DNA of 64,000 nucleotides, from the NCBI GenBank assembly GCA_041661795.1, contig JBAZTS010000002.1, positions 36,263 through 100,262 of the forward strand, in the 5' to 3' direction. The first letter of the stretch is position 1; each line of letters begins with the position of its first letter. The translations under genes were made by a program, and so were the position numbers. Below the pieces are notes generated by a model, which saw only the letters and a list, made by a program, of their open reading frames with translations, was not told where the DNA came from and did no database searches. This document shows positions 1 to 64,000 of the stretch, piece after piece. The DNA comes from Minisyncoccota bacterium. GTDB taxonomy: Bacteria > Patescibacteriota > Minisyncoccia > UBA6257 > JAGOQP01.

Positions 1-1468
1 AGAAGTTGAGGAAAAAAGGGCTCATTTGATTGAAAAAATAGTTGAAAAAGATGAGGTCTCAATGGAAAAATATTTAAACGGCCAAGAGGTTGATTTGGAT
101 ACTTTAAGAAAAATTATGCGCAAGGCCACCATTGAAAATGAAATTTTTCCGGTTTACTGCGGTTCAGCTCTAAAAAATAAAGGAACTCAATTGGTTCTGG
201 ACGGAGTAATTGATTATTTGCCTTCTCCTCTGGACATAGGTCATTTAAAACCGATAAAAGGAACAAATCCGAGTACGGGAGAAGAAATAATAAGAAAACC
301 AAGCGATGAAGAACCGTTAACGGCTTTGGCTTTTAAAATAGCCACTGATCCATTTGTCGGAAATCTTACTTATTTTAGAGTCTACAGCGGAATAATAAAA
401 AAAGGGACTTATATTCTTAACTCTTCAAAAGAAAATCAGGAAAGAATCGGTAGAATAGTCCGTATGCATGCCAATCACAGAGAAGATGTGGAGGAAATGT
501 ACGCTGGAGATATCGGCGCTATTGTAGGATTAAAAAATACATCCACGGGGGACACTCTTTGTGACCCTGAAAATCCAATAATTCTTGAAAAGATCATTTT
601 CCCAGAACCGGTTATTAATCTTAAAATTGAACCTAAAACCAAAATTGACCAAGAAAAAATGGGCATGGCTCTTAGGCGTTTGTCCGAAGAAGACCCAACC
701 TTTAGAGTTACGGGAGATTCGGATACTGGAGAAACTATTATTTGGGGAATGGGAGAATTACATTTGGAAATTTTGGTGGAAAGAATGAAAAGAGAATTTG
801 GAGTTGAAGCCGACGTAGGAAGGCCTCGGGTTTCTTATAAAGAAACTATCAAGGGGTCTGCCGAAGCGGAAGGTAAATATATCAGGCAATCGGGAGGACG
901 TGGTCAATATGGACACGTTAAGGTAAAAATTAAACCTCTTGAAAGAGGTAAGGGTTTTGTTTTTGCTAATCAGATCAGAGGAGGTGTTATTCCTCAAGAA
1001 TTTATTTCAGCCGTTGAAAAAGGTATAAAGGAATCTATGGAAAAAGGAGTTGTGGCAGGATATACTTTAACTGACTTTGAAATAACTCTTTTTGATGGTT
1101 CTTATCATGAGGTTGACTCTTCGGAGGCAGCTTTCAAAATTGCCGGGTCTATGGCTTTGCAAGAAGCGGCTAAACAAGCTCAGCCGGTTATATTGGAGCC
1201 AGTTATGAAAATTCAGGTTACTATGCCCGCTGATTTCTTGGGAGACGTTACAGGGGACTTGAACTCAAAAAGAGGTAGAATAGAATCGTTGTCTGACAGG
1301 GCTTTTGCTAAAGTTATTGATGCCAAGGTGCCCTTGTCGGAAATGTTTGGATATGCTACAAAGTTAAGATCAATTACTCAAGGAAGAGGGTCTTTTACCA
1401 TGGAATTTGACCATTATGAAGAGGTTCCTAAAAGCGTTGAACTATTAATTATAGAGGGAAAAAAATAA
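1..1468 (+). CDS. fusA: Elongation factor G, C-terminal ~480 aa (5' end cut by window edge; reading frame continues from nt 2)
   Basis: Translation shows EF-G domain II-V signatures ([50 protein letters not shown]). The frame is open to the window start. rplM-rpsI follow. Confidence 0.95.
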
Positions 1469-1472
1469 ATTT

Positions 1473-1814
1473 ATGGAATATACAATTGATTGCAAGGGGA
1501 GGAGTTTAGGAAGAGTGGCTTCGGAAGTTGCCTCTATTTTGCAAGGTAAAAGGGATCCTTCTTATGAACCGAGATTAGTCGGGGACGATACGGTTGTTAT
1601 CAAAAATGTTGACCAAATTAAACTTACCGGCAATAAGGGTCAGCAAAAAATTTATTATTCTCATACAACTCAGCTGGGACATCTTAAAGAAAGAAAAATA
1701 AAAGACGTTATCCAAAAACACGGAATGAAATTTATTTTGAAAAAATCGATTGTTAATATGCTTCCTAAAAATAAATTGAGAGTTGCGAGAATTAAAAAGA
1801 TGTCATTTGAATAA
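1473..1814 (+). CDS. rplM: 50S ribosomal protein L13 (short form)
   Basis: 113 aa; GRVASEVASILQGK and the KMLPKNKL-type C-terminus are typical of L13. Classic rplM-rpsI pair. Confidence 0.9.
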   Translation: MEYTIDCKGRSLGRVASEVASILQGKRDPSYEPRLVGDDTVVIKNVDQIKLTGNKGQQKIYYSHTTQLGHLKERKIKDVIQKHGMKFILKKSIVNMLPKNKLRVARIKKMSFE

Positions 1815-1819
1815 AAAAT

Positions 1820-2245
1820 ATGGAAAAGAAAAAAACAACCAAAAAGGCGGAGAAATATTTTGAGGCGGTCGGGAGAAGAAAAACTTCTACAGCCAGAATC
1901 AGAATATATCTTTCTAAAAAAGGAGACGACGGGTTTTTGATAAACGACAAGAATATATCTTCTTATTTTCCCATAAAAAATCATCAAGATACTGTTTTGA
2001 GCCCATTTAAAAGGTTGGATAATTTAGGCGATTTTTCCTTAACCGTTAAAGTTTCAGGTGGAGGAGTTTCTTCACAAGCCCAAGCTATAAGGCATGGTAT
2101 TGCCAGAGCTTTAATAATATTCAACCCCGATTTTAGAAAAAAGCTAAAATCTCTTGGATACCTTAAAAGGGATCCTCGTATGGTTGAAAGGAAGAAATAT
2201 GGATTGAAAAAAGCCAGACGAGCCCCTCAGTGGTCAAAGAGATAA
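1820..2245 (+). CDS. rpsI: 30S ribosomal protein S9
   Basis: GGGVSSQAQAIRHGIARAL and C-terminal RDPRMVERKKYGLKKARRAPQWSKR are S9 hallmarks. Confidence 0.95.
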   Translation: MEKKKTTKKAEKYFEAVGRRKTSTARIRIYLSKKGDDGFLINDKNISSYFPIKNHQDTVLSPFKRLDNLGDFSLTVKVSGGGVSSQAQAIRHGIARALIIFNPDFRKKLKSLGYLKRDPRMVERKKYGLKKARRAPQWSKR

Positions 2246-2247
2246 TT

Positions 2248-2316
2248 GGTATCTTGTAGCTTGTGATGTGTATTTTGGATGATAACCAGATACGAGCTAC
2301 TAAATACTAGCTACTA
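2248..2316 (+). terminator. Imperfect hairpin built of GT-rich and AC-rich words after rpsI (probable terminator)
   Basis: ggtatcttgtagcttgtgatgtg ... cagatacgagctactaaatactagctacta. It shares words (agatacgagctacta, tagctac) with the 21519-21596 hairpin. Confidence 0.4.
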
Positions 2317-2321
2317 ATAAC

Positions 2322-2756
2322 ATGACTGTTTCCCTAAAACCAATAGTTATCTTTTTTGTTGTTGTATTTATCATCTATATACCCACAATGATTTTTCAGT
2401 GGTATGTAGATTTACCTTGGATTGATATCCCTTTGCACCTAATGGGTGGAGCTTGGGTAGCTTTGCTTTTCTTTCGTCTTTTTGGAGACCTGTTTTTTGA
2501 GAAACTCTATGAACACAAATATGAGGCGGCTAGAGTTTTAATTTTGGCTGTGGCCTTTAGTGTATTAATAGGAGTTTTTTGGGAATTCTTTGAATATCTA
2601 CTCACTCAATATACCCCCATTGAATTTCAAGGGAGCTTGACTGATACCATGGGAGATCTTTTAATGGATATATTAGGTTCTCTGGCTATGGCTTATTTTA
2701 TCCTTTTTTATCTTTTCCCCAAGAAGAGGCAGGTCGTCTCTCAATTAGAAGGATAA
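2322..2756 (+). CDS. Hypothetical integral membrane protein (4 predicted TM segments)
   Basis: 144-aa ORF with hydrophobic stretches; no family recognised. Confidence 0.5.
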   Translation: MTVSLKPIVIFFVVVFIIYIPTMIFQWYVDLPWIDIPLHLMGGAWVALLFFRLFGDLFFEKLYEHKYEAARVLILAVAFSVLIGVFWEFFEYLLTQYTPIEFQGSLTDTMGDLLMDILGSLAMAYFILFYLFPKKRQVVSQLEG

Positions 2757-4019
2757 ATTAACTGAAGAAATCTTTCCTTCCTTAAGAAGATAAACAACTT
2801 CTTCTTCTTTGTCGTAAACCCAGGATCCCGGGTTATTTTTTATAGTAAACTTGTTGGCCGGCTTATATATACTTAGGTCTGAAATATCCAGAGTTTTTGA
2901 GGAATAATCTATAATGAAATGAAACGAATCATCAAGCCACTCAATCTGCTTGGTTTTTAGGGCGTCTATTATCTCAATTTTCATAATTTCTCCTTTTTTC
3001 TTTTCCAGTGTTACAATTTCGTCTTCAATAAAATAAATAAACGACTTTCCGTCTTTATCCTGATAAAACACTTTCTTTTCGTCAGGAGATATTTTAGCTG
3101 TTTTACCTGAGTGAGCCAATTGGAAAAAATTCTCATCTTTATTATTATAAAACCATATGCTTCCGTCTTTTAATATAAACAGTTGATAATTTTGACTGAC
3201 ATCAATGTTTTCTATTTGATTTCCGTTGAACGGGAGTTTTATTCTTCTGGTTTCTTCAATTAAATTCAAATCAGTGGTGGTGATAAAAGAGTCGGTTGAT
3301 GTGGAATTTTTTTGTTTTGTTGGTAATTCCACCAAATAAAGATTATTTCTTGCCACTGTCATTTTTTCTAAAATTCCCTCTTTTATTGTTTTAAAACTCT
3401 GTTTATTTATGTCTATCCAATAAATCCCCGTAGAAGTCCTGACTATAATTTTGTTTTCTTCTTGAGGATAAATACGAATGTCTTCTATTTTTTGTCTAAA
3501 AAAAGAGGATATTTTTGAATTAAGATTTATTATATTCGGACTATTTAGATTGTATAAGTAATAAATATTCTTTTGGTCGTCCAGAACAATGATTCTCTTA
3601 TCTTTTTTATCTAAAATAATATTTCCCTTAACGTTGTCGATTAATTGTTGTTCATCTATTTTTTGAGGAGCAAGTATGACATTGGAGATTCTGGCAACCT
3701 GAGAAGGGAAAACTTCTATATTTTTTTCATAATCAAGATATCCCTCCTTTTTTAATTCAAGGCGGTATTTTTTAGGCAAGACATTGGAGATTAAAGTCCC
3801 TTTTTGGATTAACCCTAAAGAACTGTCGTATTTTTTATCATTAAGGAATATATCCAAAGATCTTGGTTGCGCCTCAACATAAACAGCCCCAGTTTTAGTG
3901 GCGCTTAGAGTGGAGAAATCAAATCTATATCCTTGGGAATAATAAATAACCCCGGTTCCTATCAATAGGAAAATGACCAAAAAAGAGTAAAAAAGTTTTC
4001 TTCTGAATGGCAGAGTCAT
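2745..4019 (-). CDS. Membrane-anchored PEGA-domain-like protein
   Basis: N-terminal TM segment (LFYSFLVIFLLIGTGVIYY). The segment LDIFLNDKKY...YRLELKKEGYLDYEKNIEV resembles a PEGA domain. The rest looks beta-rich. Confidence 0.55.
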   Translation of the reverse strand: MTLPFRRKLFYSFLVIFLLIGTGVIYYSQGYRFDFSTLSATKTGAVYVEAQPRSLDIFLNDKKYDSSLGLIQKGTLISNVLPKKYRLELKKEGYLDYEKNIEVFPSQVARISNVILAPQKIDEQQLIDNVKGNIILDKKDKRIIVLDDQKNIYYLYNLNSPNIINLNSKISSFFRQKIEDIRIYPQEENKIIVRTSTGIYWIDINKQSFKTIKEGILEKMTVARNNLYLVELPTKQKNSTSTDSFITTTDLNLIEETRRIKLPFNGNQIENIDVSQNYQLFILKDGSIWFYNNKDENFFQLAHSGKTAKISPDEKKVFYQDKDGKSFIYFIEDEIVTLEKKKGEIMKIEIIDALKTKQIEWLDDSFHFIIDYSSKTLDISDLSIYKPANKFTIKNNPGSWVYDKEEEVVYLLKEGKISSVNLSF

Positions 4020-4117
4020 GTTGTAAAGTTGGCTATTTATGAATATTATTAACTAATACAGTTTTAAGCATACCTTTAAGTTGGGCTGTTTTCAATGACG
4101 ATTTATTTGACATTTTT

Positions 4118-5374
4118 ATGAAATTTATAGTAAACGGTAATAAAAAACTCAACGGGAACGTTGATATTAAGGGAGCTAAAAATGCCGCCTTAAAAATAAT
4201 TCCCGCGTCTATTCTGGCTTCTTCTCTTTGTGTTATAAAAAATATTCCACAAATAACCGATATAGAAAAACTTCTGGAAATATTAAAAGGAATAGGGTCA
4301 AAAGTTGAATTTAAAGACGGAGTACTCAAGATAGGTAATAAAGACATTAATTCTTTCCATCCGGATGAAAAATTGGTTAATAAATTCAGAGGATCTATAG
4401 TTCTAATCGGTCCTCTTTTGGCGAGATTTGGCGAGGCAGTTCTTAGTGAACCGGGGGGATGTTTAATTGGTTCAAGACCGATTGATGACCATTTAGATCT
4501 TTTTGAGCAAATGGGAGTTGGTATTGAATATAAGGATAATAAATTTTATTTTCACGGGAAACCAAAAAGCGGTCACATAGTTCTAAAAAAGATGAGTGTT
4601 ACGGCAACTGAAAATGCCATTATGGCGTCAGTTTTTTCCAAGGGTATTACTAAAATTCATATAGCGGCGGCTGAACCGGAAATAAAAGATCTGGCTGATT
4701 TTCTCAATAAAATGGGAGCTAAAATAAAGGGAGCCGGAACCAATGAGATAGAAATAGAAGGAGTGGATGAATTAAAAGGAGCGGAGTATGAAGTTTTGCC
4801 GGACAGAATTGAGATGGGAACATATTTAATAGCCGGTATTTTGACTAACTCGGAAATTACAGTTGGTCCGATTATTTCTTGCCATTCTGACCTGTTTTTT
4901 AAAAAATTAAAGGATGTTGGGGCAAAATTTGAAATAATAGAGAAAGACGGCAAAAAATATGTAAGAACTTTAAAAAGAGGGGATTTAATTCCTCAAAACA
5001 TAGACCCAAGACCATATCCGGGATTTGCCACCGATCTTCAGCCCCAATACGCGGTCTTAATGACTCAGGCCCAAGGCAAAACGGAAATTTTTGATACTAT
5101 GTTTGAAGGAAGATTTAGGTATATTGAGGAATTAAAATTAATGAAGGTTGAAGCCGAAATTTTAAATCCCAATAAAGCCATTATAAATGGTCCCGCTCAT
5201 CTAAAGGGAGCCGAGGTGTCGTGTTTGGATATTAGAGCTGGAGTAGCAGTGGTTCTGGCTTCTCTTATAGCGGAAGGAAAAACAACCATAAATAACATTG
5301 AATTTATAGACAGAGGGTACGAGGATATAGATGGAAAGCTAAGAGAGTTGGGGGCGGATATTAAGAGGGAATAA
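4118..5374 (+). CDS. murA: UDP-N-acetylglucosamine 1-carboxyvinyltransferase
   Basis: 418 aa. N-terminus NGNVDIKGAKNAALKIIPASILA, plus GGCLIGSRPIDDHL and DIRAGVAVVLASLIAEG, are typical of MurA. Confidence 0.95.
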   Translation: MKFIVNGNKKLNGNVDIKGAKNAALKIIPASILASSLCVIKNIPQITDIEKLLEILKGIGSKVEFKDGVLKIGNKDINSFHPDEKLVNKFRGSIVLIGPLLARFGEAVLSEPGGCLIGSRPIDDHLDLFEQMGVGIEYKDNKFYFHGKPKSGHIVLKKMSVTATENAIMASVFSKGITKIHIAAAEPEIKDLADFLNKMGAKIKGAGTNEIEIEGVDELKGAEYEVLPDRIEMGTYLIAGILTNSEITVGPIISCHSDLFFKKLKDVGAKFEIIEKDGKKYVRTLKRGDLIPQNIDPRPYPGFATDLQPQYAVLMTQAQGKTEIFDTMFEGRFRYIEELKLMKVEAEILNPNKAIINGPAHLKGAEVSCLDIRAGVAVVLASLIAEGKTTINNIEFIDRGYEDIDGKLRELGADIKRE

Positions 5375-5378
5375 TAAG

Positions 5379-5990
5379 ATGATTGAATTAGTATTATCTT
5401 GGATTGCCAATATTGTCATAGTAATTATTAACTCTACTGGTTATTTGGGGATTTTTTTGTTAATGGCTTTAGAAAGCGCTAATATTCCAGTGCCTTCGGA
5501 AATTATTATGCCCTTTTCAGGATTTTTGGTTTTTGGGGGAAATTTTAGTTTTTGGTTAGTGGTTTTAGCAGGAACATTTGGAAATCTTTTTGGTTCTCTG
5601 GTTTCTTTCCGGTTTGCCGAGTGGATAGTGGCTAGTCGTTCCAAATTTAAATTAATATCCCATATTTTTTCAGAAAAGTTTTTGTACAAATCTCATGTTT
5701 GGTTTGAGAAGTATGGCTATTGGTCAGTATTTTTTTCCCGTCTCTTACCGGTAGCAAGGACTTTTATTTCTCTCCCAGCCGGATTGGCAAAAATGAACAT
5801 ATGGAAATTTTCCATACTAACTCTTTTCGGGTCGTTTATCTGGTCTTGGATTTTAACTTACATTGGCTTATTTTTAGGGGTTAATTGGCACACTTTGGGT
5901 AAATATTTCAGACAACTTGATTTATTGATATTAGTGATTGTACTTATTCTATTTTTTTGGTGGCTTTATAATCACAATAAACGACACTAA
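5379..5990 (+). CDS. DedA family membrane protein
   Basis: YLGIFLLMALESANIPVPSEIIMPFSGFLV and RLLPVARTFISLPAG motifs. Confidence 0.85.
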   Translation: MIELVLSWIANIVIVIINSTGYLGIFLLMALESANIPVPSEIIMPFSGFLVFGGNFSFWLVVLAGTFGNLFGSLVSFRFAEWIVASRSKFKLISHIFSEKFLYKSHVWFEKYGYWSVFFSRLLPVARTFISLPAGLAKMNIWKFSILTLFGSFIWSWILTYIGLFLGVNWHTLGKYFRQLDLLILVIVLILFFWWLYNHNKRH

Positions 5991-6043
5991 TGCTCGTGTC
6001 TAAACACCTTTTTTAAAACGATTCTTTCTGGTAAAATTAATAC

Positions 6044-6769
6044 ATGTCTAAATTGGTGGTTTTAAATTGGAAGATGAATTTGCCCGATCTGCCGTCTTGG
6101 AGTGAAGCTTTGAAATTTAAAGGGAATAATAGAATTGTAGTTTGTCCTTCTTTCACTCATATAAATAAGCTAAGGAATTTATTAAAAGGAAAGGGGATAT
6201 ATATTGGGGCCCAAAACGTTTCTTATAAAGAAAATGGAGCTTTGACTGGAGAGGTGTCGGTTGAGATGTTAAAAGATGTCGGCGCTTCATATGCAATTAT
6301 AGGACATTCTGAAAGAAGATATGTTTTTGGAGAAACCGATGAAATTATAGCTAAGAAAGCAAAAGTTGTTCTTGAAGGCAGAATTACTCCTATTCTTTGT
6401 GTGGGAGAAACAAAGAAAATGACTAGAGAAAAATCCTGGAATTTTATCCGCTCTCAACTTCAAAAAGACTTATCTCTTACCCCTTACCCCTTACCCCTTA
6501 CCACTAGTTTAGTTGTGGCTTACGAGCCGGTCTGGTCTATTGGGGGAAATAAAAATATTGATGCGTCACATTCGGCTCATCTAATCGACAGAATAAGAGA
6601 GTTTCTATATACTAACTACAAGATGCGAGCCACCATCTTATACGGCGGAAGTGTTAATAGTAAAAATATTAAATCGCTTTTGTCTGTTGGTGAAATTGAC
6701 GGATTTTTGGTCGGGTCCGCCAGTTTAAAAAAAGAAGAAGTTAAAAAATTATTAAAATTAATAAATTAA
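6044..6769 (+). CDS. tpiA: Triosephosphate isomerase (carries an in-frame CCCCTTA x3 repeat)
   Basis: NWKMN, IIGHSERR, AYEPVWSIG and YGGSV motifs. The extra LTPYPLPLTT segment is encoded by the 6476-6502 tandem repeat. Confidence 0.9.
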   Translation: MSKLVVLNWKMNLPDLPSWSEALKFKGNNRIVVCPSFTHINKLRNLLKGKGIYIGAQNVSYKENGALTGEVSVEMLKDVGASYAIIGHSERRYVFGETDEIIAKKAKVVLEGRITPILCVGETKKMTREKSWNFIRSQLQKDLSLTPYPLPLTTSLVVAYEPVWSIGGNKNIDASHSAHLIDRIREFLYTNYKMRATILYGGSVNSKNIKSLLSVGEIDGFLVGSASLKKEEVKKLLKLIN

Positions 6770-6773
6770 TAAA

Positions 6774-7553
6774 ATGAACGAACAATCAAAAAATTCTCTT
6801 TTCGGAGCGCTAACTTTATTTGTCTTGGTTCTCACTGTTATTTTTGTTTATTCAATTTTTTGGGGACCTCTTCACAGATATTCTCAATCTTTAATCTCCC
6901 CAAGAACAATGGCGGTTTCGGCCTCGGATAAAGTAACCGTAAAACCGGATATAGCCAATTTATCTTTTTCGGTGATTACCGAGGGGATGGATACAGCCAA
7001 AGTTGTTGATGAAAACAATAAAAAAATAAATTTAGCCATAGATATTATTAAACAAGAAGGAGTAAGCGAGGAGGATATAAGAACATCAGAATACAATCTT
7101 TCTCCCGTTTATACCTATCCTACCAGGAGCTCTTCTGGCGAGTTTGTCCCAAAAATTGCCAAGTATACTCTGACCCAGTCGGTTTCTTTAAAAATCAGGG
7201 ATTTTACAAAAATCTCTGTTGTTTTACAAAAACTTCCGGCGCTTGGTATAAACAAGATTGAAAATATCTATTTTAGCATTGATGATCCAGATATATTTCT
7301 TTCCAGTGCTAGAGAAGGAGCTTTTAAAAAGGCCTTTGAGAAAGCGGATAAAATGGCCAGACAAAACGGAGTTAGCTTGGGAAGAGTCGTAAGCATTTCG
7401 GATTATTCCAATAACTATTATCCTACCTATGAAAAATATGGAATGGGAGGGGATATGATGTCGTCTTCTGCGTCACCCATCAGCGCTCCTGATATTCAGC
7501 CGGGAAGCAAGGAGTTGACTGTTAATGTTAGTGTCGTTTATGAAATCAAATAG
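6774..7553 (+). CDS. SIMPL/DUF541 family secreted protein
   Basis: N-terminal TM/signal segment. KVTVKPDIANLSFSVITEG and the C-terminal GSKELTVNVSVVYEI pattern are typical of 26-kDa periplasmic SIMPL proteins. Confidence 0.75.
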   Translation: MNEQSKNSLFGALTLFVLVLTVIFVYSIFWGPLHRYSQSLISPRTMAVSASDKVTVKPDIANLSFSVITEGMDTAKVVDENNKKINLAIDIIKQEGVSEEDIRTSEYNLSPVYTYPTRSSSGEFVPKIAKYTLTQSVSLKIRDFTKISVVLQKLPALGINKIENIYFSIDDPDIFLSSAREGAFKKAFEKADKMARQNGVSLGRVVSISDYSNNYYPTYEKYGMGGDMMSSSASPISAPDIQPGSKELTVNVSVVYEIK

Positions 7554-8328
7554 GAAAAAATTTGGAGCTTCTGTTGTTGTTATTTTGGTTGGGTTAATGA
7601 CTATAATCGGACTTTCTGATATCATTTTTATTATTCCCAATCAAAATAACCAAACAGATAATCAAGCCAAAACAATGGAAGAATCCGGTTTCTTAAACGC
7701 CAGCGATGGCAAAAAGATTTCCTATCAATACTTTAAATCTCCAGACCCAAAAGGATGGGTTGTTTATCTACATATGATGCCTTCTACTAAGGAGTCATTT
7801 TTTGATTTAGCCGTAAAACTACAAACTCTTGGATATGAAGGGATAAGTATAGATTTTAGGGGGCATGGGCAATCGGAAGGAGGGCCTGACGGTTATTTGA
7901 ATTTTTCTGATAGTGAGCATCAAAATTATTATAATGATGTTTTGGGAACCGTTGATTTTCTTGTAAGCCAAGGAGCCAAAAAAGAAAAGATATATTTTGT
8001 GGGCGCTTCTATTGGAGCTAATGTTGCTCTAAAATATTTATCTTTAAATAAAGAAACTACAAAAGCAGTCCTGCTTTCTCCTGGGTTTAATTATCGTGGA
8101 ATTACCACAAAAGATTTAGTTGTTAATCTTAGCGAAACAAAAGACATTCTTTTTGTATCCAGCCAAGACGACGAATCTAATTCTGGCGAGGTTGAAGAGT
8201 TATTTTCCTTGGTTCCGCAATCTGCAAAAAAAGATAAAGTTATTTTTGAAAAGGCCGGTCATGGGACTGATATGTTCGCCGTCCAGTCGGATTTATATGA
8301 AAAAATAATTAGTTTTATTACCAATTAA
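7540..8328 (+). CDS. Alpha/beta hydrolase (membrane anchored)
   Basis: GHGQSEG, nucleophile elbow GASIGAN (GxSxG) and C-terminal GHG. Start moved to the ATG at 7540 (MKSNRKKF), which overlaps the upstream stop. Confidence 0.7.
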   Translation: MKSNRKKFGASVVVILVGLMTIIGLSDIIFIIPNQNNQTDNQAKTMEESGFLNASDGKKISYQYFKSPDPKGWVVYLHMMPSTKESFFDLAVKLQTLGYEGISIDFRGHGQSEGGPDGYLNFSDSEHQNYYNDVLGTVDFLVSQGAKKEKIYFVGASIGANVALKYLSLNKETTKAVLLSPGFNYRGITTKDLVVNLSETKDILFVSSQDDESNSGEVEELFSLVPQSAKKDKVIFEKAGHGTDMFAVQSDLYEKIISFITN

Positions 8329-8341
8329 ATTAAAAAATAAG

Positions 8342-8956
8342 ATGGCCATAAAAAAGGATTACTTGTTGGTGTCTCTTATTGGACTGCTCTTTGGGTTGTT
8401 CTCGGCTCCTATTATAAAAAATCTAAATCTCTCATTTTTACCTTTTAGCTGGGTCGCTGTCATTGTTATTGTTGTATTGTTTACTTTGGGAGCTCCCGTT
8501 GCTCTTTTTATAGCGTCTTTTGTCGGCAAGAAAATTCCTGTCATTTTTCAATTTGCCAAATTTGCGGCTGTTGGAGCATTAAATACATTCGTTGATTGGG
8601 GAATATTGAACTTTTTAATATTACTAACTGGAACTGTTACCGGAGTAGGTTTTAGTATTTTTAAAGGAATTTCTTTCCTGTTTTCTGCGTCTAACAGTTA
8701 TGTTTGGAATAAATTTTGGACTTTTGGAGCAACTAATAAAGAAAATTCAGGAAAAGAATTTGGTAAGTTTATTATTATTAGTTTGATAGGATTTCTAATA
8801 AATGTAGGAGTGGCTTCTTTCATAGTAAATTATATATCTCCCTTCGGTGGCTTTTCTTTGACTCAGTGGGCTAACTTAGGAGCTTTGGTGGCTACTTTAG
8901 TGGCTCTTGTCTGGAATTTTGTGGGTTATAAGTTCTTTGTGTTTGACAGTAAATAA
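8342..8956 (+). CDS. GtrA family membrane protein
   Basis: FAKFAAVGALNTFVDWGILNFLI and the C-terminal WNFVGYKFFVF are GtrA-like. Confidence 0.8.
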   Translation: MAIKKDYLLVSLIGLLFGLFSAPIIKNLNLSFLPFSWVAVIVIVVLFTLGAPVALFIASFVGKKIPVIFQFAKFAAVGALNTFVDWGILNFLILLTGTVTGVGFSIFKGISFLFSASNSYVWNKFWTFGATNKENSGKEFGKFIIISLIGFLINVGVASFIVNYISPFGGFSLTQWANLGALVATLVALVWNFVGYKFFVFDSK

Positions 8957-8967
8957 AAAAGAGAGTA

Positions 8968-9067
8968 TAATGCCTCTTGAGTGAAGTGCCGAGCAGCCCT
9001 CTGCGATGATATCGATAGAGGATTGCCCTTTCGTTTCCCTCCGCCCTCGGGCGGAGGGTTTTGTTTT
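8968..9067 (+). ncRNA. Candidate small structured RNA or leader with its own -10 box and intrinsic terminator
   Basis: TATAAT at 8966-8971, then a locally GC-rich stretch with nested stems (cctct...agagg, gcgatgatatcga). Hairpin ccctccgccctcgggcggaggg (9037-9058) is followed by a T-run. Confidence 0.3.
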
Positions 9068-9175
9068 CATATATGTTTTTTGTTATTATATTAGTGGTGG
9101 TGGGAGAGCACTCACTCATAATAAAAAAACGGAGGTCACCCCCGCCACCATGAAATATAAGGTTCTCATTTAGTT

Positions 9176-10078
9176 ATGTTTATTAGGAAAAATGTTTTGT
9201 TGAAAAATTACAGCGGTTATAAGATCGGAGGACCAGCCGATTTTTTTTGTGAACCCAAATCAAAAAAAGAGCTTTTAACGGCTCTTAATTTTTCACTTAA
9301 AAAAAATATTCCGGTTTATATGTTAGGCGGAGGATTTAATATTTTAATTTCGGATAGTGGTTTTAGAGGTTTGATAATAAAGCCGAAAATAAATTATCTG
9401 GCTGTTAAAAAGAATGGTATGATCGCCGGAGCTGGTGTTGATTTAGGCAGGGCAATTAAATTTTCTTTGAAAAACGGATTGCTTGGACTTGAAGAATTCT
9501 CTGGAATTCCTGGAACTATTGGTGGGGCTCTTTACATAAATATTCATTATTATCAGGCGCTTTTAAATAATTTTGTAGAATGGATTGAATGTGTCGATAA
9601 TAAATTGAATTCGTACTTAATTAAAGCCAAGAACGAAAATTGGAAATATGAATTCTCTCAAATTCAAAAAAGCGGACTTATTGTTGTCAGGGCTTGTTTT
9701 AAACTAAAGAAAGTTAACCAGGAACAAAAATGGAAAGCAATTGGTAAGGCCGAAGAAATTATCCGGACTCGCTTTTACAAATACCCGCAAGAACCGTCGG
9801 CTGGCAGTGTTTTCCAAAACATTGATTCTAAAAATTTTTATGGGGCTCCTTCAATATCAGCGGCTCATTATATTGATCGCTTGGGTATGAAAGGAACGAG
9901 GGTGGGTGGAGCAGAAATTTCCGGGAGGCACGCAAATATGATTATAAATAAAGGCGGAGCTACCGCTAAAGATGTTATTAAGTTAGCTTCTTTAATCAAA
10001 AAACGAGTGAAGAATAAATTTGGAATTGAGTTTAAGCCAGAAGTTCAGTTTATTGGATTTAAAAGTGATCCTTTTTAA
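9176..10078 (+). CDS. murB: UDP-N-acetylenolpyruvoylglucosamine reductase
   Basis: YKIGGPADFF, LGGGFNILISD, GAGV, SAGSVFQN and HANMIIN motifs. Confidence 0.9.
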   Translation: MFIRKNVLLKNYSGYKIGGPADFFCEPKSKKELLTALNFSLKKNIPVYMLGGGFNILISDSGFRGLIIKPKINYLAVKKNGMIAGAGVDLGRAIKFSLKNGLLGLEEFSGIPGTIGGALYINIHYYQALLNNFVEWIECVDNKLNSYLIKAKNENWKYEFSQIQKSGLIVVRACFKLKKVNQEQKWKAIGKAEEIIRTRFYKYPQEPSAGSVFQNIDSKNFYGAPSISAAHYIDRLGMKGTRVGGAEISGRHANMIINKGGATAKDVIKLASLIKKRVKNKFGIEFKPEVQFIGFKSDPF

Positions 10079-10276
10079 GAAAAAAGTTTAAAAAAGAAAA
10101 AATTTTTAACTGTCGTGAAAGTTATCCACAGTTTTGGTTTCCATTTTGTTGTAAAATGTTCTAAAATTAGATTAGTAAAAGGTTAAAAACTTTTTCAACA
10201 TCATAGTTGAATAGTCGGCGGCTCTGGTGTTGGTAAAATTTATTTTTCTTCCATTAATCTTGGGAGAAATCATAAA

Positions 10277-10363
10277 ATGGCTAAGAAAAAAGCGGCCAAG
10301 AAAGGCAAGAAAGTTGCCAAAAAGGCCAAAAAATCAAAAAAATCAAAGAAATCAAAAAGATAA
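10277..10363 (+). CDS. 28-aa lysine-rich micro-ORF (MAKKKAAKKGKKVAKKAKKSKKSKKSKR)
   Basis: GGGAGA lies 8 nt upstream of the ATG. A clean terminator follows (aaaaccccttttggggttttt). Sits just upstream of hpf. Confidence 0.45.
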   Translation: MAKKKAAKKGKKVAKKAKKSKKSKKSKR

Positions 10364-10420
10364 ATTTTTGAACTAATTTTTAAGATTTACAAAAACCCCT
10401 TTTGGGGTTTTTGTTTTTTT

Positions 10421-10451
10421 ACCCCCACACTAATGGAATTAGTGTGGGGGT
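10421..10451. repeat. GC-clamped palindrome CCCCCACACTAAT-gga-ATTAGTGTGGGGG (family copy 1)
   Basis: 13-bp perfect arms. It ends about 9 nt before a TATACT box upstream of hpf. Related copies at 15334-15362 and 37311-37369. Confidence 0.8.
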
Positions 10452-10469
10452 TTATGGTAATATACTGGG

Positions 10470-10787
10470 ATGAAGATAATAGTAAAATCAACAGGTTTAG
10501 AGCTTTCTGAGGCGCTAAACGAATTTATAAGTATTAAGCTATCTTCTCTGTCTAAATTTATTGTAAAATTTGAGAAGAAATCAGAAGCTATTTTAAAAGT
10601 TGAAGTGGCTAGATCCACTAAGCATCGCCATAAAGGGGATGTCTATTACGTGGAGTTGTCATTAGCGCTTCCAAAAAATGATTTAAGAATAGAACAATAC
10701 GATGAAGATATAAGATCGGGAATTGATAAAGCCAAAAGAAAAATGGCTCTTGAAATAAAAAAGATTGATGACAAGCATTTTAGATAA
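10470..10787 (+). CDS. hpf: Ribosome hibernation promoting factor / RaiA family (short form)
   Basis: 105 aa; the N-terminus (MKIIVKSTGLELSEALNEFISIKL) and overall pattern are typical of HPF/YfiA. Confidence 0.85.
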   Translation: MKIIVKSTGLELSEALNEFISIKLSSLSKFIVKFEKKSEAILKVEVARSTKHRHKGDVYYVELSLALPKNDLRIEQYDEDIRSGIDKAKRKMALEIKKIDDKHFR

Positions 10788-13350
10788 AATTTTTTCTCCT
10801 CTTGGTTCTTACCGTAAGAGAGTGGTTAAGATAAATGATTTTGAAAAAGAATTGTCTTTGCTCTCTGATGAGGAAATTAAGAATAAATCTCTTAAATTAA
10901 AAGAGGGTTTTTCCGGTGATCAAGAATATCTGGAAAACAACCTTGAATTGGCTTTTGCTTTAGTTAGAGAATCCTCCAAAAGAAATTTAAAGCAAAGACA
11001 TTTTGATGTCCAGCTTATTGGAGGTTTGGCAATGTCAGATGGAAAAATAGTTGAAATGGCAACGGGAGAAGGAAAAACTTTATCAGCCACACTGCCGGCT
11101 TATCTTTATGGAATCAGTGGAAAAGGAGTTCATGTTATTACTGTCAATGATTATCTTGCCAAAAGAGACGCTGTCTGGATGGGACAGATATATGATTTTT
11201 TAGGATTAACAGTTAGTTGTTTAGTTCATGACGGGGCGTATGTGTATGATTCTAAATATACAAATGAAATTCAAAGTGAAGAAGTGGCAGATGAAAAAAG
11301 AGATGTTGTTGGGGGTTTTAAAGTAATTCAAGAGTTTTTGAAACCAATATCAAGAAGAGAGGCCTATTTGTCAGATATAGTTTATGGAACTAACCACGAG
11401 TTTGGTTTTGATTATCTTAGAGATAATTTGGCTTACAATTCTAAAAATCAGGTCCAACGAGAGCATTATTTTGCTATTATTGACGAGGTAGACAGTATTT
11501 TAATAGATGAAGCCAGAACTCCTTTGATTATTTCAGCTCCAGACGTTGAAGCGGCTCAATACTACAAGGTTTTTGCCAAAGTAGTTAGTTCTTTGGAGAT
11601 TGAAAAGGATTATACAGTTGAAGAGAAAGATAGATCGGCCGTTATGACAGATGATGGTATTGCCAAGGTGGAAAAAATGCTGAATATAGAAAATATTTAT
11701 GATGCTCAATCTGCTTCCCTAGTTCACTATCTTGAAGAATCTTTAAAAGCCAAAGCTCTTTTTAGAAGAGACAGGCATTATGTTGTTAAATCCACTCCTT
11801 CTGGCGAGGGAGAAATTATTATAGTTGATGAATTTACCGGTCGCTTAATGCATGGAAGAAGGTATTCTGGGGGACTTCACCAGGCCATTGAAGCCAAAGA
11901 GGGGGTGAGAATTCAAGAGGAATCAAAAACGTTTGCTCAAATAACTATACAAAATTATTTTCGTCTTTATGAAAAAATAAGCGGAATGACGGGAACCGCC
12001 AAAACCAGCGCTGAAGAATTTAGGAAGGTTTACGGATTGGAAGTTGCTGTTATTCCATCCAATAAGCCCAGAGTAAGAAACGATAAATCGGATTTGATTT
12101 TCAAAACAAAAGAATCCAAATATCAGGCCATCGTGGGTGCTATAAAAGAAATGGTTGAAAAAGGCCAACCGGTTTTAGTTGGCACAACATCAATAGATGA
12201 GAACGAACTTTTATCCTCATATTTTTCCAATGCGGGAATAAAACATGAAGTGCTTAATGCCAAAAACCACGAAAGAGAGGGAGAAATAATTGCTCAGGCC
12301 GGAAGGTCGGAAGGCGTAACTTTAGCCACCAACATGGCTGGAAGAGGAGTGGATATAGTTTTAGGAGGAAATCCTCAAGATGTTTTGGATGCGCAAAAAG
12401 TTAAAGATGCCGGAGGACTTTTTGTTTTAGGAACTCAAAGAAATGAAGCCAGAAGAGTTGATAATCAGTTAAGAGGGCGCTCGGGAAGACAGGGGGATCC
12501 CGGAGAAACACAATTTTTTCTTTCTTTGGAGGATGATATGTTAAGAATTTTTGGAGGAGACAGAATCAAGTCAATGATGAATAGAATGAATATGCCCGAT
12601 GACGTTCCCATAGAATCATCTTTAATCGGAAAAGTAGTGGACGAAGCCCAAAAGAAAGTTGAAGGAATGAATTTTGATATCAGAAAACACCTGTTGGAAT
12701 ATGACGATGTTTTAAACAAACAAAGAAAAGCTGTTTATAGGAAAAGACAAAATATCTTAGAAAGGTTAGAAAAAGGGGAGTTGGAAGATGTTTTAAAAGA
12801 ATTGATTTTAGACGTCCTTAAATTTATTTTTTCAAATCCAACCAAGGATTTGGATTCTATAAAACAATGGTTTGAAGAAGTCGGGTTGGTTAGTAAAGAA
12901 GAAAAAGACAGTTTTAACGTTGAACAAGTGGAAAGCTCAATAAATCAGGGAGTGTTGGATGAATTTATTCTATCTAAAATAAATAACGTCTGTCAGGACC
13001 CGCAAGTTGGATTAAAAATACTTGGGTCCTTGGACGGGTTTTGGACTAATCACTTGGAAAATCTGGAGGCCTTATTGGAATCGGTAAGGATGAGAGCTTA
13101 TGGTCAAAAGGACCCACTGGTTGAATATAAAAGAGAAGGCCATCAGCTTTTTAAGGATTTAATAATTAACGCTCAAGTTTGGGTTGTCTCTAATGTTTTT
13201 AAGGAAATTCAAATCAATCCCAACAAAAATGTTTCTCAGAAATCTTTAGATACGATATACGATATACGAAATACGGATTCCAAATTAGGCCGTAATGACC
13301 CTTGTTATTGCGGAAGCGGTAAAAAATATAAAAAGTGCCATGGAAAATAA
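10765..13350 (+). CDS. secA: Preprotein translocase ATPase SecA
   Basis: MATGEGKTL Walker A, IIDEVDSILIDEARTPLIIS, TNMAGRGVDI, and the C-terminal zinc motif CYCGSGKKYKKCHG. Confidence 0.97.
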   Translation: MMTSILDKIFSPLGSYRKRVVKINDFEKELSLLSDEEIKNKSLKLKEGFSGDQEYLENNLELAFALVRESSKRNLKQRHFDVQLIGGLAMSDGKIVEMATGEGKTLSATLPAYLYGISGKGVHVITVNDYLAKRDAVWMGQIYDFLGLTVSCLVHDGAYVYDSKYTNEIQSEEVADEKRDVVGGFKVIQEFLKPISRREAYLSDIVYGTNHEFGFDYLRDNLAYNSKNQVQREHYFAIIDEVDSILIDEARTPLIISAPDVEAAQYYKVFAKVVSSLEIEKDYTVEEKDRSAVMTDDGIAKVEKMLNIENIYDAQSASLVHYLEESLKAKALFRRDRHYVVKSTPSGEGEIIIVDEFTGRLMHGRRYSGGLHQAIEAKEGVRIQEESKTFAQITIQNYFRLYEKISGMTGTAKTSAEEFRKVYGLEVAVIPSNKPRVRNDKSDLIFKTKESKYQAIVGAIKEMVEKGQPVLVGTTSIDENELLSSYFSNAGIKHEVLNAKNHEREGEIIAQAGRSEGVTLATNMAGRGVDIVLGGNPQDVLDAQKVKDAGGLFVLGTQRNEARRVDNQLRGRSGRQGDPGETQFFLSLEDDMLRIFGGDRIKSMMNRMNMPDDVPIESSLIGKVVDEAQKKVEGMNFDIRKHLLEYDDVLNKQRKAVYRKRQNILERLEKGELEDVLKELILDVLKFIFSNPTKDLDSIKQWFEEVGLVSKEEKDSFNVEQVESSINQGVLDEFILSKINNVCQDPQVGLKILGSLDGFWTNHLENLEALLESVRMRAYGQKDPLVEYKREGHQLFKDLIINAQVWVVSNVFKEIQINPNKNVSQKSLDTIYDIRNTDSKLGRNDPCYCGSGKKYKKCHGK

Positions 13351-13354
13351 AAAC

Positions 13355-13376
13355 CCCGACACTGTCGGGATTTTTA
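13355..13376. terminator. Bidirectional intrinsic terminator between secA and the convergent pilin-like gene
   Basis: cccgac-act-gtcggg stem with an A-run before and a T-run after. Confidence 0.7.
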
Positions 13377-13387
13377 TTGATAGAATA

Positions 13388-15280
13388 TTATTGTTCTATA
13401 CAGTAAAGTCTATTAGTCAAGTTGCATGCCTCAATACCAGTGTAAGCCCAGCCACCGATAGCAGTGTTGGTGTATCCATAAGCTCCGTATCCACCCGCAG
13501 AGTTAGTTGTCCAGTTTGAACAGTCACTTGCCCCCTTGTAAAGTCCGGTAAAATCAAAATCTGTCCATACATAATCATTAACAAGAGTTCCATTTTCATC
13601 ATACTCTACTTTATTCATTAGATAATTTGTGCCATCAAATCTTACCCACGGCATTACGTATGGAGAAGTTGTTGTTGCCAAGCTAGAATCGGCGACAACA
13701 TAACCACCCATATTAATTAAACGTATCCAGTTATATCCTATTGTTGTTATTGGTTCTACGGTTGTACTGTATTGTCCAATAATTGCCTCCCACGTTCCGC
13801 CTAAGCTAGCAGCGTTTGCTCGTGCCTGACACTTAGCATGAGCTCCAGAAACTCCACCAAGATTTCCGTCATATAGAGCGGATGTTACAAATACTCTTTT
13901 TGTGAGAGTTGTTGTTGCCGATCCAGAAGCAACAGCCGCGTCAACATAGGCCTTTGTAGTGGCATCGGAATCAGCTGTGGGAGCAGCTAAGTTGGTTAGT
14001 TTGTATGTCGGCGTTGCACCAGTAAGTTTTATATTACCTTTAACTTCAAGCGCTTCTGTTGGAAGAGTTGAAGAAGATAATCCTATCCCAACTTTTGAAT
14101 TAGTTAAGTCCAAAGTCAGTGTTGATGTATCGGATAAAACTTGATAACCGGCAATACAAGGATTTCCAAGACAGATGTCATCTGTAAGAAGAAATTGAAC
14201 ATTTTTTCTACCATAAAATATCATATCATTAAGGGAACTTACTGCCGAAGATGCTCTGCCAAACCACCCTACCGCATAACCTTCATCATCTTCATTGCCA
14301 AAAGAACTTTTTGCTCTACTGGATGAGAATCCATATTGTGGTTCCGATGATACTCCTTCTGCCCACCAATATCCAAAATTATAAGGAGCTCTTGCAGACA
14401 AAACTGATCCGGCCACATCCAGTTTCGCTTTATATGCTGCTGACGTTGATGTTCCTATAACAACTTTATCTCCACTATTACCAACGGTAAAAACAGAAGT
14501 GCTTGAAGCTTTTATTCCCCCTGCGGTTTCTAAACTATAAGACGGAGCTGTTGTGCCTATTCCCACATTTCCTTGCACAATAAGTCCGTTTGAAGGAGCT
14601 GTGCTAGCTCCGGCATATGAAGACCCGATAGCCGCGCCTCCTGCTACGTCCAATTTATTTATTAAAGTTGAAACCCCTATCCCAACGTTTCCGGAAAATG
14701 CAGCGTTCTTCCATCTGGTTGGATTTATTCCAACAGAATATGAGTTGTCCGTTCCGGGAAGCAAATCGGAATCAAATGTCGCTGCCGAAGCTCTGGAAAC
14801 AGCTGATCTCAAACTTCTTGTTACGTTATTTCCTCCAACGTCTTGAGCAGATGATAAAGCCAAATCAATTTGAACCACGTCTTTTCCGGGATATTGAGTT
14901 AACTTCTTAAATTCTAAAGAATCAACCACCACTTTTTCATTAGTAAGCGCTTGAGCTGAATTATTTCCTTCTCTTATGTAAATTTGTCCTCCAGAAAGAT
15001 AAATTGTGGATGTGGTCGTATCTTTCATTCTTAGAACTAAGGAATCAGTGCTGGCTCCCGCTCCTATTTCTATTACGCTGGACTCTTTAACTAATCTTTG
15101 AATGGTATTCATCACAAAATTCAATTGACCCGATAACTCATTTTCAGCAGATTGCTCGACTTGGGTTTTTGTTACCGTTGTCATTATGCCAGTAATAATT
15201 CCTGTAGATATTGCCAAAATACCCACATAAATAAGCACCTCGGTTAAAGTAAAACCTTTGTTTTGTTTGTAGATTCTCAT
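13388..15280 (-). CDS. Giant type IV pilin-like protein with C-terminal DUF1554-like Cys-containing domain
   Basis: Prepilin N-terminus KGFTLTEVLIYVGILAISTG (G-1, F+1, E+5). C-terminus FVTSALYDGNLGGVSGAHAKCQ...RLYCIEQ resembles DUF1554. Confidence 0.75.
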   Translation of the reverse strand: MRIYKQNKGFTLTEVLIYVGILAISTGIITGIMTTVTKTQVEQSAENELSGQLNFVMNTIQRLVKESSVIEIGAGASTDSLVLRMKDTTTSTIYLSGGQIYIREGNNSAQALTNEKVVVDSLEFKKLTQYPGKDVVQIDLALSSAQDVGGNNVTRSLRSAVSRASAATFDSDLLPGTDNSYSVGINPTRWKNAAFSGNVGIGVSTLINKLDVAGGAAIGSSYAGASTAPSNGLIVQGNVGIGTTAPSYSLETAGGIKASSTSVFTVGNSGDKVVIGTSTSAAYKAKLDVAGSVLSARAPYNFGYWWAEGVSSEPQYGFSSSRAKSSFGNEDDEGYAVGWFGRASSAVSSLNDMIFYGRKNVQFLLTDDICLGNPCIAGYQVLSDTSTLTLDLTNSKVGIGLSSSTLPTEALEVKGNIKLTGATPTYKLTNLAAPTADSDATTKAYVDAAVASGSATTTLTKRVFVTSALYDGNLGGVSGAHAKCQARANAASLGGTWEAIIGQYSTTVEPITTIGYNWIRLINMGGYVVADSSLATTTSPYVMPWVRFDGTNYLMNKVEYDENGTLVNDYVWTDFDFTGLYKGASDCSNWTTNSAGGYGAYGYTNTAIGGWAYTGIEACNLTNRLYCIEQ

Positions 15281-15333
15281 ATGAGATTATTATATCACAA
15301 TGGTGATTTTTATTCACTAAGATTGTGGATAAA

Positions 15334-15362
15334 TCCCCACACTAATTCTATTAGTGTGGGGA
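15334..15362. repeat. GC-clamped palindrome TCCCCACACTAAT-tct-ATTAGTGTGGGGA (family copy 2)
   Basis: 13-bp perfect arms between the lepB-like stop and the pilin-like start. Adjacent to a TGTGGATAA box at 15324-15332. Confidence 0.8.
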
Positions 15363-15367
15363 TAAAC

Positions 15368-15973
15368 TTACCAGACAACCTTGCCTATGATGTTTTCTTT
15401 GGGTATTAAACCAAATCTGGTGCTATCCAAACTTCCTTCCGGAATGTTTCCTAAAATCAAAAAAGTGTCTTTTGGAATAATGGGATAATCTTTGGTATAC
15501 AACTTGAGCATGGCAGATTTTTGAGTAGATAAAACATAAGGAATAGATTGCTGGTTTCTCAATACTTTTTCGTTAACTATTATTTGATATCCGCTGTTTA
15601 TTTTTTTTAAGTTCCAAGAATCTCCATCTATGGCTTTTACTGTTTTTATGAGCGGTTCAGGATTGCCTGCATATTTGTATATGACAATATCATCTCTTTT
15701 GACTGGATTACACTTATAATATCCTTCCAAAACTTTTATTTTAGTTCCCGACTCTATTAATCCGCTCATGGAAGAACCAACTACGATGTCTTCTTTTTCG
15801 TCGTACGCGCAAGAAGAATTATTGGCAGAAACTATTTGTTTATCAGGGTGTTGGTTAATCTGAATCAGCTGGTCCGTGTTGCTTGATATGTTGAAAATAA
15901 TAATCAACAAAAAAATAACCGAGACGAGAACAAATATTTTGAATGTTTTTTTAAAAATCTTTGAATTTATCAT
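15368..15973 (-). CDS. lepB: Signal peptidase I-like S26 family serine peptidase
   Basis: GSSMSGLI (Ser box), RDDIVIYKY, IKTVKAIDGD, and LILGNIPEGSLDSTRFGLIPKENIIGKV (the GDN..S.DSR box). Divergent from lepA. Confidence 0.7.
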   Translation of the reverse strand: MINSKIFKKTFKIFVLVSVIFLLIIIFNISSNTDQLIQINQHPDKQIVSANNSSCAYDEKEDIVVGSSMSGLIESGTKIKVLEGYYKCNPVKRDDIVIYKYAGNPEPLIKTVKAIDGDSWNLKKINSGYQIIVNEKVLRNQQSIPYVLSTQKSAMLKLYTKDYPIIPKDTFLILGNIPEGSLDSTRFGLIPKENIIGKVVW

Positions 15974-16012
15974 AAATTGAACTTGATGCCTATTTAAATT
16001 ATACTTCTTTGT

Positions 16013-18334
16013 ATGTTAAGCGACAATATACGCAATTTTTGTATTATAGCCCACATAGATCACGGCAAATCTACATTGGCTGATAGGTTGCTTGAAATTA
16101 CAGGAACTATAGATAAGAGGAAGATGAAGAACCAATATCTTGATCAATTGGAATTGGAAAGAGAAAGAGGGATAACTATCAAAATGGCTCCTGTCCGCAT
16201 GCTCTATGCGCTGACTAACGCCGACTCTACGCCGACTGACGCAGACAATAAGAAATTAGATAATGCGAGTAGTCAATTATTGTATGAAGATTTAACCTAT
16301 AAAATAAGAGGAGTGTTGTTTGGCGTAAAGAAAAAAATAGGACTTGGTCATAAAGAAGTTATTTACCAAAAGGCCATAGAAGAAGAATTGACAAAAGAGA
16401 ACATACCTTTTGAAAAAGAAAAAATAATTAATATAGAACTTGATAATAAAAGTCTTGGCGTATACAGACCAGATTTTGTTATTGATAATAAAATTATATT
16501 AGAGATAAAATCTTTGCCTTTTATTGGAGATGTTGAGAAAAGGCAAGTTTGGACATATCTTAAGGGATCAGAATATAAATTGGCTTTATTAGTCAATTTC
16601 AATTCTAGAGATATTGATATTAAAAGAGTTGTGTATGATACAGCCAGAGAAATTCAGCGTGAGTCAGCGTTTAGTCAGCGTAAGTCGGCGCAGGTTGAGC
16701 AGTATGTGCTCAACCTGATAGACACTCCCGGGCATCCGGATTTTGGTTATGAAGTTTCCAGAGCTTTGGAAGCGGTTGAGGGGGCAATTTTGTTGGTTGA
16801 TGGAATGCAAGGAATACAAGCACAAACGTTATCTAATTTTTATGCTGCCAAAAAAGCCGGACTTACAATTATTGGCGCGGTTAACAAAGTGGATTTAAAT
16901 ATTCCTGACATAGATAAAGTTGTAATGGAAACAGCGGAGCTAATTGGTTGTGGGCCAGAACAAATTCATAAAATATCAGGAAGAACAGGAGAGGGAGTTC
17001 AACAGCTTTTGGGAGCAGTTATTCTTAGAATCCTACCTCCAAAAGCTGTAATTCCCAATTTCCAATTCCCAATTTCCAATTTTGGAAGGGCATTAATATT
17101 TGATTCTTTTTATGACGACCACAAAGGAATTATAGCCAGTGTCAGGGTATTTAATGGAGAATTTAATCAGTTTGATGATGTGGTTTTGGTGGCTGCTAAA
17201 GAAAAATTTAAAACAAAAGAAGTCGGATATTTTTCTCCGACCCTAAATCCTTCAAAAAGAATTTTAGAGGGAGAGATAGGTTATTTGGTTACCGGGATAA
17301 GAGACCCGTATAAAATAAAAATCGGTGACACGGTAATAGGTCACAAATCACAAGTCGCGCATCACGAATCGTATGCTTTGCCCGGATACAAAGAACCAAA
17401 GCCGGTGGTGTTTGTTTCTTTCTATCCAGACAATCCGGATGAATATGATGATTTAAAAAAATCTTTGGAAAGATTAAAGCTTAACGACTCTTCTTTTGCT
17501 TTTGAGCCGGATTTAAATGAAGTGTTGGGCAGGGGATTTAAAGGAGGATTTTTGGGAAAGCTTCATTTTGAAATAATTTCTCAGCGTCTTGAAAGAGAGT
17601 TTGGAATAAAAACAATCACATCTTTTCCTTCGGTCAGTTATAAAATAAAAACTTCTTCCAAACACTTAGCTCATCTAAAATTGGACGAAGATGGATTTTT
17701 CATAGCGTATAATCCCAAAGATATTCCTGAAGAATTTGAAAAGATATTAGAACCGATGATAAAAGTTGAAATTGTTTCATCACAAAAAATATTGGGAACA
17801 GTTTTGGGACTTAAAGATGCTTTTCGTTGGGAATACATAGAGACCCAACAATTGGGAGAAAAAGTTATTATTAAAACCAGAATGCCCTTGGCTGAGCTTA
17901 TCTCGGATTTTGACGACCAGTTAAAATCGGTTTCAGGTGGATTTGCTTCTTTTAGTTATGAAGAAGACGGCTATCAACAGGGCGATTTAATTAGGATGGA
18001 TATTTTAGTGGCAGACGAAATAGTTCCTGGGCTTTCTAGAATTCTTCCCAAAAAAGACATAGAATATCCGGCCAGGAAAATGGTTGTTCGCTTAAAGGAA
18101 GTATTGCCTCATCAGCAATTTACCCAAGCTATTCAAGCCAAAGTCGGAGGGAGAATTATAGCCAGAGAAACTATTGCGGCTTTAAGAAAAGATGTGACCG
18201 GATATCTTTATGGAGGAGACAGAACAAGAAAAATGAAACTTTGGAAAAAACAGCAAAGAGGCAAAAAGAAACTTCTTTCTATGGCCAAAGTGACCATATC
18301 TCCAGAAAACTTCAAGAAACTTCTTTCAAAATAA
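16013..18334 (+). CDS. lepA: Elongation factor 4 (LepA) interrupted in frame by a 162-codon nuclease cassette
   Basis: IIAHIDHGKSTLADRLL, RERGITIK, LIDTPGHPDF, NKVD and the C-terminal LepA domain (YGGDRTRKMKLWKKQQRGKKK). 773 aa versus about 600 aa for canonical LepA. Confidence 0.95.
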   Translation: MLSDNIRNFCIIAHIDHGKSTLADRLLEITGTIDKRKMKNQYLDQLELERERGITIKMAPVRMLYALTNADSTPTDADNKKLDNASSQLLYEDLTYKIRGVLFGVKKKIGLGHKEVIYQKAIEEELTKENIPFEKEKIINIELDNKSLGVYRPDFVIDNKIILEIKSLPFIGDVEKRQVWTYLKGSEYKLALLVNFNSRDIDIKRVVYDTAREIQRESAFSQRKSAQVEQYVLNLIDTPGHPDFGYEVSRALEAVEGAILLVDGMQGIQAQTLSNFYAAKKAGLTIIGAVNKVDLNIPDIDKVVMETAELIGCGPEQIHKISGRTGEGVQQLLGAVILRILPPKAVIPNFQFPISNFGRALIFDSFYDDHKGIIASVRVFNGEFNQFDDVVLVAAKEKFKTKEVGYFSPTLNPSKRILEGEIGYLVTGIRDPYKIKIGDTVIGHKSQVAHHESYALPGYKEPKPVVFVSFYPDNPDEYDDLKKSLERLKLNDSSFAFEPDLNEVLGRGFKGGFLGKLHFEIISQRLEREFGIKTITSFPSVSYKIKTSSKHLAHLKLDEDGFFIAYNPKDIPEEFEKILEPMIKVEIVSSQKILGTVLGLKDAFRWEYIETQQLGEKVIIKTRMPLAELISDFDDQLKSVSGGFASFSYEEDGYQQGDLIRMDILVADEIVPGLSRILPKKDIEYPARKMVVRLKEVLPHQQFTQAIQAKVGGRIIARETIAALRKDVTGYLYGGDRTRKMKLWKKQQRGKKKLLSMAKVTISPENFKKLLSK
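16208..16693 (+). mobile_element. In-frame cassette encoding a GxxExxY / PD-(D/E)XK nuclease domain, flanked by imperfect inverted word-repeat arms
   Basis: Arms 16208-16246 (gcgctgactaacgccgactctacgccgactgacgcagac) and 16655-16693 (cagcgtgagtcagcgtttagtcagcgtaagtcggcgcag) are about 80% complementary. Cargo carries GHKEVIY and PDFVI...LEIK. No stop and no in-frame ATG. Confidence 0.7.
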
Positions 18335-18362
18335 TTTTTATTTGTGTCTTTTTTTAAATAAG

Positions 18363-18459
18363 CTTTAGGAAAGATTTTGAGGCCATGCGGAAGACGGCGG
18401 TCTGAGCTAGAGGGATTTTTCAGCAGAAAAATACCCGTGCCTAAAAATTTTTTCTAAAG
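18363..18459 (+). repeat. 97-nt structured motif, copy A (three-helix element between lepA and the ftsB-like gene)
   Basis: 81/97 identical to the reverse complement of 46834-46930. The central 32 nt are identical. Five compensatory pair changes between the copies. Confidence 0.75.
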
Positions 18460-18511
18460 CGGATTAGTATTATTGGTTGTAAGTTATTGGCTGTCTTGTT
18501 ATTATTTACTT

Positions 18512-18787
18512 ATGAGTGTTAAGAGGGCTGTTTGGCTGACGGTTTTTGGTTTGTTTTTGCTACTTTTGTGGGTTAATTTATTTGTCATATTTAAAGAATT
18601 AAGAAAGTTGTCTTTGGAATACAAGCAAGTGAGTGAAGATTTTGTGAAACTGGAAGATGAAAACAAGATGATAGAAAGAGATATAGCTTTTTATTCTTTT
18701 CCGGCTAATTTAGAAAAGAATTTAAGAGAGAAATTTAATTATAAAAAAACGGGGGAGAAAATGATTATTGTTGTTCCGGGAAATTAA
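18512..18787 (+). CDS. Septum formation initiator (FtsB/DivIC-like) protein
   Basis: Single N-terminal TM segment followed by a coiled coil (LRKLSLEYKQVSEDFVKLEDENKMIERDI). Start placed at the ATG at 18512. Confidence 0.6.
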   Translation: MSVKRAVWLTVFGLFLLLLWVNLFVIFKELRKLSLEYKQVSEDFVKLEDENKMIERDIAFYSFPANLEKNLREKFNYKKTGEKMIIVVPGN

Positions 18788-18789
18788 AT

Positions 18790-19374
18790 ATGATTTTGTT
18801 TTTAAACAAGTACAAAAAATTGACCATTATTTTGTTAATAATGGCTCTTGTTGCGTTCGTTTTTATTTTAATTATCGGATTTGGAATTTATCCTTTGGCT
18901 ATAGCTGATGGAAAAATAATCACATCTCGCCAATACTACAAAAGCTATAATTTGGCTTACAATTATTTTAGCTATTTTAATAATTTTTACGGAGTCAAAG
19001 ATTCTCCCGAATTTGAAAAAGAAATGAAATTAACAGTAATGCAAGGATTAATTGACGAAATTATTGTTGATAAAAAACTTGCGCAGGAATTTAAAAAATC
19101 TGAATTACAGCAAAAAGTGAATGAGAAAGTAAATCAGATGTATGAGGGTGAAAACTTCAAAAAGATATTATCTGAAATCACCAAAGTTTCCGAAGATGAT
19201 ATAAAGAATTATTTTATTGAAAATCAGGCAAAAAATGATATATTGGCCGGTAGGCTGGATTTAGAAGGAAAAAACGTTGTCTCTTGGTTAGTTGAAAAAA
19301 GAAAAGAGATTAAAATTTATCTGTTGGCTCCACATATGAAATGGGAGAAAGGAGAAATAGAATGGAAAGATTGA
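18790..19374 (+). CDS. Hypothetical membrane-anchored protein (SurA-N-like helical region)
   Basis: 194-aa ORF with an N-terminal TM segment; no confident family. Confidence 0.45.
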   Translation: MILFLNKYKKLTIILLIMALVAFVFILIIGFGIYPLAIADGKIITSRQYYKSYNLAYNYFSYFNNFYGVKDSPEFEKEMKLTVMQGLIDEIIVDKKLAQEFKKSELQQKVNEKVNQMYEGENFKKILSEITKVSEDDIKNYFIENQAKNDILAGRLDLEGKNVVSWLVEKRKEIKIYLLAPHMKWEKGEIEWKD

Positions 19375-19385
19375 TATATAATTTG

Positions 19386-19456
19386 AGCGGGATACGGGAA
19401 TCGAACCCGCGCTTCAACCTTGGGAAGGTCGTGTATTACCACTGTACTAATCCCGC
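19386..19456 (-). tRNA. tRNA-Gly (anticodon CCC)
   Basis: Reverse complement GCGGGATTAGTACAGTGGTAATACACGACCTTCCCAAGGTTGAAGCGCGGGTTCGATTCCCGTATCCCGCT folds as a cloverleaf. The anticodon loop is TTCCCAA. Confidence 0.9.
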
Positions 19457-19477
19457 ACTAAGCATCTAGATAAGTTT

Positions 19478-20668
19478 ATGAAATATCTTAGAAATGTCAA
19501 AATAGAAAAGATAAGAAACAAAACCTGCGTTTTAAGGTTGGGTTTGGATATAAAGGATGGTGAGTTAAAAAATTCGTTGAGAGTTATAAAATCTATCCCG
19601 ACACTCAAATTTCTATTAAAAAACGACTGCAAAGTAGTGATAATTTCACATCGAGGTAGACCTCAAGAGGGGAAAGAGGAAAGTGAAAAGAGGAAAGTGA
19701 AAAGAGAAGAAACTTTAAGATCATTTGTGGAGATTTTTGAAAAACTACTAAAAACAAAGATTAGTTTTGATGACTCTTTTGATTTTAAAAAGATGAGTGA
19801 AAAGATTAAAAAACTTCACTCAAAATCTATAGTTATTGTTGAAAATATAAGATTAGTAAAAGGAGAAAAGGATGATAACGATAAGCTAGGGAGAGAATTG
19901 GCTTCTTTGGGAAATTTTTATGTGAATGATGATTTTTCTACCAGTCACAGAAAAAACGCTTCTTTATGTGCGATAACAAAATTCACACCTTCTTATGTTG
20001 GCCTGCAGTTTGAAGAAGAAATAAAGAATTTAGACAAAGTTCTTAAAAATCAAAGGAAGCCAGTTGTTCTGATTGTAGGGGGAGTTAAATTGTCGGACAA
20101 AGTTGGCGTAATAAAAAATTTCTTAAACAAGGCAGATTATGTTTTGACCGGTGGGGGAGTTTCCAATACTTTCTTTGCTGCTAAAGAAATTCCAGTTGGT
20201 GATTCGTTAATTGATAAAGAAATGATGAAAATGGCAAAAACCTTACTTAAATCAAAAAAAATCATTTTACCCCAAGACGTTAGGATAAAAGGAAAATCTA
20301 TATTGGATATAGGGGATAAAACCATTGAAGAATATAAAAAAATAATAGAAAAAGCAGGGACTATTATTTGGGGTGGACCGTTAGGATATTTTGAGGACAA
20401 AAAATTTGCCAAAGGAACATTTGAAATAGCCAGAGCGATTTTAAAATCAAAAGCTTTTTGTGTTATTGGCGGCGGAGAAACTACAGTCGCCTTTCTTAAG
20501 GCAACTCGCGGACTTACACGGACTTCACGCAGAACTACGCGGAAAACAGTCAGCGTCAGTCAGCGTTCAGTCGGCGTTGGTCAGCGCTTGTTTCTGTCTA
20601 CTGGTGGAGGGGCAATGTTGGAATATCTAGCAGGTAAAAAATTACCGGCTTTGGAAGCGCTTAAATAA
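19478..20668 (+). CDS. pgk: Phosphoglycerate kinase (two in-frame repeat insertions)
   Basis: ISHRGRP, NIRL, VNDDFSTSHR, GGVKLSDK and LSTGGGAMLEYLAGKKLPALEAL. Extra segments are encoded at 19687-19714 and 20504-20587. Confidence 0.93.
   Translation: MKYLRNVKIEKIRNKTCVLRLGLDIKDGELKNSLRVIKSIPTLKFLLKNDCKVVIISHRGRPQEGKEESEKRKVKREETLRSFVEIFEKLLKTKISFDDSFDFKKMSEKIKKLHSKSIVIVENIRLVKGEKDDNDKLGRELASLGNFYVNDDFSTSHRKNASLCAITKFTPSYVGLQFEEEIKNLDKVLKNQRKPVVLIVGGVKLSDKVGVIKNFLNKADYVLTGGGVSNTFFAAKEIPVGDSLIDKEMMKMAKTLLKSKKIILPQDVRIKGKSILDIGDKTIEEYKKIIEKAGTIIWGGPLGYFEDKKFAKGTFEIARAILKSKAFCVIGGGETTVAFLKATRGLTRTSRRTTRKTVSVSQRSVGVGQRLFLSTGGGAMLEYLAGKKLPALEALK
20504..20587 (+). repeat. 84-nt in-frame insertion in pgk made of reverse-complementary 10-nt words (empty version of the lepA cassette arms)
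   Basis: Left words are gacttacacg gacttcacgc agaactacgc. The spacer is ggaaaac. Right words are agtcagcgtc agtcagcgtt cagtcggcgt. It encodes TRGLTRTSRRTTRKTVSVSQRSVGVGQR just before the conserved STGGG. Confidence 0.7.
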
Positions 20669-20673
20669 TTATT

Positions 20674-21522
20674 ATGAAAGATATTGTTGTTTTATATCAT
20701 AAAGATTGCTGGGACGGATTTGGAGCTGCTTGGGCGGCTTGGAAAAAATTTGGCGATAAAGCTCAATATATCCCAGTTGGCTACGAAGAAAATCTACCCA
20801 AGGGTTTAATTAATAAGGAAATATATCTAGTTGATTTTTGCTATGAAGATAATTTAATGAAGAAGATTATTGGTAATAATAAAAAAGTTATAGTTATTGA
20901 CCATCATTTTAGTAGGGAGAAATTTATAAAAAGTGTTAAGGGTTGTATTTATGGAAGAAATAATTCTGGGTCAATTCTCTCTTGGAAATATTTTCATCCA
21001 AACAAAAAAGTTCCCATATTTTTGAAACACATAGAAGACATTGATCTATGGAGTTTTAAATTAAAAGATTCTTACGAAATTATGCTGGCGGTTGATTTAA
21101 AAACTCGCGATTTTAATAGTTGGAGTAAAATTGCCAAAGATTTAGAAGATAAAAAAACAAAAGGTAAATATATAAATGAGGGTAAGATAATTTTAAATTA
21201 TACCAATAGAATCGTAACTGATATTGCAAAAAAAGCTGTTCCTGTTTTGATTGACGGTAAAAAAGCCATGGCGGTTAATGGACCTCATTTTATACATTCA
21301 GAAATAGGAAATGTTTTACACAATAATGAATATCCAATCGGTCTGATTTGGCGAGCGGAAGGAAACAACATTTTTGTTTCTTTGAGGTCAAAAAAAGGAG
21401 GGAAAACAGATGTTTCTAAAATTGCCAAAAAATATGGTGGCGGGGGACATAAATCGGCATCGGGATTCGGGATAAAAAATGGGTTAGGTAAAAAACTTCC
21501 CTGGCGTATTATTAAGCAGTAG
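20674..21522 (+). CDS. DHH/DHHA1 family phosphoesterase (NrnA-like)
   Basis: DCWDGFGAAWAA, VIDHH and C-terminal GGGGHKSASGF motifs. Confidence 0.8.
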   Translation: MKDIVVLYHKDCWDGFGAAWAAWKKFGDKAQYIPVGYEENLPKGLINKEIYLVDFCYEDNLMKKIIGNNKKVIVIDHHFSREKFIKSVKGCIYGRNNSGSILSWKYFHPNKKVPIFLKHIEDIDLWSFKLKDSYEIMLAVDLKTRDFNSWSKIAKDLEDKKTKGKYINEGKIILNYTNRIVTDIAKKAVPVLIDGKKAMAVNGPHFIHSEIGNVLHNNEYPIGLIWRAEGNNIFVSLRSKKGGKTDVSKIAKKYGGGGHKSASGFGIKNGLGKKLPWRIIKQ

Positions 21523-21596
21523 CTTGTATATAGTAGCTCGTATCTTGTATAAGAGAAGATTGTATGCCAACTACTAGCTACAAGATACTAGATACA
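21519..21596 (+). terminator. Word-built imperfect hairpin after the DHH gene (probable terminator)
   Basis: gtagcttgtatatagtagctcgtatcttgtataag ... ccaactactagctacaagatactagatacaa. The arms are about 75% complementary by eye. Confidence 0.4.
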
Positions 21597-21604
21597 ATTT
21601 TATT

Positions 21605-22030
21605 ATGAATAAAATTATCATTTATACTGATGGAGGTTCTCGGGGGAACCCCGGGCCTTCGGCTCTGGGGGTTTATTTTAAGGATTTAAACAAAAAATAC
21701 TCCCAACATCTTGGCAAAGTCACTAATAATGAAGCTGAGTATCAGGCCATTGTTTTTGCTTTAAAAAAATCCAAACAATTAATTGGGAAGAAAAAAAGCG
21801 ATAAATCTCATATTGAAATTAGGTCCGATAGCCAGCTCATAGTCAACCAGTTGAGCGGAGAGTTTAAGTTGAAAGAAAAAGGCCTATGGAAATATTTTAT
21901 AGAAATTTGGAATTTAAAGCAGGAATTTGAGAAGGTGGATTTTGTTTATATTCCACGGGAGGAAAATAAAGTGGCCGATAGATTAGTTAACGAAGAATTG
22001 GATAAAGCGGGTGCCTCTAAATTATTTTAA
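21605..22030 (+). CDS. rnhA: Ribonuclease HI family protein
   Basis: IYTDGGSRGNPGPSA, NNEAEYQAIVFALK, DSQLIVNQ and IPREENKVADRL carry the DEDD residues. Confidence 0.85.
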   Translation: MNKIIIYTDGGSRGNPGPSALGVYFKDLNKKYSQHLGKVTNNEAEYQAIVFALKKSKQLIGKKKSDKSHIEIRSDSQLIVNQLSGEFKLKEKGLWKYFIEIWNLKQEFEKVDFVYIPREENKVADRLVNEELDKAGASKLF

Positions 22031-22073
22031 TTTTAGCTTTGACTTTTTCGATGTTGAGTTGTATTATCTTAAA

Positions 22074-22424
22074 AGATAAGTGAGTGATTGCCCTGACATT
22101 TGTTGGGGAGGAAAGTCCGGACTCCCATCTCCGACGTAACGTCGGAGTAAACGTATTCGCTAACAGCGAACTATCGCAAGATAAGAGGTGCGAACAGAGA
22201 CGAGTCCTAATGGAAACATTAGGGGTGAAACGGTCCCGACGCCTATTTCGGGTTAGGGACTCCGACATCCGCAAGGATCGTCGGAGCTAAATCCTTGCGG
22301 GGTGCAAGACCGTATCCGCCCAGGGCGGGTGAGTCGCTTGAACCTGAGAGTAATTGAAGGTCCAGACAAATAATCACTATCCCGACGTAACGTCGGGACA
22401 CAGAATCCGGCTTATAGCTTATCT
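22074..22424 (+). ncRNA. rnpB: RNase P RNA (bacterial type A)
   Basis: GGAGGAAAGTCCGGACTCC near the 5' end and ACAGAATCCGGCTTA near the 3' end. P1 pairs agataag with cttatct. GC-rich island followed by a terminator. Confidence 0.9.
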
Positions 22425-22506
22425 AAACATATCAAGAATCTCTCCTTAACGGGGGGATTTTTGATTGATTTATTAAGGGTTTTTTGATACTTTTAACAAG
22501 TTGCTT

Positions 22507-23556
22507 ATGTTTAAAAAATTTCAAGAAACTCTAAGTTTTGATGATGTTCTGCTGGTTCCGATTTATTCTGAAATTGTTTCCAGAAAAGAGGTTTTGTTAC
22601 AAACCAATCTTTCTTTAAAAAGAAAATTTATTTTAGATATTCCTATTTTTTCGGCTGCGATGGATACTGTTACCGAAAGTAAGATGGCAATTGCTTTAGG
22701 GAAAATGGGCGGGATAGGAATAATTCATCGTTTTATCACAACCGAAAAACAAGTAGTTGAAGTCAAAAAATCTAAATCCGCTGGTGTTAGAGTCGGAGCG
22801 GCGGTAGGAGTTAAAAATGGAGAAATGGAAAGAGCTAAGGCATTGGTCAACGCTGGAGTTGACCTTTTGGTTTTAGATATAGCTCATGGGCATTCCAAAT
22901 ATGGACTTGAAAAAACGAAATTGTTGAGAAAAATGTTTCCTAAAACTTTTATTATTGCCGGAACCGTGGCAACAGGAAAAGGATTTTTGGATTTAGCTAG
23001 AGCTGGAGCTGACGCTGTTAGAGTTGGAATTGGAGCCGGTTCCATATGTACTACTCGCATAGTTACCGGATTTGGAGTTCCTCAAATTTCGGCTATTTTG
23101 GATTGTCTTAGCGCTTCTAAAAAAACGGGAGTGGGTCTAATTTCTGATGGAGGAATAAAAAATTCCGGTGATATTGTTAAGGCCTTGGCAGCTGGGGCTT
23201 GTGCGATAATGACCGGAAATATTTTAGCTGGGACCGACGAAGCGCCCGGCAAGTTAATTACCTATCAGGGAAAGAAATTTAAAGTTTATAGAGGAATGGC
23301 TTCTTTACAAGCCAACCTTTCCAGGTTCGATAAAAAGAATAATAAAAATGAAATTATTGCCGAAGGAGTTTCGGGAGCAGTTCCTTATAAAGGAAGTGTT
23401 GTTGATGTTATTAAAAAAACGATCGGAGGCATCAGGTCGGGCCTAAGCTATGCTGGCGCCAAAGACATAAAAACTTTTCAGAAAAAAGCGTCCTTTATTA
23501 GAATTACTCCTTCTGGGTTTAGGGAAAGTAATTTTCATGATATATTTGTTAAATAG
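22507..23556 (+). CDS. IMP dehydrogenase / GMP reductase family protein (no CBS pair)
   Basis: [56 protein letters not shown] and YRGMAS motifs. ATG at 22507 preferred over the TTG at 22501. Confidence 0.85.
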
Positions 23557-23564
23557 TAAAAATT

Positions 23565-23975
23565 ATGAACAATAACAGTGATAAAAACAGTCCATTTTTT
23601 TCAGACATTTTTTGGAGGTATCTTACTCATATTTGGACAGTTGTTTTCATAATTTTAGTTGTCTGTGATTTTTTATACACCGGTAAATTTGAATATCTTC
23701 TTACTCCATTTTCCATTATCTATGGAGCGATTTTAAGCATTTTTGTTGGTACCAAGGAATTTGATAGATGGTATAACGTTTATAAATCAAAACAGCATCC
23801 TGGGGAATTATTTGTCATAGCTTGGAGCATTGTCGTTTTTGGCCTAGTTATCGCTTCTTGGGCTTTAGGGAAGAATTATCAAATTTCTTCCGATGTAATT
23901 TCCGTCTACATAATGGTACTGACAGTTTTTGCTATTACCCAAGGTTCAAAGAGGTTGCATCACAAAAGGAGGTAA
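23565..23975 (+). CDS. Hypothetical membrane protein (4 TM)
   Basis: 136-aa hydrophobic ORF; no family recognised. Confidence 0.45.
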   Translation: MNNNSDKNSPFFSDIFWRYLTHIWTVVFIILVVCDFLYTGKFEYLLTPFSIIYGAILSIFVGTKEFDRWYNVYKSKQHPGELFVIAWSIVVFGLVIASWALGKNYQISSDVISVYIMVLTVFAITQGSKRLHHKRR

Positions 23976-23979
23976 ATTT

Positions 23980-25950
23980 ATGAGTATTTTAAAAAGAACA
24001 TTAATTTTTCTTTTTGGGGCGTTTATTCTTTTTTCTGTCGGAAATTTTGCCTATGCTCAAGGGGCTGATTCTTTAAAATATTACTATTACAAATTAATAG
24101 ACGTTTCTTTGTTTGTTAATTCCGACTCAAGCGTTAATGTAACGGAAAAACAAACGTTCAGTTATCAAGGGAATTTTCATAAAGGATGGAGAAGTATCAA
24201 CTTAGACGGGATTGGCGAAGTGAGTGACGTTTCTATTGTAGATGGAACTACTGGAAAGGCGCTAGAATATTCATATTCAAAACTCAGCCCCGAGGATTCA
24301 TCCAGCTGGGGGAAATTTACTCATTATAAATCTAGTGGAGACGAAGGAGTTTATCAAAATATTGAGTGGTACTATAATCTCTCCGATACTGACCACGATT
24401 GGATTATAAGATATAAAATTGCGGATTCAGTTTCTTTTTATGATAATTATGATCGTCTTTATTTGGATATTTTTTCTGACAGTGCTTATAACGTTCCGAT
24501 AGATCAGGTGGATGTCTCTGTTTATTTCCCCGGGCATACTTTGGACCAAAATTATCAGGCATTATATTACAGGTCTTTTGGCAAAAACGGAGATTTTACA
24601 CTAAATCAAAATAGTAATACTCTCGTGTCAAAGGCCTCCAATTTTTCTTCAAAGGAATTCTTAACTGTTGATGTTAAATTTCCAAAGGGGATTGTTGTTG
24701 AAATTTTTAGACCCAAGGCGTCTTTAGGAGATCTTTGGGGAATATTTGCGTCCATAGCTATCTCAATTATTTGTCTTATCATCGGATTTTTCTATTGGCT
24801 TTTTCAGGAGAAATTTAAAAAGGGCAAAGGAGTTATAATTCCGCAATATGAACCGCCAAAAGGCATTAAGCCGGCCATGGCCGAGTTTGTGATAAAAGAA
24901 TCGGTTGGACCCAAAGGAATATCTGCTACTATTGTGGATTTGATTGTCAGGAAATATATAGAGATTGAAGAAATGCCCGTAAAAAAATCAAAGATGCTTC
25001 TTCTCAAGATATTTGTGGGGATTATTCCTCTTGCTGTTTTAGCATCCTTTCTCGTATCTGTTTTGCTTTCTGACGCCGGAAGTGTTTTTTTTGGACTGTG
25101 GCCCTTCTTTGCCATTATAATTGTTATTTCTTTGGCTAAAATATTTTTCTCTTTTGGAAAGAATTTTTCTAAGACGCGTAAGTCATTTAAAATGATTTTA
25201 ATTAAGGACTATCAAAATGATCTACATTTAAACCATTATGAAAAGAAACTTCTTGATACGATTTTCTCTGAAAATAACAGTTTAATGTTTGGATGGGGTA
25301 TTCCTTTTTCAGAATCCGCAAAGTTTAGAAAAATGTATAGCGGAATTTTGGAATTTAAAAAAGAAGTTGGAGAAGAGTTGGAAAAAATAAGCGGAATATA
25401 CACGGCTTCTCCATCCAAGGAATACAGGTGGAAAGTCAGAGTTTTTCTTTCTTATATATTAGCTACCGGAATATTCATATTTGGTTCGTTCTTTTCTGTC
25501 TTTGTGGGCGGAGTGGAATATTCTCATCAGATGGTAATGTTTTGGGCTTATGGTTTTGCCGCCATTTATTCATTGCGTTCTTTTATAAAATACGAAACCC
25601 GGCTTTCTCACGAGGGGAATATTTTAAAAGAACATCTCTTGGGTTTTAAATATTTTTTGGAAACGGTTGAGGGAAGAAGAATACAGGATCTAACTCCGGA
25701 AATGTTCCAGACATTTTTTCCTTACGCGGTTGTTTTTGGAATAGAAAGCAAGTGGACTAATCATTTTTCATCTTTATTTATTCAAGACCAGCAACTTTCA
25801 GGCGGGTATATTAATCCGTCCATAGCGGTTGGACTTTCTTCGTCTTTGTCGTCTGCTTTTAATGTTGGCGCAACTGGAGGAGGAAGTGGTGGATTTGGAG
25901 GCGGAGGCGCAGGTGGTGGTGGAGGAGGCGGTGGCGGTGGAGCCAGTTAG
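23980..25950 (+). CDS. DUF2207 domain membrane protein with poly-glycine tail
   Basis: Signal peptide, then the N-terminal beta domain (VNVTEKQTFSYQGNFHKGWRSI), several TM segments, and a C-terminal GGGSGGFGGGGAGGGGGGGGGG tail. AAAGGAGG lies 8 nt upstream of the ATG at 23980. Confidence 0.8.
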   Translation: MSILKRTLIFLFGAFILFSVGNFAYAQGADSLKYYYYKLIDVSLFVNSDSSVNVTEKQTFSYQGNFHKGWRSINLDGIGEVSDVSIVDGTTGKALEYSYSKLSPEDSSSWGKFTHYKSSGDEGVYQNIEWYYNLSDTDHDWIIRYKIADSVSFYDNYDRLYLDIFSDSAYNVPIDQVDVSVYFPGHTLDQNYQALYYRSFGKNGDFTLNQNSNTLVSKASNFSSKEFLTVDVKFPKGIVVEIFRPKASLGDLWGIFASIAISIICLIIGFFYWLFQEKFKKGKGVIIPQYEPPKGIKPAMAEFVIKESVGPKGISATIVDLIVRKYIEIEEMPVKKSKMLLLKIFVGIIPLAVLASFLVSVLLSDAGSVFFGLWPFFAIIIVISLAKIFFSFGKNFSKTRKSFKMILIKDYQNDLHLNHYEKKLLDTIFSENNSLMFGWGIPFSESAKFRKMYSGILEFKKEVGEELEKISGIYTASPSKEYRWKVRVFLSYILATGIFIFGSFFSVFVGGVEYSHQMVMFWAYGFAAIYSLRSFIKYETRLSHEGNILKEHLLGFKYFLETVEGRRIQDLTPEMFQTFFPYAVVFGIESKWTNHFSSLFIQDQQLSGGYINPSIAVGLSSSLSSAFNVGATGGGSGGFGGGGAGGGGGGGGGGAS

Positions 25951-25965
25951 TTTATTATAAAAAAA

Positions 25966-26000
25966 TCCCGTCCCGACAATTCTATCGGGACGGATTTTTT
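25966..26000. terminator. Bidirectional intrinsic terminator
   Basis: tcccgtcccga...tcgggacgga stem flanked by an A-run and a T-run, between convergent genes. Confidence 0.8.
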
Positions 26001-26002
26001 GA

Positions 26003-26257
26003 TTACATCTTTTCCTCTTCTTTTTTGTCTACTTTACACTCTGGGCAATCTTTGCAATCTTTCCAACTCTTACAGCTTTTACATCCGCACCATGAGCAAC
26101 CCCAACCACTTTTACACTTATGTTTGAAGCACAAACTAATTCCAACAACTATCAAAGCTATGGGCCAAATAAACCCCCAAACGCTTCCGGCCACTATTCC
26201 CAATGTTTCCAAAAGGAATACAGCTCCGATGATAACTAATATCAATCCTAAAACCAT
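26003..26257 (-). CDS. Small 2-TM membrane protein with cysteine-rich tail
   Basis: LiaI/DUF5668-like N-terminus (LGLILVIIGAVFLLETLGI...WPIALIVVGISL) followed by CFKHKCKSGWGCSWCGCKSCKSWKDCKDCPECK. Confidence 0.6.
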   Translation of the reverse strand: MVLGLILVIIGAVFLLETLGIVAGSVWGFIWPIALIVVGISLCFKHKCKSGWGCSWCGCKSCKSWKDCKDCPECKVDKKEEEKM

Positions 26258-26371
26258 ATTTTTATTTGCTATTACAAACCGCGACCTTTTCTGTTACAAT
26301 ACGTCTAATCTAATGTAGTGATTATACAGAGTCGTCTGTATAAATCAATTATCAATAATAAATAAACAAGT

Positions 26372-27334
26372 ATGAGAAAATTATCAGTATTATCATTAGT
26401 TTTAGCGGGTCTTTTGATGGGAACTTTGGCTTTTGCCCAAAATTCTACCGGTACCAATCCGGCTATTTGGGGCATAAAGCAGGATATAAAAGAAGAAAGG
26501 GAAGATTTTAATGACGATACAAATAAGTTGCGGGAGCAAAACAGGGAGGAAATTAAAAATACTCTCAAAAACTCTATTGAACAAAACAAGGAGTTAAAAG
26601 AACAGTTTAGAGAGAAATTTCTTAAAACTGCTACCGCTACAATTGAAGAGATAAAAGATCAAAGAGAGCAGATGACGAAAGTATTAAAGGATAATAGAGA
26701 AGACGCTAAACAGTTTATTGAAGAAAAGAGAGAAGCTCTTAAGGAAAGTTTTGAAAACAGAAGAGAGGCCTTTAAACAAATGGTTGAACAGAAGAGGGAA
26801 GAAATAAAAGATTTAATAGAGCAACGCCGAGAAGAGTTTAAAAATAAGCTTGAAGGATTTAAAGATGAAAAGAAAAAAGAAGTAGCCCAAAGAGTTGATG
26901 ATAATTTGGACAAAATAAACAAAAATCGTTCCGATCATTTTGCCTCAGTTGTTGATAGGTTGGAAAAGATTTTGGCTAACATTGAATCAAGAACTGACAG
27001 GGCTCAAAGTGCTGGTCTTGATGTGACTTTAGTTAGAACCGCAATTACTGAAGCAGAAAATGTTATAGCTTCTGCCCGAACAGCCATAGAAAAACAAGCG
27101 GGAAATACTTACGTAGTTACTTTAACTACCGAAAACAGCTTGGGTCAGGATTTGAAAACTGCCAGAGAGAAACTTTACAACGACTTAAAAGTTGTTAAAG
27201 AGGCGGTGGAAAAAGCTCGTGACGCTGTCCATAAATCAGCCACCACTCTTGGACAAGTTCAGGGAATAAATGATTTGGATGATGACGATGATGATGACGC
27301 AACTGCAACTTCAACAGCTACATCAACAAATTAA
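26372..27334 (+). CDS. Secreted coiled-coil repeat protein with poly-Asp / Ala-Thr-Ser tail
   Basis: Signal peptide (LSLVLAGLLMGTLAFA), repeated EQ/KREE heptad-like units, and the tail DDDDDDDATATSTATSTN. Confidence 0.6.
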   Translation: MRKLSVLSLVLAGLLMGTLAFAQNSTGTNPAIWGIKQDIKEEREDFNDDTNKLREQNREEIKNTLKNSIEQNKELKEQFREKFLKTATATIEEIKDQREQMTKVLKDNREDAKQFIEEKREALKESFENRREAFKQMVEQKREEIKDLIEQRREEFKNKLEGFKDEKKKEVAQRVDDNLDKINKNRSDHFASVVDRLEKILANIESRTDRAQSAGLDVTLVRTAITEAENVIASARTAIEKQAGNTYVVTLTTENSLGQDLKTAREKLYNDLKVVKEAVEKARDAVHKSATTLGQVQGINDLDDDDDDDATATSTATSTN

Positions 27335-27357
27335 AATTAATCAACTCAAATAAAAAT

Positions 27358-27654
27358 ATGGAACAGATGCAAAATCAAACTCCTAATATGGAAAATATGT
27401 CATCGGGAGAAAAATCAAAGTCATGGGTTTATGTAGTTGTTGCTGTAATTGCGATTCTTGTTTTTTGCTGGTTTTTCTTTGGAGAAAGGATAAAGACCTA
27501 TGACTTTAACAACCAATCACTTCTTCCTTCGGAACAGAGTCAGAACACCTCTCCTGATTCTTTAACTTCTATAAATGGTGATTTACAGAGTATTGATTTG
27601 GGAGATTTGAACGTAGAATTTCAGGCGGTGGATAAGGATATAAATTCGTTGTAA
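27358..27654 (+). CDS. Hypothetical single-pass membrane protein
   Basis: 98-aa ORF with one TM segment (WVYVVVAVIAILVFCWFFF). Confidence 0.4.
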   Translation: MEQMQNQTPNMENMSSGEKSKSWVYVVVAVIAILVFCWFFFGERIKTYDFNNQSLLPSEQSQNTSPDSLTSINGDLQSIDLGDLNVEFQAVDKDINSL

Positions 27655-27781
27655 TTGGTAGAGGAAAGAGATAAGAGAAAAGGGAAAAGTAATAAGTAAT
27701 AAGCAACAAAACAAGACGCTCTAAACGGGTGTTTTGTTGATATTTATCGGGTTTTGATGTAAATTTTGAAAGGTAACTAAT

Positions 27782-27852
27782 TGGGAGATCGTCTAATGGT
27801 AGGACAGCGGCCTTTGAAGCCGTGAATCGGGGTTCGAATCCCTGTCTCCCAG
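27782..27852 (+). tRNA. tRNA-Gln (anticodon UUG)
   Basis: TGGGAGATCGTCTAATGGTAGGACAGCGGCCTTTGAAGCCGTGAATCGGGGTTCGAATCCCTGTCTCCCAG folds as a cloverleaf. The anticodon loop is CTTTGAA and the T-loop is GGTTCGAATCC. Confidence 0.9.
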
Positions 27853-27856
27853 CAAT

Positions 27857-28315
27857 ATGAACATTGTAGATAAGGCCGAATTGTTTGCTAAAGAAAGATA
27901 TTTAGCAAACGACCCAATTCATCAGTGGAGACATATTCAGAATGTAATGGAAAGGGCTCTTTTGATTGCTCAGAATTTTGATGACATTGATTATGAAACT
28001 CTTAAGTTAGCAGTAATTTTTCATGATATAGATTATCGGTCATATGATACACATGTTGATGCAAGCGCAAAAGTTGCAGAGAAATTTCTAAGTGAGAATA
28101 ATTATCCTAGGGAAAGAATTAATAGGGTGAAGGAAGTTATATTTGATCATTCAACGCCACATCGCGAAAAACAAGGAGAAGCGGAGTCTTTAGAAGGAAA
28201 GATAATTTATGATGCGGATAAATCTATATTTATCACTGACAAAAAAACGTACGATAAATATTATCCAAAATTATATTTAAAAGAAACCAAAAATTTGGTT
28301 GTTATCTATAAATAA
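27857..28315 (+). CDS. HD domain phosphohydrolase
   Basis: HQWRHIQNV ... IFHDIDY ... YDADK (the H...HD...D pattern). Confidence 0.75.
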   Translation: MNIVDKAELFAKERYLANDPIHQWRHIQNVMERALLIAQNFDDIDYETLKLAVIFHDIDYRSYDTHVDASAKVAEKFLSENNYPRERINRVKEVIFDHSTPHREKQGEAESLEGKIIYDADKSIFITDKKTYDKYYPKLYLKETKNLVVIYK

Positions 28316-28414
28316 ATTATTAACCAAGACGCGTCGGGGTTTTTGTTGGAATGTATTTAAAAAAGCTTTATAATACTTACGTATTCTAGTCCTAAACTGG
28401 AATACACCGTAATT

Positions 28415-28918
28415 ATGACAAATAAAATATCACATGATAGTGAAACTTTAGCTGATGGACAGCAGGTTATAACTGCTTGTGCTTTTATCCATCAAAAATT
28501 TAATGGAATTGAAAAAGTTTTTTTACCAAAAAGAGCAACGACAAAAAAGTTTTTGCCGGATGTATATGAACTGCCTGGTGGTCACATTAACTACAGAGAA
28601 GATATTGTTGACGGTCTTAAGCGTGAAATAATGGAGGAATTTAATATGAAAGTAAGAGTTGGTGATCCATTTGCTGTCTTTACATATAATAACGACATCA
28701 AAAAATCTCATTCTATTGAAGTTATTTATTTTGCTGAGTTTTCCGATCCAATAGAAAATATCAAGATTCATCCGGAGGACCATTCTTGTTTTGATTGGGT
28801 TGGAGAGAACGAATTGGATAAAGTTTATACAGAGAATAAGAAATCCGATGACCCGGAAATGCAATCTATACAAAAAGGATTTAAAATTCTAAACGGAGAA
28901 TCGCCAGCGTTTAATTAA
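28415..28918 (+). CDS. NUDIX hydrolase
   Basis: Nudix box LPGGHINYREDIVDGLKREIMEEFNM. Confidence 0.8.
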   Translation: MTNKISHDSETLADGQQVITACAFIHQKFNGIEKVFLPKRATTKKFLPDVYELPGGHINYREDIVDGLKREIMEEFNMKVRVGDPFAVFTYNNDIKKSHSIEVIYFAEFSDPIENIKIHPEDHSCFDWVGENELDKVYTENKKSDDPEMQSIQKGFKILNGESPAFN

Positions 28919-28920
28919 AT

Positions 28921-29634
28921 ATGAAAAACATCAAAACAAAAAAGCAGAGTTTAAAAAAAATTGGTCCTGACCGCATGACCACAGAGGGGAGAAAAAAATT
29001 CTTTGGTTTTTATAAAACTAATAGATCAAGAGCTCTAATAGGTTTTTTAAAGGATATTGCAAAAAGCAAGACCAACAGAAAAAGAATTTCTGCTTATTTA
29101 GGAAATAGAGAAAAAATAAACTGTTTGATTATGGGTTGTTCACATTGGGCTAATCCTAGAGACACGGCGAATTTTTTGAAAAGTTTTAATAAAAATTTAA
29201 ATATTAATCTTGCGGTTCTGGACGTATTACCCGATGCTCTTTTGGAAAGTGTTAGACATAATATTGATTGTTTGCCCATCATAACTCCCGCGCAAAAAAC
29301 TCCGTTTTTGGATAATTATTTTGATATTATAATCTGTGACTGTCTTTTGACTTGTTGTAGTTTTGACCAGCACGAACCAGTAATCAAAGAAATGAGTAGG
29401 GTCATAAAAAGAAAGGGTCTACTTATACTGGGAATTGTGCATTCTAAACGTAATATCACTTTTAAAATGACGGAACGACCTATTGTGAACTATTGCAGAC
29501 CGTTTAAGGATTATCAGAAACTTTTTGGTAAATATAACTTCATATTTCCGCCAAACTCTTCGGTTGAAACGCAACTTCCGGGAAAATGGAGCCAGATGAA
29601 AATCGCAAATGGTATTGTGATCAAGAGAAAATAA
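28921..29634 (+). CDS. Putative class I SAM-dependent methyltransferase-like protein
   Basis: LIMGCS..., DIIICDCLL and RVIKRKGLLILG resemble methyltransferase motifs I, II and post-II. This is a weak call. Confidence 0.45.
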   Translation: MKNIKTKKQSLKKIGPDRMTTEGRKKFFGFYKTNRSRALIGFLKDIAKSKTNRKRISAYLGNREKINCLIMGCSHWANPRDTANFLKSFNKNLNINLAVLDVLPDALLESVRHNIDCLPIITPAQKTPFLDNYFDIIICDCLLTCCSFDQHEPVIKEMSRVIKRKGLLILGIVHSKRNITFKMTERPIVNYCRPFKDYQKLFGKYNFIFPPNSSVETQLPGKWSQMKIANGIVIKRK

Positions 29635-29648
29635 TTAAAAGATTCGTT

Positions 29649-29900
29649 ATGTTCTTTGTTTATATTCTCAAATGCTCCGATAAATCTCTTTACGTAGGAT
29701 GTACCAATGACCTTGAGAAGAGATTAAAACAACACAACGAGTCAAAGCAGGGAGCGCATTATACTAAAATCAGAAGGCCGGTCACGTTAAAATATTCTCA
29801 AAAATTCAGGACTCTGGCTCAGGCAAGAAAAAGGGAAGCCGAAATAAAAACATGGCGCAGAAGCGAAAAAATTAAATTAATAAATTCTATAAAAAAATGA
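29649..29900 (+). CDS. GIY-YIG nuclease family protein (small, stand-alone)
   Basis: FFVYILKCSDKSLYVGCTNDLEKRLKQHN...REAEIK. Start placed at the ATG at 29649. Confidence 0.85.
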   Translation: MFFVYILKCSDKSLYVGCTNDLEKRLKQHNESKQGAHYTKIRRPVTLKYSQKFRTLAQARKREAEIKTWRRSEKIKLINSIKK

Positions 29901-30015
29901 TTATCCTTGGCCGTATCCCGCGTTAGCGGGTAGACTACAACAACGAAATGTTCACCCCCTGACATTTTTATAAAAATTTATGAGGGTTAACAAAGTGATA
30001 TAATAAGAATTAAAT

Positions 30016-30579
30016 ATGAAAAAGGTTTTATTATTACCAGGGTGGATGAGAACTCTTAGATTATACAAAGCTCACAATGATTTTGATGTGCGCATAGGAA
30101 AACTAGATGATGAATCTGTACTAGCTGATTATGTTATTGGTTTGAGTTTGGGAAGTTTAGCTGTATTGCAACAAGTTGAAAGTATCAAAGGAAAAATAAT
30201 TTTAATAAATCCTCCTCTTCCAAAAAAAAGCATTCTAATTTGGTTTGTTAACTGGCTGAAGTTTATTGTAACCGAGGGTCTATTTTTTGAAAGACAAAAA
30301 TTTACCAGAAATCCGATCAAGTTTATTTCCGCGTTAATTGTCTGTGTAAAATTACTTAATGTAGATTTTTCAAAAACGTTGGACAGCATAAAAGGGCGGT
30401 TATTGATAATTAGAGGAAGAAACGATAGATTTTTCTGTAATGATAAGACTATAAAATTTCTGAGTGCCAGGGAAATTAGAATTATAGAAATTAATGGAGG
30501 ACATAATTGGTGTGAAGAAATAGAAAAAACAATAAACGATCTGACTAAAGACACCGGTTCAGAATTATTGCCAAAGTGA
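30016..30579 (+). CDS. Alpha/beta hydrolase-like protein
   Basis: GLSLGS nucleophile elbow and a C-terminal NGGHNW His region. Weak call. Confidence 0.5.
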   Translation: MKKVLLLPGWMRTLRLYKAHNDFDVRIGKLDDESVLADYVIGLSLGSLAVLQQVESIKGKIILINPPLPKKSILIWFVNWLKFIVTEGLFFERQKFTRNPIKFISALIVCVKLLNVDFSKTLDSIKGRLLIIRGRNDRFFCNDKTIKFLSAREIRIIEINGGHNWCEEIEKTINDLTKDTGSELLPK

Positions 30580-30591
30580 TATAATAAACTT

Positions 30592-30903
30592 ATGAGTTTC
30601 ATAAAAAACTACATTAATTATCTGAAAGATAATCCTAATAAATATTGGTTTAAGAGAAAACTGTATGGATGGGGATGGGTGCCGGTTAGATGGCAGGGAT
30701 GGGTTGTTATATTGGCTTTTATTCTTTTTATTGTATTGAGCGGAATGGATATGGAGTCCAATATAACTCCCACAGACGGCCAGTTAATATTGTTTTTTGT
30801 AAAAATTGTTTTATCTGTAGCGGTAGTGATGTGGATTTGCTACAAAACCGGAGAAAAACCCAAATGGCAATGGGGACCGCCTCAAAATTCAAATCAAAAA
30901 TAA
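30592..30903 (+). CDS. Hypothetical 2-TM membrane protein
   Basis: 103-aa ORF with two hydrophobic segments. Confidence 0.4.
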   Translation: MSFIKNYINYLKDNPNKYWFKRKLYGWGWVPVRWQGWVVILAFILFIVLSGMDMESNITPTDGQLILFFVKIVLSVAVVMWICYKTGEKPKWQWGPPQNSNQK

Positions 30904-30906
30904 ATT

Positions 30907-31602
30907 ATGCAAATAAAAATTCTTTCTTGGAATATATGGTGGGATTGTCAATTTGAGCAAGTTGCCGAGTTTTTGAATTCTTCCAATGCCGATATTATCG
31001 GTCTGCAGGAAGTATCTCCAGAGGATAAAAATAGGGATGTTATCGGCTATCTAACAAAACTTGGTTATCAATATGTATTTTCTCCAATTGTAGATATACA
31101 AAACAAAGGTTATAAAAAAGAACCTGTAGGGAACGCTATTTTTAGCAAGTTTGATATCTTAAAAAGCGAAACCCATATTTTGTCTGAAGTGGATAGTAGG
31201 ATTGCCATAGAGGCAGATTTCAAAATAGGAGATAAAGAACTCAATGTTTTCAACGTTCACTTGCTCCATACTCATCAAAATCCATCAGAGATACAAGCTC
31301 TTCAAGCCGAAAATCTTATCAAAATTCTTCCTGATAAAAATACTGTTGTTATGGGCGACTTTAACGCCACACCAGAAAGCGATGCAATAAAAAGTATGAA
31401 CAGTGTTTTAAAAAATGTTGCTGATGATTCAAATCCGACCTGGAGTTTGGATGAGAAGGGTTGCCCTGTGTGTAAGGTGGGGGACTTAAAATATTGTTTG
31501 GATTATATCTTTGTTAGCAAAGATATCCAATCACACTCATTCAAAATCGAAAATCCTAAAGGATCTGATCATTTGCCGATTTCGGTTATGATTGAAATAT
31601 AA
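30907..31602 (+). CDS. Endonuclease/exonuclease/phosphatase (EEP) family protein
   Basis: ILSWNIW, IIGLQEV, VMGDFN and C-terminal GSDHLPI. Confidence 0.8.
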   Translation: MQIKILSWNIWWDCQFEQVAEFLNSSNADIIGLQEVSPEDKNRDVIGYLTKLGYQYVFSPIVDIQNKGYKKEPVGNAIFSKFDILKSETHILSEVDSRIAIEADFKIGDKELNVFNVHLLHTHQNPSEIQALQAENLIKILPDKNTVVMGDFNATPESDAIKSMNSVLKNVADDSNPTWSLDEKGCPVCKVGDLKYCLDYIFVSKDIQSHSFKIENPKGSDHLPISVMIEI

Positions 31603-31640
31603 GAATTTTGTCATATCTTAAAACAGAGTCAAAAATAAAA

Positions 31641-32186
31641 ATGGAAAAAATAACTCACCAGGGGAAAATAATAGAAGTTGTTCAAAAAGAAGTTGAGCAA
31701 AACGGGAAAGTTAAAACTTTTGAATTTGCGCGCCGTTCTCCCGGGACACGTCTGATTATCCCAAAGGAGGACAAAATTCTCTTGTCAAAAGAATTTAGAC
31801 ATGAAGTAGAAGGATATGACTACCGTCTCCCGGGAGGGAAAGTGTACGACTCTTTGGAAGAATACAATTTGGCTCTTCAATCGGGTGTGGATATTGGCGA
31901 AATGGCAAAAAAGGCGGCCATAAAGGAAGCGCGAGAAGAAACCGGAATTGAAATAAAAGATATTTCATTTATACATAAGTCGGTTTGCGGAGCAACTGTG
32001 GTTTGGGATTTGTTTTATTTTGTTGTAAACGACTTTAGTGAAACATCCAGACAGTTGGAGGATGGCGAAGATATAGAGGTTGAATACGTTTCTCGCGACA
32101 AAGTGAAAGAGATGTGTCTAAACGGAACAATCGGAGAGGAGCGATCCGCCCTTGTTTTGATTAGATATTTGGGTGGTGGATTCTAA
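31641..32186 (+). CDS. NUDIX hydrolase (ADP-ribose pyrophosphatase-like)
   Basis: LPGGKV...AAIKEAREETGI Nudix box. The ATG at 31641 is preferred over the TTG at 31608. Confidence 0.8.
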   Translation: MEKITHQGKIIEVVQKEVEQNGKVKTFEFARRSPGTRLIIPKEDKILLSKEFRHEVEGYDYRLPGGKVYDSLEEYNLALQSGVDIGEMAKKAAIKEAREETGIEIKDISFIHKSVCGATVVWDLFYFVVNDFSETSRQLEDGEDIEVEYVSRDKVKEMCLNGTIGEERSALVLIRYLGGGF

Positions 32187-32236
32187 AATGACTATTATAG
32201 AGCTTGTGGAGGTCCAATGTTAGTAGATAAAGATTT

Positions 32237-32863
32237 ATGAGTAAAGAACTATCACATAAAGAAATAACAGACTATTTCCGATCTAATATTTATGAGGCTA
32301 TTTCTTCATATAATGCTTGGAAAATGTTGTCGTATTCTAAATCTAATAAAGTGGTTTCTGATGATATGGCAAAAAGATATCTTGAAATACAAAATTACCA
32401 TCCGGGATTTTTTGCGACAGCAGAGCGTGCCTTTTTAGTTGATTTTGTGATTATGTCACTACATCCATTTGACCACAGAGATGATTCTTATTCACTTTAT
32501 AAAATAAACAAGGAAGATACAGAAGATTTTATTAATAACAATGAGAGTGTGGTAGCCGCTTTACGGAATTTAAGGAATAAACTTTTTGCACATAGAGATG
32601 CTGATATAAATAATACAAAAAACTTAATAATTCCTTCGGTTGTTAATCAAAATAAATATTTTGAAAATTTAATTGATTTTTATAATAAGCTTACTTCTGT
32701 GGTTGACGAGTCATCAACAAATTTCGTTAATGCGAAGGAGATTAAATTAGATATAGAGAATTTATTTATGAATTTATATCGAGGCGAGGCTATTAGGAAA
32801 AAACAAATTGATATTGAATGGTTGTGGGAGAAAGACAATAAAAAAGCTTCAGATATTTTATAA
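32237..32863 (+). CDS. HEPN-like (AbiU2-type) protein
   Basis: All-helical 208-aa ORF with LRNLRNKLFAHRD, which contains an R-x5-H HEPN-type motif. Family assignment is by eye only. Confidence 0.45.
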   Translation: MSKELSHKEITDYFRSNIYEAISSYNAWKMLSYSKSNKVVSDDMAKRYLEIQNYHPGFFATAERAFLVDFVIMSLHPFDHRDDSYSLYKINKEDTEDFINNNESVVAALRNLRNKLFAHRDADINNTKNLIIPSVVNQNKYFENLIDFYNKLTSVVDESSTNFVNAKEIKLDIENLFMNLYRGEAIRKKQIDIEWLWEKDNKKASDIL

Positions 32864-32868
32864 ATTTG

Positions 32869-33309
32869 ATGAATTTAAATAAAATCCAAGAATTCGCTAA
32901 AAAGATATTAAGAAATTCAACTAAGACAAAGAATTCTTTGTCTAGCTTGGCAAAAGATAATTGTAGTGAACTGACTAGATTAGTGGGGTGTTTTATTCTA
33001 AAATCACAAAGTGGAGTTACTGTATATGTGTTAAAAGGGGACAGAGTTTTTGGTAAGAAACAATCTCATGATATATTGGCTTTACATGATAAAAACGGGG
33101 TTTTTGTTATAGACCCATCCGTTTGGCAGTTTTTTCCAAACAAGAAGAGTATTCTTATATCCAACAGTAAGAATATAAAGGACGCTATTAAATCAGCAGA
33201 AAAGATATATGGCGGAAAGTGGAAAGTATCCGAAAAACTGTCGCTGAAGAAATGTTTGAAAAATCAAAAAAAGTGGATTTCTGTCATCCGTAAAAATAAT
33301 CAAAAATAA
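32869..33309 (+). CDS. Hypothetical protein (possible partner of the HEPN-like gene)
   Basis: 146-aa ORF that starts 3-6 nt after the upstream stop; no family recognised. Confidence 0.4.
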   Translation: MNLNKIQEFAKKILRNSTKTKNSLSSLAKDNCSELTRLVGCFILKSQSGVTVYVLKGDRVFGKKQSHDILALHDKNGVFVIDPSVWQFFPNKKSILISNSKNIKDAIKSAEKIYGGKWKVSEKLSLKKCLKNQKKWISVIRKNNQK

Positions 33310-33311
33310 TC

Positions 33312-33878
33312 ATGAAAACAGCCGTAATCATTCACGGGAGTCCGACTAAAAAAGAATATTTTACACGCAAGAAACCAAGTCAGTCCAATAAACACTGGTT
33401 GTCCTGGATACAAAAAGAACTCAATTTGAAAGGTATTCTTGCTCAAACTCCTGAATTTCCGGAACCCTACAAACCTGTTTACGAAAAATGGTGTTCTGTT
33501 TTTGAGCAATTCAAAATTGATGAAAACACCATGCTTATAGGTCACAGCTGTGGCGGGGGATTTTTGGTAAGATGGCTAAGTGAAAACAAAGTAAAAGTTG
33601 GAAATGTAGTTTTAGTAGCTCCTTGGATAGACCCAAATCATTATTTAAAAACCAATTTTTTTGATTTTAAAATAGACCCAAATTTAGCGAAAAGAACCAA
33701 AAAGCTGATCATTTTTGAATCCAATAATGATTTTAAAGAGATACAGAAAAGCATTGATATATTAAGAACCAAGCTAAAAGGCGCCAATTTTAAAAAATTC
33801 AAAAATATGGGGCACTTTATATCAAGTAGTATGAAAACCGACAAATTTCCTGAATTATTGAAAGAGCTTATAAAATGA
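33312..33878 (+). CDS. YdeN/RBBP9-like serine hydrolase
   Basis: IIHGSP..., GHSCGG nucleophile elbow, C-terminal GHF. Confidence 0.7.
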   Translation: MKTAVIIHGSPTKKEYFTRKKPSQSNKHWLSWIQKELNLKGILAQTPEFPEPYKPVYEKWCSVFEQFKIDENTMLIGHSCGGGFLVRWLSENKVKVGNVVLVAPWIDPNHYLKTNFFDFKIDPNLAKRTKKLIIFESNNDFKEIQKSIDILRTKLKGANFKKFKNMGHFISSSMKTDKFPELLKELIK

Positions 33879-33891
33879 AGTATATAAAAAT

Positions 33892-34470
33892 ATGAACAAA
33901 TTATTTGATAAAAACAAAACTGCGTTAGTTATTATTGATCTTCAAAAAGGAATAATAAACCGACAAACTTATCCACGTAAATCTTCCGTTGTTGTCTCAA
34001 ATGCCACTAAATTAGCCGACGTATTCAGAGAAAATTCTATGCCTGTATTTTTGATTCGGGTTACTGCATCTCCAGATATGAAGGATGGCTTAAAGCCAAT
34101 TACTGACAGTCCGACTGGAACGGAAAATAAAAAAGATCCTGATTGGGCGGACATTGTTTCGGAGCTCGTTCCAAAAGAAGACGATTTTGTAATAACTAAA
34201 AGGCAATGGGGTGCTTTTTATAACACAGAGCTGGATCTTCAGCTAAGAAGACGTAAAATTGAAACCATTGTGCTTTGTGGCATTTCAACTAATATCGGAG
34301 TAGAAAGCACGGCTAGATTTGCCTATGAGTATGGCTATCAGCAAATTTTTGTAGAAGACGCTATGGCATCAGGAAAATCAAAAGAAGAACACGAAGCAAC
34401 AATAAAGTATATTTTTCCAAGAATAGGGCGTGTACGAAAAACCGACGAGATTATCAATGAGTTTAAGTAA
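33892..34470 (+). CDS. Isochorismatase family cysteine hydrolase
   Basis: TALVIIDLQKG, ITKRQWGAF and VLCGISTNIGVESTAR (catalytic Cys). Confidence 0.85.
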   Translation: MNKLFDKNKTALVIIDLQKGIINRQTYPRKSSVVVSNATKLADVFRENSMPVFLIRVTASPDMKDGLKPITDSPTGTENKKDPDWADIVSELVPKEDDFVITKRQWGAFYNTELDLQLRRRKIETIVLCGISTNIGVESTARFAYEYGYQQIFVEDAMASGKSKEEHEATIKYIFPRIGRVRKTDEIINEFK

Positions 34471-34515
34471 ATTACATATAAAAATTTATGAAACGGGTTA
34501 TTATAGTCCATTGTT

Positions 34516-35196
34516 ATGCTGAATAAGATATTTAATAGAATCCCCAAACTTCCATTATCCGCTTTAATATTTTATTTGGTTGTTCTTTTGTTTTGGAAAC
34601 TTGGTATTATTCCCAGCCCAGCCAATGCCCTTACCTTTCTTGAGGGGTTGTATGAATCTTACGGATTGGTAGGTCTTTTTATTGCTTCGTTTCTTGAGGG
34701 AGTAGTTTATCTTGGGCTTTATTTCCCTGGTTCTTTTATAGTTGCTTTGACGGTTATTTTGTCCAACGGTTCGTTTCTGTCCTTGCTTTCCATAAGTTTG
34801 GTCGTAGCTTGCGCGCTAACCATAACTTCTCTGATTAATTATCTTATTGGAAAAAGCTTAACCAAAAATAAACCAAATAGTAGTTCGTTGACAGTCAACA
34901 AACAAATTGTATCTAAAGGTTTAGTCGCTTCTATGCTACACCCCAATTCTCTGGCTTTTTATTTTTTAAACTTGGGAATAAAAAAGGAAAATTTACTAAA
35001 AATAGTATTTGTTCCTATTTTTATGACTCTTTACGGTCTTGCTCTGGGGTACCTGCTTTATTCAGTAAAAGAACCTCTAAAAAGAGCGGCCGATAGTCCC
35101 TACGCTCTTATAACCTTAATTTTTATCTGGATAATAATCGCTTTTATCGTGGAGAGTCGCAGAAATAAAGATCTTGAGAAAGATAAACAATTATAA
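34516..35196 (+). CDS. Hypothetical multi-pass membrane protein (DedA/VTT-like N-terminus)
   Basis: LFIASFLEGVVYLGLYFPGS resembles the DedA core; otherwise unassigned. Confidence 0.45.
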   Translation: MLNKIFNRIPKLPLSALIFYLVVLLFWKLGIIPSPANALTFLEGLYESYGLVGLFIASFLEGVVYLGLYFPGSFIVALTVILSNGSFLSLLSISLVVACALTITSLINYLIGKSLTKNKPNSSSLTVNKQIVSKGLVASMLHPNSLAFYFLNLGIKKENLLKIVFVPIFMTLYGLALGYLLYSVKEPLKRAADSPYALITLIFIWIIIAFIVESRRNKDLEKDKQL

Positions 35197-35201
35197 AACA
35201 T

Positions 35202-35921
35202 ATGAGAAGCATACTAATCAAATCTATTAACGGCAGAAAAATGCCTCTTGTTATGGCGCATATGGGGGGATTGTCTCATGGGAGACCAAATTCCATTCAA
35301 GCTATTAGAAATAGTACAAAATACAATCCTGACATATTTGAAATTGATGTTAGAAAAAGCAGAGACAATATTCTTTTTTGTCACCATGGTTCTTTGCCAT
35401 TCGGTATAATATTTTCTCAAATCCTCTTTCTCTTTCGGTTCAATTTTATAGTTAAATTGCTTGGACAGATAAATACTCTTGATGAGATATTGGAAGCTAT
35501 TCCCCAAAACATTATTGTGTATTTGGATATAAAAAGCGGTTATATTACAAGTGATGACTTATTGAAAGTTATTAACAAATATCCAGCTCATCAAATATGG
35601 ATGGCTGCATATAACTTGAATTATTTAAAAAGATTGCGCGCAAAACTCGGAGAGAATTATGTATATGTTTTTAATCGTCCCATAGTTTTCTTAAATCACT
35701 TTTTAAACAACTCAAAAGGCATTGCTGATATTGTTCAATTGTTTATATGGCAGTGGAAAGAGCGTGTTGTCCAAAAAGTAAACAGTAACGGTATTGAAGT
35801 TCATTTGGCTCACTGGTTCGTTCCTCTGTCCAGAAAATATATAATTGGTAAGAAATATAATAATATATGGCTCACTTATGATGATCTTCGTTTGACACAA
35901 ACATCAAAGCAACTTTCTTAA
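35202..35921 (+). CDS. Glycerophosphodiester phosphodiesterase-like protein
   Basis: VMAHMGG...NSIQAIRN...FEIDVRKSRDNILFCHHG matches the GDPD N-terminal pattern, with HMG in place of HRG. Confidence 0.6.
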   Translation: MRSILIKSINGRKMPLVMAHMGGLSHGRPNSIQAIRNSTKYNPDIFEIDVRKSRDNILFCHHGSLPFGIIFSQILFLFRFNFIVKLLGQINTLDEILEAIPQNIIVYLDIKSGYITSDDLLKVINKYPAHQIWMAAYNLNYLKRLRAKLGENYVYVFNRPIVFLNHFLNNSKGIADIVQLFIWQWKERVVQKVNSNGIEVHLAHWFVPLSRKYIIGKKYNNIWLTYDDLRLTQTSKQLS

Positions 35922-35979
35922 TTTATTGAATAAAAAATCAACTATTCTTACAATGTCTTCTTTGCCTCTTTTATAGATT

Positions 35980-36627
35980 TTAGTATCTTAATACCTTATT
36001 AATTCTCTCTACCGCCAAATTCATATTCCTCATTCCCTGACCGACAGGATAGTAGGTTGGATAAACTAAAAACTTTTTGTTTCTGACATTTAAAGTTTCA
36101 CCTTCTTTATTTTTATAATTGCTTACTTTTATTTTTTTATCCAAAAGAATCGAACTTACTTGATTCCCAAAGGTTATAATTTTTTTGGGATTGACCGACA
36201 AAATTTCTCGGAACATCAAATCCAGATATTCTCTAAAAATTCTATCATTAAGGGAATGAGCGTCTATTTGGGTGCACTTTGCTAAATTGGTTATATAAAC
36301 TTTGTTTTCGTTAATTTCTTGATAGATATTTTTTGAAAAGTCATAAGTCCAGTCACCAAACTTGATCTTTTGCGTTTTGTCAAAACTGCTTTTGGAAATA
36401 AACTCTAATTTATATAAAAGCTTCCATATATTTTTTGTTCCCAGCCACGGAGCTCTCAACCCTTTCCAATTTTTATCGGCGGATATGTTCCTTGCCGTGG
36501 GATTCATAAAAATAAGCATAATCTGGGGACTTCTAATACACCCGGCTCCGTATACGGAATTGAGATTAGAATGGCCGTGTAGAACCTGTAGTCGGTCAAA
36601 TCTTTTATGTAGGTGCTTTAACTGCAT
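35980..36627 (-). CDS. Uracil-DNA glycosylase superfamily protein (divergent)
   Basis: IMLIFMNPTARN, YITNLAKCTQ and a UDG-like length and layout. Weaker match than the family-4 UDG at 43325-43930. Confidence 0.5.
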   Translation of the reverse strand: MQLKHLHKRFDRLQVLHGHSNLNSVYGAGCIRSPQIMLIFMNPTARNISADKNWKGLRAPWLGTKNIWKLLYKLEFISKSSFDKTQKIKFGDWTYDFSKNIYQEINENKVYITNLAKCTQIDAHSLNDRIFREYLDLMFREILSVNPKKIITFGNQVSSILLDKKIKVSNYKNKEGETLNVRNKKFLVYPTYYPVGQGMRNMNLAVERINKVLRY

Positions 36628-36861
36628 TTGTTTTATTATATACTATCAGTGTACAATATCCCTATGGACCAATTGGACCCAAAAATAACAGAAACACTTG
36701 AACAGAAAATAGATAAACTTCAGCGTTCAATAAGCAGATTAAATAAAATATTTCTTTGGACACTGATAATAGGTGTTGTCTTGTTTGTCTTGCCTTTGAT
36801 TGGACTTTTGTTTGTGATACCTCAGCTGTTTTCAAGTTATAGTAATGTATTGAATTTTTAA
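36628..36861 (+). CDS. Small membrane protein (start uncertain)
   Basis: A helical N-terminus followed by one long TM segment (IFLWTLIIGVVLFVLPLIGLLFVIP). Confidence 0.35.
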   Translation: MFYYILSVYNIPMDQLDPKITETLEQKIDKLQRSISRLNKIFLWTLIIGVVLFVLPLIGLLFVIPQLFSSYSNVLNF

Positions 36862-36864
36862 TAT

Positions 36865-37176
36865 ATGAAAATAATAAAAAATGCTTTAGTGAGCGCGGTG
36901 CTGGCGGTTTTGTATATAGGATTAGTCGCCACAGTAATGACCAACATAGAAAAATTATTTGGTGAGGGAGATCCAAAAACTGTTTTGGTTCCGATGTCAT
37001 TTTTGATTTTATTCGTATTCTCAGCGGCCTTGATGGGAATAATTATTCTTGGAAAACCGATTTTGTGGTATCTGGACGGATTTAAGAAAGAGGCGGTTAA
37101 ACTTGTTTTTTATACATTAGGATTTCTGTTCATGTTTCTTGTTGTGGCTTTTCTTGTTCTTGTTTTGTTTTTTTAG
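36865..37176 (+). CDS. Hypothetical 3-TM membrane protein
   Basis: 103-aa hydrophobic ORF. Confidence 0.45.
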   Translation: MKIIKNALVSAVLAVLYIGLVATVMTNIEKLFGEGDPKTVLVPMSFLILFVFSAALMGIIILGKPILWYLDGFKKEAVKLVFYTLGFLFMFLVVAFLVLVLFF

Positions 37177-37310
37177 CCATACTATTCTTTTTACACCATC
37201 CTCTCTGCGCTTTTTATCAGCTCTTCCTTTTTTCTTTTGTTTATTGTATACCCTAATCAGTACTAAAAGAGAGCGATAAGGGCTCTTTTTACAGCTCTTT
37301 GACAGATACA

Positions 37311-37369
37311 CCCCCACACCAATTTTGCTTATTATCGTCAAGTGCGTGTTGGCAGAATTGGTGTGGGGG
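37311..37369. repeat. GC-clamped inverted repeat CCCCCACACCAATT ... AATTGGTGTGGGGG (family copy 3, 31-nt loop)
   Basis: 14-bp perfect arms that share the CCCCCACAC clamp with copies 1 and 2. Upstream of the 37419 gene. Confidence 0.75.
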
Positions 37370-37418
37370 TAAATAGCGACTCTGCAAATCAGATTTAATA
37401 GAGTTTTAATGCAAAAAT

Positions 37419-38006
37419 ATGAAAAAAATAGCTTTTCTTACGGCTTTTTTGGTCTTGGGAGTAATCTTAGTATCCGGCGTAGCTAAAGCCGAATCTACTG
37501 ACGGAGTAGTAACAGTTGTAAGTCAGGAAGAGGTTTTAACTCCAGAGCTTTCTCAAATTCTTAAAGATGGATTGGATGCTTTGGAAATTACCTTAAATCA
37601 GGTAAAAGCTCGTCTTGACTCTCAGTTGATCTCAGAAGAGAAAAAACCGATTGTTGACCAAAGTTTGGTGATTATAAAAAATAGCTTGGTAACTATTGAT
37701 TATACTCTTGAAACTTTAAGCTTAGCTCCGTCTGCCGATTCGTCCGTTGCTTCCGATGTAAATCTTTCTCCGATTGTTATTAATCCGGCGGAAAATCAAG
37801 AAACATCCAATGTCGCATCTAAAGATAACTTGCTGACAGGAACAGTGTCTAATAAAACAACTTTGACTGTTGTGGGAGCGATTGTGGGATTAGCGCTGAT
37901 AGGACTAATAATGTGGTTTATTATGCGGAAACCAAAATCTAAAACCCTTCAAACAGTTCAGACGCATCAAACTCAAGAATCTTCAGATATTCCAAAACAG
38001 GCCTAA
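37419..38006 (+). CDS. Secreted protein with C-terminal TM anchor
   Basis: Signal peptide (FLTAFLVLGVILVSGVAKA) and a C-terminal TM segment (LTVVGAIVGLALIGLIMWFIM). Confidence 0.5.
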   Translation: MKKIAFLTAFLVLGVILVSGVAKAESTDGVVTVVSQEEVLTPELSQILKDGLDALEITLNQVKARLDSQLISEEKKPIVDQSLVIIKNSLVTIDYTLETLSLAPSADSSVASDVNLSPIVINPAENQETSNVASKDNLLTGTVSNKTTLTVVGAIVGLALIGLIMWFIMRKPKSKTLQTVQTHQTQESSDIPKQA

Positions 38007-38141
38007 AAATAAATCCTCTCATTTCGAGAGGATTTATTTTTATAATATTTTGTGTAATTTTTATATCTATCATTTCTTGCTACAGCAACCAGATTTATAT
38101 ATAACCGGTACTTAATATGTAATTTTTTGTATATAGTATTT

Positions 38142-38167
38142 GGTATACGGTATACGATATTCGGTAT
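38142..38167. repeat. 26-nt word repeat (ggtatacggtatacgatattcggtat), inverted copy of 51147-51172
   Basis: 24/26 identical to the reverse complement of 51147-51172. Lies immediately after the dnaX stop. Confidence 0.7.
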
Positions 38168-38168
38168 T

Positions 38169-39272
38169 CTATTTTAGATTCTCTATTATAGCTATCTCAA
38201 AGGGCACCAAGGGGAAAGGATTGTATTTCATTTGGGAGTAGGCGGTGATGAGCGCTTTTATAAGTTTTATCTGCTCGTCCGTATCTATTTTAGCCGAATG
38301 TTTTTTTATTTCTTTTATTTGGCTTTCGGCCAATTCCTTTTCAAATATCTTTTCCAGTTCCGGATTAAGATGTAAAGAAAGAACCCTTCTTAAATATTCT
38401 GTCAGATCTTTGTTAAATTGAAAAAGATTGTATCCCTGACTGTTTATTTCGTATAAAAATTCCAGCGACTTTTGTAAGTCCTTTTTTATGACCAAATCGG
38501 CCATTTTTATTGTTTTTAGAAAATCAACTTTTCCCAAGATGCTTTCCACGTATTCAACGGTAATATTCTTGCCCTTCATGGAAACAATCTGGTCAAAAAG
38601 AGATTCGGCATCTCTTAAACTTCCTTCAGCTAAAAAGGCAATCATTTCCAAAGCTTCTTTTTCGTATTCTACTTTTTCTTCTTTGGCGATAAATGAAAGT
38701 TTTTTTATAATCTCCTGTAGTGTCAGCTTTCTAAAATGAAATCTCTGGGTTCGGGAAACAATAGTGGGAGGGAGCTTGTCGTATTCGGTGGTGGCTAATA
38801 TAAAAACGGCATGGGCTGGCGGTTCTTCTAAAGTTTTTAAAAGAGCGTTAAATGCCTGTGGAGTGAGCATGTGAACTTCATCTATGATAAAGATTTTGTA
38901 TTTAAGATAAGAGGGGAGTGTTTTTATGTTTTCTTTGAGATTTCTTATTTCATCTATTCCTCGGTTGGAAGCGGCGTCAATTTCAACGACATCCAAAGCT
39001 CTGCCTTCTTCAACTTGTAAACAGGCGTGACATTCTCCACAGGGCTCTCCTTGCTTGGCAAAGTTTTCGTCCTCTTGTCTTTTCTGGCAGTTAATTATTT
39101 TGGAAAAGATTCTGGCGATAGTTGTTTTGCCGGTTCCTCTTGAACCGTAGAAAAGATAGGCATGAGAAATTTTACCTTCCTTAACTGAATTTTGAAGTAT
39201 GGTAACCGTATTTTCCTGACCGTAAATATCAGCAAGTTTTTTTGGTCGGTATTTTCTATAAATAGCTAACAT
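38169..39272 (-). CDS. dnaX: DNA polymerase III subunit gamma/tau (short form)
   Basis: YRPKKLADIYGQ, HAYLFYGSRGTGKTT, the zinc module CGECHACL, IFIIDEVHMLT and SRTQRF. Confidence 0.93.
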   Translation of the reverse strand: MLAIYRKYRPKKLADIYGQENTVTILQNSVKEGKISHAYLFYGSRGTGKTTIARIFSKIINCQKRQEDENFAKQGEPCGECHACLQVEEGRALDVVEIDAASNRGIDEIRNLKENIKTLPSYLKYKIFIIDEVHMLTPQAFNALLKTLEEPPAHAVFILATTEYDKLPPTIVSRTQRFHFRKLTLQEIIKKLSFIAKEEKVEYEKEALEMIAFLAEGSLRDAESLFDQIVSMKGKNITVEYVESILGKVDFLKTIKMADLVIKKDLQKSLEFLYEINSQGYNLFQFNKDLTEYLRRVLSLHLNPELEKIFEKELAESQIKEIKKHSAKIDTDEQIKLIKALITAYSQMKYNPFPLVPFEIAIIENLK

Positions 39273-39278
39273 ATCAAT

Positions 39279-39309
<31 letters not shown>

Positions 39310-39325
39310 TAAAGAGCTATGAAAT

Positions 39326-39923
39326 AAAAAAAGCCCGCCGGTGTCTTCCGAGGAAGTCCTGGCGGGGTGGAACAGGTGGTGCGACCTTAGCTCACTCGGT
39401 GCTGTCGAGTTCGCTCGCCCGATATACTCTCCGGGTGATACGAGAGCTCGAATCTGCCGAGACGTGACGCGTGGTCACTTTTTGCTAAGGTTTTTTGGGG
39501 TGCTGCTCCTCTTCCTGTTCGGTACTTTCTAAGAACGGTTCCCACACCGTTCTCGCCGGCGAGCTTAGCTCGCGCAGGGTAGAGGCGCCTCCTAAAGGAG
39601 GCAAAACATGAGTACAAATTCGGAATTGGATTTTTGTGAGTTTCCGGACTCACTATCTCGTTTGGTGCACCTCCCGAGAAGTCCTTTTCCTTCCACTTAT
39701 TATTGGGCCAGTTTGAGATCAGCGGTGGACACTCAAACTGTTTGCGTGCTTTCACCGAGCTTGCCGGATTTACTCGGATCTTTGGTGAGATGGCGCAACC
39801 CCACAGTTTTGACCTCCCTCAGCTGCGCGCGCAACTGAGTTGTCAGCTCACCTAGTGACAGAGGCCCCCTTTTTGACCGTTTTTTCTTCTTGGTCCGGAA
39901 GGGTTTCCGTGCTACATTTTTAT
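39326..39923 (-). ncRNA. GC-rich ~600-nt transcription unit of unknown identity (large structured RNA candidate)
   Basis: It runs from a near-consensus promoter (39930-39957) to a strong terminator (cccgccagg...ccggcggg plus U7). It is dense in local hairpins (gcgagc-tta-gctcgc, gcctcc-taaa-ggaggc, cagtttgag...ctcaaactg, gtgagt...actcac). Only composition-type ORFs are present. Confidence 0.4.
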
Positions 39924-39929
39924 GCCTGT

Positions 39930-39957
39930 ATTATACTCCTTTTGTTTTATTTGTCAA
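39930..39957 (-). promoter_or_regulatory. Sigma-70-type promoter TTGACA-16-TATAAT driving the GC-rich unit
   Basis: The minus strand reads ttgacaaataaaacaaaaggagtataat. Both hexamers are perfect. Confidence 0.6.
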
Positions 39958-40020
39958 GTACCCATAATAAAGTTCTAAAAACCTTGGAATTTAGTGTTTT
40001 TGGCTATATAATTAATTAGT

Positions 40021-40737
40021 ATGTTTGAAATGAAGTCGGTTGAGTTCTCTGGGCCCCTGGACAAGCTTTTGGAACTTATTGAGGGGAAAAAAATGGATAT
40101 AACCAGAATCAGTTTAGCCGAAGTGACGGCTGATTTTTTGACATATCTTAAAGACCTAACGCAGGCAAATCAAGAAAATAAAAATGACTCTCTTTCAAGA
40201 ATAATAGCTGATTTTTTAGTGGTGGCTTCTCAATTGATTTTGATAAAATCTAAAGCTATACTGCCCGAGATAGAACTTTCTGAAGAGGAAGAGGAGAGCA
40301 TTCAAGATTTGGAGAAACGCTTGGAGCTTTACAATCAAATCAAACCGATGTTGGCTGTCTTAAAAAAATCGTGGAAAGAAAACAGTCCCTCTTTTTCAAG
40401 AGAAATGTTTTCTTCAATACAACCGGTTTTCTATCCTCCCTTAAAAATTTCAATAAATGACTTAAAACTTTCACTGCAGTCGCTGGTTGATTCGCTGGGA
40501 TCATTTATTCTGGAAACGGAAAAGATAGAAAGACAAATATTTACGCTGGAGGAAAAAGTGGCAGAACTTTCCCAAAGAATTACAGATGGGATTTCAAAGT
40601 TTTCCCAGGTTATTTCAAAGAAATCAAGACAGGAGGCGATTGTTATGTTTTTAGCCCTGCTTCACTTGTTAAGAGATCAGGTTCTAAGAGTCAAACAATC
40701 GGAAATTTTTAAAGAAATAGAATTAGAAAGAGTATAA
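40021..40737 (+). CDS. scpA: Segregation and condensation protein A
   Basis: FSGPLDKLLELIEGKKMDITRISLAEVTADFL is typical of the ScpA N-terminus. scpB follows. Confidence 0.9.
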   Translation: MFEMKSVEFSGPLDKLLELIEGKKMDITRISLAEVTADFLTYLKDLTQANQENKNDSLSRIIADFLVVASQLILIKSKAILPEIELSEEEEESIQDLEKRLELYNQIKPMLAVLKKSWKENSPSFSREMFSSIQPVFYPPLKISINDLKLSLQSLVDSLGSFILETEKIERQIFTLEEKVAELSQRITDGISKFSQVISKKSRQEAIVMFLALLHLLRDQVLRVKQSEIFKEIELERV

Positions 40738-40746
40738 AATAATTTC

Positions 40747-41325
40747 ATGGAAGAAAATAAACAAAATCAAAATAATGTGGCGGCTTTGGAGGCGGTAATG
40801 TTTTTATACGGGGAACCGATGGATTTGGAAAAATTGTCCAAGGTTATGAAAATTTCTACAGAGGAAGCCAAGACGGCTCTGGAGGAATTGAAAAATAATC
40901 TCTTGTCGGAAAATAGGGGACTTATCCTTATTGAAAAAGGAGGGTCTTTTGTCTTGGCCACTAAGCCGGAGTTTTCATCTTTTTTGGATAACTTTGTCAG
41001 AGAAAATTTAAAAGAGGATTTAACTCCCGCGTCCTTGGAAACTCTCTCTTTAATCGCTTATTTTTCTCCAATTTCCAGAGCTCAAATTGATTATATCAGA
41101 GGAGTCAATTCCAGCTTTATATTAAGAAACCTACTAATAAGAGGTCTTGTGGATAGAAAAATGAAAGGTAATATGTATCTTTACGAACCAAGTTTTGATT
41201 TCTTAAAACATCTTGGACTGGAGAACATTTCCCAGCTTCCAGAATTTGTTCGCTTCCAACAGATAAAAGATAATTATTTTTCTGCAGAATCAAGTAAATC
41301 CGAAAATCAACCAGCATTCATATGA
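40747..41325 (+). CDS. scpB: Segregation and condensation protein B
   Basis: LEAVMFLYGEPM, LSLIAYFSPISRAQIDYIRGV and LLIRGLV winged-helix repeats. Confidence 0.9.
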   Translation: MEENKQNQNNVAALEAVMFLYGEPMDLEKLSKVMKISTEEAKTALEELKNNLLSENRGLILIEKGGSFVLATKPEFSSFLDNFVRENLKEDLTPASLETLSLIAYFSPISRAQIDYIRGVNSSFILRNLLIRGLVDRKMKGNMYLYEPSFDFLKHLGLENISQLPEFVRFQQIKDNYFSAESSKSENQPAFI

Positions 41326-42269
41326 AATTACAAGCTCTTATTTTAATATTTGTCATTGTGATTTCTTTTTATGTATTAAAGGAAGGATCGTCCATATCCC
41401 AAGGCAAATCCGAAATTGACCAGTCGGTCGGCATGGCTTCTTTGGGGGAAATTAATAATGGTGAACCAATAGTGGTAAAAGAAGAAATTACTGTTATCCC
41501 TGCCAACGCTGTTGTTGAGTCGCCTAAAATAGAAAAAGATGAAGAGCTTCCGATAAATTGCCGGTCGGTTAGTTCTAAAATTTTTGCCATAAAAGATTTG
41601 GATGATAATAAAGTTATTTTAGAAAAAAATCCTGATAACCATTGGCCGGTCGCTTCTATTACCAAGTTGATGACGGCCATAGTTGCTTTAGAAAATCTTA
41701 ATCTTTCCAGTGTCGTGGAAATAACTCAGGAAGCTATTTTGTCGGCTGACGGTTTTAGTACGCTGGCGATAAAAGAAAAGTATTCAGTTGAAGATTTATT
41801 GGAGGCCTCTTTGGTTTTTTCCAGTAACGACGCTTCTTATGCTTTAGCGCAGGGGTTAGGGCAAGATATATTTGTTCAAAAGATGAACGACAAAGCCAAA
41901 GAAATAGGTATGAGTCAAACATCTTTTGTTGAGCCGTCGGGACTCTCTTATCTTAATCAATCAACCGCCAATGATCTGGCTACACTACTATCATATATAT
42001 ACAGAAACCATCCTCTTATTTTAAATATGACCAGGCAGAAAACCGCTTCAATAAAAGAAAGAGTTTCTGGGAAAACAAAAAAGTTTTCCAATATAGATTT
42101 GTTTGCCGGACAATCCAACTTCTTTGGAGGAAAAACTGGGTTTATAGACCAGTCGGGAGGAAATTTGGTTACTTTATTTCAGAAAGGTGGTAAGATGTTT
42201 TTTGTAGGAGTTTTGGGAAGTCAGGACAGATTTGGAGAAGTGAGTAAATTATTAGAGTGTATTGAATAA
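41322..42269 (+). CDS. D-alanyl-D-alanine carboxypeptidase (S11 family)
   Basis: SxxK motif ASITKLMTA, SxN motif SSNDA, and KTG in GGKTGF. Confidence 0.8.
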   Translation: MKLQALILIFVIVISFYVLKEGSSISQGKSEIDQSVGMASLGEINNGEPIVVKEEITVIPANAVVESPKIEKDEELPINCRSVSSKIFAIKDLDDNKVILEKNPDNHWPVASITKLMTAIVALENLNLSSVVEITQEAILSADGFSTLAIKEKYSVEDLLEASLVFSSNDASYALAQGLGQDIFVQKMNDKAKEIGMSQTSFVEPSGLSYLNQSTANDLATLLSYIYRNHPLILNMTRQKTASIKERVSGKTKKFSNIDLFAGQSNFFGGKTGFIDQSGGNLVTLFQKGGKMFFVGVLGSQDRFGEVSKLLECIE

Positions 42270-42271
42270 TT

Positions 42272-43321
42272 ATGTTAAGTTCCCAGGTCATAAGAGTTTT
42301 AATGTTGATGGGCGTGTCGTTCGTAACGGCTTTGCTTTTAACACCCTTGGTAACCAAGTTTCTTTATCGTTACAAAATGGGAAAGCAAATCAGGCAAAGT
42401 GCCGAAACCCCCATATTTTCCGCTTTACATAAAAACAAAGAAGGAACGCCAACTATGGGCGGAATAATAATTTGGGCAACCGTTCTTGGTTTGTCTCTTA
42501 TCTTTTTTATTCTTAATCTTATTTTTGACGGATTTTGGGATTATTTTAATTTTGTTGACAGAGCGCAAACTTATCTTCCGATTGCAGCTATGTTGATTGC
42601 CGCTATCTTAGGACTAGTAGATGATTTGTTTGGAGTTTTTAAAAGAGGGCCTAATGGCGGGGGAATGTCTGCTAAAAGAAAGTTAATAATTTATCTTGTT
42701 ATATCTTTGATTGGTGCTTATTGGTTTTATTTCAAACTTAACTGGACGATTCTTCATATTCCTTTTTTAGGGAGCTTTGAAATTGACGGATGGTATATTC
42801 CCTTGTTTATATTTATTATTTTTGCCTCGGCTTTTTCGGCTAACGAAACTGATGGCTTAGACGGGCTTTTGGGCGGAGTTTCTCTTTTTTCATTTGGCTC
42901 GTTGGCGGTTGTCTCTTTTGCTTTGGGAAGATACGAGCTGGCGGCTTTTTCTACTGTAGTGGCTGGAGCCCTGTTGGCTTTCTTGTGGTTTAATATTTAT
43001 CCGGCCAAGTTTTTTATGGGGGACACTGGTTCTATGGCTCTTGGTATTACCATGGGAGTTATAGCTTTGCTCACCAATACCATTATATTCTTACCTTTAT
43101 TTGCTCCGATATTGGTTATTGAATCGCTGTCCGTAATAATTCAGATGATTTCTAAAAAACTTTTTAAAAAGAAAATATTTCTTTCCACTCCCATTCACCA
43201 TCACTTTGAGGCCTTGGGGTGGCATGAATCCAAAGTAACAATGAGATTTTGGATTATAACGGCCGTCTCCAACGGCCTGGGACTAGTCCTGTTTTTCCTT
43301 TCAAGAATCGTGTTGAGATAA
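42272..43321 (+). CDS. mraY: Phospho-N-acetylmuramoyl-pentapeptide transferase
   Basis: GTPTMGG, VDDL, NETDGLDGL, MGDTGS and PIHHHFE motifs. Confidence 0.95.
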   Translation: MLSSQVIRVLMLMGVSFVTALLLTPLVTKFLYRYKMGKQIRQSAETPIFSALHKNKEGTPTMGGIIIWATVLGLSLIFFILNLIFDGFWDYFNFVDRAQTYLPIAAMLIAAILGLVDDLFGVFKRGPNGGGMSAKRKLIIYLVISLIGAYWFYFKLNWTILHIPFLGSFEIDGWYIPLFIFIIFASAFSANETDGLDGLLGGVSLFSFGSLAVVSFALGRYELAAFSTVVAGALLAFLWFNIYPAKFFMGDTGSMALGITMGVIALLTNTIIFLPLFAPILVIESLSVIIQMISKKLFKKKIFLSTPIHHHFEALGWHESKVTMRFWIITAVSNGLGLVLFFLSRIVLR

Positions 43322-43324
43322 ATA

Positions 43325-43930
43325 TTAAAGAAATTCTTTTAGAACTTTAAAATCCTCTTTTAAAGTGTCTTTTGTTTTATTGTTGTAGATAGCAACTGCC
43401 GGGTGGTAGAGAGGAATAATAGTTATTAATCTTCCCGAAAGTGAATTTGTTTTAAAAACTTTCCCATGAAGTTGGCTTATCGGTCCAAGCTCGTTGTGGA
43501 GTCCCATCTTTTCCATTATATAAGCCATAGAAAATCTTCCCAAAGAAGCAATAACTTCTGGTTGAATAATTTCAATTTGTCTGTCTAAAAAAGGTCCATA
43601 TATTTTTATTTCTTCTGGTAACGGGTCTCTGTTTTGTGGGGGTCTGTCTTTAACGATGTTGGTTATGTAAACATTTTCTCTTTTAAGACCTATTGAATCG
43701 CAAAGCTCATCTAAAATCTTTCCTGCCGCTCCGCAAAATGGATGACCTGTTTTTGCTTCGTTTCTTCCTGGACCTTCTCCTACAAACATTATTTTGGCAT
43801 AGTGGCTCCCTTGCCCGATAACGGGAAAGTAATTATTGTCTACCCGATATTGGTAGAGAGGAGAGTCCTTTAAGTCAATTACCTCATCTCTTATCTTTTT
43901 TAATTCTTCATCTCTATTTGTGTCTTTCAT
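43325..43930 (-). CDS. udg: Uracil-DNA glycosylase, family 4
   Basis: IMFVGEGPGRNEAKTGHPFCGAAGKIL, YITNIVKDRPPQNRDP and LYHPAV. Confidence 0.9.
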   Translation of the reverse strand: MKDTNRDEELKKIRDEVIDLKDSPLYQYRVDNNYFPVIGQGSHYAKIMFVGEGPGRNEAKTGHPFCGAAGKILDELCDSIGLKRENVYITNIVKDRPPQNRDPLPEEIKIYGPFLDRQIEIIQPEVIASLGRFSMAYIMEKMGLHNELGPISQLHGKVFKTNSLSGRLITIIPLYHPAVAIYNNKTKDTLKEDFKVLKEFL

Positions 43931-43992
43931 ATTTTGGACAAATGCTATTTTTTATGTAATTATACCAGAAAGAGTTCTTTTTCAAAATTTTT

Positions 43993-44721
43993 ATGTATAA
44001 AAGAAGTGATCCTTTCAAACAAGGAGAAGATTTCAAATTAAGCCGAAGCAAACTTGAAGCATTTACACAATGCCCAAGATGTTTTTATTTGGACAGACGT
44101 TTAAAAATTCCTCAGCCCTCAGGGCCGGCCTTTACTCTTAATTCGGCAGTTGATGCTCTTTTAAAGAAAGAATTTGATATTCACAGGGCTAAGGGTTCTA
44201 CCCACCCTCTTATGAAGGAGTATGGAATAAAAGCAATTCCTTTTTCCCATGAAAATATAAATATTTGGAGAGAGAATTTTAAAGGTGTGACTTTTTATCA
44301 CGAGCCCACTAAGTTAACAATTTCAGGGGCTATTGATGATATTTGGCAAGACGATTCTGGAAAACTTTTTATAGTTGATTATAAAGCCACCAGCACTACC
44401 GCTGAACTTTCTTTGGATACCGAATACCGTCAGGCCTATAAGAGACAAATGGAAATATATCAGTGGCTTTTTAGGAGAAACGGATTTGATATTTCTGATA
44501 TCGGATACTTTGTTTATGCCAACGGAAGAAAGGATAAGGAGGCCTTTGACGGCAAACTGGAATTTGACGTTCAAATCATTACTTATCATGGAAATGATTC
44601 ATGGGTGGAAAAAACGATAATTGATGCCAGAAAATGCCTTGATTCAGATGATCTTCCTCAAAGTTCTCCAACTTGCCAGTTTTGTGAATATAGGAAAAAG
44701 GCCGTCAAAGTAGAAGAATAA
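43993..44721 (+). CDS. PD-(D/E)XK nuclease family protein (Cas4/RecB-like Cys cluster)
   Basis: CPRCFYLD at the N-terminus, IDDIW...FIVDYKAT core, CQFCEY at the C-terminus. Confidence 0.75.
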   Translation: MYKRSDPFKQGEDFKLSRSKLEAFTQCPRCFYLDRRLKIPQPSGPAFTLNSAVDALLKKEFDIHRAKGSTHPLMKEYGIKAIPFSHENINIWRENFKGVTFYHEPTKLTISGAIDDIWQDDSGKLFIVDYKATSTTAELSLDTEYRQAYKRQMEIYQWLFRRNGFDISDIGYFVYANGRKDKEAFDGKLEFDVQIITYHGNDSWVEKTIIDARKCLDSDDLPQSSPTCQFCEYRKKAVKVEE

Positions 44722-44730
44722 ATACATGAC

Positions 44731-45426
44731 ATGAAAGTGCATCGATTTTTTATTGACAAAGATCTGTCGGAATACAATCTAAATCTTTCCGATTCAAAAA
44801 TTATTAATCAAATAAAAAATGTTTTGAGATTGAAAATTGGAGAGGAAGTGTCTTTTTTTAATGGCCGAGATGAAGTTTTGGCAAAGATAAATTCATTGGA
44901 AAAAGATAAAATTCTTTTTTCGTGCAAGAAGATATCCATCAAAAAAGACAGAGGAATTATAGTTTCTTTGTACTGTTCCGTTGTCAAAAAGGACAAATTT
45001 GAATGGATTGTGGAAAAAGCATCCGAAGTGGGGATTTTTAAAATTATTCCTGTCATATCTTCCAGAACAATAAAAACATCTCTTAATCTAAAAAGATTGA
45101 ACGATATATCCAAAGAAGCGTCCGAGCAGTCAGGAAGGATAACCTTGCCTCTTATTAGCGATATAATGACTTTTAGCCAATCCATAGAAGATGCCAAATT
45201 CAATAAAATGAATGTTTTTTTAAACACCGATATTGATGATCGAAAAATTCCCAAAATCGGAGATGGAGAAAGTATTGGAATATTTGTAGGTCCAGAAGGC
45301 GGATGGACTCAAGAAGAATCTGATCTTGCCAAAAAGAATGGGTTTTTGGAAAAGTCCTTAGGGAATAATATTTTTAGAACCGAAACTGCTGCTATTGTTG
45401 CTTCCTATTTATTTGCCAATAGCTGA
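44731..45426 (+). CDS. rsmE: 16S rRNA (uracil1498-N3)-methyltransferase
   Basis: The HRFFI N-terminus, KFEWIVEKASEVG and FVGPEGGWTQEE. Confidence 0.85.
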   Translation: MKVHRFFIDKDLSEYNLNLSDSKIINQIKNVLRLKIGEEVSFFNGRDEVLAKINSLEKDKILFSCKKISIKKDRGIIVSLYCSVVKKDKFEWIVEKASEVGIFKIIPVISSRTIKTSLNLKRLNDISKEASEQSGRITLPLISDIMTFSQSIEDAKFNKMNVFLNTDIDDRKIPKIGDGESIGIFVGPEGGWTQEESDLAKKNGFLEKSLGNNIFRTETAAIVASYLFANS

Positions 45427-45448
45427 AGTTTTGTATTAGAATACAGAC

Positions 45449-45901
45449 ATGACAAGAAAAAAATACTTTATGTTGGCGGGCGTGGTGGTGGTTATTTTAG
45501 TAGGTGTTTTTCTGTTTTTAAATAAAGACGGAGGATTTACGGTTTTGGCTTCTTATAATAATCCGATTTATAAATATAGTTTAGGTATACCCAAAGAGTG
45601 GCAGGGAAAATATGAAATTCAAGAATCGTCAGATTTTAGGACGGCCTCTTTTATTTATTCCAACGACCAAAAAAAGAGTCCTATTATGACTTTGGTTATT
45701 TTTAATAAAAATGAATGGGATTTAATTCCGGATAAATCTGGGGCCGGGACAGAGCTTGGAACAAAAGATAATAATGTCTTTCTATATTTGGCTTATCCTA
45801 TTTCTCAAGGCAATCCTTATGAAGGCCAGGCAGGAAAAGAATTTTCTTCTTTTGTAAAACAAGCTAATTTGGTAGCTAAAACATTTAAATTTGCTGAGTA
45901 A
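45449..45901 (+). CDS. Hypothetical secreted/anchored protein
   Basis: 150-aa ORF with an N-terminal TM segment. Confidence 0.45.
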   Translation: MTRKKYFMLAGVVVVILVGVFLFLNKDGGFTVLASYNNPIYKYSLGIPKEWQGKYEIQESSDFRTASFIYSNDQKKSPIMTLVIFNKNEWDLIPDKSGAGTELGTKDNNVFLYLAYPISQGNPYEGQAGKEFSSFVKQANLVAKTFKFAE

Positions 45902-46328
45902 TTTTATGTGGCTTTTATACGCTTTTTTGGCATCTGTTTTCGCTGCTTTGGTGGCTGTTTTGGGAAAATTAGGCCTGAAAAATATAGACCCGATTTTGGC
46001 AACTACAGTCAGAGGGATAATTATGGCGATCTTTCTTTTTGTTGTAACTTTAGGTTTGAACAAAATAAATCTGACTAATATTAAATCAATTTCTACAAAA
46101 GATTGGGGGTTTATAGCTGCATCGGGAATAGCCGGAGCTTTGTCTTGGCTTTTCTATTTTGTGGCTCTTAAAAACGGCAGCGCTTCAAAAGTTTCGGCTA
46201 TTGACAGGACCAGTATAATTTTTGTCATTTTTTTGTCCGCCTTATTTTTAGGAGAAAGTTTTGGATGGAAAAGCGCTTTCGGGGCTTTGTTTATAGCTTT
46301 GGGAGCGATTCTTATTACTCTTAGATAA
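45891..46328 (+). CDS. EamA-like small DMT transporter
   Basis: Five hydrophobic helices. GKLGLKNIDPILATTVRG and ISALFLGE are EamA-like. Confidence 0.7.
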   Translation: MLSNFMWLLYAFLASVFAALVAVLGKLGLKNIDPILATTVRGIIMAIFLFVVTLGLNKINLTNIKSISTKDWGFIAASGIAGALSWLFYFVALKNGSASKVSAIDRTSIIFVIFLSALFLGESFGWKSAFGALFIALGAILITLR

Positions 46329-46331
46329 TTA

Positions 46332-46817
46332 TTATTTTATCTTCTGTATTGAAACATCATCTTCTTTTTGAATGGACAATTTGTCTATAGTTCCGGCATT
46401 TATTTCTAAGACCATATCAATTAATTGCTGAGGTAAAATTGTTATCGGATCTTCTCCGTTTTTTGGGTAATCAACATTTTTATCTACTCTCACCACTTTA
46501 TTGTTATTAATCCAGACAAAGTCCAGCGGGAATTTCATTTCTCTCATTGAAAATCCAACCGCCTGGCTTGTTCCAAAAATGAATAACATTCCTTTATCTT
46601 CTTCCATGAAAACTACTCCAGAAAGGCCTTGCGCTTTTTTATATGAAGAAGCCGAAACTTGAGCTTCTATTTCTTTTCCGTTGATTGATATTATGGCCGT
46701 GTTTTCGTCGTTCCATTCTATTTCTCCCTTTTGATAATAATTACTTACGATAAACCAAATCAAAAACAGCAAAGCAACGGAGATTATTATGATGAATAAA
46801 ATAGTAATCATTTTCAT
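46332..46817 (-). CDS. DUF192 domain protein
   Basis: GLSGVVFMEEDKGMLFIF...MREMKFPLDFVWIN...VLEINAG matches the DUF192 pattern. Confidence 0.75.
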   Translation of the reverse strand: MKMITILFIIIISVALLFLIWFIVSNYYQKGEIEWNDENTAIISINGKEIEAQVSASSYKKAQGLSGVVFMEEDKGMLFIFGTSQAVGFSMREMKFPLDFVWINNNKVVRVDKNVDYPKNGEDPITILPQQLIDMVLEINAGTIDKLSIQKEDDVSIQKIK

Positions 46818-46833
46818 GGGTTTTATTATTTCG

Positions 46834-46930
46834 TTTCAGAAAAGGTTTTGGGGCACGGGTATTTTTCTGCTGAAAAATCCCTCAAGCTCAGCCCGTCGGC
46901 TTCCGCACGGTCCCAAAACCTTTTCTAAAA
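46834..46930 (-). repeat. 97-nt structured motif, copy B (ends 16 nt upstream of the DUF192 start codon)
   Basis: Its reverse complement aligns without gaps to 18363-18459 (81/97). Changes in the outer stem and the inner hairpin are compensatory. Confidence 0.75.
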
Positions 46931-46955
46931 CTACAAATATGTTAAAATCATTATT

Positions 46956-47384
46956 ATGAAAAATTATCTATATATAGCAATTGTGTTGGTTTTAGTTATC
47001 GGGGGAATCGTATATAATTCTTATAATAAAAATAACATAAATAATATGAGTAATACACAAGAGGGACTTATTATTGAGGACTTGATAGTTGGCGGTGGAA
47101 AAGAGGCGCAGGTTAAAGATAGTGTGGTGGTGAATTATGTAGGCACTCTTACCGATGGAACTAAGTTTGATAGCTCTTATGATAGAGGTCAGCCATTTCC
47201 TTTTATACTGGGAGCGGGCGACGTCATAAAGGGTTGGGACAAGGGAGTTTTAGGGATGAAAGTCGGTGGTAAAAGAAAATTAACAATTTCTCCCGAACTG
47301 GCTTATGGCGACAGTGGAGCCGGGTCAATTATCCCTCCCAACGCCACCTTGATATTTGAAGTTGAGTTATTAAAAGTTGAATAG
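46956..47384 (+). CDS. FKBP-type peptidyl-prolyl cis-trans isomerase
   Basis: [37 protein letters not shown]...[14 protein letters not shown]. Confidence 0.9.
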
Positions 47385-47386
47385 AA

Positions 47387-48235
47387 ATGAAAATGAGGAT
47401 TGGGGCTCATGTTTCTGCTTCCGGAGGTTTAGGAGAAACGATAAAGAGAGCTAAAGAAATAGGTGCTAACACCATTCAAATTTTTGGCGCTTCTCCTGTC
47501 AGATGGCAAGCGTCTTTACCGGATAAAAAAGAGGCGGAAAAATTTTATTTAGAAGCAAAAGAAAACGACATCTTACCTATTTTTCTTCATGCCCCCTATC
47601 TTATTAATTTACCCAGTCAAAAAGAAAATTTACCCTCTCTTTCAAAAAATCTTTTAAAAAAACATTTGGAAATATCAAATGCCATTAAAGCCAATGGTGT
47701 TATTTTTCATATAGGTTCTAGGGGAGACAGGGAAGAAAAAGAAGGTCTAAAAATTGTAATTGATTCAATTAAACAAATATTAGAAGACGTTAAAGAAGGA
47801 AATCTTCTGATAGAAAACAGCGCTGGAGCTGGAAATTTGGTTGGTGACACCTTAGAAGAGATATCGGAAATCATAAAGAGTGTGAAAAGTAATCGCTTAG
47901 GAATGTGTTTGGATACGGCTCACGCTTTTGAATCGGGAATACTTCCCGACTATTCCAAAAAATCCATTGATGAATTTTCAAAAAAAATTGATAAGTTAAT
48001 CGGATTTGATAAGATTTTGGCTGTCCATCTTAACGACAGCAAAACGCCCTCTTTCTCAAACAAAGACAGACATGAAAATATAGGGGAGGGAATGATAGGA
48101 AAAGAGGGTATAAAGAATTTTATTAACCATAAGGACTTTAAAAAACTCCCATTTCTTCTTGAAGTTCCCGGGTTTGACGATAATGGACCGGATAAAAAGA
48201 ATATTGATATAGTCAAATCTCTCGTGGTAGAATAA
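47387..48235 (+). CDS. nfo: Deoxyribonuclease IV (endonuclease IV)
   Basis: IGAHVS, FLHAPYLINL, IENSAG, CLDTAHAF, HLNDS, DRHENIG and LLEVP. Confidence 0.9.
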   Translation: MKMRIGAHVSASGGLGETIKRAKEIGANTIQIFGASPVRWQASLPDKKEAEKFYLEAKENDILPIFLHAPYLINLPSQKENLPSLSKNLLKKHLEISNAIKANGVIFHIGSRGDREEKEGLKIVIDSIKQILEDVKEGNLLIENSAGAGNLVGDTLEEISEIIKSVKSNRLGMCLDTAHAFESGILPDYSKKSIDEFSKKIDKLIGFDKILAVHLNDSKTPSFSNKDRHENIGEGMIGKEGIKNFINHKDFKKLPFLLEVPGFDDNGPDKKNIDIVKSLVVE

Positions 48236-48240
48236 GCAAG

Positions 48241-48321
48241 ATGAATAAGAAAAGAAAAATTGCCGGCAGGAAACACGCTAAAAAAGCTGGCAAGAAGATA
48301 AAGTCAATTCGTAACCGTTAA
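48241..48321 (+). CDS. 26-aa basic micro-ORF (MNKKRKIAGRKHAKKAGKKIKSIRNR)
   Basis: ATG-initiated ORF that fills the nfo to HAD gap. No SD visible. Composition resembles the 10277 micro-ORF. Confidence 0.3.
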   Translation: MNKKRKIAGRKHAKKAGKKIKSIRNR

Positions 48322-48326
48322 GGTTT

Positions 48327-48998
48327 ATGAAACCCCTGGCTATATTTGATATAGACGGAACTATATTTAGAAGCTCTTTAGTTATAGAACTTAACAGGGC
48401 TTTAGTTAAATATGGTGTTTTTCCTCCGATAGTGGAAAAGGAGATAGAACATCATTATATAAAGTGGGTGAATAGAAAAGGTGACTATGATGATTATATC
48501 AATCAAGTTATTAAGGCATTTGATAAAAGGATAGAGGGATGTTCGGTGGAGGATATAAAAAGAGTCAGTGAGGTTGTTATCAAGGAACAGAAAGATAAAG
48601 TATATCGTTTCACTAGAGATCTTATAAAAGAAATAAAAAAGAAGTATGTTTTGGTGGCTATTTCCGGGTCTCCTATTGAAATTGTAAAGATATTTGCAAG
48701 AAAATGGGGATTTGAAGTTTTTTATGGAACTTTCCATTATTCTAAAAATGGAAGATATACCGGTGAAATTAACGTGCCGGCAAGAAACAAAGAGAAAGTA
48801 GTTCTTGATTTGAAAAATAAAACTGGTTGGAGTTTAAAAAACTCTATTGGTGTAGGGGATACTGAAACTGATATCGGATTTTTGAAATTAGTTTCTAAAC
48901 CAATTTGTTTTAATCCCAACAAAAAACTTTACAATATCGCTAAAAAGAACGATTGGAAGATTGTTGTTGAAAGAAAAGACATGGTCTACAAAATATAA
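48327..48998 (+). CDS. HAD-IB family hydrolase
   Basis: FDIDGTIF motif I, SGSP motif II, GVGDTETD motif IV. Confidence 0.75.
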   Translation: MKPLAIFDIDGTIFRSSLVIELNRALVKYGVFPPIVEKEIEHHYIKWVNRKGDYDDYINQVIKAFDKRIEGCSVEDIKRVSEVVIKEQKDKVYRFTRDLIKEIKKKYVLVAISGSPIEIVKIFARKWGFEVFYGTFHYSKNGRYTGEINVPARNKEKVVLDLKNKTGWSLKNSIGVGDTETDIGFLKLVSKPICFNPNKKLYNIAKKNDWKIVVERKDMVYKI

Positions 48999-49663
48999 TG
49001 TTATACGTTGTTTCTACTCCAGTCGGTAATTTAAAAGATATTTCGGAACGTGCTTTAGAAACATTGAAAAATGTTGATTTTATAATTGCTGAAAGTCCGA
49101 CCGACTCAATAAAACTTCTTAACGCTTATTCTATAAAAAAAGAAATAGTTAAGTATAACGACAAAAATAACAAGTTGGTTGTTAATAAAATTGTTGAACG
49201 GCTGGAGAATGAAAATGCCGCTTATATAACGTCTGCTGGAACTCCTGGCATAAGTGATCCTGGTGCTGATTTGGTTAAAAAAACAAGAGAAACTGGAGTG
49301 ATAATAAATATAATTCCTGGAGCATCGGCTTTAGTTAGTGCCGTTGCCGTTTCTGGAATAAGAGCCAAGCTGTTTACATTTATTAGTTTTCCGCCAAAAA
49401 AATCGGGGCAGATGAAAAATTTTTTTGATGAATATAAAGAAAGAAAAGAAGTTTTGGTATTTTTTGAATCAACCCATCGTATATTAAAAACTTTAAATAT
49501 TTTAAAAGAAACAGTGCCTGATTGTTATGTTTGTGTAGCCAAAGAAATGACCAAGATATTTGAAAATTATTTTACCGGAAGTCCACAGGAGGTTATTGAT
49601 AAAATTAGTGAATTGCCTAAAAACGTAAGAGGGGAGTTTACGATTGTGATTGACTTTAAATAA
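48998..49663 (+). CDS. rsmI: 16S rRNA (cytidine1402-2'-O)-methyltransferase
   Basis: LYVVSTPVGNLKDIS, AGTPGISDPG and FESTHR. Confidence 0.9.
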   Translation: MLYVVSTPVGNLKDISERALETLKNVDFIIAESPTDSIKLLNAYSIKKEIVKYNDKNNKLVVNKIVERLENENAAYITSAGTPGISDPGADLVKKTRETGVIINIIPGASALVSAVAVSGIRAKLFTFISFPPKKSGQMKNFFDEYKERKEVLVFFESTHRILKTLNILKETVPDCYVCVAKEMTKIFENYFTGSPQEVIDKISELPKNVRGEFTIVIDFK

Positions 49664-49698
49664 ATAAAAAGATATTTTTCTGTTAAGGGGGATGGATA

Positions 49699-49926
49699 AT
49701 GGCTAGAAGAAAACCGGCAAGATCGATAACCATAGATAGGATGACAAGGATGATTTGCGGAGTGCTGATTCCGTCAATTATCCTTCCTCGACTACAAGAG
49801 GCGGAAGACATCGCCCTTCGGACTCTGGGGGCTTTAGGAAAGTCCCAGAGTGAAGCTCGTCATCTTTTCTGGGTGGCTATTGAGACACTCGCCAAGAGTG
49901 AGCAGATTTCCAACGGCACGCAATAG
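49699..49926 (+). CDS. GC-rich 75-aa hypothetical protein (compositionally foreign island E)
   Basis: AAGGGGGA lies 6 nt upstream of the ATG. A GC-clamped terminator (aggcgcggaac-ttg-ttccgcgcct) follows. The sequence is visibly more GC-rich than its flanks. Confidence 0.45.
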   Translation: MARRKPARSITIDRMTRMICGVLIPSIILPRLQEAEDIALRTLGALGKSQSEARHLFWVAIETLAKSEQISNGTQ

Positions 49927-49975
49927 ACAGCTCTTTCCAACTATAGGCGCGGAACTTGTTCCGCGCCTTCTGCAT

Positions 49976-51133
<1,158 letters not shown>

Positions 51134-51146
51134 TTATAATAATCAT

Positions 51147-51172
51147 ATACCGAATACAGTATACCGTATACC
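51147..51172. repeat. 26-nt word repeat (ataccgaatacagtataccgtatacc)
   Basis: 24/26 identical to the reverse complement of 38142-38167. Related words (cgatatacggtctacggtttacagt) recur at 51226-51250, inside the 5' end of the next gene. Confidence 0.7.
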
Positions 51173-51178
51173 GCAAAA

Positions 51179-52666
51179 ATGACTAAGTATATTAAATCTA
51201 AATTAAATAGTTGCTTTTCTTATCCCGATATACGGTCTACGGTTTACAGTTCCCGTTCCTTCACCCTTGTAGAACTCCTCGTCGTCATAGGTATCCTAGC
51301 AGTCCTTACTACAGCAGTCGTTATCATCCTCAATCCTGCTGATTATCTTGCTCAATCTCGTGACTCTAGAAGAATGAATGACCTCTCTCTCCTCAATAAC
51401 TCTCTCCAGAACTTAGAAGCCATAGACCCTACCATATCTTTTGGAACATCTCTTACCGTCTATATCTCCATCCCAGACGATGCTTCTTCTACCTGTGGAA
51501 CCTTAGGATTACCCAATCTTTCTTCAGGATATACATATAACTGTGTCTCTACAGCTAATCTCACCAAAACAGATGGTACAGGTTGGGTTCCTGTCAACTT
51601 TACTACTCAATCTATTGTTCAATTATCTGCTCTTCCTATAGATCCTACTAATACCCCTACAGATGGACTTTATTATACATATACTCCTGGAGGGAGTTGG
51701 CATCTAAGATCTATTCTTGAATCATCTAAATATCAATCCAAAGCTCTAAACGATGGAGGCACATCAGACAACGCCTTTGAAACAGGAACGAACATGGCTC
51801 TTGCTCCAGCAGTATTCCCCAACAACTGGATAAAGGTTCCCGGAAGCTCCACATACAATACCTCTGATTTTTGGGTTATGAAGTATGAGGCCAAGTATGA
51901 CAAGGATAATGATGGAAAAGGAGATGCAACATCATATTGTAGATACGGTGGTTATAATTCAATTTCTATTGGTTGTGTTACTGGTGGCAGTTTTATATCC
52001 TCAGCTTATGGTTTTCCTGTTGCTACCGCTTATTCTGCTTCTGACGCTAACAATGCCTGTTCTTCTACCGGTGCTCATCTTGTTACAAATAACGAATGGA
52101 TGACGATCGCCAGAAATGTAGAACAAGTTGATTCCAACTGGACAGGCGGTTCTGTTGGTTCCGGAAAATTATTTATTGGCAACTATGGTTATTGTTATGG
52201 AGTTAGTAATTGCTATACCTTTAGTGGCACGTTTCAAGATTATGGAACTAATAGAAACTCAAGAGCAAAGTTGACTCTTTCCAATAAGGAAGAAATATAT
52301 GACTTTTCTGGTAATATGGCCGAAAATGTAAAACTCGGATCTTCTTTTGCTATTACCGAAGCAAATCATCCGGATGCGATCAGTATAGGAGATTGGGCCA
52401 ATAATGATTTTTTATCTCTTACTAGTTATGGAGATTTTTCTTCTTATGATAATCTAGGACCATCTGATGACTCATGGACTAATGCCAGTCAAGGAGTTGG
52501 ATATATGTATCATTGCGATGGATGTTCTTCTGGTGGCGCCTCAACAATAATTAGAGGAGGATCAGTTGATTCTCAAGCCGCTGGAGCTCCTGGAATATAT
52601 ACGATTCGTCTGCGTTATATAGGTGGCGATTATAATGCTTATAGTGGTTTTCGCTGCGCTAAATAA
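51179..52666 (+). CDS. Type IV pilin-like protein with C-terminal FGE/SUMF1-type (C-type-lectin fold) domain
   Basis: SFTLVELLVVIGILAVLTTAVV pilin helix. The C-terminal domain carries FWVMKYE, GAHLVTNNEWMTIAR and RGGS...GFRCAK. Confidence 0.75.
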   Translation: MTKYIKSKLNSCFSYPDIRSTVYSSRSFTLVELLVVIGILAVLTTAVVIILNPADYLAQSRDSRRMNDLSLLNNSLQNLEAIDPTISFGTSLTVYISIPDDASSTCGTLGLPNLSSGYTYNCVSTANLTKTDGTGWVPVNFTTQSIVQLSALPIDPTNTPTDGLYYTYTPGGSWHLRSILESSKYQSKALNDGGTSDNAFETGTNMALAPAVFPNNWIKVPGSSTYNTSDFWVMKYEAKYDKDNDGKGDATSYCRYGGYNSISIGCVTGGSFISSAYGFPVATAYSASDANNACSSTGAHLVTNNEWMTIARNVEQVDSNWTGGSVGSGKLFIGNYGYCYGVSNCYTFSGTFQDYGTNRNSRAKLTLSNKEEIYDFSGNMAENVKLGSSFAITEANHPDAISIGDWANNDFLSLTSYGDFSSYDNLGPSDDSWTNASQGVGYMYHCDGCSSGGASTIIRGGSVDSQAAGAPGIYTIRLRYIGGDYNAYSGFRCAK

Positions 52667-52668
52667 TT

Positions 52669-54618
52669 TTATGAAGATGCTTTTTTAATTGCCTCCATTT
52701 CTTTTTTTATTTGAGTAGCTTTTTCAAACTGTAAATTTCTCTGTGCCATTTCCAGTTTTTGCCTTAATTCTTTCAAATAATCCCTCTTAAATTCACTGCT
52801 GATATTTTTGAACTCTTCGCTTTTCTCTTCTTTATTATCTAATAATGTATTTTTTATTTCTTTTATTATGGCCTGTGGCTTTTTATTGTGTTTGCGATTA
52901 TATTCCTGCTGAATTTTTCTTCTTCTGTCCATTTCGGATATTGCTCCTTTCATTGATTTAGTAGTTTTGTCGGCATACATAATCACATGGCTGTTTAAGT
53001 TTCTGGCAGATCTTCCGGCAATTTGAATGAAAGAAGTTTTATCTCTTAAAAATCCTTCTTTGTCGGCGTCTAAAATAGCTATTAATGAAACTTCAGGTAA
53101 ATCCAATCCCTCTCTTAATAAGTTTATCCCAACCAGAACATCAAACTTTCCGGTTCTCAAATCAAAAAGAATTTTTGGTCTTTCCAATGTATCAATTTCG
53201 GAATGTAAAAACTCAGCTTTTATTTTTTTATCCTTAAAATGTTGAACTAGGGCTTCTGACAAGCGCTTGGTAAGAACAGTTACTAAAACTCTTTCTTTCC
53301 TTTTTATTCTTTCTTCTATTTCTTTTATTAAGTCAGGGATTTGATTTTCCGTGGGGCGAATCTCAGTTTCCGGGTCCAAAAGATAAGTTGGTCTGACAAT
53401 CTGTTGGGCAACCAAAGATGATTTTTCCAATTCATATTCAGCTGGGGTAGCCGAAGCAAACAAACATTTATTTATTTTTGAATGAAACTCGTTAAATTTA
53501 AGAGGTCGATTATCTAAGGCCGATGGTATGCGAAATCCGTGTTCTATAAGAGTTTCTTTTCTGGCTTTGTCGCCGTGATACATCCCTCTTACCTGAGGAA
53601 GAGTCATGTGGGACTCGTCTATAATCATCAAAAAATCTTTAGGAAAATAATCAATCAAAGTGAATGGGGGACTGTCTGGTTTTCTTCCCTCAAAATAACG
53701 GGAATAATTTTCAATTCCTTTACACCAGCCAACTTCAGATATCAAAGCCATATCATAATTAGTCCTTCTCTTGAGACGCTCGGCTTCTATCATTTTTCCT
53801 CTTTCCTGAAGTTTTTTAACTTGTTCTTCCAAATCCAAACGTATATTGGATATGGCTACTTGTCTTACACTCTCTTCCGATGACCAGAATTTTGCCGGAA
53901 ATAAATTAATTTCTTTTATATCTTTACTTTTTCCAAACGGCGCTTCCATTTCCACTATTTTCTCAATTGATTCGTGGTTTATCTTAAATCTGTATAAAAT
54001 ATCTCCTCCCGGGGGCCAAACATCTATAAACTCGGCCCTCTGTCTAAAATTTCCTCTCCAAAAACCAAATTCGTTTCTCTCAAACTGTAAAGTTAGTAAT
54101 TTTTTTAGAAGTTCTCTTTTAGTTGTTTTTTGACCCACTTTTATTTTTAAAGAAAGATTTTTGTATGCCTCTGGAGAACCCAAATTATAAATACAGGAAA
54201 CAGAAGCCACGATTATGGTGTTTGGATTTTTTAAAACTGATTGGACGGCCGCGTGTCTTAGTTTGTCTATCTCTTCATTAATTTGAACTTCCTTTTCTAT
54301 ATAAGTATCGGATGTGGGTAAGTAGGCCTCTGGTTGGTAGTAGTCGTAGTAGGAAACAAAATAATGGACATTGTCTTTAGGAAATATCATTTTAAATTCT
54401 TCATAAAGCTGGGCGGCTAAAGTTTTGTTATGGGAAATAACTAAGGTGGGCTTGTTAAGTGCCTGAATGGTGTGGGCCATAGTAAACGTTTTACCGCTTC
54501 CGGTAACTCCCAAAAGTGTCTGGAATTTATTGTTTTTACGGAACCCAGAAACTATCTGTTTTATAGCTTTGGGTTGATCGCCAGCTGGCTTTAGTTTTTT
54601 TGATATATTAAATGGCAT
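52669..54618 (-). CDS. uvrB: Excinuclease ABC subunit B
   Basis: PAGDQPKAI, GVTGSGKTFT, DESH, LREGLDLPEV and the C-terminal UVR domain. Confidence 0.97.
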   Translation of the reverse strand: MPFNISKKLKPAGDQPKAIKQIVSGFRKNNKFQTLLGVTGSGKTFTMAHTIQALNKPTLVISHNKTLAAQLYEEFKMIFPKDNVHYFVSYYDYYQPEAYLPTSDTYIEKEVQINEEIDKLRHAAVQSVLKNPNTIIVASVSCIYNLGSPEAYKNLSLKIKVGQKTTKRELLKKLLTLQFERNEFGFWRGNFRQRAEFIDVWPPGGDILYRFKINHESIEKIVEMEAPFGKSKDIKEINLFPAKFWSSEESVRQVAISNIRLDLEEQVKKLQERGKMIEAERLKRRTNYDMALISEVGWCKGIENYSRYFEGRKPDSPPFTLIDYFPKDFLMIIDESHMTLPQVRGMYHGDKARKETLIEHGFRIPSALDNRPLKFNEFHSKINKCLFASATPAEYELEKSSLVAQQIVRPTYLLDPETEIRPTENQIPDLIKEIEERIKRKERVLVTVLTKRLSEALVQHFKDKKIKAEFLHSEIDTLERPKILFDLRTGKFDVLVGINLLREGLDLPEVSLIAILDADKEGFLRDKTSFIQIAGRSARNLNSHVIMYADKTTKSMKGAISEMDRRRKIQQEYNRKHNKKPQAIIKEIKNTLLDNKEEKSEEFKNISSEFKRDYLKELRQKLEMAQRNLQFEKATQIKKEMEAIKKASS

Positions 54619-54626
54619 AATTTTCT

Positions 54627-54654
54627 GCCACCTTTTTGGTCAGAAAAAGGTGGC
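54627..54654 (-). promoter_or_regulatory. Perfect 11-bp hairpin that sequesters the uvrB Shine-Dalgarno
   Basis: Minus-strand RNA reads GCCACCUUUUU-cugacc-AAAAAGGUGGC followed by agaaaauu and AUG. The AAGGUGG SD is fully paired. Confidence 0.5.
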
Positions 54655-54842
54655 GCCAAAACTGACAACCCTGTATATCCTCTCAAACAAATGAAACAAA
54701 TATCTCGCTTTGTCTTGAACTCGTATCTGCTATACTCACACACTCAAGACACTAAAAGCTCATATTTGCTTTATTTGTTAGTGTTCGGACATACGGGTTG
54801 ATATTTAGCTAATAATAGCCCTAAATCTAGTGTTTGTTAATA

Positions 54843-54871
54843 TTGACTTATTAGTAATAATATGATATACT
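54843..54871 (+). promoter_or_regulatory. Sigma-70-type promoter TTGACT-17-TATACT for GC-rich island A
   Basis: ttgacttattagtaataatatgatatact. The AT-rich promoter abuts the GC-rich transcribed region. Confidence 0.55.
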
Positions 54872-54962
54872 CAAAACAAGTTTCGAAACCGCTTCACTGC
54901 CGTGAACAACACTACAGAAAGAGCGGTCGGAGCACTGCTCTTTCACAGAAAGGGGAACTTCG

Positions 54963-55361
54963 ATGAGTGGGATCGCTTGGTTTTTCGAGGTGTTCGCTCT
55001 GCTGTTTTTCGTGGGGACTCTGGGCGTTGCTTTCATCGGACGCCGCATCCTCAAGGCGGAGCAGGAGTCGTCGGTTCTGATGTCTTTCCTCCAGATCTGC
55101 AGTGGAGCGCTCTTCATCTTCTACGTTTTCGGACTGGGTCAACTCATGGCTCTGTCTGGACTGGAAGGTGCAAGGGCGCCCCGGTGGCTGATTCCGGGCA
55201 CCTACATCACTCTCACCATCTTCAGCGCGTTGACTCGGCTGGCTCTTCCAAGGTGGGGCAGTGACAACAAAGCGATGCAACTCTGGAGTGTCGTCAGCGT
55301 CCTGACGTTCCTACTCGGCACGTTCTGCCTCGGGGCGTACTCGTCCAACTACTTCGAGTAG
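54963..55361 (+). CDS. GC-rich 132-aa four-TM membrane protein (compositionally foreign island A)
   Basis: AAAGGGGAA SD. Four hydrophobic helices (WFFEVFALLFFVGTLGVAFI, LQICSGALFIFYVFGLGQLMAL, GTYITLTIFSALTRLAL, LWSVVSVLTFLLGTFCLGAY). Own terminator. Confidence 0.65.
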   Translation: MSGIAWFFEVFALLFFVGTLGVAFIGRRILKAEQESSVLMSFLQICSGALFIFYVFGLGQLMALSGLEGARAPRWLIPGTYITLTIFSALTRLALPRWGSDNKAMQLWSVVSVLTFLLGTFCLGAYSSNYFE

Positions 55362-55386
55362 GTCTCCTTCTTCAGCTCTTCAACTG

Positions 55387-55420
55387 GCGGCGTCTCTCAC
55401 GAGGCGCCGCACTGCTTTTT
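55387..55420 (+). terminator. Intrinsic terminator of island A
   Basis: gcggcgtctc-tcac-gaggcgccgc followed by a T-run. Confidence 0.7.
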
Positions 55421-55467
55421 ATATGGTTATAAAATTTATATAAATTTCCCCGTCAATATAAATCCGC

Positions 55468-56607
55468 TTAATCGGTATATGTCCGTGACCGACGTAGTCG
55501 GTGGTATCGTATAGCAAATCTGTGGGCTTCGTTTCTTAACGAAAGTAATGTATTTTTAACATCTTCGGGGATTTGGCTCAAGCTGATAGGGGATTTTGAA
55601 TAGGGACTGTAAATCAATCCTTTTGTTTGTGATCTTTTATATTTCTTGCCAACATCGTTAATTAACTTACCATTACAATTAGAACGATCGTTGTAATTGT
55701 AATGGTGTGGATTATTACCCACAGATTGCAATTTGCCCACGTTTAGTTTTGCTAGAGCTATCATCGGAATCTTAATTGTTTTGAGTTGTGAGATTTGTGA
55801 TTTTCCTCCGTCAATGATAATTAAATCCGGATATTTCCATTCTTTGTGGTTAAGGCGTCTTTCTATAATTTCTTTTATTGAAGCCGGGTCATTGGCTCCT
55901 TTTATCGTTTTTATTTTAAATTTTCTGTAAAGATTTTTATTAGGTTTATTTCCGATAAACGTTACCATTGAGCCAACTGACAAACTACCTTGGGTATTGG
56001 AAATGTCGTAGCACTCAATATGTGTTTTTTCTCCATTATATAAACGAAGAAAAGTTTTTAATCCATTAACCACCTGGATGTATTTTTTTACTTCGATATT
56101 ATGAGCGGAACATAACCCTAAGTGATAATACAAGCACGGCTTTTCCGGTTTATTTTTACATGTGCGATAGGGGAATATTCTTCTGATTATCAATAAGAGA
56201 TGCTTAATCTCTTTTGCGTCTACAAACGGGCCAACAAAATCGGCTTTAAATTTTTTTGTTTGGTGTGTTAAAAGCACTCTGGGGTACTTTTCGTCGGTAA
56301 AAGCTATATACAAAAAATCCTTGTCATCTTTAAGTTCAATGTTATATTTTGGCTGATACTGTCTAACTAATTTTCTTTCTAAAATCAAGGCGTCTTTTTC
56401 AGATGGGGTTTCTATAAAATCTAAGTCAGCTACTTGTTTGTAAAAATTAATAGAAGCATTCTCTTGTCTAGAAAAATGCGATTCTATTCTCTTTTTTATA
56501 TTAATAGCTTTTCCGATATACAAAATCTTCTCATTCTTATCTTTGAAAATATATACTCCCGGTTTCTTAGGAAGTGCTTTTATCTTATTCTTCAGGATTG
56601 TTTTCAC
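55468..56607 (-). CDS. uvrC: UvrC-like excinuclease subunit, short form (GIY-YIG plus RNase-H-like endonuclease region; no UVR or HhH2 domains seen)
   Basis: PGVYIFKDKNEKILYIGKAINIKKR (GIY-YIG), IECYDISNTQG, PDLIIIDGGKSQ, IALAK and RNEAHRFAI. 379 aa versus about 600 aa canonically. Contains the palindrome at 55669-55706 in frame. Confidence 0.8.
   Translation of the reverse strand: MKTILKNKIKALPKKPGVYIFKDKNEKILYIGKAINIKKRIESHFSRQENASINFYKQVADLDFIETPSEKDALILERKLVRQYQPKYNIELKDDKDFLYIAFTDEKYPRVLLTHQTKKFKADFVGPFVDAKEIKHLLLIIRRIFPYRTCKNKPEKPCLYYHLGLCSAHNIEVKKYIQVVNGLKTFLRLYNGEKTHIECYDISNTQGSLSVGSMVTFIGNKPNKNLYRKFKIKTIKGANDPASIKEIIERRLNHKEWKYPDLIIIDGGKSQISQLKTIKIPMIALAKLNVGKLQSVGNNPHHYNYNDRSNCNGKLINDVGKKYKRSQTKGLIYSPYSKSPISLSQIPEDVKNTLLSLRNEAHRFAIRYHRLRRSRTYTD
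55669..55706. repeat. Palindromic element copy a (inside uvrC, in frame)
   Basis: accattacaattagaacgatcgttgtaattgtaatggt. On the minus strand it encodes part of NNPHHYNYNDRSNCNGKL. Confidence 0.85.
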
Positions 56608-56644
56608 TGTTTTTTTATTTTTATCCTTATCTTAATCTTAATCT

Positions 56645-56682
56645 ACCATTACATTTAGAACGATCGTTCTAAATGTAATGGT
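56645..56682. repeat. Palindromic element copy b
   Basis: accattacatttagaacgatcgttctaaatgtaatggt is a perfect 38-nt palindrome. It ends 2 nt from the stop of the 56685-57245 gene. Confidence 0.9.
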
Positions 56683-56684
56683 GG

Positions 56685-57245
56685 CTAGATTTTCTTTATA
56701 GTCCCCATTTTTCCTATTTCCAATATCTCCACGTATTCGTTTATTCTCATTTTTTCTAAATCTTCCACAAACTTTTTAGGAATTTTTATTTTTCCTATCC
56801 AGACACTTTTTTGCAACATTTCAAATCCAATATTCTTTACAGCTGATCTTAACCAAGCCCTCTTCCTTTTAAATTTTTCCGGAACATCAAAAGCTATCAA
56901 AATAACATTGTTTCCGGCTTCTTTCTTATAATCTAAAGCTGGAGATTGATTATTGGATACCCGGTTAATAAGTTTTTTGGCTTTTTTAGTAATCTTGATA
57001 ATCAACCCCTCTTTTTGTTCTATGAGTCCGTCTTTCTTAAGACGATAAATCATTACCCTATATCTGTTTCTTATTTTTTCTTTCTCTGTTTTGATAGTCT
57101 CATTTTTAGTGCCGATTCTATTTAAATTGTCTCTTAATATAGACGTTGAGCCCCAAGAGAATAAAAACGCTTCAAAAGCATTAGAGTATGTTTGTCTATC
57201 TACATTATTTAGAAAACTTATTGTTTCTCTATTTCTTGCCCTCAT
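56685..57245 (-). CDS. PaaX-like / Cas2-fold-like putative regulator (wHTH plus ferredoxin-like C-terminal domain)
   Basis: wHTH-like RVMIYRLKKDGLIEQ. The C-terminus VILIAFDVPEKFKRKRAWLRSAVKNIGFEMLQKSVWIG resembles the PaaX C-domain or Cas2 beta-alpha-beta core. Bracketed by palindrome copies b and c. Confidence 0.55.
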   Translation of the reverse strand: MRARNRETISFLNNVDRQTYSNAFEAFLFSWGSTSILRDNLNRIGTKNETIKTEKEKIRNRYRVMIYRLKKDGLIEQKEGLIIKITKKAKKLINRVSNNQSPALDYKKEAGNNVILIAFDVPEKFKRKRAWLRSAVKNIGFEMLQKSVWIGKIKIPKKFVEDLEKMRINEYVEILEIGKMGTIKKI

Positions 57246-57269
57246 AACAATATTATATCATCATTTATT

Positions 57270-57306
57270 ACCATTACAATTAGAACGATCGTTCTAATTG
57301 TAATGG
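57270..57306. repeat. Palindromic element copy c
   Basis: accattacaattagaacgatcgttctaattgtaatgg lies 24 nt upstream of the 56685-57245 gene start. Confidence 0.9.
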
Positions 57307-57417
57307 AGGGAGTATATATGATTAAGAATATTAAATAATTATCATAGAGTTATTATGATTATAGATTGATTTTATCGTTTTAATTAAAGAGTGCCTTATA
57401 AATTAGCACGGACCGCT

Positions 57418-57570
57418 TTATGGGCGGTCCGGGATGGGTGGAGCGGGTGCGGGCTTGACCACTTTGGCCACGAGGCCGATTAATATGGTCAGCATTGAAA
57501 CGGGTACTACGGTGGCGATGATGACGGACGATTCCACCACCACCAGAGACCACTTGACTAGGTAGTGCAT
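57418..57570 (-). CDS. GC-rich island B gene 4: 50-aa hydrophobic protein (not in the ORF track)
   Basis: AAAGGAGGU lies 4 nt upstream of the ATG. Product is MHYLVKWSLVVVESSVIIATVVPVSMLTILIGLVAKVVKPAPAPPIPDRP. The start overlaps the gene 3 stop. The stop codon sits in the loop of the ggaccgc...gcggtcc hairpin. Confidence 0.55.
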   Translation of the reverse strand: MHYLVKWSLVVVESSVIIATVVPVSMLTILIGLVAKVVKPAPAPPIPDRP

Positions 57571-57689
57571 TCAACCTCCTTTCTTCTGAGAATCTTGGTG
57601 ATCCACAGATAGAGGTTGTATCCTGTTTGAATAACGTGGGCCATCTTTTGGCCCAGTATTGTCGTCCGATGAAACGTTGTTGTAGACAT
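57558..57689 (-). CDS. GC-rich island B gene 3: 43-aa protein
   Basis: AAAGGAGA lies 4 nt upstream of the ATG. Product is MSTTTFHRTTILGQKMAHVIQTGYNLYLWITKILRRKEVECTT. The longer 100-aa track ORF in this frame lacks an SD. Confidence 0.45.
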   Translation of the reverse strand: MSTTTFHRTTILGQKMAHVIQTGYNLYLWITKILRRKEVECTT

Positions 57690-57703
57690 CACGTCTCCTT
57701 TGG

Positions 57704-57949
57704 TTAGGCGATGGCGCCGGGGTATTCTTCGGAGATCTTCTCGATCTCTTTTTCCTCTTTCTTCACTTGGTCTGTGAGCACAAGGAAGAAAAAGATGATG
57801 GCCATGATTCCCACAAGAGTGGCAAAGGCCCATGAAAAGCTCTTGGGGAGTTGGAACCATCGTGATAAGTGATATCCTCCAAAAGTGAGAATTACCACGG
57901 CCACGGTCGCTCCAACTTTACGGAGCAAGTTGAGTAGTCCCGGGAACAT
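57704..57949 (-). CDS. GC-rich island B gene 2: 81-aa two-TM protein with acidic/basic tail
   Basis: AAGGAGGAG lies 4 nt upstream of the ATG. TM segments are VGATVAVVILTFGGY and WAFATLVGIMAIIFFFLVL, followed by the tail KKEEKEIEKISEEY. Confidence 0.65.
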   Translation of the reverse strand: MFPGLLNLLRKVGATVAVVILTFGGYHLSRWFQLPKSFSWAFATLVGIMAIIFFFLVLTDQVKKEEKEIEKISEEYPGAIA

Positions 57950-58193
57950 TACTCTCCTCCTTTTTGGTGTACATCTTTCGAAGTTTCTCCTGTAGAGCGT
58001 TGAGCCCCGTGAAGACCAGGGCTCCGGTCAGAAACCCGATACAAGCCAACGATCCTCGGATCTCCAATCCTGGAGGCAGTGGAACTCGGTCTGCCCATAG
58101 GACCGTGAAGAAACAGGAAGCAGCAGTTGAAAGGCCAACGAAAGTGAACCAAACCACTCTTGCGATCAACTCCAGAACTTTTCCGATTTTCAT
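57918..58193 (-). CDS. GC-rich island B gene 1: 91-aa two-TM protein with charged tail
   Basis: GAGGAGGA lies 6 nt upstream of the ATG. TM segments are VVWFTFVGLSTAASCFFTVLW and LACIGFLTGALVFTGLNAL, followed by the tail QEKLRKMYTKKEES. The layout is holin-like. Confidence 0.65.
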   Translation of the reverse strand: MKIGKVLELIARVVWFTFVGLSTAASCFFTVLWADRVPLPPGLEIRGSLACIGFLTGALVFTGLNALQEKLRKMYTKKEESNVPGTTQLAP

Positions 58194-58280
58194 GCTCTGA
58201 TCCTCCTCTGTTTTTCACATTATAATAATCATTGAATTTTGTCCATGTTTGATTTAGAATAACCCTTTGGTTGGCATTTT

Positions 58281-61193
58281 ATGAAAAAAGAGAATCAATC
58301 AATAGAAATAATCGGGGCGCGTGTCCACAACTTAAAAAATGTGGATGTTTCTATACCTAAAAATAAATTGGTAGTTGTTTGCGGAGTTTCTGGTTCCGGA
58401 AAATCATCTTTAGCTTTTGATACTTTATACGAAGAGGGACAGAGAAGATATTTAGAAAGTTTGTCCTCTTATGTCAGACAGTTTTTAGGAGGATTTAAAA
58501 AACCAGATGTTGAAAAAATAATCGGCTTGTCTCCGACTATCGCCATCAACCAAAAAAGCGTTTCTTCCAATCCGCGTTCAACTGTGGGCACAATAACTGA
58601 AATTTACGATCATCTCCGTCTTCTCTTTGCTCGAGTTGGAATTCCTCATTGTCCAAATGACAACATTGTCATAACCGCTCAGACACCACAAGAAATCGCC
58701 AATAGAATTATTGACTTGGCTCATAACAACGAAATTGTTTTGCTGGCTCCAATAATCTCGGGGAAAAAGGGTCAGCACCAGGCGATTTTTGACGAGATTG
58801 AGAGGGGCGGATATTCACAGGTCAGGGTTGATGGGTATTTTTATCCCATTGCCGAAGCCAAAAATATTTCTCTGGATAAAAATAAAAAACACGATATCGA
58901 AGTTACCGTAGGTAAGTTTTTTACTGGAGTAAAAATAGATATCCAAAGAAATATATCCAAAATGGAAAGAGAGGCATTGAAAAACAAAAATAAAAAGATA
59001 GATAAGTTGATAAAAGAAGAAAAGTTAGAACTTTTAGAAAACATCAGAAAAGGACTGGCCATGGGGCAGGGAAATATTGTTGCTCATACCAAGGGGAAGG
59101 ATTTTTCCTTTTCCGAGAATTATTCCTGTTCTAAATGCGGATTTTCTTTACCCAAAATTGAACCCAGAACTTTTTCATTCAACAGTCCTTTTGGAGCTTG
59201 TAAAAATTGTCAGGGATTGGGAACTAAACTTGAAATAGATTTGGATTTGATAATCAACCCGGAAATCTCTTTGGAAGCGGGAGCTATAAAGCCCTGGTTT
59301 TCTTTAAGCCGTATGGGAAGAAGAGCTCTTGGCGCCAATTGGCAGAGATTTGTTACTGAGACCATTATTAGGGATTCTGGGCTGTCCCCAAGAACTCCTT
59401 TTGGAAAACTTCCCAAAGAAGTCCAGGATAAAATTTTATATGGTGATAAAGAAAATTATACTCATCTTAAAGACGGCGATTGGGAAGGAAAAACTTTATT
59501 TGAGGGAATTATTCCTCGCTTGGAGCGACTTTATTACGAAACTGAATCTGATTTTATCAGACAGGAACTTTCTAAATACATGCTTGAAAAAACCTGTCCC
59601 GTTTGTAATGGGTCGCGTTTAAGAGAAGAAGCATTGGCGGTAAGAGTGGGAGGAAAGAACATTTCTGAATTGACTTCAATGGCGGTTTTGGATTTTGTTA
59701 GTTTTTGCCAAAAACATATTTATGAAAAAATGTCGGAAAATCAAAAAACGGTTGCTGTTTCAATAATCAAAGAAATTTCCACTAAATCAAATTTTTTAAT
59801 TAACGTTGGTTTGGAATATATGAACTTGGGAAGGTCAGCGACTACTTTGTCAGTAGGAGAAAATCAAAGAATCCGCCTGGCTACCCAGTTGGGTTCTGGA
59901 TTGTCTGGAGTGATTTATGTTTTAGACGAACCGACTATTGGGCTTCATCCTCGCGACACTGACCGTCTCATAAAAACATTAAAAGAACTTAGAGATTTAA
60001 ATAATACCGTGATTGTGGTGGAACATGATGAGAGGGTTATAGAAAGCGCCGATTGGGTTATTGAAATTGGACCATTAGCCGGAGAAGAAGGTGGCAAGGT
60101 TGTTTTTGAAGGAACGCCATCAGATTTGAAAAAATCAAAAACGTTAACTGGATTATATTTTGCCGGCAAGAAAAAAGCGCAATCGGGACTTTCTAAAAAT
60201 AATTCTGAAAATAAAGAATTTATAAAACTGTATGGCGCTTCACAGTTTAATTTAAAAAACATAAATCTTTCCATTCCTTTAAAAAAATTTGTCTGTGTGG
60301 CAGGAGTTTCGGGCTCGGGTAAAAGCACGTTAATGTTAGATGTTTTTGCCAAGGCCCTTCAGAAAGAAGTTCTTAGGATGAGCGTGGCTGTAGGTGAATA
60401 TAAAAAACTTGAGGGGGAAAGAAATATAGACAAAGTGGTTATTATTGACCAAAGTCCTATCGGCAGAACCCCTCGTTCCAATCCGGCTACTTATACGGGA
60501 ATTTTTACTCCCATTAGACAATTTTTCACTCGCTTGGAAGAGTCGCAGATAAGGGGATATGGGCCATCATATTTTAGTTTCAACGTTAAGCCGGGAAGAT
60601 GTGAGGCCTGCAGAGGGGAAGGATTTAAAAAGGTGGAGATGTATTTTTTGCCGGATATGTACGTAGAGTGTGAAGTTTGTAAAGGCACCAGATTTTCTCC
60701 CGAGGTTTTGGATGTTAAATATAAAAACAAAAACATTGCTGATGTTCTTTCTATGAGCGTTAAGGAAGCGCTGGCGTTTTTTCACCAGTTTCCTTTTATT
60801 GGCGATAAGTTAAAAATTCTTGATGAAATCGGTCTTGGATATATGAAACTGGGACAGCCGGCGACAACTTTGTCGGGAGGAGAAGCTCAAAGGATAAAAC
60901 TTTCCGATGAACTTGCCAAAAGAGCTACAGGAAGGACTATTTATATTTTAGACGAACCGACTGTGGGACTTCACTTTGAAGACACAAAAAAACTTTTATA
61001 TATTTTGCGCTCGTTGGTTCTAAAAGGTAATACGGTTTTAGTTATAGAACACAATCCTGATGTTTTAAAAGAATCGGACTGGATTATTGAACTTGGTCCC
61101 GAAGGTGGAGACAAGGGAGGAAAAATAATTTTTGAGGGAACACTGGAAGAGATAAAAAAGAAAAAAACAATGACGGGGAAGTATTTAATATGA
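58281..61193 (+). CDS. uvrA: Excinuclease ABC subunit A
   Basis: Two ABC modules ([15 protein letters not shown] and [10 protein letters not shown]; LSGGEAQR signatures) plus zinc modules (CSKCGF...[14 protein letters not shown]...CEVCKG). Confidence 0.97.
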
Positions 61194-61411
61194 AGATAAT
61201 AATCATCGTAAAACCAAATAAAAAAGAAAATAAGGTTGTGAAAATAGGAGAGAACATTTTTGAAATTTATACGAATCAACCGGCTAAAGAAAATAAAGCC
61301 AATTTGGATATTATTCAACAAATGTCCAAGTATTTTAAAGTATCAAAATCAAAGGTTTCTATATCTTCCGGATTAAAGTCAAAGAAGAAAATTTTGGAAA
61401 TAAATATATAA
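61190..61411 (+). CDS. DUF167 (YggU-like) protein
   Basis: IIVKPNKKENKV...NQPAKENKANLDII...SKVSISSGLKSKKKILEI matches the DUF167 pattern. Confidence 0.8.
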   Translation: MKIIIIVKPNKKENKVVKIGENIFEIYTNQPAKENKANLDIIQQMSKYFKVSKSKVSISSGLKSKKKILEINI

Positions 61412-61941
61412 AAAAAGGGGGCTCCCGGTGTTGCTGGGAGCCCAAAGTGCGGTAAGGAGGTCAATGTACGATGCGGTGCCTGCCGTGCGTCGCTTCGCTC
61501 GTTCGGGTCTTGGTGGTTCAGATCAGGGCCAGTCGTGCCCGAAAACTTAACTTTCTGGCCCATTGCTTCTCGGCACGCATGGTTTCTCCTTGCATGGATT
61601 TTTGGTCCACGCAGCTCTGCCCTCAGCGCTTGACGGTGGCCTCGTCGTTGGTGCGGTGGTTGTTCTGACGCTGTTGCATGGGATTTCTCCTCGCGTGAAC
61701 GTCGTCGGTTGTTGGTGCTAGCTATGGCTCAAGTCAAGCTTTCTTTTCGGTGAGCTTGACGAGCAGTGCTAGCGCCTGTTCTGGGTTTCGTTTTTTATCG
61801 GTATAACCTTCACAAGGTTATACCAGGGTTTCCTTCCTGATTGGCGGTCAAGAAGGTTGTTTAATCATCCAGCATTGTCCTAACTAACGGAACGGCGGTT
61901 CGACGTCCACGTGCATCGCTTTCCTCCTTATGTAGTTTACT
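61410..61941 (-). ncRNA. GC-rich ~530-nt transcription unit (large structured RNA and/or SD-led micro-ORF cassette)
   Basis: Promoter at 61948-61976. Terminator gggctccc-agcaacac-cgggagcccc plus U7. The 5' uaaggagg...cgaugc can pair with the 3' gcaucg...ccuccuua. It contains an 11-bp GUGA-capped hairpin (ggtataacctt gtga aggttatacc). No ORF over 25 aa has a plausible start. Confidence 0.4.
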
Positions 61942-61947
61942 TATTTC

Positions 61948-61976
61948 AGGATAAAACAAAAACGGCTATTAGTCAA
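61948..61976 (-). promoter_or_regulatory. Sigma-70-type promoter TTGACT-17-TATCCT for the GC-rich unit
   Basis: The minus strand reads ttgactaatagccgtttttgttttatcct, located just after the SDR stop codon. Confidence 0.45.
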
Positions 61977-61991
61977 ATATTTTTGTGAAAC

Positions 61992-62693
61992 TTACTTTTG
62001 ATGCTGAAACACATCTATTATCAAATTTTGGTCGGGGATAATTTCTTTTTTTAATGCTTTGACAATGACCTGAGCAACTTGATTTGGAGTATGTTTTGGT
62101 TCATGGTCGGGAAAACATGTTTTAAACATTCCAGTATCGGTTGAGCCGGGAGTAATTGTAAAAACGTCTATATTGTATTTGGAAAGTTCGTCTTTTAACG
62201 ACTGAGAAAGATTTATAATCGCCGCTTTAGTTAGAGAATAAATAGAGAGTCCTTCAATCCCGTAAAATCCGGCTCCAGAAGAAATATTGACGATTAATCC
62301 GGATTTCTTTTCTTTCATAATTTCAAGAACCCTTTTTATAACATTTAAAGTTCCTTTGATGTTAACGTCTATAATAAAATTCCAGTCAGGATAATCGGTT
62401 TCTTCAAAATTTTTATTCTGGGCAACAGCCGCATTGTTTACTAAAATATCTATACTTCCGAATTTATCAATCGTTTCTTCAATAACTTTTTCAACATCTT
62501 CTTTTGTTCTTATATCGCCTTGAGTAACTAAAAAATTGGGATTTTTTAAAATCACTTCCGTATCCAAATTATCGGGGATATTAATGGAAACCGTAGAAAC
62601 TTTACATCCTTGGTCAAGCAAGAGTTTGGCTGTTTCAAGACCTATTCCCGACGTTGCTCCAGTTATAAATACAACTTTATTTTTTATGTCCAT
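61992..62693 (-). CDS. SDR family oxidoreductase
   Basis: TGATSGIG, NNAA and the S...YSLTKAA catalytic triad region. Confidence 0.9.
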   Translation of the reverse strand: MDIKNKVVFITGATSGIGLETAKLLLDQGCKVSTVSINIPDNLDTEVILKNPNFLVTQGDIRTKEDVEKVIEETIDKFGSIDILVNNAAVAQNKNFEETDYPDWNFIIDVNIKGTLNVIKRVLEIMKEKKSGLIVNISSGAGFYGIEGLSIYSLTKAAIINLSQSLKDELSKYNIDVFTITPGSTDTGMFKTCFPDHEPKHTPNQVAQVIVKALKKEIIPDQNLIIDVFQHQK

Positions 62694-62743
62694 AAGATTA
62701 GTATATAGTATTTAGTAGTTAGTATATAGTATAATAGAAACAA

Positions 62744-63790
62744 ATGGATACCCAAAGCTTTGTAATTCTCATAATTATCCAAGCCGCTTTTCTTGCGGGT
62801 ATTTATTTTGTATTTAAAAAATTATCTACAAAAAAGCCGGAGGATTCTTCTTTCTTGATGATCCAAAATCAGCTTAATGAGCTGACTAAAAATATGGACT
62901 CTAAACTGGGGGAATCACATAAGGCCGCTCAGCACCAATTCTCCGAGAGCGCCAAAATTATTCGCGATGTTACCGAACGCTTAACCCGTCTTGATGAAAC
63001 CAATAAGCAGGTTATTGATATCACCGACCAGCTTAAGAATCTTCAAGATATTTTAAAAAATCCAAAACAAAGGGGAGTTCTTGGGGAATATTATCTAGAA
63101 ACAGTTTTAAAAAATGTTTTGCCTCCCGGAGTTTTTCAAATGCAATACGAATTTGCCGACGGCAATATCGTTGATGCGGTAGTTTTTGTGAAAGACAAAA
63201 TAATTCCCATTGATTCCAAGTTCAGTTTGGAAAATTACAACAGAATTCTGGAAGCTAAAACGGATGAGGACAGAAAAAGATTTGAAAACGCTTTTTCCCA
63301 AGATTTAAAAAACAGAATTGATGAAACATCCAAATATGTTCGTCCGGAAGAAAAAACGACCGAGTTTGCTTTTATGTTTATTCCATCCGAAGCGGTGTTT
63401 TACGACTTATTAATAAACAAGGTTGGAGTAATGCAATCCAACACCAGGAGCTTGATTGATTATGCTTCGGGAGAAAAGAAAGTGGTAATTGTTTCTCCAA
63501 CAACATTCTTGGCTTATTTACAAACTGTGCTTCAGGGCCTTAAAGCCATGCAGATAGAAGAATCGGCTAAAGAAATCAAAAAAAGAGTTATTGATTTGGG
63601 AAAACATCTGGCCGGTTACGACAGTTATTTTAGTAAGCTTGGAAATCATCTTTCTACGACCGTTAATGCTTATAACTCGGCTTATAAGGAACTGGGAAAA
63701 ATTGACAAGGATGTTTTGAAAATCTCTGGCGTAGCTCCGGGGATAGAAGTCAGCCAGATAGAAAAACCAAGAGAAGAAGAGGAGGAATAA
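62744..63790 (+). CDS. rmuC: DNA recombination protein RmuC
   Basis: N-terminal TM segment, coiled coil, then GVLGEYYLE, DAVVF...IPIDSKF and FMFIPSEAVF...SPTTFLAYLQTV. Confidence 0.9.
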   Translation: MDTQSFVILIIIQAAFLAGIYFVFKKLSTKKPEDSSFLMIQNQLNELTKNMDSKLGESHKAAQHQFSESAKIIRDVTERLTRLDETNKQVIDITDQLKNLQDILKNPKQRGVLGEYYLETVLKNVLPPGVFQMQYEFADGNIVDAVVFVKDKIIPIDSKFSLENYNRILEAKTDEDRKRFENAFSQDLKNRIDETSKYVRPEEKTTEFAFMFIPSEAVFYDLLINKVGVMQSNTRSLIDYASGEKKVVIVSPTTFLAYLQTVLQGLKAMQIEESAKEIKKRVIDLGKHLAGYDSYFSKLGNHLSTTVNAYNSAYKELGKIDKDVLKISGVAPGIEVSQIEKPREEEEE

Positions 63791-63899
63791 ATTTTTGTTG
63801 ACTTTGTTAAGAATTTGAATAGAATTTTGACTGTAAAGAGCAGGGTCGAAAGCTTAACTTTACAAACCTTTAACTTTATAAACTTTAATAACTAATAAT

Positions 63900-64000
63900 A
63901 TGAATTTAAAACCACTTTCTAATCGTATAGTTCTTGAGCCGGTAGGCGAGGAAAAAGTAACTCAATCGGGGATAGTTCTTCCCGAAAGCTCGGAGGCAAA
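63900..64000 (+). CDS. groES: Co-chaperonin GroES, N-terminal 33 codons (3' end cut by window edge)
   Basis: MNLKPLSNRIVLEPVGEEKVTQSGIVLPESSEA matches the GroES N-terminus. TTGACT-16-TAGAAT promoter at about 63799-63826. Confidence 0.85.
   Translation, partial: MNLKPLSNRIVLEPVGEEKVTQSGIVLPESSEA

Follow-up and report, generated by a model that had tools for sequence, protein, structure and literature searches.

A GC-rich orphan unit downstream of an SDR gene in a Candidatus Paceibacterota genome: a possible young structured RNA with translationally gated micro-ORFs

Introduction

In hok mRNA, the long-range 5'-3' pairing known as tac/fbi closes the RNA and hides the ribosome-binding site (RBS) until the 3' end is processed. 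What defines large RNA classes such as OLE, ROOL, GOLLD and raiA is their conservation, with covariation, in many species, and phage "morons" are autonomous promoter-gene-terminator insertions of deviant GC content, variably present among close relatives. CPR bacteria have tiny genomes and, to our knowledge, almost nothing is known of their regulatory RNAs or small proteins.

RNAIII of Staphylococcus aureus is a 514-nt RNA with 14 stem-loops and a small 5' ORF, hld, which is translated with a delay that may stem from an intramolecular interaction with the 3' end (PMC12612679). In the cry3A mRNA of Bacillus thuringiensis, the SD-like tract STAB-SD stabilizes the mRNA without directing translation (PMC4113751).

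Here we analyse U61, an orphan transcription unit on the minus strand of a 64,000-nt stretch of a Candidatus Paceibacterota genome (contig JBAZTS010000002.1, positions 36,263 to 100,262; the whole stretch is called the window, and all coordinates refer to it). The unit extends from ~61940 to 61410, with a predicted RNA of ~530 nt. A preliminary description had proposed either a large structured RNA or a cassette of micro-peptides controlled at the RNA level; the non-random modules, the helix and the folding reported below, together with the absence of a matching RNA family and the promoter position shared with one relative, speak in part for that pair of readings, either of which may hold. Our tentative preference, which we regard as possible rather than probable, is that U61 represents a structured RNA of recent origin, confined to its species and of the dual-function type, whose micro-ORFs are translationally gated, the evidence for its function being statistical.

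Results

A GC-rich unit with a putative promoter and a terminator in a housekeeping region

U61 lies in the chromosomal housekeeping region uvrB-uvrC-uvrA-DUF167-SDR-rmuC-groES/EL, and not in a prophage. The GC-rich segment first reported is indeed there: GC content reaches 0.543 at 61501-61800 (~54% for the body of the unit), against about 0.30-0.40 across the remaining window and 35% for the genome, and the transcribed strand is T-poor (19%). It is also correct that no long ORF is present, the longest being of 82 aa on the minus strand and of 65 aa on the plus strand; the former traverses the terminator and has no Pfam match. The unit is single-copy within the window. Comparison of the window's four GC islands revealed neither homology nor shared motifs, and the earlier remark that U61 does not resemble the unit at 39.3-39.9 kb was borne out. 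The suspicion that the GC-rich block could be an assembly chimera was ruled out because three further assemblies, made from different samples, match the 1504 nt of SDR-U61-DUF167 at 100% identity, which brings the independent assemblies to four in total. Samples in which this organism occurs include ERZ27249449, SRR18595301 and SRR6484324.

The elements that delimit the unit are the following:

61976-61948, minus strand: candidate sigma-70-like promoter, TTGACT (61976-61971), 17-nt spacer, TATCCT (61953-61948)
61443-61410, minus strand: intrinsic terminator with an 8-bp G+C stem, a 9-nt loop, CC and U7 (T7 at 61416-61410)
61443-61436 and 61426-61419, minus strand: terminator stem arms GGGCTCCC and GGGAGCCC, an inverted repeat

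The promoter-like site, located where the preliminary description had placed it, matches the consensus at 9 of 12 positions and begins 15 nt past the SDR stop, with a predicted transcription start at about 61940. Such sites are common in AT-rich DNA: the 1.2 kb scanned contained 6, where 2.2 were expected. All 6 sites within 61100-62300 belong to the minus strand; the plus strand has none. In the relative L091, the -35 and -10 elements occur at identical offsets from the SDR stop, and an ungapped comparison of the 60 nt after this stop gave 30/60 identities between U61 and L091, versus 17.4 +/- 3.4 in shuffled sequences (P=0.0004). The promoter regions are homologous, yet the cargo of L091 is unrelated to U61.

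The sequence and its inverted repeat support the terminator, including its overlap with the convergent DUF167 stop (61409-61411). Our terminator scanner accepts loops of up to 8 nt only, and missed this one because its loop has 9 nt. On sequence evidence, U61 would be an autonomous transcription unit, as RNAIII-type sRNAs are, with its own promoter and terminator. The scan detected neither a promoter nor a terminator on the plus strand at U61; the plus-strand hairpin past DUF167 has no U-tract, so that read-through beyond DUF167 is possible.

Three SD-led micro-ORFs

The preliminary description had listed three micro-ORFs led by strong SDs, and their coordinates, spacings and peptides proved exact:

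61929-61923, minus strand: SD1, AAGGAGG, ~11 nt from the predicted 5' end and 6 nt before the ATG
61916-61884, minus strand: micro-ORF 1, MHVDVEPPFR plus stop, 10 codons, with AUG1 (61916-61914) inside the predicted closing helix
61692-61623, minus strand: module 2, comprising SD2 GAGGAG (61692-61687), 7 nt and micro-ORF 2
61679-61623, minus strand: micro-ORF 2, MQQRQNNHRTNDEATVKR, 18 codons
61602-61518, minus strand: module 3, including SD3 AAGGAG (61591-61586), 5 nt and micro-ORF 3
61580-61518, minus strand: micro-ORF 3, MRAEKQWARKLSFRARLALI, 20 codons
61595, minus strand: in-frame upstream AUG of micro-ORF 3, giving an extended form of 25 aa, M(QGETM)RAEKQWARKLSFRARLALI

An SD hexamer followed after 3-9 nt by ATG occurs three times in U61, against 0.05 expected, and none of 5000 shuffles reached three. 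As module 3 is a direct repeat of the SD-AUG region of module 2, these are really two independent events, for which P(>=2)=0.002. On the minus strand of the whole window, 7 of the 9 SD-hexamer-ATG modules belong to the GC-rich cassettes U57 and U61. The module 2 stretch is C/A-rich and weakly paired.

The ORF lengths (10, 18 and 20 codons) correspond to random expectation (mean about 25). The peptides are hydrophilic or cationic (GRAVY -0.48, -2.34 and -0.34), with no transmembrane-like stretch in any of the three; that of ORF3 is cationic overall (net charge +5), its C-terminus being hydrophobic. Family searches with ORF3, extended ORF3 and ORF2 padded to the 20-residue minimum returned no match. 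The ORFs leave about 70% of the RNA uncovered, and this part includes a 5' domain of 218 nt built of hairpins.

The standard genetic code is assumed for Paceibacterota. An alternative code was considered, since the stops in the ORF2 frame from ORF2 onward are all TGA, but it was rejected, as the read-through product is of low complexity and enters the terminator.

A predicted 5'-3' helix

The main elements of the predicted structure are:

61931-61912, minus strand: 5' strand of the closing helix, AUAAGGAGGAAAGCGAUGCA (RNAduplex; present in the MFE and centroid structures)
61475-61453, minus strand: 3' strand of the closing helix, CGCAUCGUACAUUGACCUCCUUA, including the anti-SD mimic CCUCCUUA at 61460-61453
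61911-61694, minus strand: 5' domain, closed by the helix CGUGGACGUCG (61911-61901) / CGACGUUCACG (61704-61694), from the MFE and base-pair probabilities
61856-61832, minus strand: perfect 9-bp hairpin of the 5' domain, an inverted repeat
61824-61800, minus strand: perfect 11-bp hairpin of the 5' domain, an inverted repeat
61760-61733, minus strand: perfect 8-bp hairpin of the 5' domain, an inverted repeat

The complementarity claimed between the 5' and 3' ends exists in both of its parts, TAAGGAGG/CCTCCTTA and GCGATGC/GCATCG(T). According to RNAduplex, the terminal duplex has an energy of -21.6 kcal/mol versus -14.1 +/- 1.9 for shuffled sequences (P=0.002), and is stronger than 99.8% of the shuffles. 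In the thermodynamic model the probabilities of being unpaired were 0.01 for SD1, 0.00 for AUG1, 0.47 for SD2 and 0.65 for SD3; the closing helix is thus predicted to mask SD1 and AUG1, and the sole anti-SD-like tract (61460-61453) would be engaged with U61's own SD1. The 11-bp stem is perfect, as had been said, whereas its loop is a 3-nt GUG and not a GUGA tetraloop; this small error apart, the sequence features listed in the preliminary description were confirmed.

The minus strand gave a folding z-score of -6.05 or -4.2 in two computations, against about 0 to +1 for coding controls; the coding cassettes also fold better than their shuffles (-3.1 and -3.5). The SD-ATG modules, the terminal duplex and the folding of U61 all exceed chance. 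The folding signal is strand-symmetric, with a z-score of -5.3 for the plus strand, G-U pairs account for 8 of the 132 predicted pairs, and the main hairpins are perfect. In these structure models, the strand symmetry and the few G-U pairs suggest something palindrome-like at the DNA level, and young, rather than a typical old RNA.

Searches for families and homologs

The preliminary description had called for an Rfam search, and no family, RNAIII, OLE, ROOL, GOLLD, HEARO, raiA, tmRNA, 6S, SRP, riboswitches and introns included, matches U61: the scan of the whole window with Rfam 15 at gathering thresholds returned only RNase P and two tRNAs, and a permissive scan of 61200-62200 gave chance-level matches only (<=22 bits, E >=1.3). 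ARAGORN found no tmRNA. With blastn and tblastx, no sequence related to U61 was found at the SDR/uvr locus of the 11 lineages inspected (L004, L087, L088, L091, L097/L105, L106, L107, L110, L111, L112 and L113), the closest available relative having a UvrA identity of only 78%. Phage and plasmid blastn searches yielded no homolog. The terminal-helix pattern (AAGGAGG..GATGC, ~438 nt, GCATC..CCTCCTT) had four unrelated chance matches in metagenome contigs and none in viral contigs, where an exact search for the hairpin sequence was equally negative. Exact-cluster look-ups of the island ORFs gave singletons only, and a literature search on GC-rich intergenic RNAs in CPR/Patescibacteria found nothing relevant.

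In these searches U61 lacks the homologs that mark a conserved large ncRNA. The preliminary description had named, as something that would refute it, a failure of both helices and micro-ORFs to be conserved in relatives; U61 is absent from every relative examined, which in a sense counts against the proposal. This absence and the 100% identity of the available copies mean that there is no alignment from which covariation or codon conservation could be read.

A hypervariable space with other cassettes

The site occupied by U61 is a hypervariable intergenic space, and U61 is one among several GC-rich orphan cassettes in this genome; the preliminary description had missed both facts. Nothing occupies the space past the SDR gene in L087, L088 and L107; L091, L097, L106 and L111 carry unrelated small orphan protein cassettes there. 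L004 has no SDR gene, and an orphan ORF lies in the corresponding DUF167-RmuC gap. The orphan proteins of the relatives' cassettes measure 83 to 145 aa (83 aa for the L097 gene and 145 aa for that of L091). In L110, the space holds a different, ORF-less RNA-like unit with a 5' UAAGGGAGG tract, an internal SD-AUG and a folding z-score of -4.2. Homology of U61 to the L091 gene, the L097 gene or the L110 unit was rejected: local alignments gave P values of 0.14-0.73, and tblastn against the 621-nt region alone gave E values of at least 0.006.

Within the window, U57 is a four-ORF small-protein operon with strong SDs and the same build as U61. U55 and ORF1 of U57 are ORFans in databases of 5.8 and 1.8 billion proteins, and the U55 ORF has a GC3 of 0.74. 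U61 shares with these orphan cassettes the GC-rich promoter-to-terminator architecture, the hexamer SDs, the lineage specificity and the position in a uvr/SDR intergenic space; SD-led ORFs longer than chance, which have 43-132 codons in U55 and U57, are not present in U61. Every lineage examined carries different orphan units around the uvrABC/SDR spaces, often far above genome GC. A viral origin of the cassettes was considered and rejected, as four other cassette proteins had no match in PHROGs or in viral contigs.

Discussion

In its build U61 recalls RNAIII: an RNA of ~0.5 kb from promoter to terminator, with multiple hairpins and a 5' micro-ORF whose RBS is predicted to pair with the 3' end. 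However, neither in sequence nor by covariance model does it resemble RNAIII or other Rfam families; U61 has three tiny ORFs where RNAIII encodes one 26-aa amphipathic toxin, it lacks the C-rich UCCC loops of RNAIII for target SDs and the quorum-sensing context, and its host is a CPR bacterium. SR1 and SgrS were the other dual-function sRNAs grouped with RNAIII in this comparison. The predicted 5'-3' fold-back that would sequester the RBS has the geometry of hok/sok, but the U61 peptides are non-hydrophobic (GRAVY -0.34 to -2.34), unlike a hydrophobic membrane toxin, no plus-strand antisense promoter for an antisense RNA gene was detected, and no homology to hok/sok-type mRNAs was found. The UAAGGAGG tract, about 11 nt from the predicted 5' end, might correspond to STAB-SD, and the unrelated L110 unit has its UAAGGGAGG at the equivalent relative place; in contrast to STAB-SD, the tract of U61 has an AUG 6 nt behind it and, according to the prediction, is not free but base-paired.

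U61 is long, GC-rich and intergenic, has a promoter and a terminator and is predicted to fold strongly, all within an AT-rich genome; in this it is similar to OLE, ROOL, GOLLD and raiA, from which it differs in having no homolog, in failing all Rfam models and in its near-perfect Watson-Crick, strand-symmetric helices. It is also moron-like, as are U55, U57 and the relatives' cassettes, in being an independent unit of deviant composition and variable presence between conserved genes; unlike morons, it sits in a housekeeping locus and carries no gene.

In the reading that we tentatively favour, U61 would be cargo in a promoter-equipped hypervariable space past the SDR gene. It would most likely be transcribed from the resident promoter, to which read-through from the SDR gene may add because no terminator lies between them, and the product would be a GC-rich RNA of ~530 nt with its 3' end at the strong intrinsic terminator. 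SD1 and AUG1 would be locked by pairing with the anti-SD mimic adjoining the terminator, the duplicated internal SD-AUG modules 2 and 3 would be comparatively exposed, and ribosome access at the 5' end would need opening of the 5'-3' helix or processing of the 3' end. In the model, only loss of the 3' strand, or its mutation from CCUCCUUA to GGAGGAAU, would free AUG1, and a compensatory 5' change would lock it again. The SD-like tracts may in addition bind 30S subunits and stabilize the RNA as STAB-SD does. Transcription, any translation of the micro-ORFs and any regulatory role are what we infer from these features.

In support of this reading, the promoter, the GC-rich body and the terminator are all present, and the promoter is positionally conserved in L091 (P=0.0004). 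The excess of SD-ATG modules, the masking of SD1/AUG1 and a folding z-score beyond that of the coding controls point in the same direction, as do the 54% GC maintained in a 35% GC genome, the identity of the locus in four assemblies and the second ORF-less unit in the same space of L110. RNAIII (PMC12612679) and STAB-SD (PMC4113751) provide precedents. Against it stand the failure of every search to find a homolog, the strand-symmetric fold with few G-U pairs and perfect hairpins, the chance-level ORF lengths, the unremarkable peptides of no known family and the weak -10 element (TATCCT).

Nearly as likely as this, although doubtful in its own right, is that U61 is a decaying or neutral cassette, either left over from the GC-rich small-protein cassettes or related to them and not yet functional, perhaps transcribed via the resident promoter without a selected function, its SD-ATG modules and hairpins being leftovers. 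The rapid turnover of the space among relatives fits this explanation, and so do the strong-SD style shared with the coding cassette U57, the random-like ORF lengths, the better-than-shuffled folding of coding cassettes (-3.1, -3.5) and the ORFan status of U55 and of U57 ORF1. A weak 3-nt GC periodicity at 61471-61680 (phase GC 0.73, P about 0.02, post hoc) is likewise reminiscent of former coding sequence. However, stops occur at a random rate in the frame past ORF1, which thus bears no sign of a long ORF that was disrupted recently, and the T-poor strand (19%) cannot have coded for membrane proteins of the kind usual in this class. Nor is it a prediction of decay that a 3' anti-SD should specifically mask SD1/AUG1 (P=0.002), and the high GC remains un-eroded despite the 35% GC of the genome.

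It is unlikely that U61 is a plain polycistronic micro-peptide mRNA (10, 18, and 20 or 25 aa), the structure merely tuning translation. Three strong, well-spaced SDs, the predicted relative accessibility of SD2 and SD3, the cationic and possibly amphipathic ORF3 peptide (+5, hydrophobic C-terminus) and the like construction of the neighbouring four-ORF operon U57 would agree with such an mRNA; the random-like ORF lengths, the lack of a family match and of conservation, and the ~70% of the RNA that is non-ORF do not.

A mirror SD-ATG, missed in the preliminary description, also arises from the closing helix on the plus strand:

61471-61668, plus strand: 65-codon ORF, with the mirror SD TAAGGAGG (61453-61460) 10 nt before the ATG

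That the functional product is this 65-aa protein, translated on read-through transcripts of the uvrA-DUF167 operon, we consider improbable. The ORF is intact, has a strong SD and a GC3 of 0.73, near that of the U55 ORF, and could be reached by read-through, the DUF167 hairpin having no plus-strand U-tract. Nevertheless, an ORF of 65 codons would occur by chance in this composition with a probability of about 0.10, the 10-nt SD spacing is long, and the Cys/Arg-rich composition is typical of a shadow frame. Its third-codon GC phase is common to the minus-strand ORF2 and ORF3, so that periodicity cannot assign the strand. Moreover, it is called as a gene in no assembly and is absent from the protein collection, and the plus strand has no promoter or terminator.

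Least probable is a mobile-element remnant (MITE/IS) whose terminal inverted repeats (8 and 6 bp) happen to read as SD/anti-SD. These repeats and a 33-nt blastn match over the ORF2 region to IS481-type transposase genes of alphaproteobacterial plasmids speak for it. Against it, U61 is single-copy in the window and without a related sequence at the SDR/uvr locus of 11 relative lineages, its terminal-repeat pattern has only chance matches in metagenome contigs and none in viral ones, no target-site duplication was seen, and the 33-nt match amounts to 11 residues of the transposase (NRTIKEATVKR; tblastn E=0.95 against the window alone), which we treated as chance.

Conclusions

If functional, U61 would be a first CPR example of a ~0.5-kb RNA with RNAIII- or hok-like logic, in which a 5' RBS is gated by the RNA's own 3' end. 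If it is merely decaying cargo, it is a caution that a GC-rich, well-folding island with a promoter and a terminator is not automatically a conserved ncRNA.

The genomic context may outweigh U61 itself, as it comprises at least one space with a positionally conserved promoter and differing orphan units per lineage. In a speculative extension, to which we give a low probability, the clade Paceibacterota/Wolfebacteria may keep promoter-equipped "landing pads" (uvrB|uvrC|uvrA-DUF167|SDR) for GC-rich, strong-SD orphan cassettes that are exchanged lineage by lineage or born de novo; this would be an unrecognised cassette-turnover system or gene nursery, with U61 and the L110 unit as RNA-only or proto-gene members and the 5'-3' SD lock keeping spurious translation off. 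The cassette pattern is relevant to the acquisition or invention of genes in streamlined symbionts.

Anatomy and genomic position of U61

The GC-rich unit U61, which lies on the minus strand (about 61940-61410) between an SDR gene and the convergent DUF167 gene, is genuine, reproducible and non-random, and fits no described family. The window is part of a metagenome-assembled genome of Candidatus Paceibacterota (CPR), the taxon under which NCBI names its UvrA. U61 stands out from a window background of about 0.30-0.40 GC, and its surroundings and parts are as follows.

58281-61193: uvrA, its 3' end overlapped by the DUF167 gene
61190-61411, plus strand: DUF167 gene, convergent with U61
61992-62693, minus strand: SDR oxidoreductase gene, past whose stop U61 begins
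61976-61948, minus strand: promoter-like TTGACT-17-TATCCT
61911-61694, minus strand: 5' domain, an 11-bp closing helix with three perfect hairpins inside
61501-61800: GC-rich segment (GC 0.543)
61443-61436/61426-61419, minus strand: terminator, an 8-bp G+C stem with a 9-nt loop, followed by CC and U7 (61416-61410)

The preliminary description had read this stretch as either a structured RNA or a micro-peptide cassette, and all but one of its particulars were borne out: the promoter, the GC-rich segment, the terminator with its overlap of the DUF167 stop, and the three micro-ORFs, whose Shine-Dalgarno (SD) sequences and spacings are exactly as claimed. The automatic scan skipped this terminator solely because of its 8-nt loop limit. 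The absence of a long ORF was likewise confirmed, the maximum being 82 aa on the minus strand (reading through the terminator, and with no Pfam match) and 65 aa on the plus strand. The terminal complementarity is real (TAAGGAGG/CCTCCTTA plus GCGATGC/GCATCGT), and the 11-bp perfect stem is present at 61800-61824, capped by a 3-nt GUG loop and not by the GUGA tetraloop proposed. An assembly chimera had been considered; as the 1504 nt from SDR through U61 to DUF167 are 100% identical in one ENA and two Logan assemblies of other samples, the stretch is not chimeric.

U61 exceeds chance expectation

Three properties of U61 exceed chance: its SD-ATG modules, its terminal helix and its overall folding. 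An SD hexamer followed after 3-9 nt by ATG occurs three times, against 0.05 in composition-matched shuffles, and none of 5000 shuffles reached three; as modules 2 and 3 repeat each other directly, a cautious count gives two independent events (P=0.002). Only nine such modules exist on the minus strand across the 64-kb window, four of them in U57, a neighbouring GC-rich unit, and three in U61, although the ORFs that they precede here (10, 18 and 20 codons) have the length expected of random sequence at this composition (mean about 25). The 5' segment of 20 nt in which SD1 and AUG1 lie was predicted to pair elsewhere in the RNA at -21.6 kcal/mol (dinucleotide shuffles, -14.1 +/- 1.9; P=0.002), and the partition function gave unpaired probabilities of 0.01 for SD1, 0.00 for AUG1, 0.47 for SD2 and 0.65 for SD3.

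The RNA as a whole folded better than shuffles (z=-6.05, and -4.2 in a separate control run; for comparison, z was 0.0 and +1.2 for two coding sequences and -6.8 for RNase P RNA), but the plus strand folded equally well (z=-5.3). As only 8 of the 132 pairs of the minus-strand minimum free energy structure are G-U, the signal is one of strand-symmetric Watson-Crick self-complementarity, which does not mark the RNA strand.

Known families and homologues

No known RNA family fits U61. The Rfam scan of the whole window at gathering thresholds returned only the RNase P RNA and two tRNAs, a permissive scan of 61200-62200 gave chance-level matches only, and ARAGORN found no tmRNA. The RNase P RNA (22072-22430, plus strand) is a full-length bacterial class A molecule (138.8 bits) that differs from the Rfam consensus by insertions and deletions specific to its lineage.

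Exact-cluster look-ups left the ORFs of U61 and of its neighbours all as singletons. The DNA pattern of the terminal helix (24 specified bases) had four unrelated chance matches among JGI metagenome contigs; in IMG/VR neither this pattern nor the hairpin sequence was found. With no homologue in these searches, U61 is an orphan at present sampling. The comparison by blastn with phages and plasmids yielded one recurrent 33-nt match, inside IS481-type transposase genes (the 'NRTIKEATVKR' stretch), which we treated as chance because tblastn of the transposase against the window gave E=0.95.

The space downstream of SDR in relatives

The nearest UvrA in a search of 5.8 billion proteins was 78% identical, and the same locus was inspected in eleven relative lineages, with the focus on the space downstream of SDR.

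Contents of the space downstream of SDR in the relatives inspected (UvrA identity in brackets)
L087 (78%): empty; SDR abuts UvrA with a 7-nt gap
L088 (76%): empty; bidirectional terminator of 38 nt
L107 (75%): empty; gap of 22 nt
L091 (75%): orphan protein of 145 aa
L097-L105, Ca. Wolfebacteria (identity not compared): 62% GC cassette with an 83-aa membrane protein
L106 (76%): gap without called gene; apparent small membrane-protein ORF, from sequence only
L111 (77%): 114-aa membrane protein and a PEP-utilizers gene
L004 (72%): no SDR; 83-aa CxxC protein between DUF167 and RmuC
L110/L109 (75%): an ORF-less, A/C-rich unit unlike U61, about 320 nt long (L110 4478-4800, minus strand; the L109 copy, about 8405-8725, is identical)
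L112 (75%) and L113 (73%): SDR end rearranged or not reached; no U61 homologue, GC-rich orphans at other places in the locus

Conservation of the helices and micro-ORFs in relatives, which the preliminary description had looked to, was not found: none of the lineages inspected carries a detectably related cargo (alignment P 0.14-0.73; nothing convincing by tblastn or tblastx). The L097 cassette (8700-9130, minus strand), which follows SDR directly, fills that space with a coding equivalent of U61: a promoter of its own, AGGAGA-6-ATG, an ORFan that is a two-helix membrane protein, and a terminator. In the L110 unit the promoter reads TTGACT...TATTAT, a UAAGGGAGG tract lies at the 5' end, GAGGAGG-7-AUG inside the unit opens an ORF of 5 codons, and the terminator is strong; the unit folds with z=-4.2 and showed neither an Rfam match nor significant similarity to U61.

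The 60 nt past the SDR stop in the window have a homologous counterpart in L091 (30 of 60 positions identical without gaps, P=0.0004), with identical -35 and -10 offsets from that stop, and the similarity ends where the cargo begins. A conserved promoter region before unrelated cargo indicates that a resident promoter drives different cargos in different lineages, and this homology would support transcription of U61. Transcripts of SDR must also enter U61, as no terminator was found between them.

The other uvr spaces of the relatives likewise hold lineage-specific orphans, often without Pfam match and of up to 67% GC. GC-rich orphan ORFs lie around uvrC/uvrA in L112 (6676-7225), L113 (51-875), L091 (8751-9525) and L106 (3376-3925); they have no Pfam match, differ in content in each lineage and reach 59-67% GC in loci of 41-45% (in L091, 51% in a locus of 35%). 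The 37% GC relative L088 also contains, between a GGDEF and a SEC-C gene, a 700-nt island of about 54% GC (20101-20800) without called gene, with many short G+C hairpins, a bidirectional terminator and no Rfam match at gathering thresholds.

Other GC-rich islands and palindromes of the window

The window contains four GC-rich islands, U61 included, and no sequence common to them was found, in agreement with the earlier remark that U61 does not resemble the unit at 39.3-39.9 kb (U39).

~39325-39957, minus strand: U39, about 600 nt of 50-55% GC with a perfect TTGACA-16-TATAAT promoter (39957-39930) in front and a terminator (~39365-39330) behind
~54840-55430, plus strand: U55, between uvrB and uvrC, with a promoter-like site, a 132-aa membrane-like ORF (54963-55361) and a terminator
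~57380-58240, minus strand: U57, between a paaX/cas2-like gene and uvrA, with a terminator near 57400-57440

U55, U57 and U61 occupy consecutive intergenic spaces (uvrB / uvrC-paaX-like / uvrA-DUF167 / SDR). The U55 ORF has a GC3 of 0.74 (neighbouring genes, 0.27-0.33); a word-indexed search of 5.8 billion proteins recovered no match to its product other than the protein itself, and there was no Pfam or PHROG match. In U57 four ORFs (91, 81, 43 and 50 codons) follow one another, each preceded by a hexamer SD, a feature rare ahead of real gene starts elsewhere in the window; its ORF1 is an ORFan with no real homologue in 1.84 billion representative proteins. U39 folds with z of about -4 on both strands, shows no convincing ORF over about 600 nt and had no Rfam match even at E<5. 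Its palindromic GCCUCCUUUAGGAGGC tract forms an SD on either strand, the plus-strand copy standing ahead of a 76-codon ORF at 39608, and a (GTATAAA)x4 tandem heptamer (39279-39310) lies between its terminator and the start of the gene at 38169-39272.

The 36-bp perfect palindrome CCATTACAATTAGAACGATCGTTCTAATTGTAATGG occurs in three copies with 0-2 mismatches (55670-55705, 56646-56681 and 57271-57306). Between these possible operator sites lie uvrC and the gene of the PaaX/Cas2-like regulator (56685-57245). In L004 (~9285-9330) and L091 (~13295-13335), long palindromes that share the ACGATCGT core but differ in their arms are found just downstream of DUF167.

Proposed working of U61 and alternative readings

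Considering the position-conserved promoter, the GC-rich body of about 530 nt, the strong terminator, the significant 5'-3' helix, the SD-AUG modules and the 5' domain, we infer tentatively that U61 may be a species-specific RNA whose access to ribosomes is gated by its own 3' end, a reading that we favour narrowly and at less than even odds. The 5'-3' helix would bury SD1 and AUG1 against an anti-SD mimic (ACCUCCUUA), leaving the two duplicated internal modules more accessible. Gating of the same kind is known from hok mRNA, whose logic that proposed for U61 resembles. A similar logic applies to the 514-nt RNAIII, in which translation of hld is delayed, possibly via a 3'-end interaction (PMC12612679). 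The SD-like tracts might additionally stabilize the RNA by binding 30S subunits, in the manner of STAB-SD (PMC4113751).

A decaying or neutral cassette is only a little less probable, and it would agree with the rapid turnover of the space downstream of SDR, with the strong-SD style shared with the coding cassette U57, with the random ORF lengths and with a weak, post hoc 3-nt GC periodicity at 61471-61680 (phase GC 0.73, P ~0.02), reminiscent of the GC3 of U55. However, nothing in the ORF1 frame points to an earlier long ORF, a strand so poor in T could not have encoded the membrane proteins usual in this class, and the locking of SD1 is not something that decay would predict. That U61 is a plain micro-peptide operon seems improbable. 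We give little credence to the plus-strand 65-aa ORF (61471-61668) as the functional product: it stands behind a mirror SD made by the closing helix and has a GC3 of 0.73, but such an ORF arises by chance with a probability of about 0.10, its composition resembles a shadow frame, and neither promoter nor terminator was found on that strand. A MITE or IS remnant is very improbable.

Judged from its sequence, U61 is a single-species orphan with a palindrome-like fold signal, and its placement among lineage-specific, stand-alone structured or dual-function RNA units would be provisional, as an unverified assignment. The cassette spaces around uvrABC/SDR in this CPR clade, which are hypervariable and equipped with promoters, offer a more interesting lead than U61 itself.
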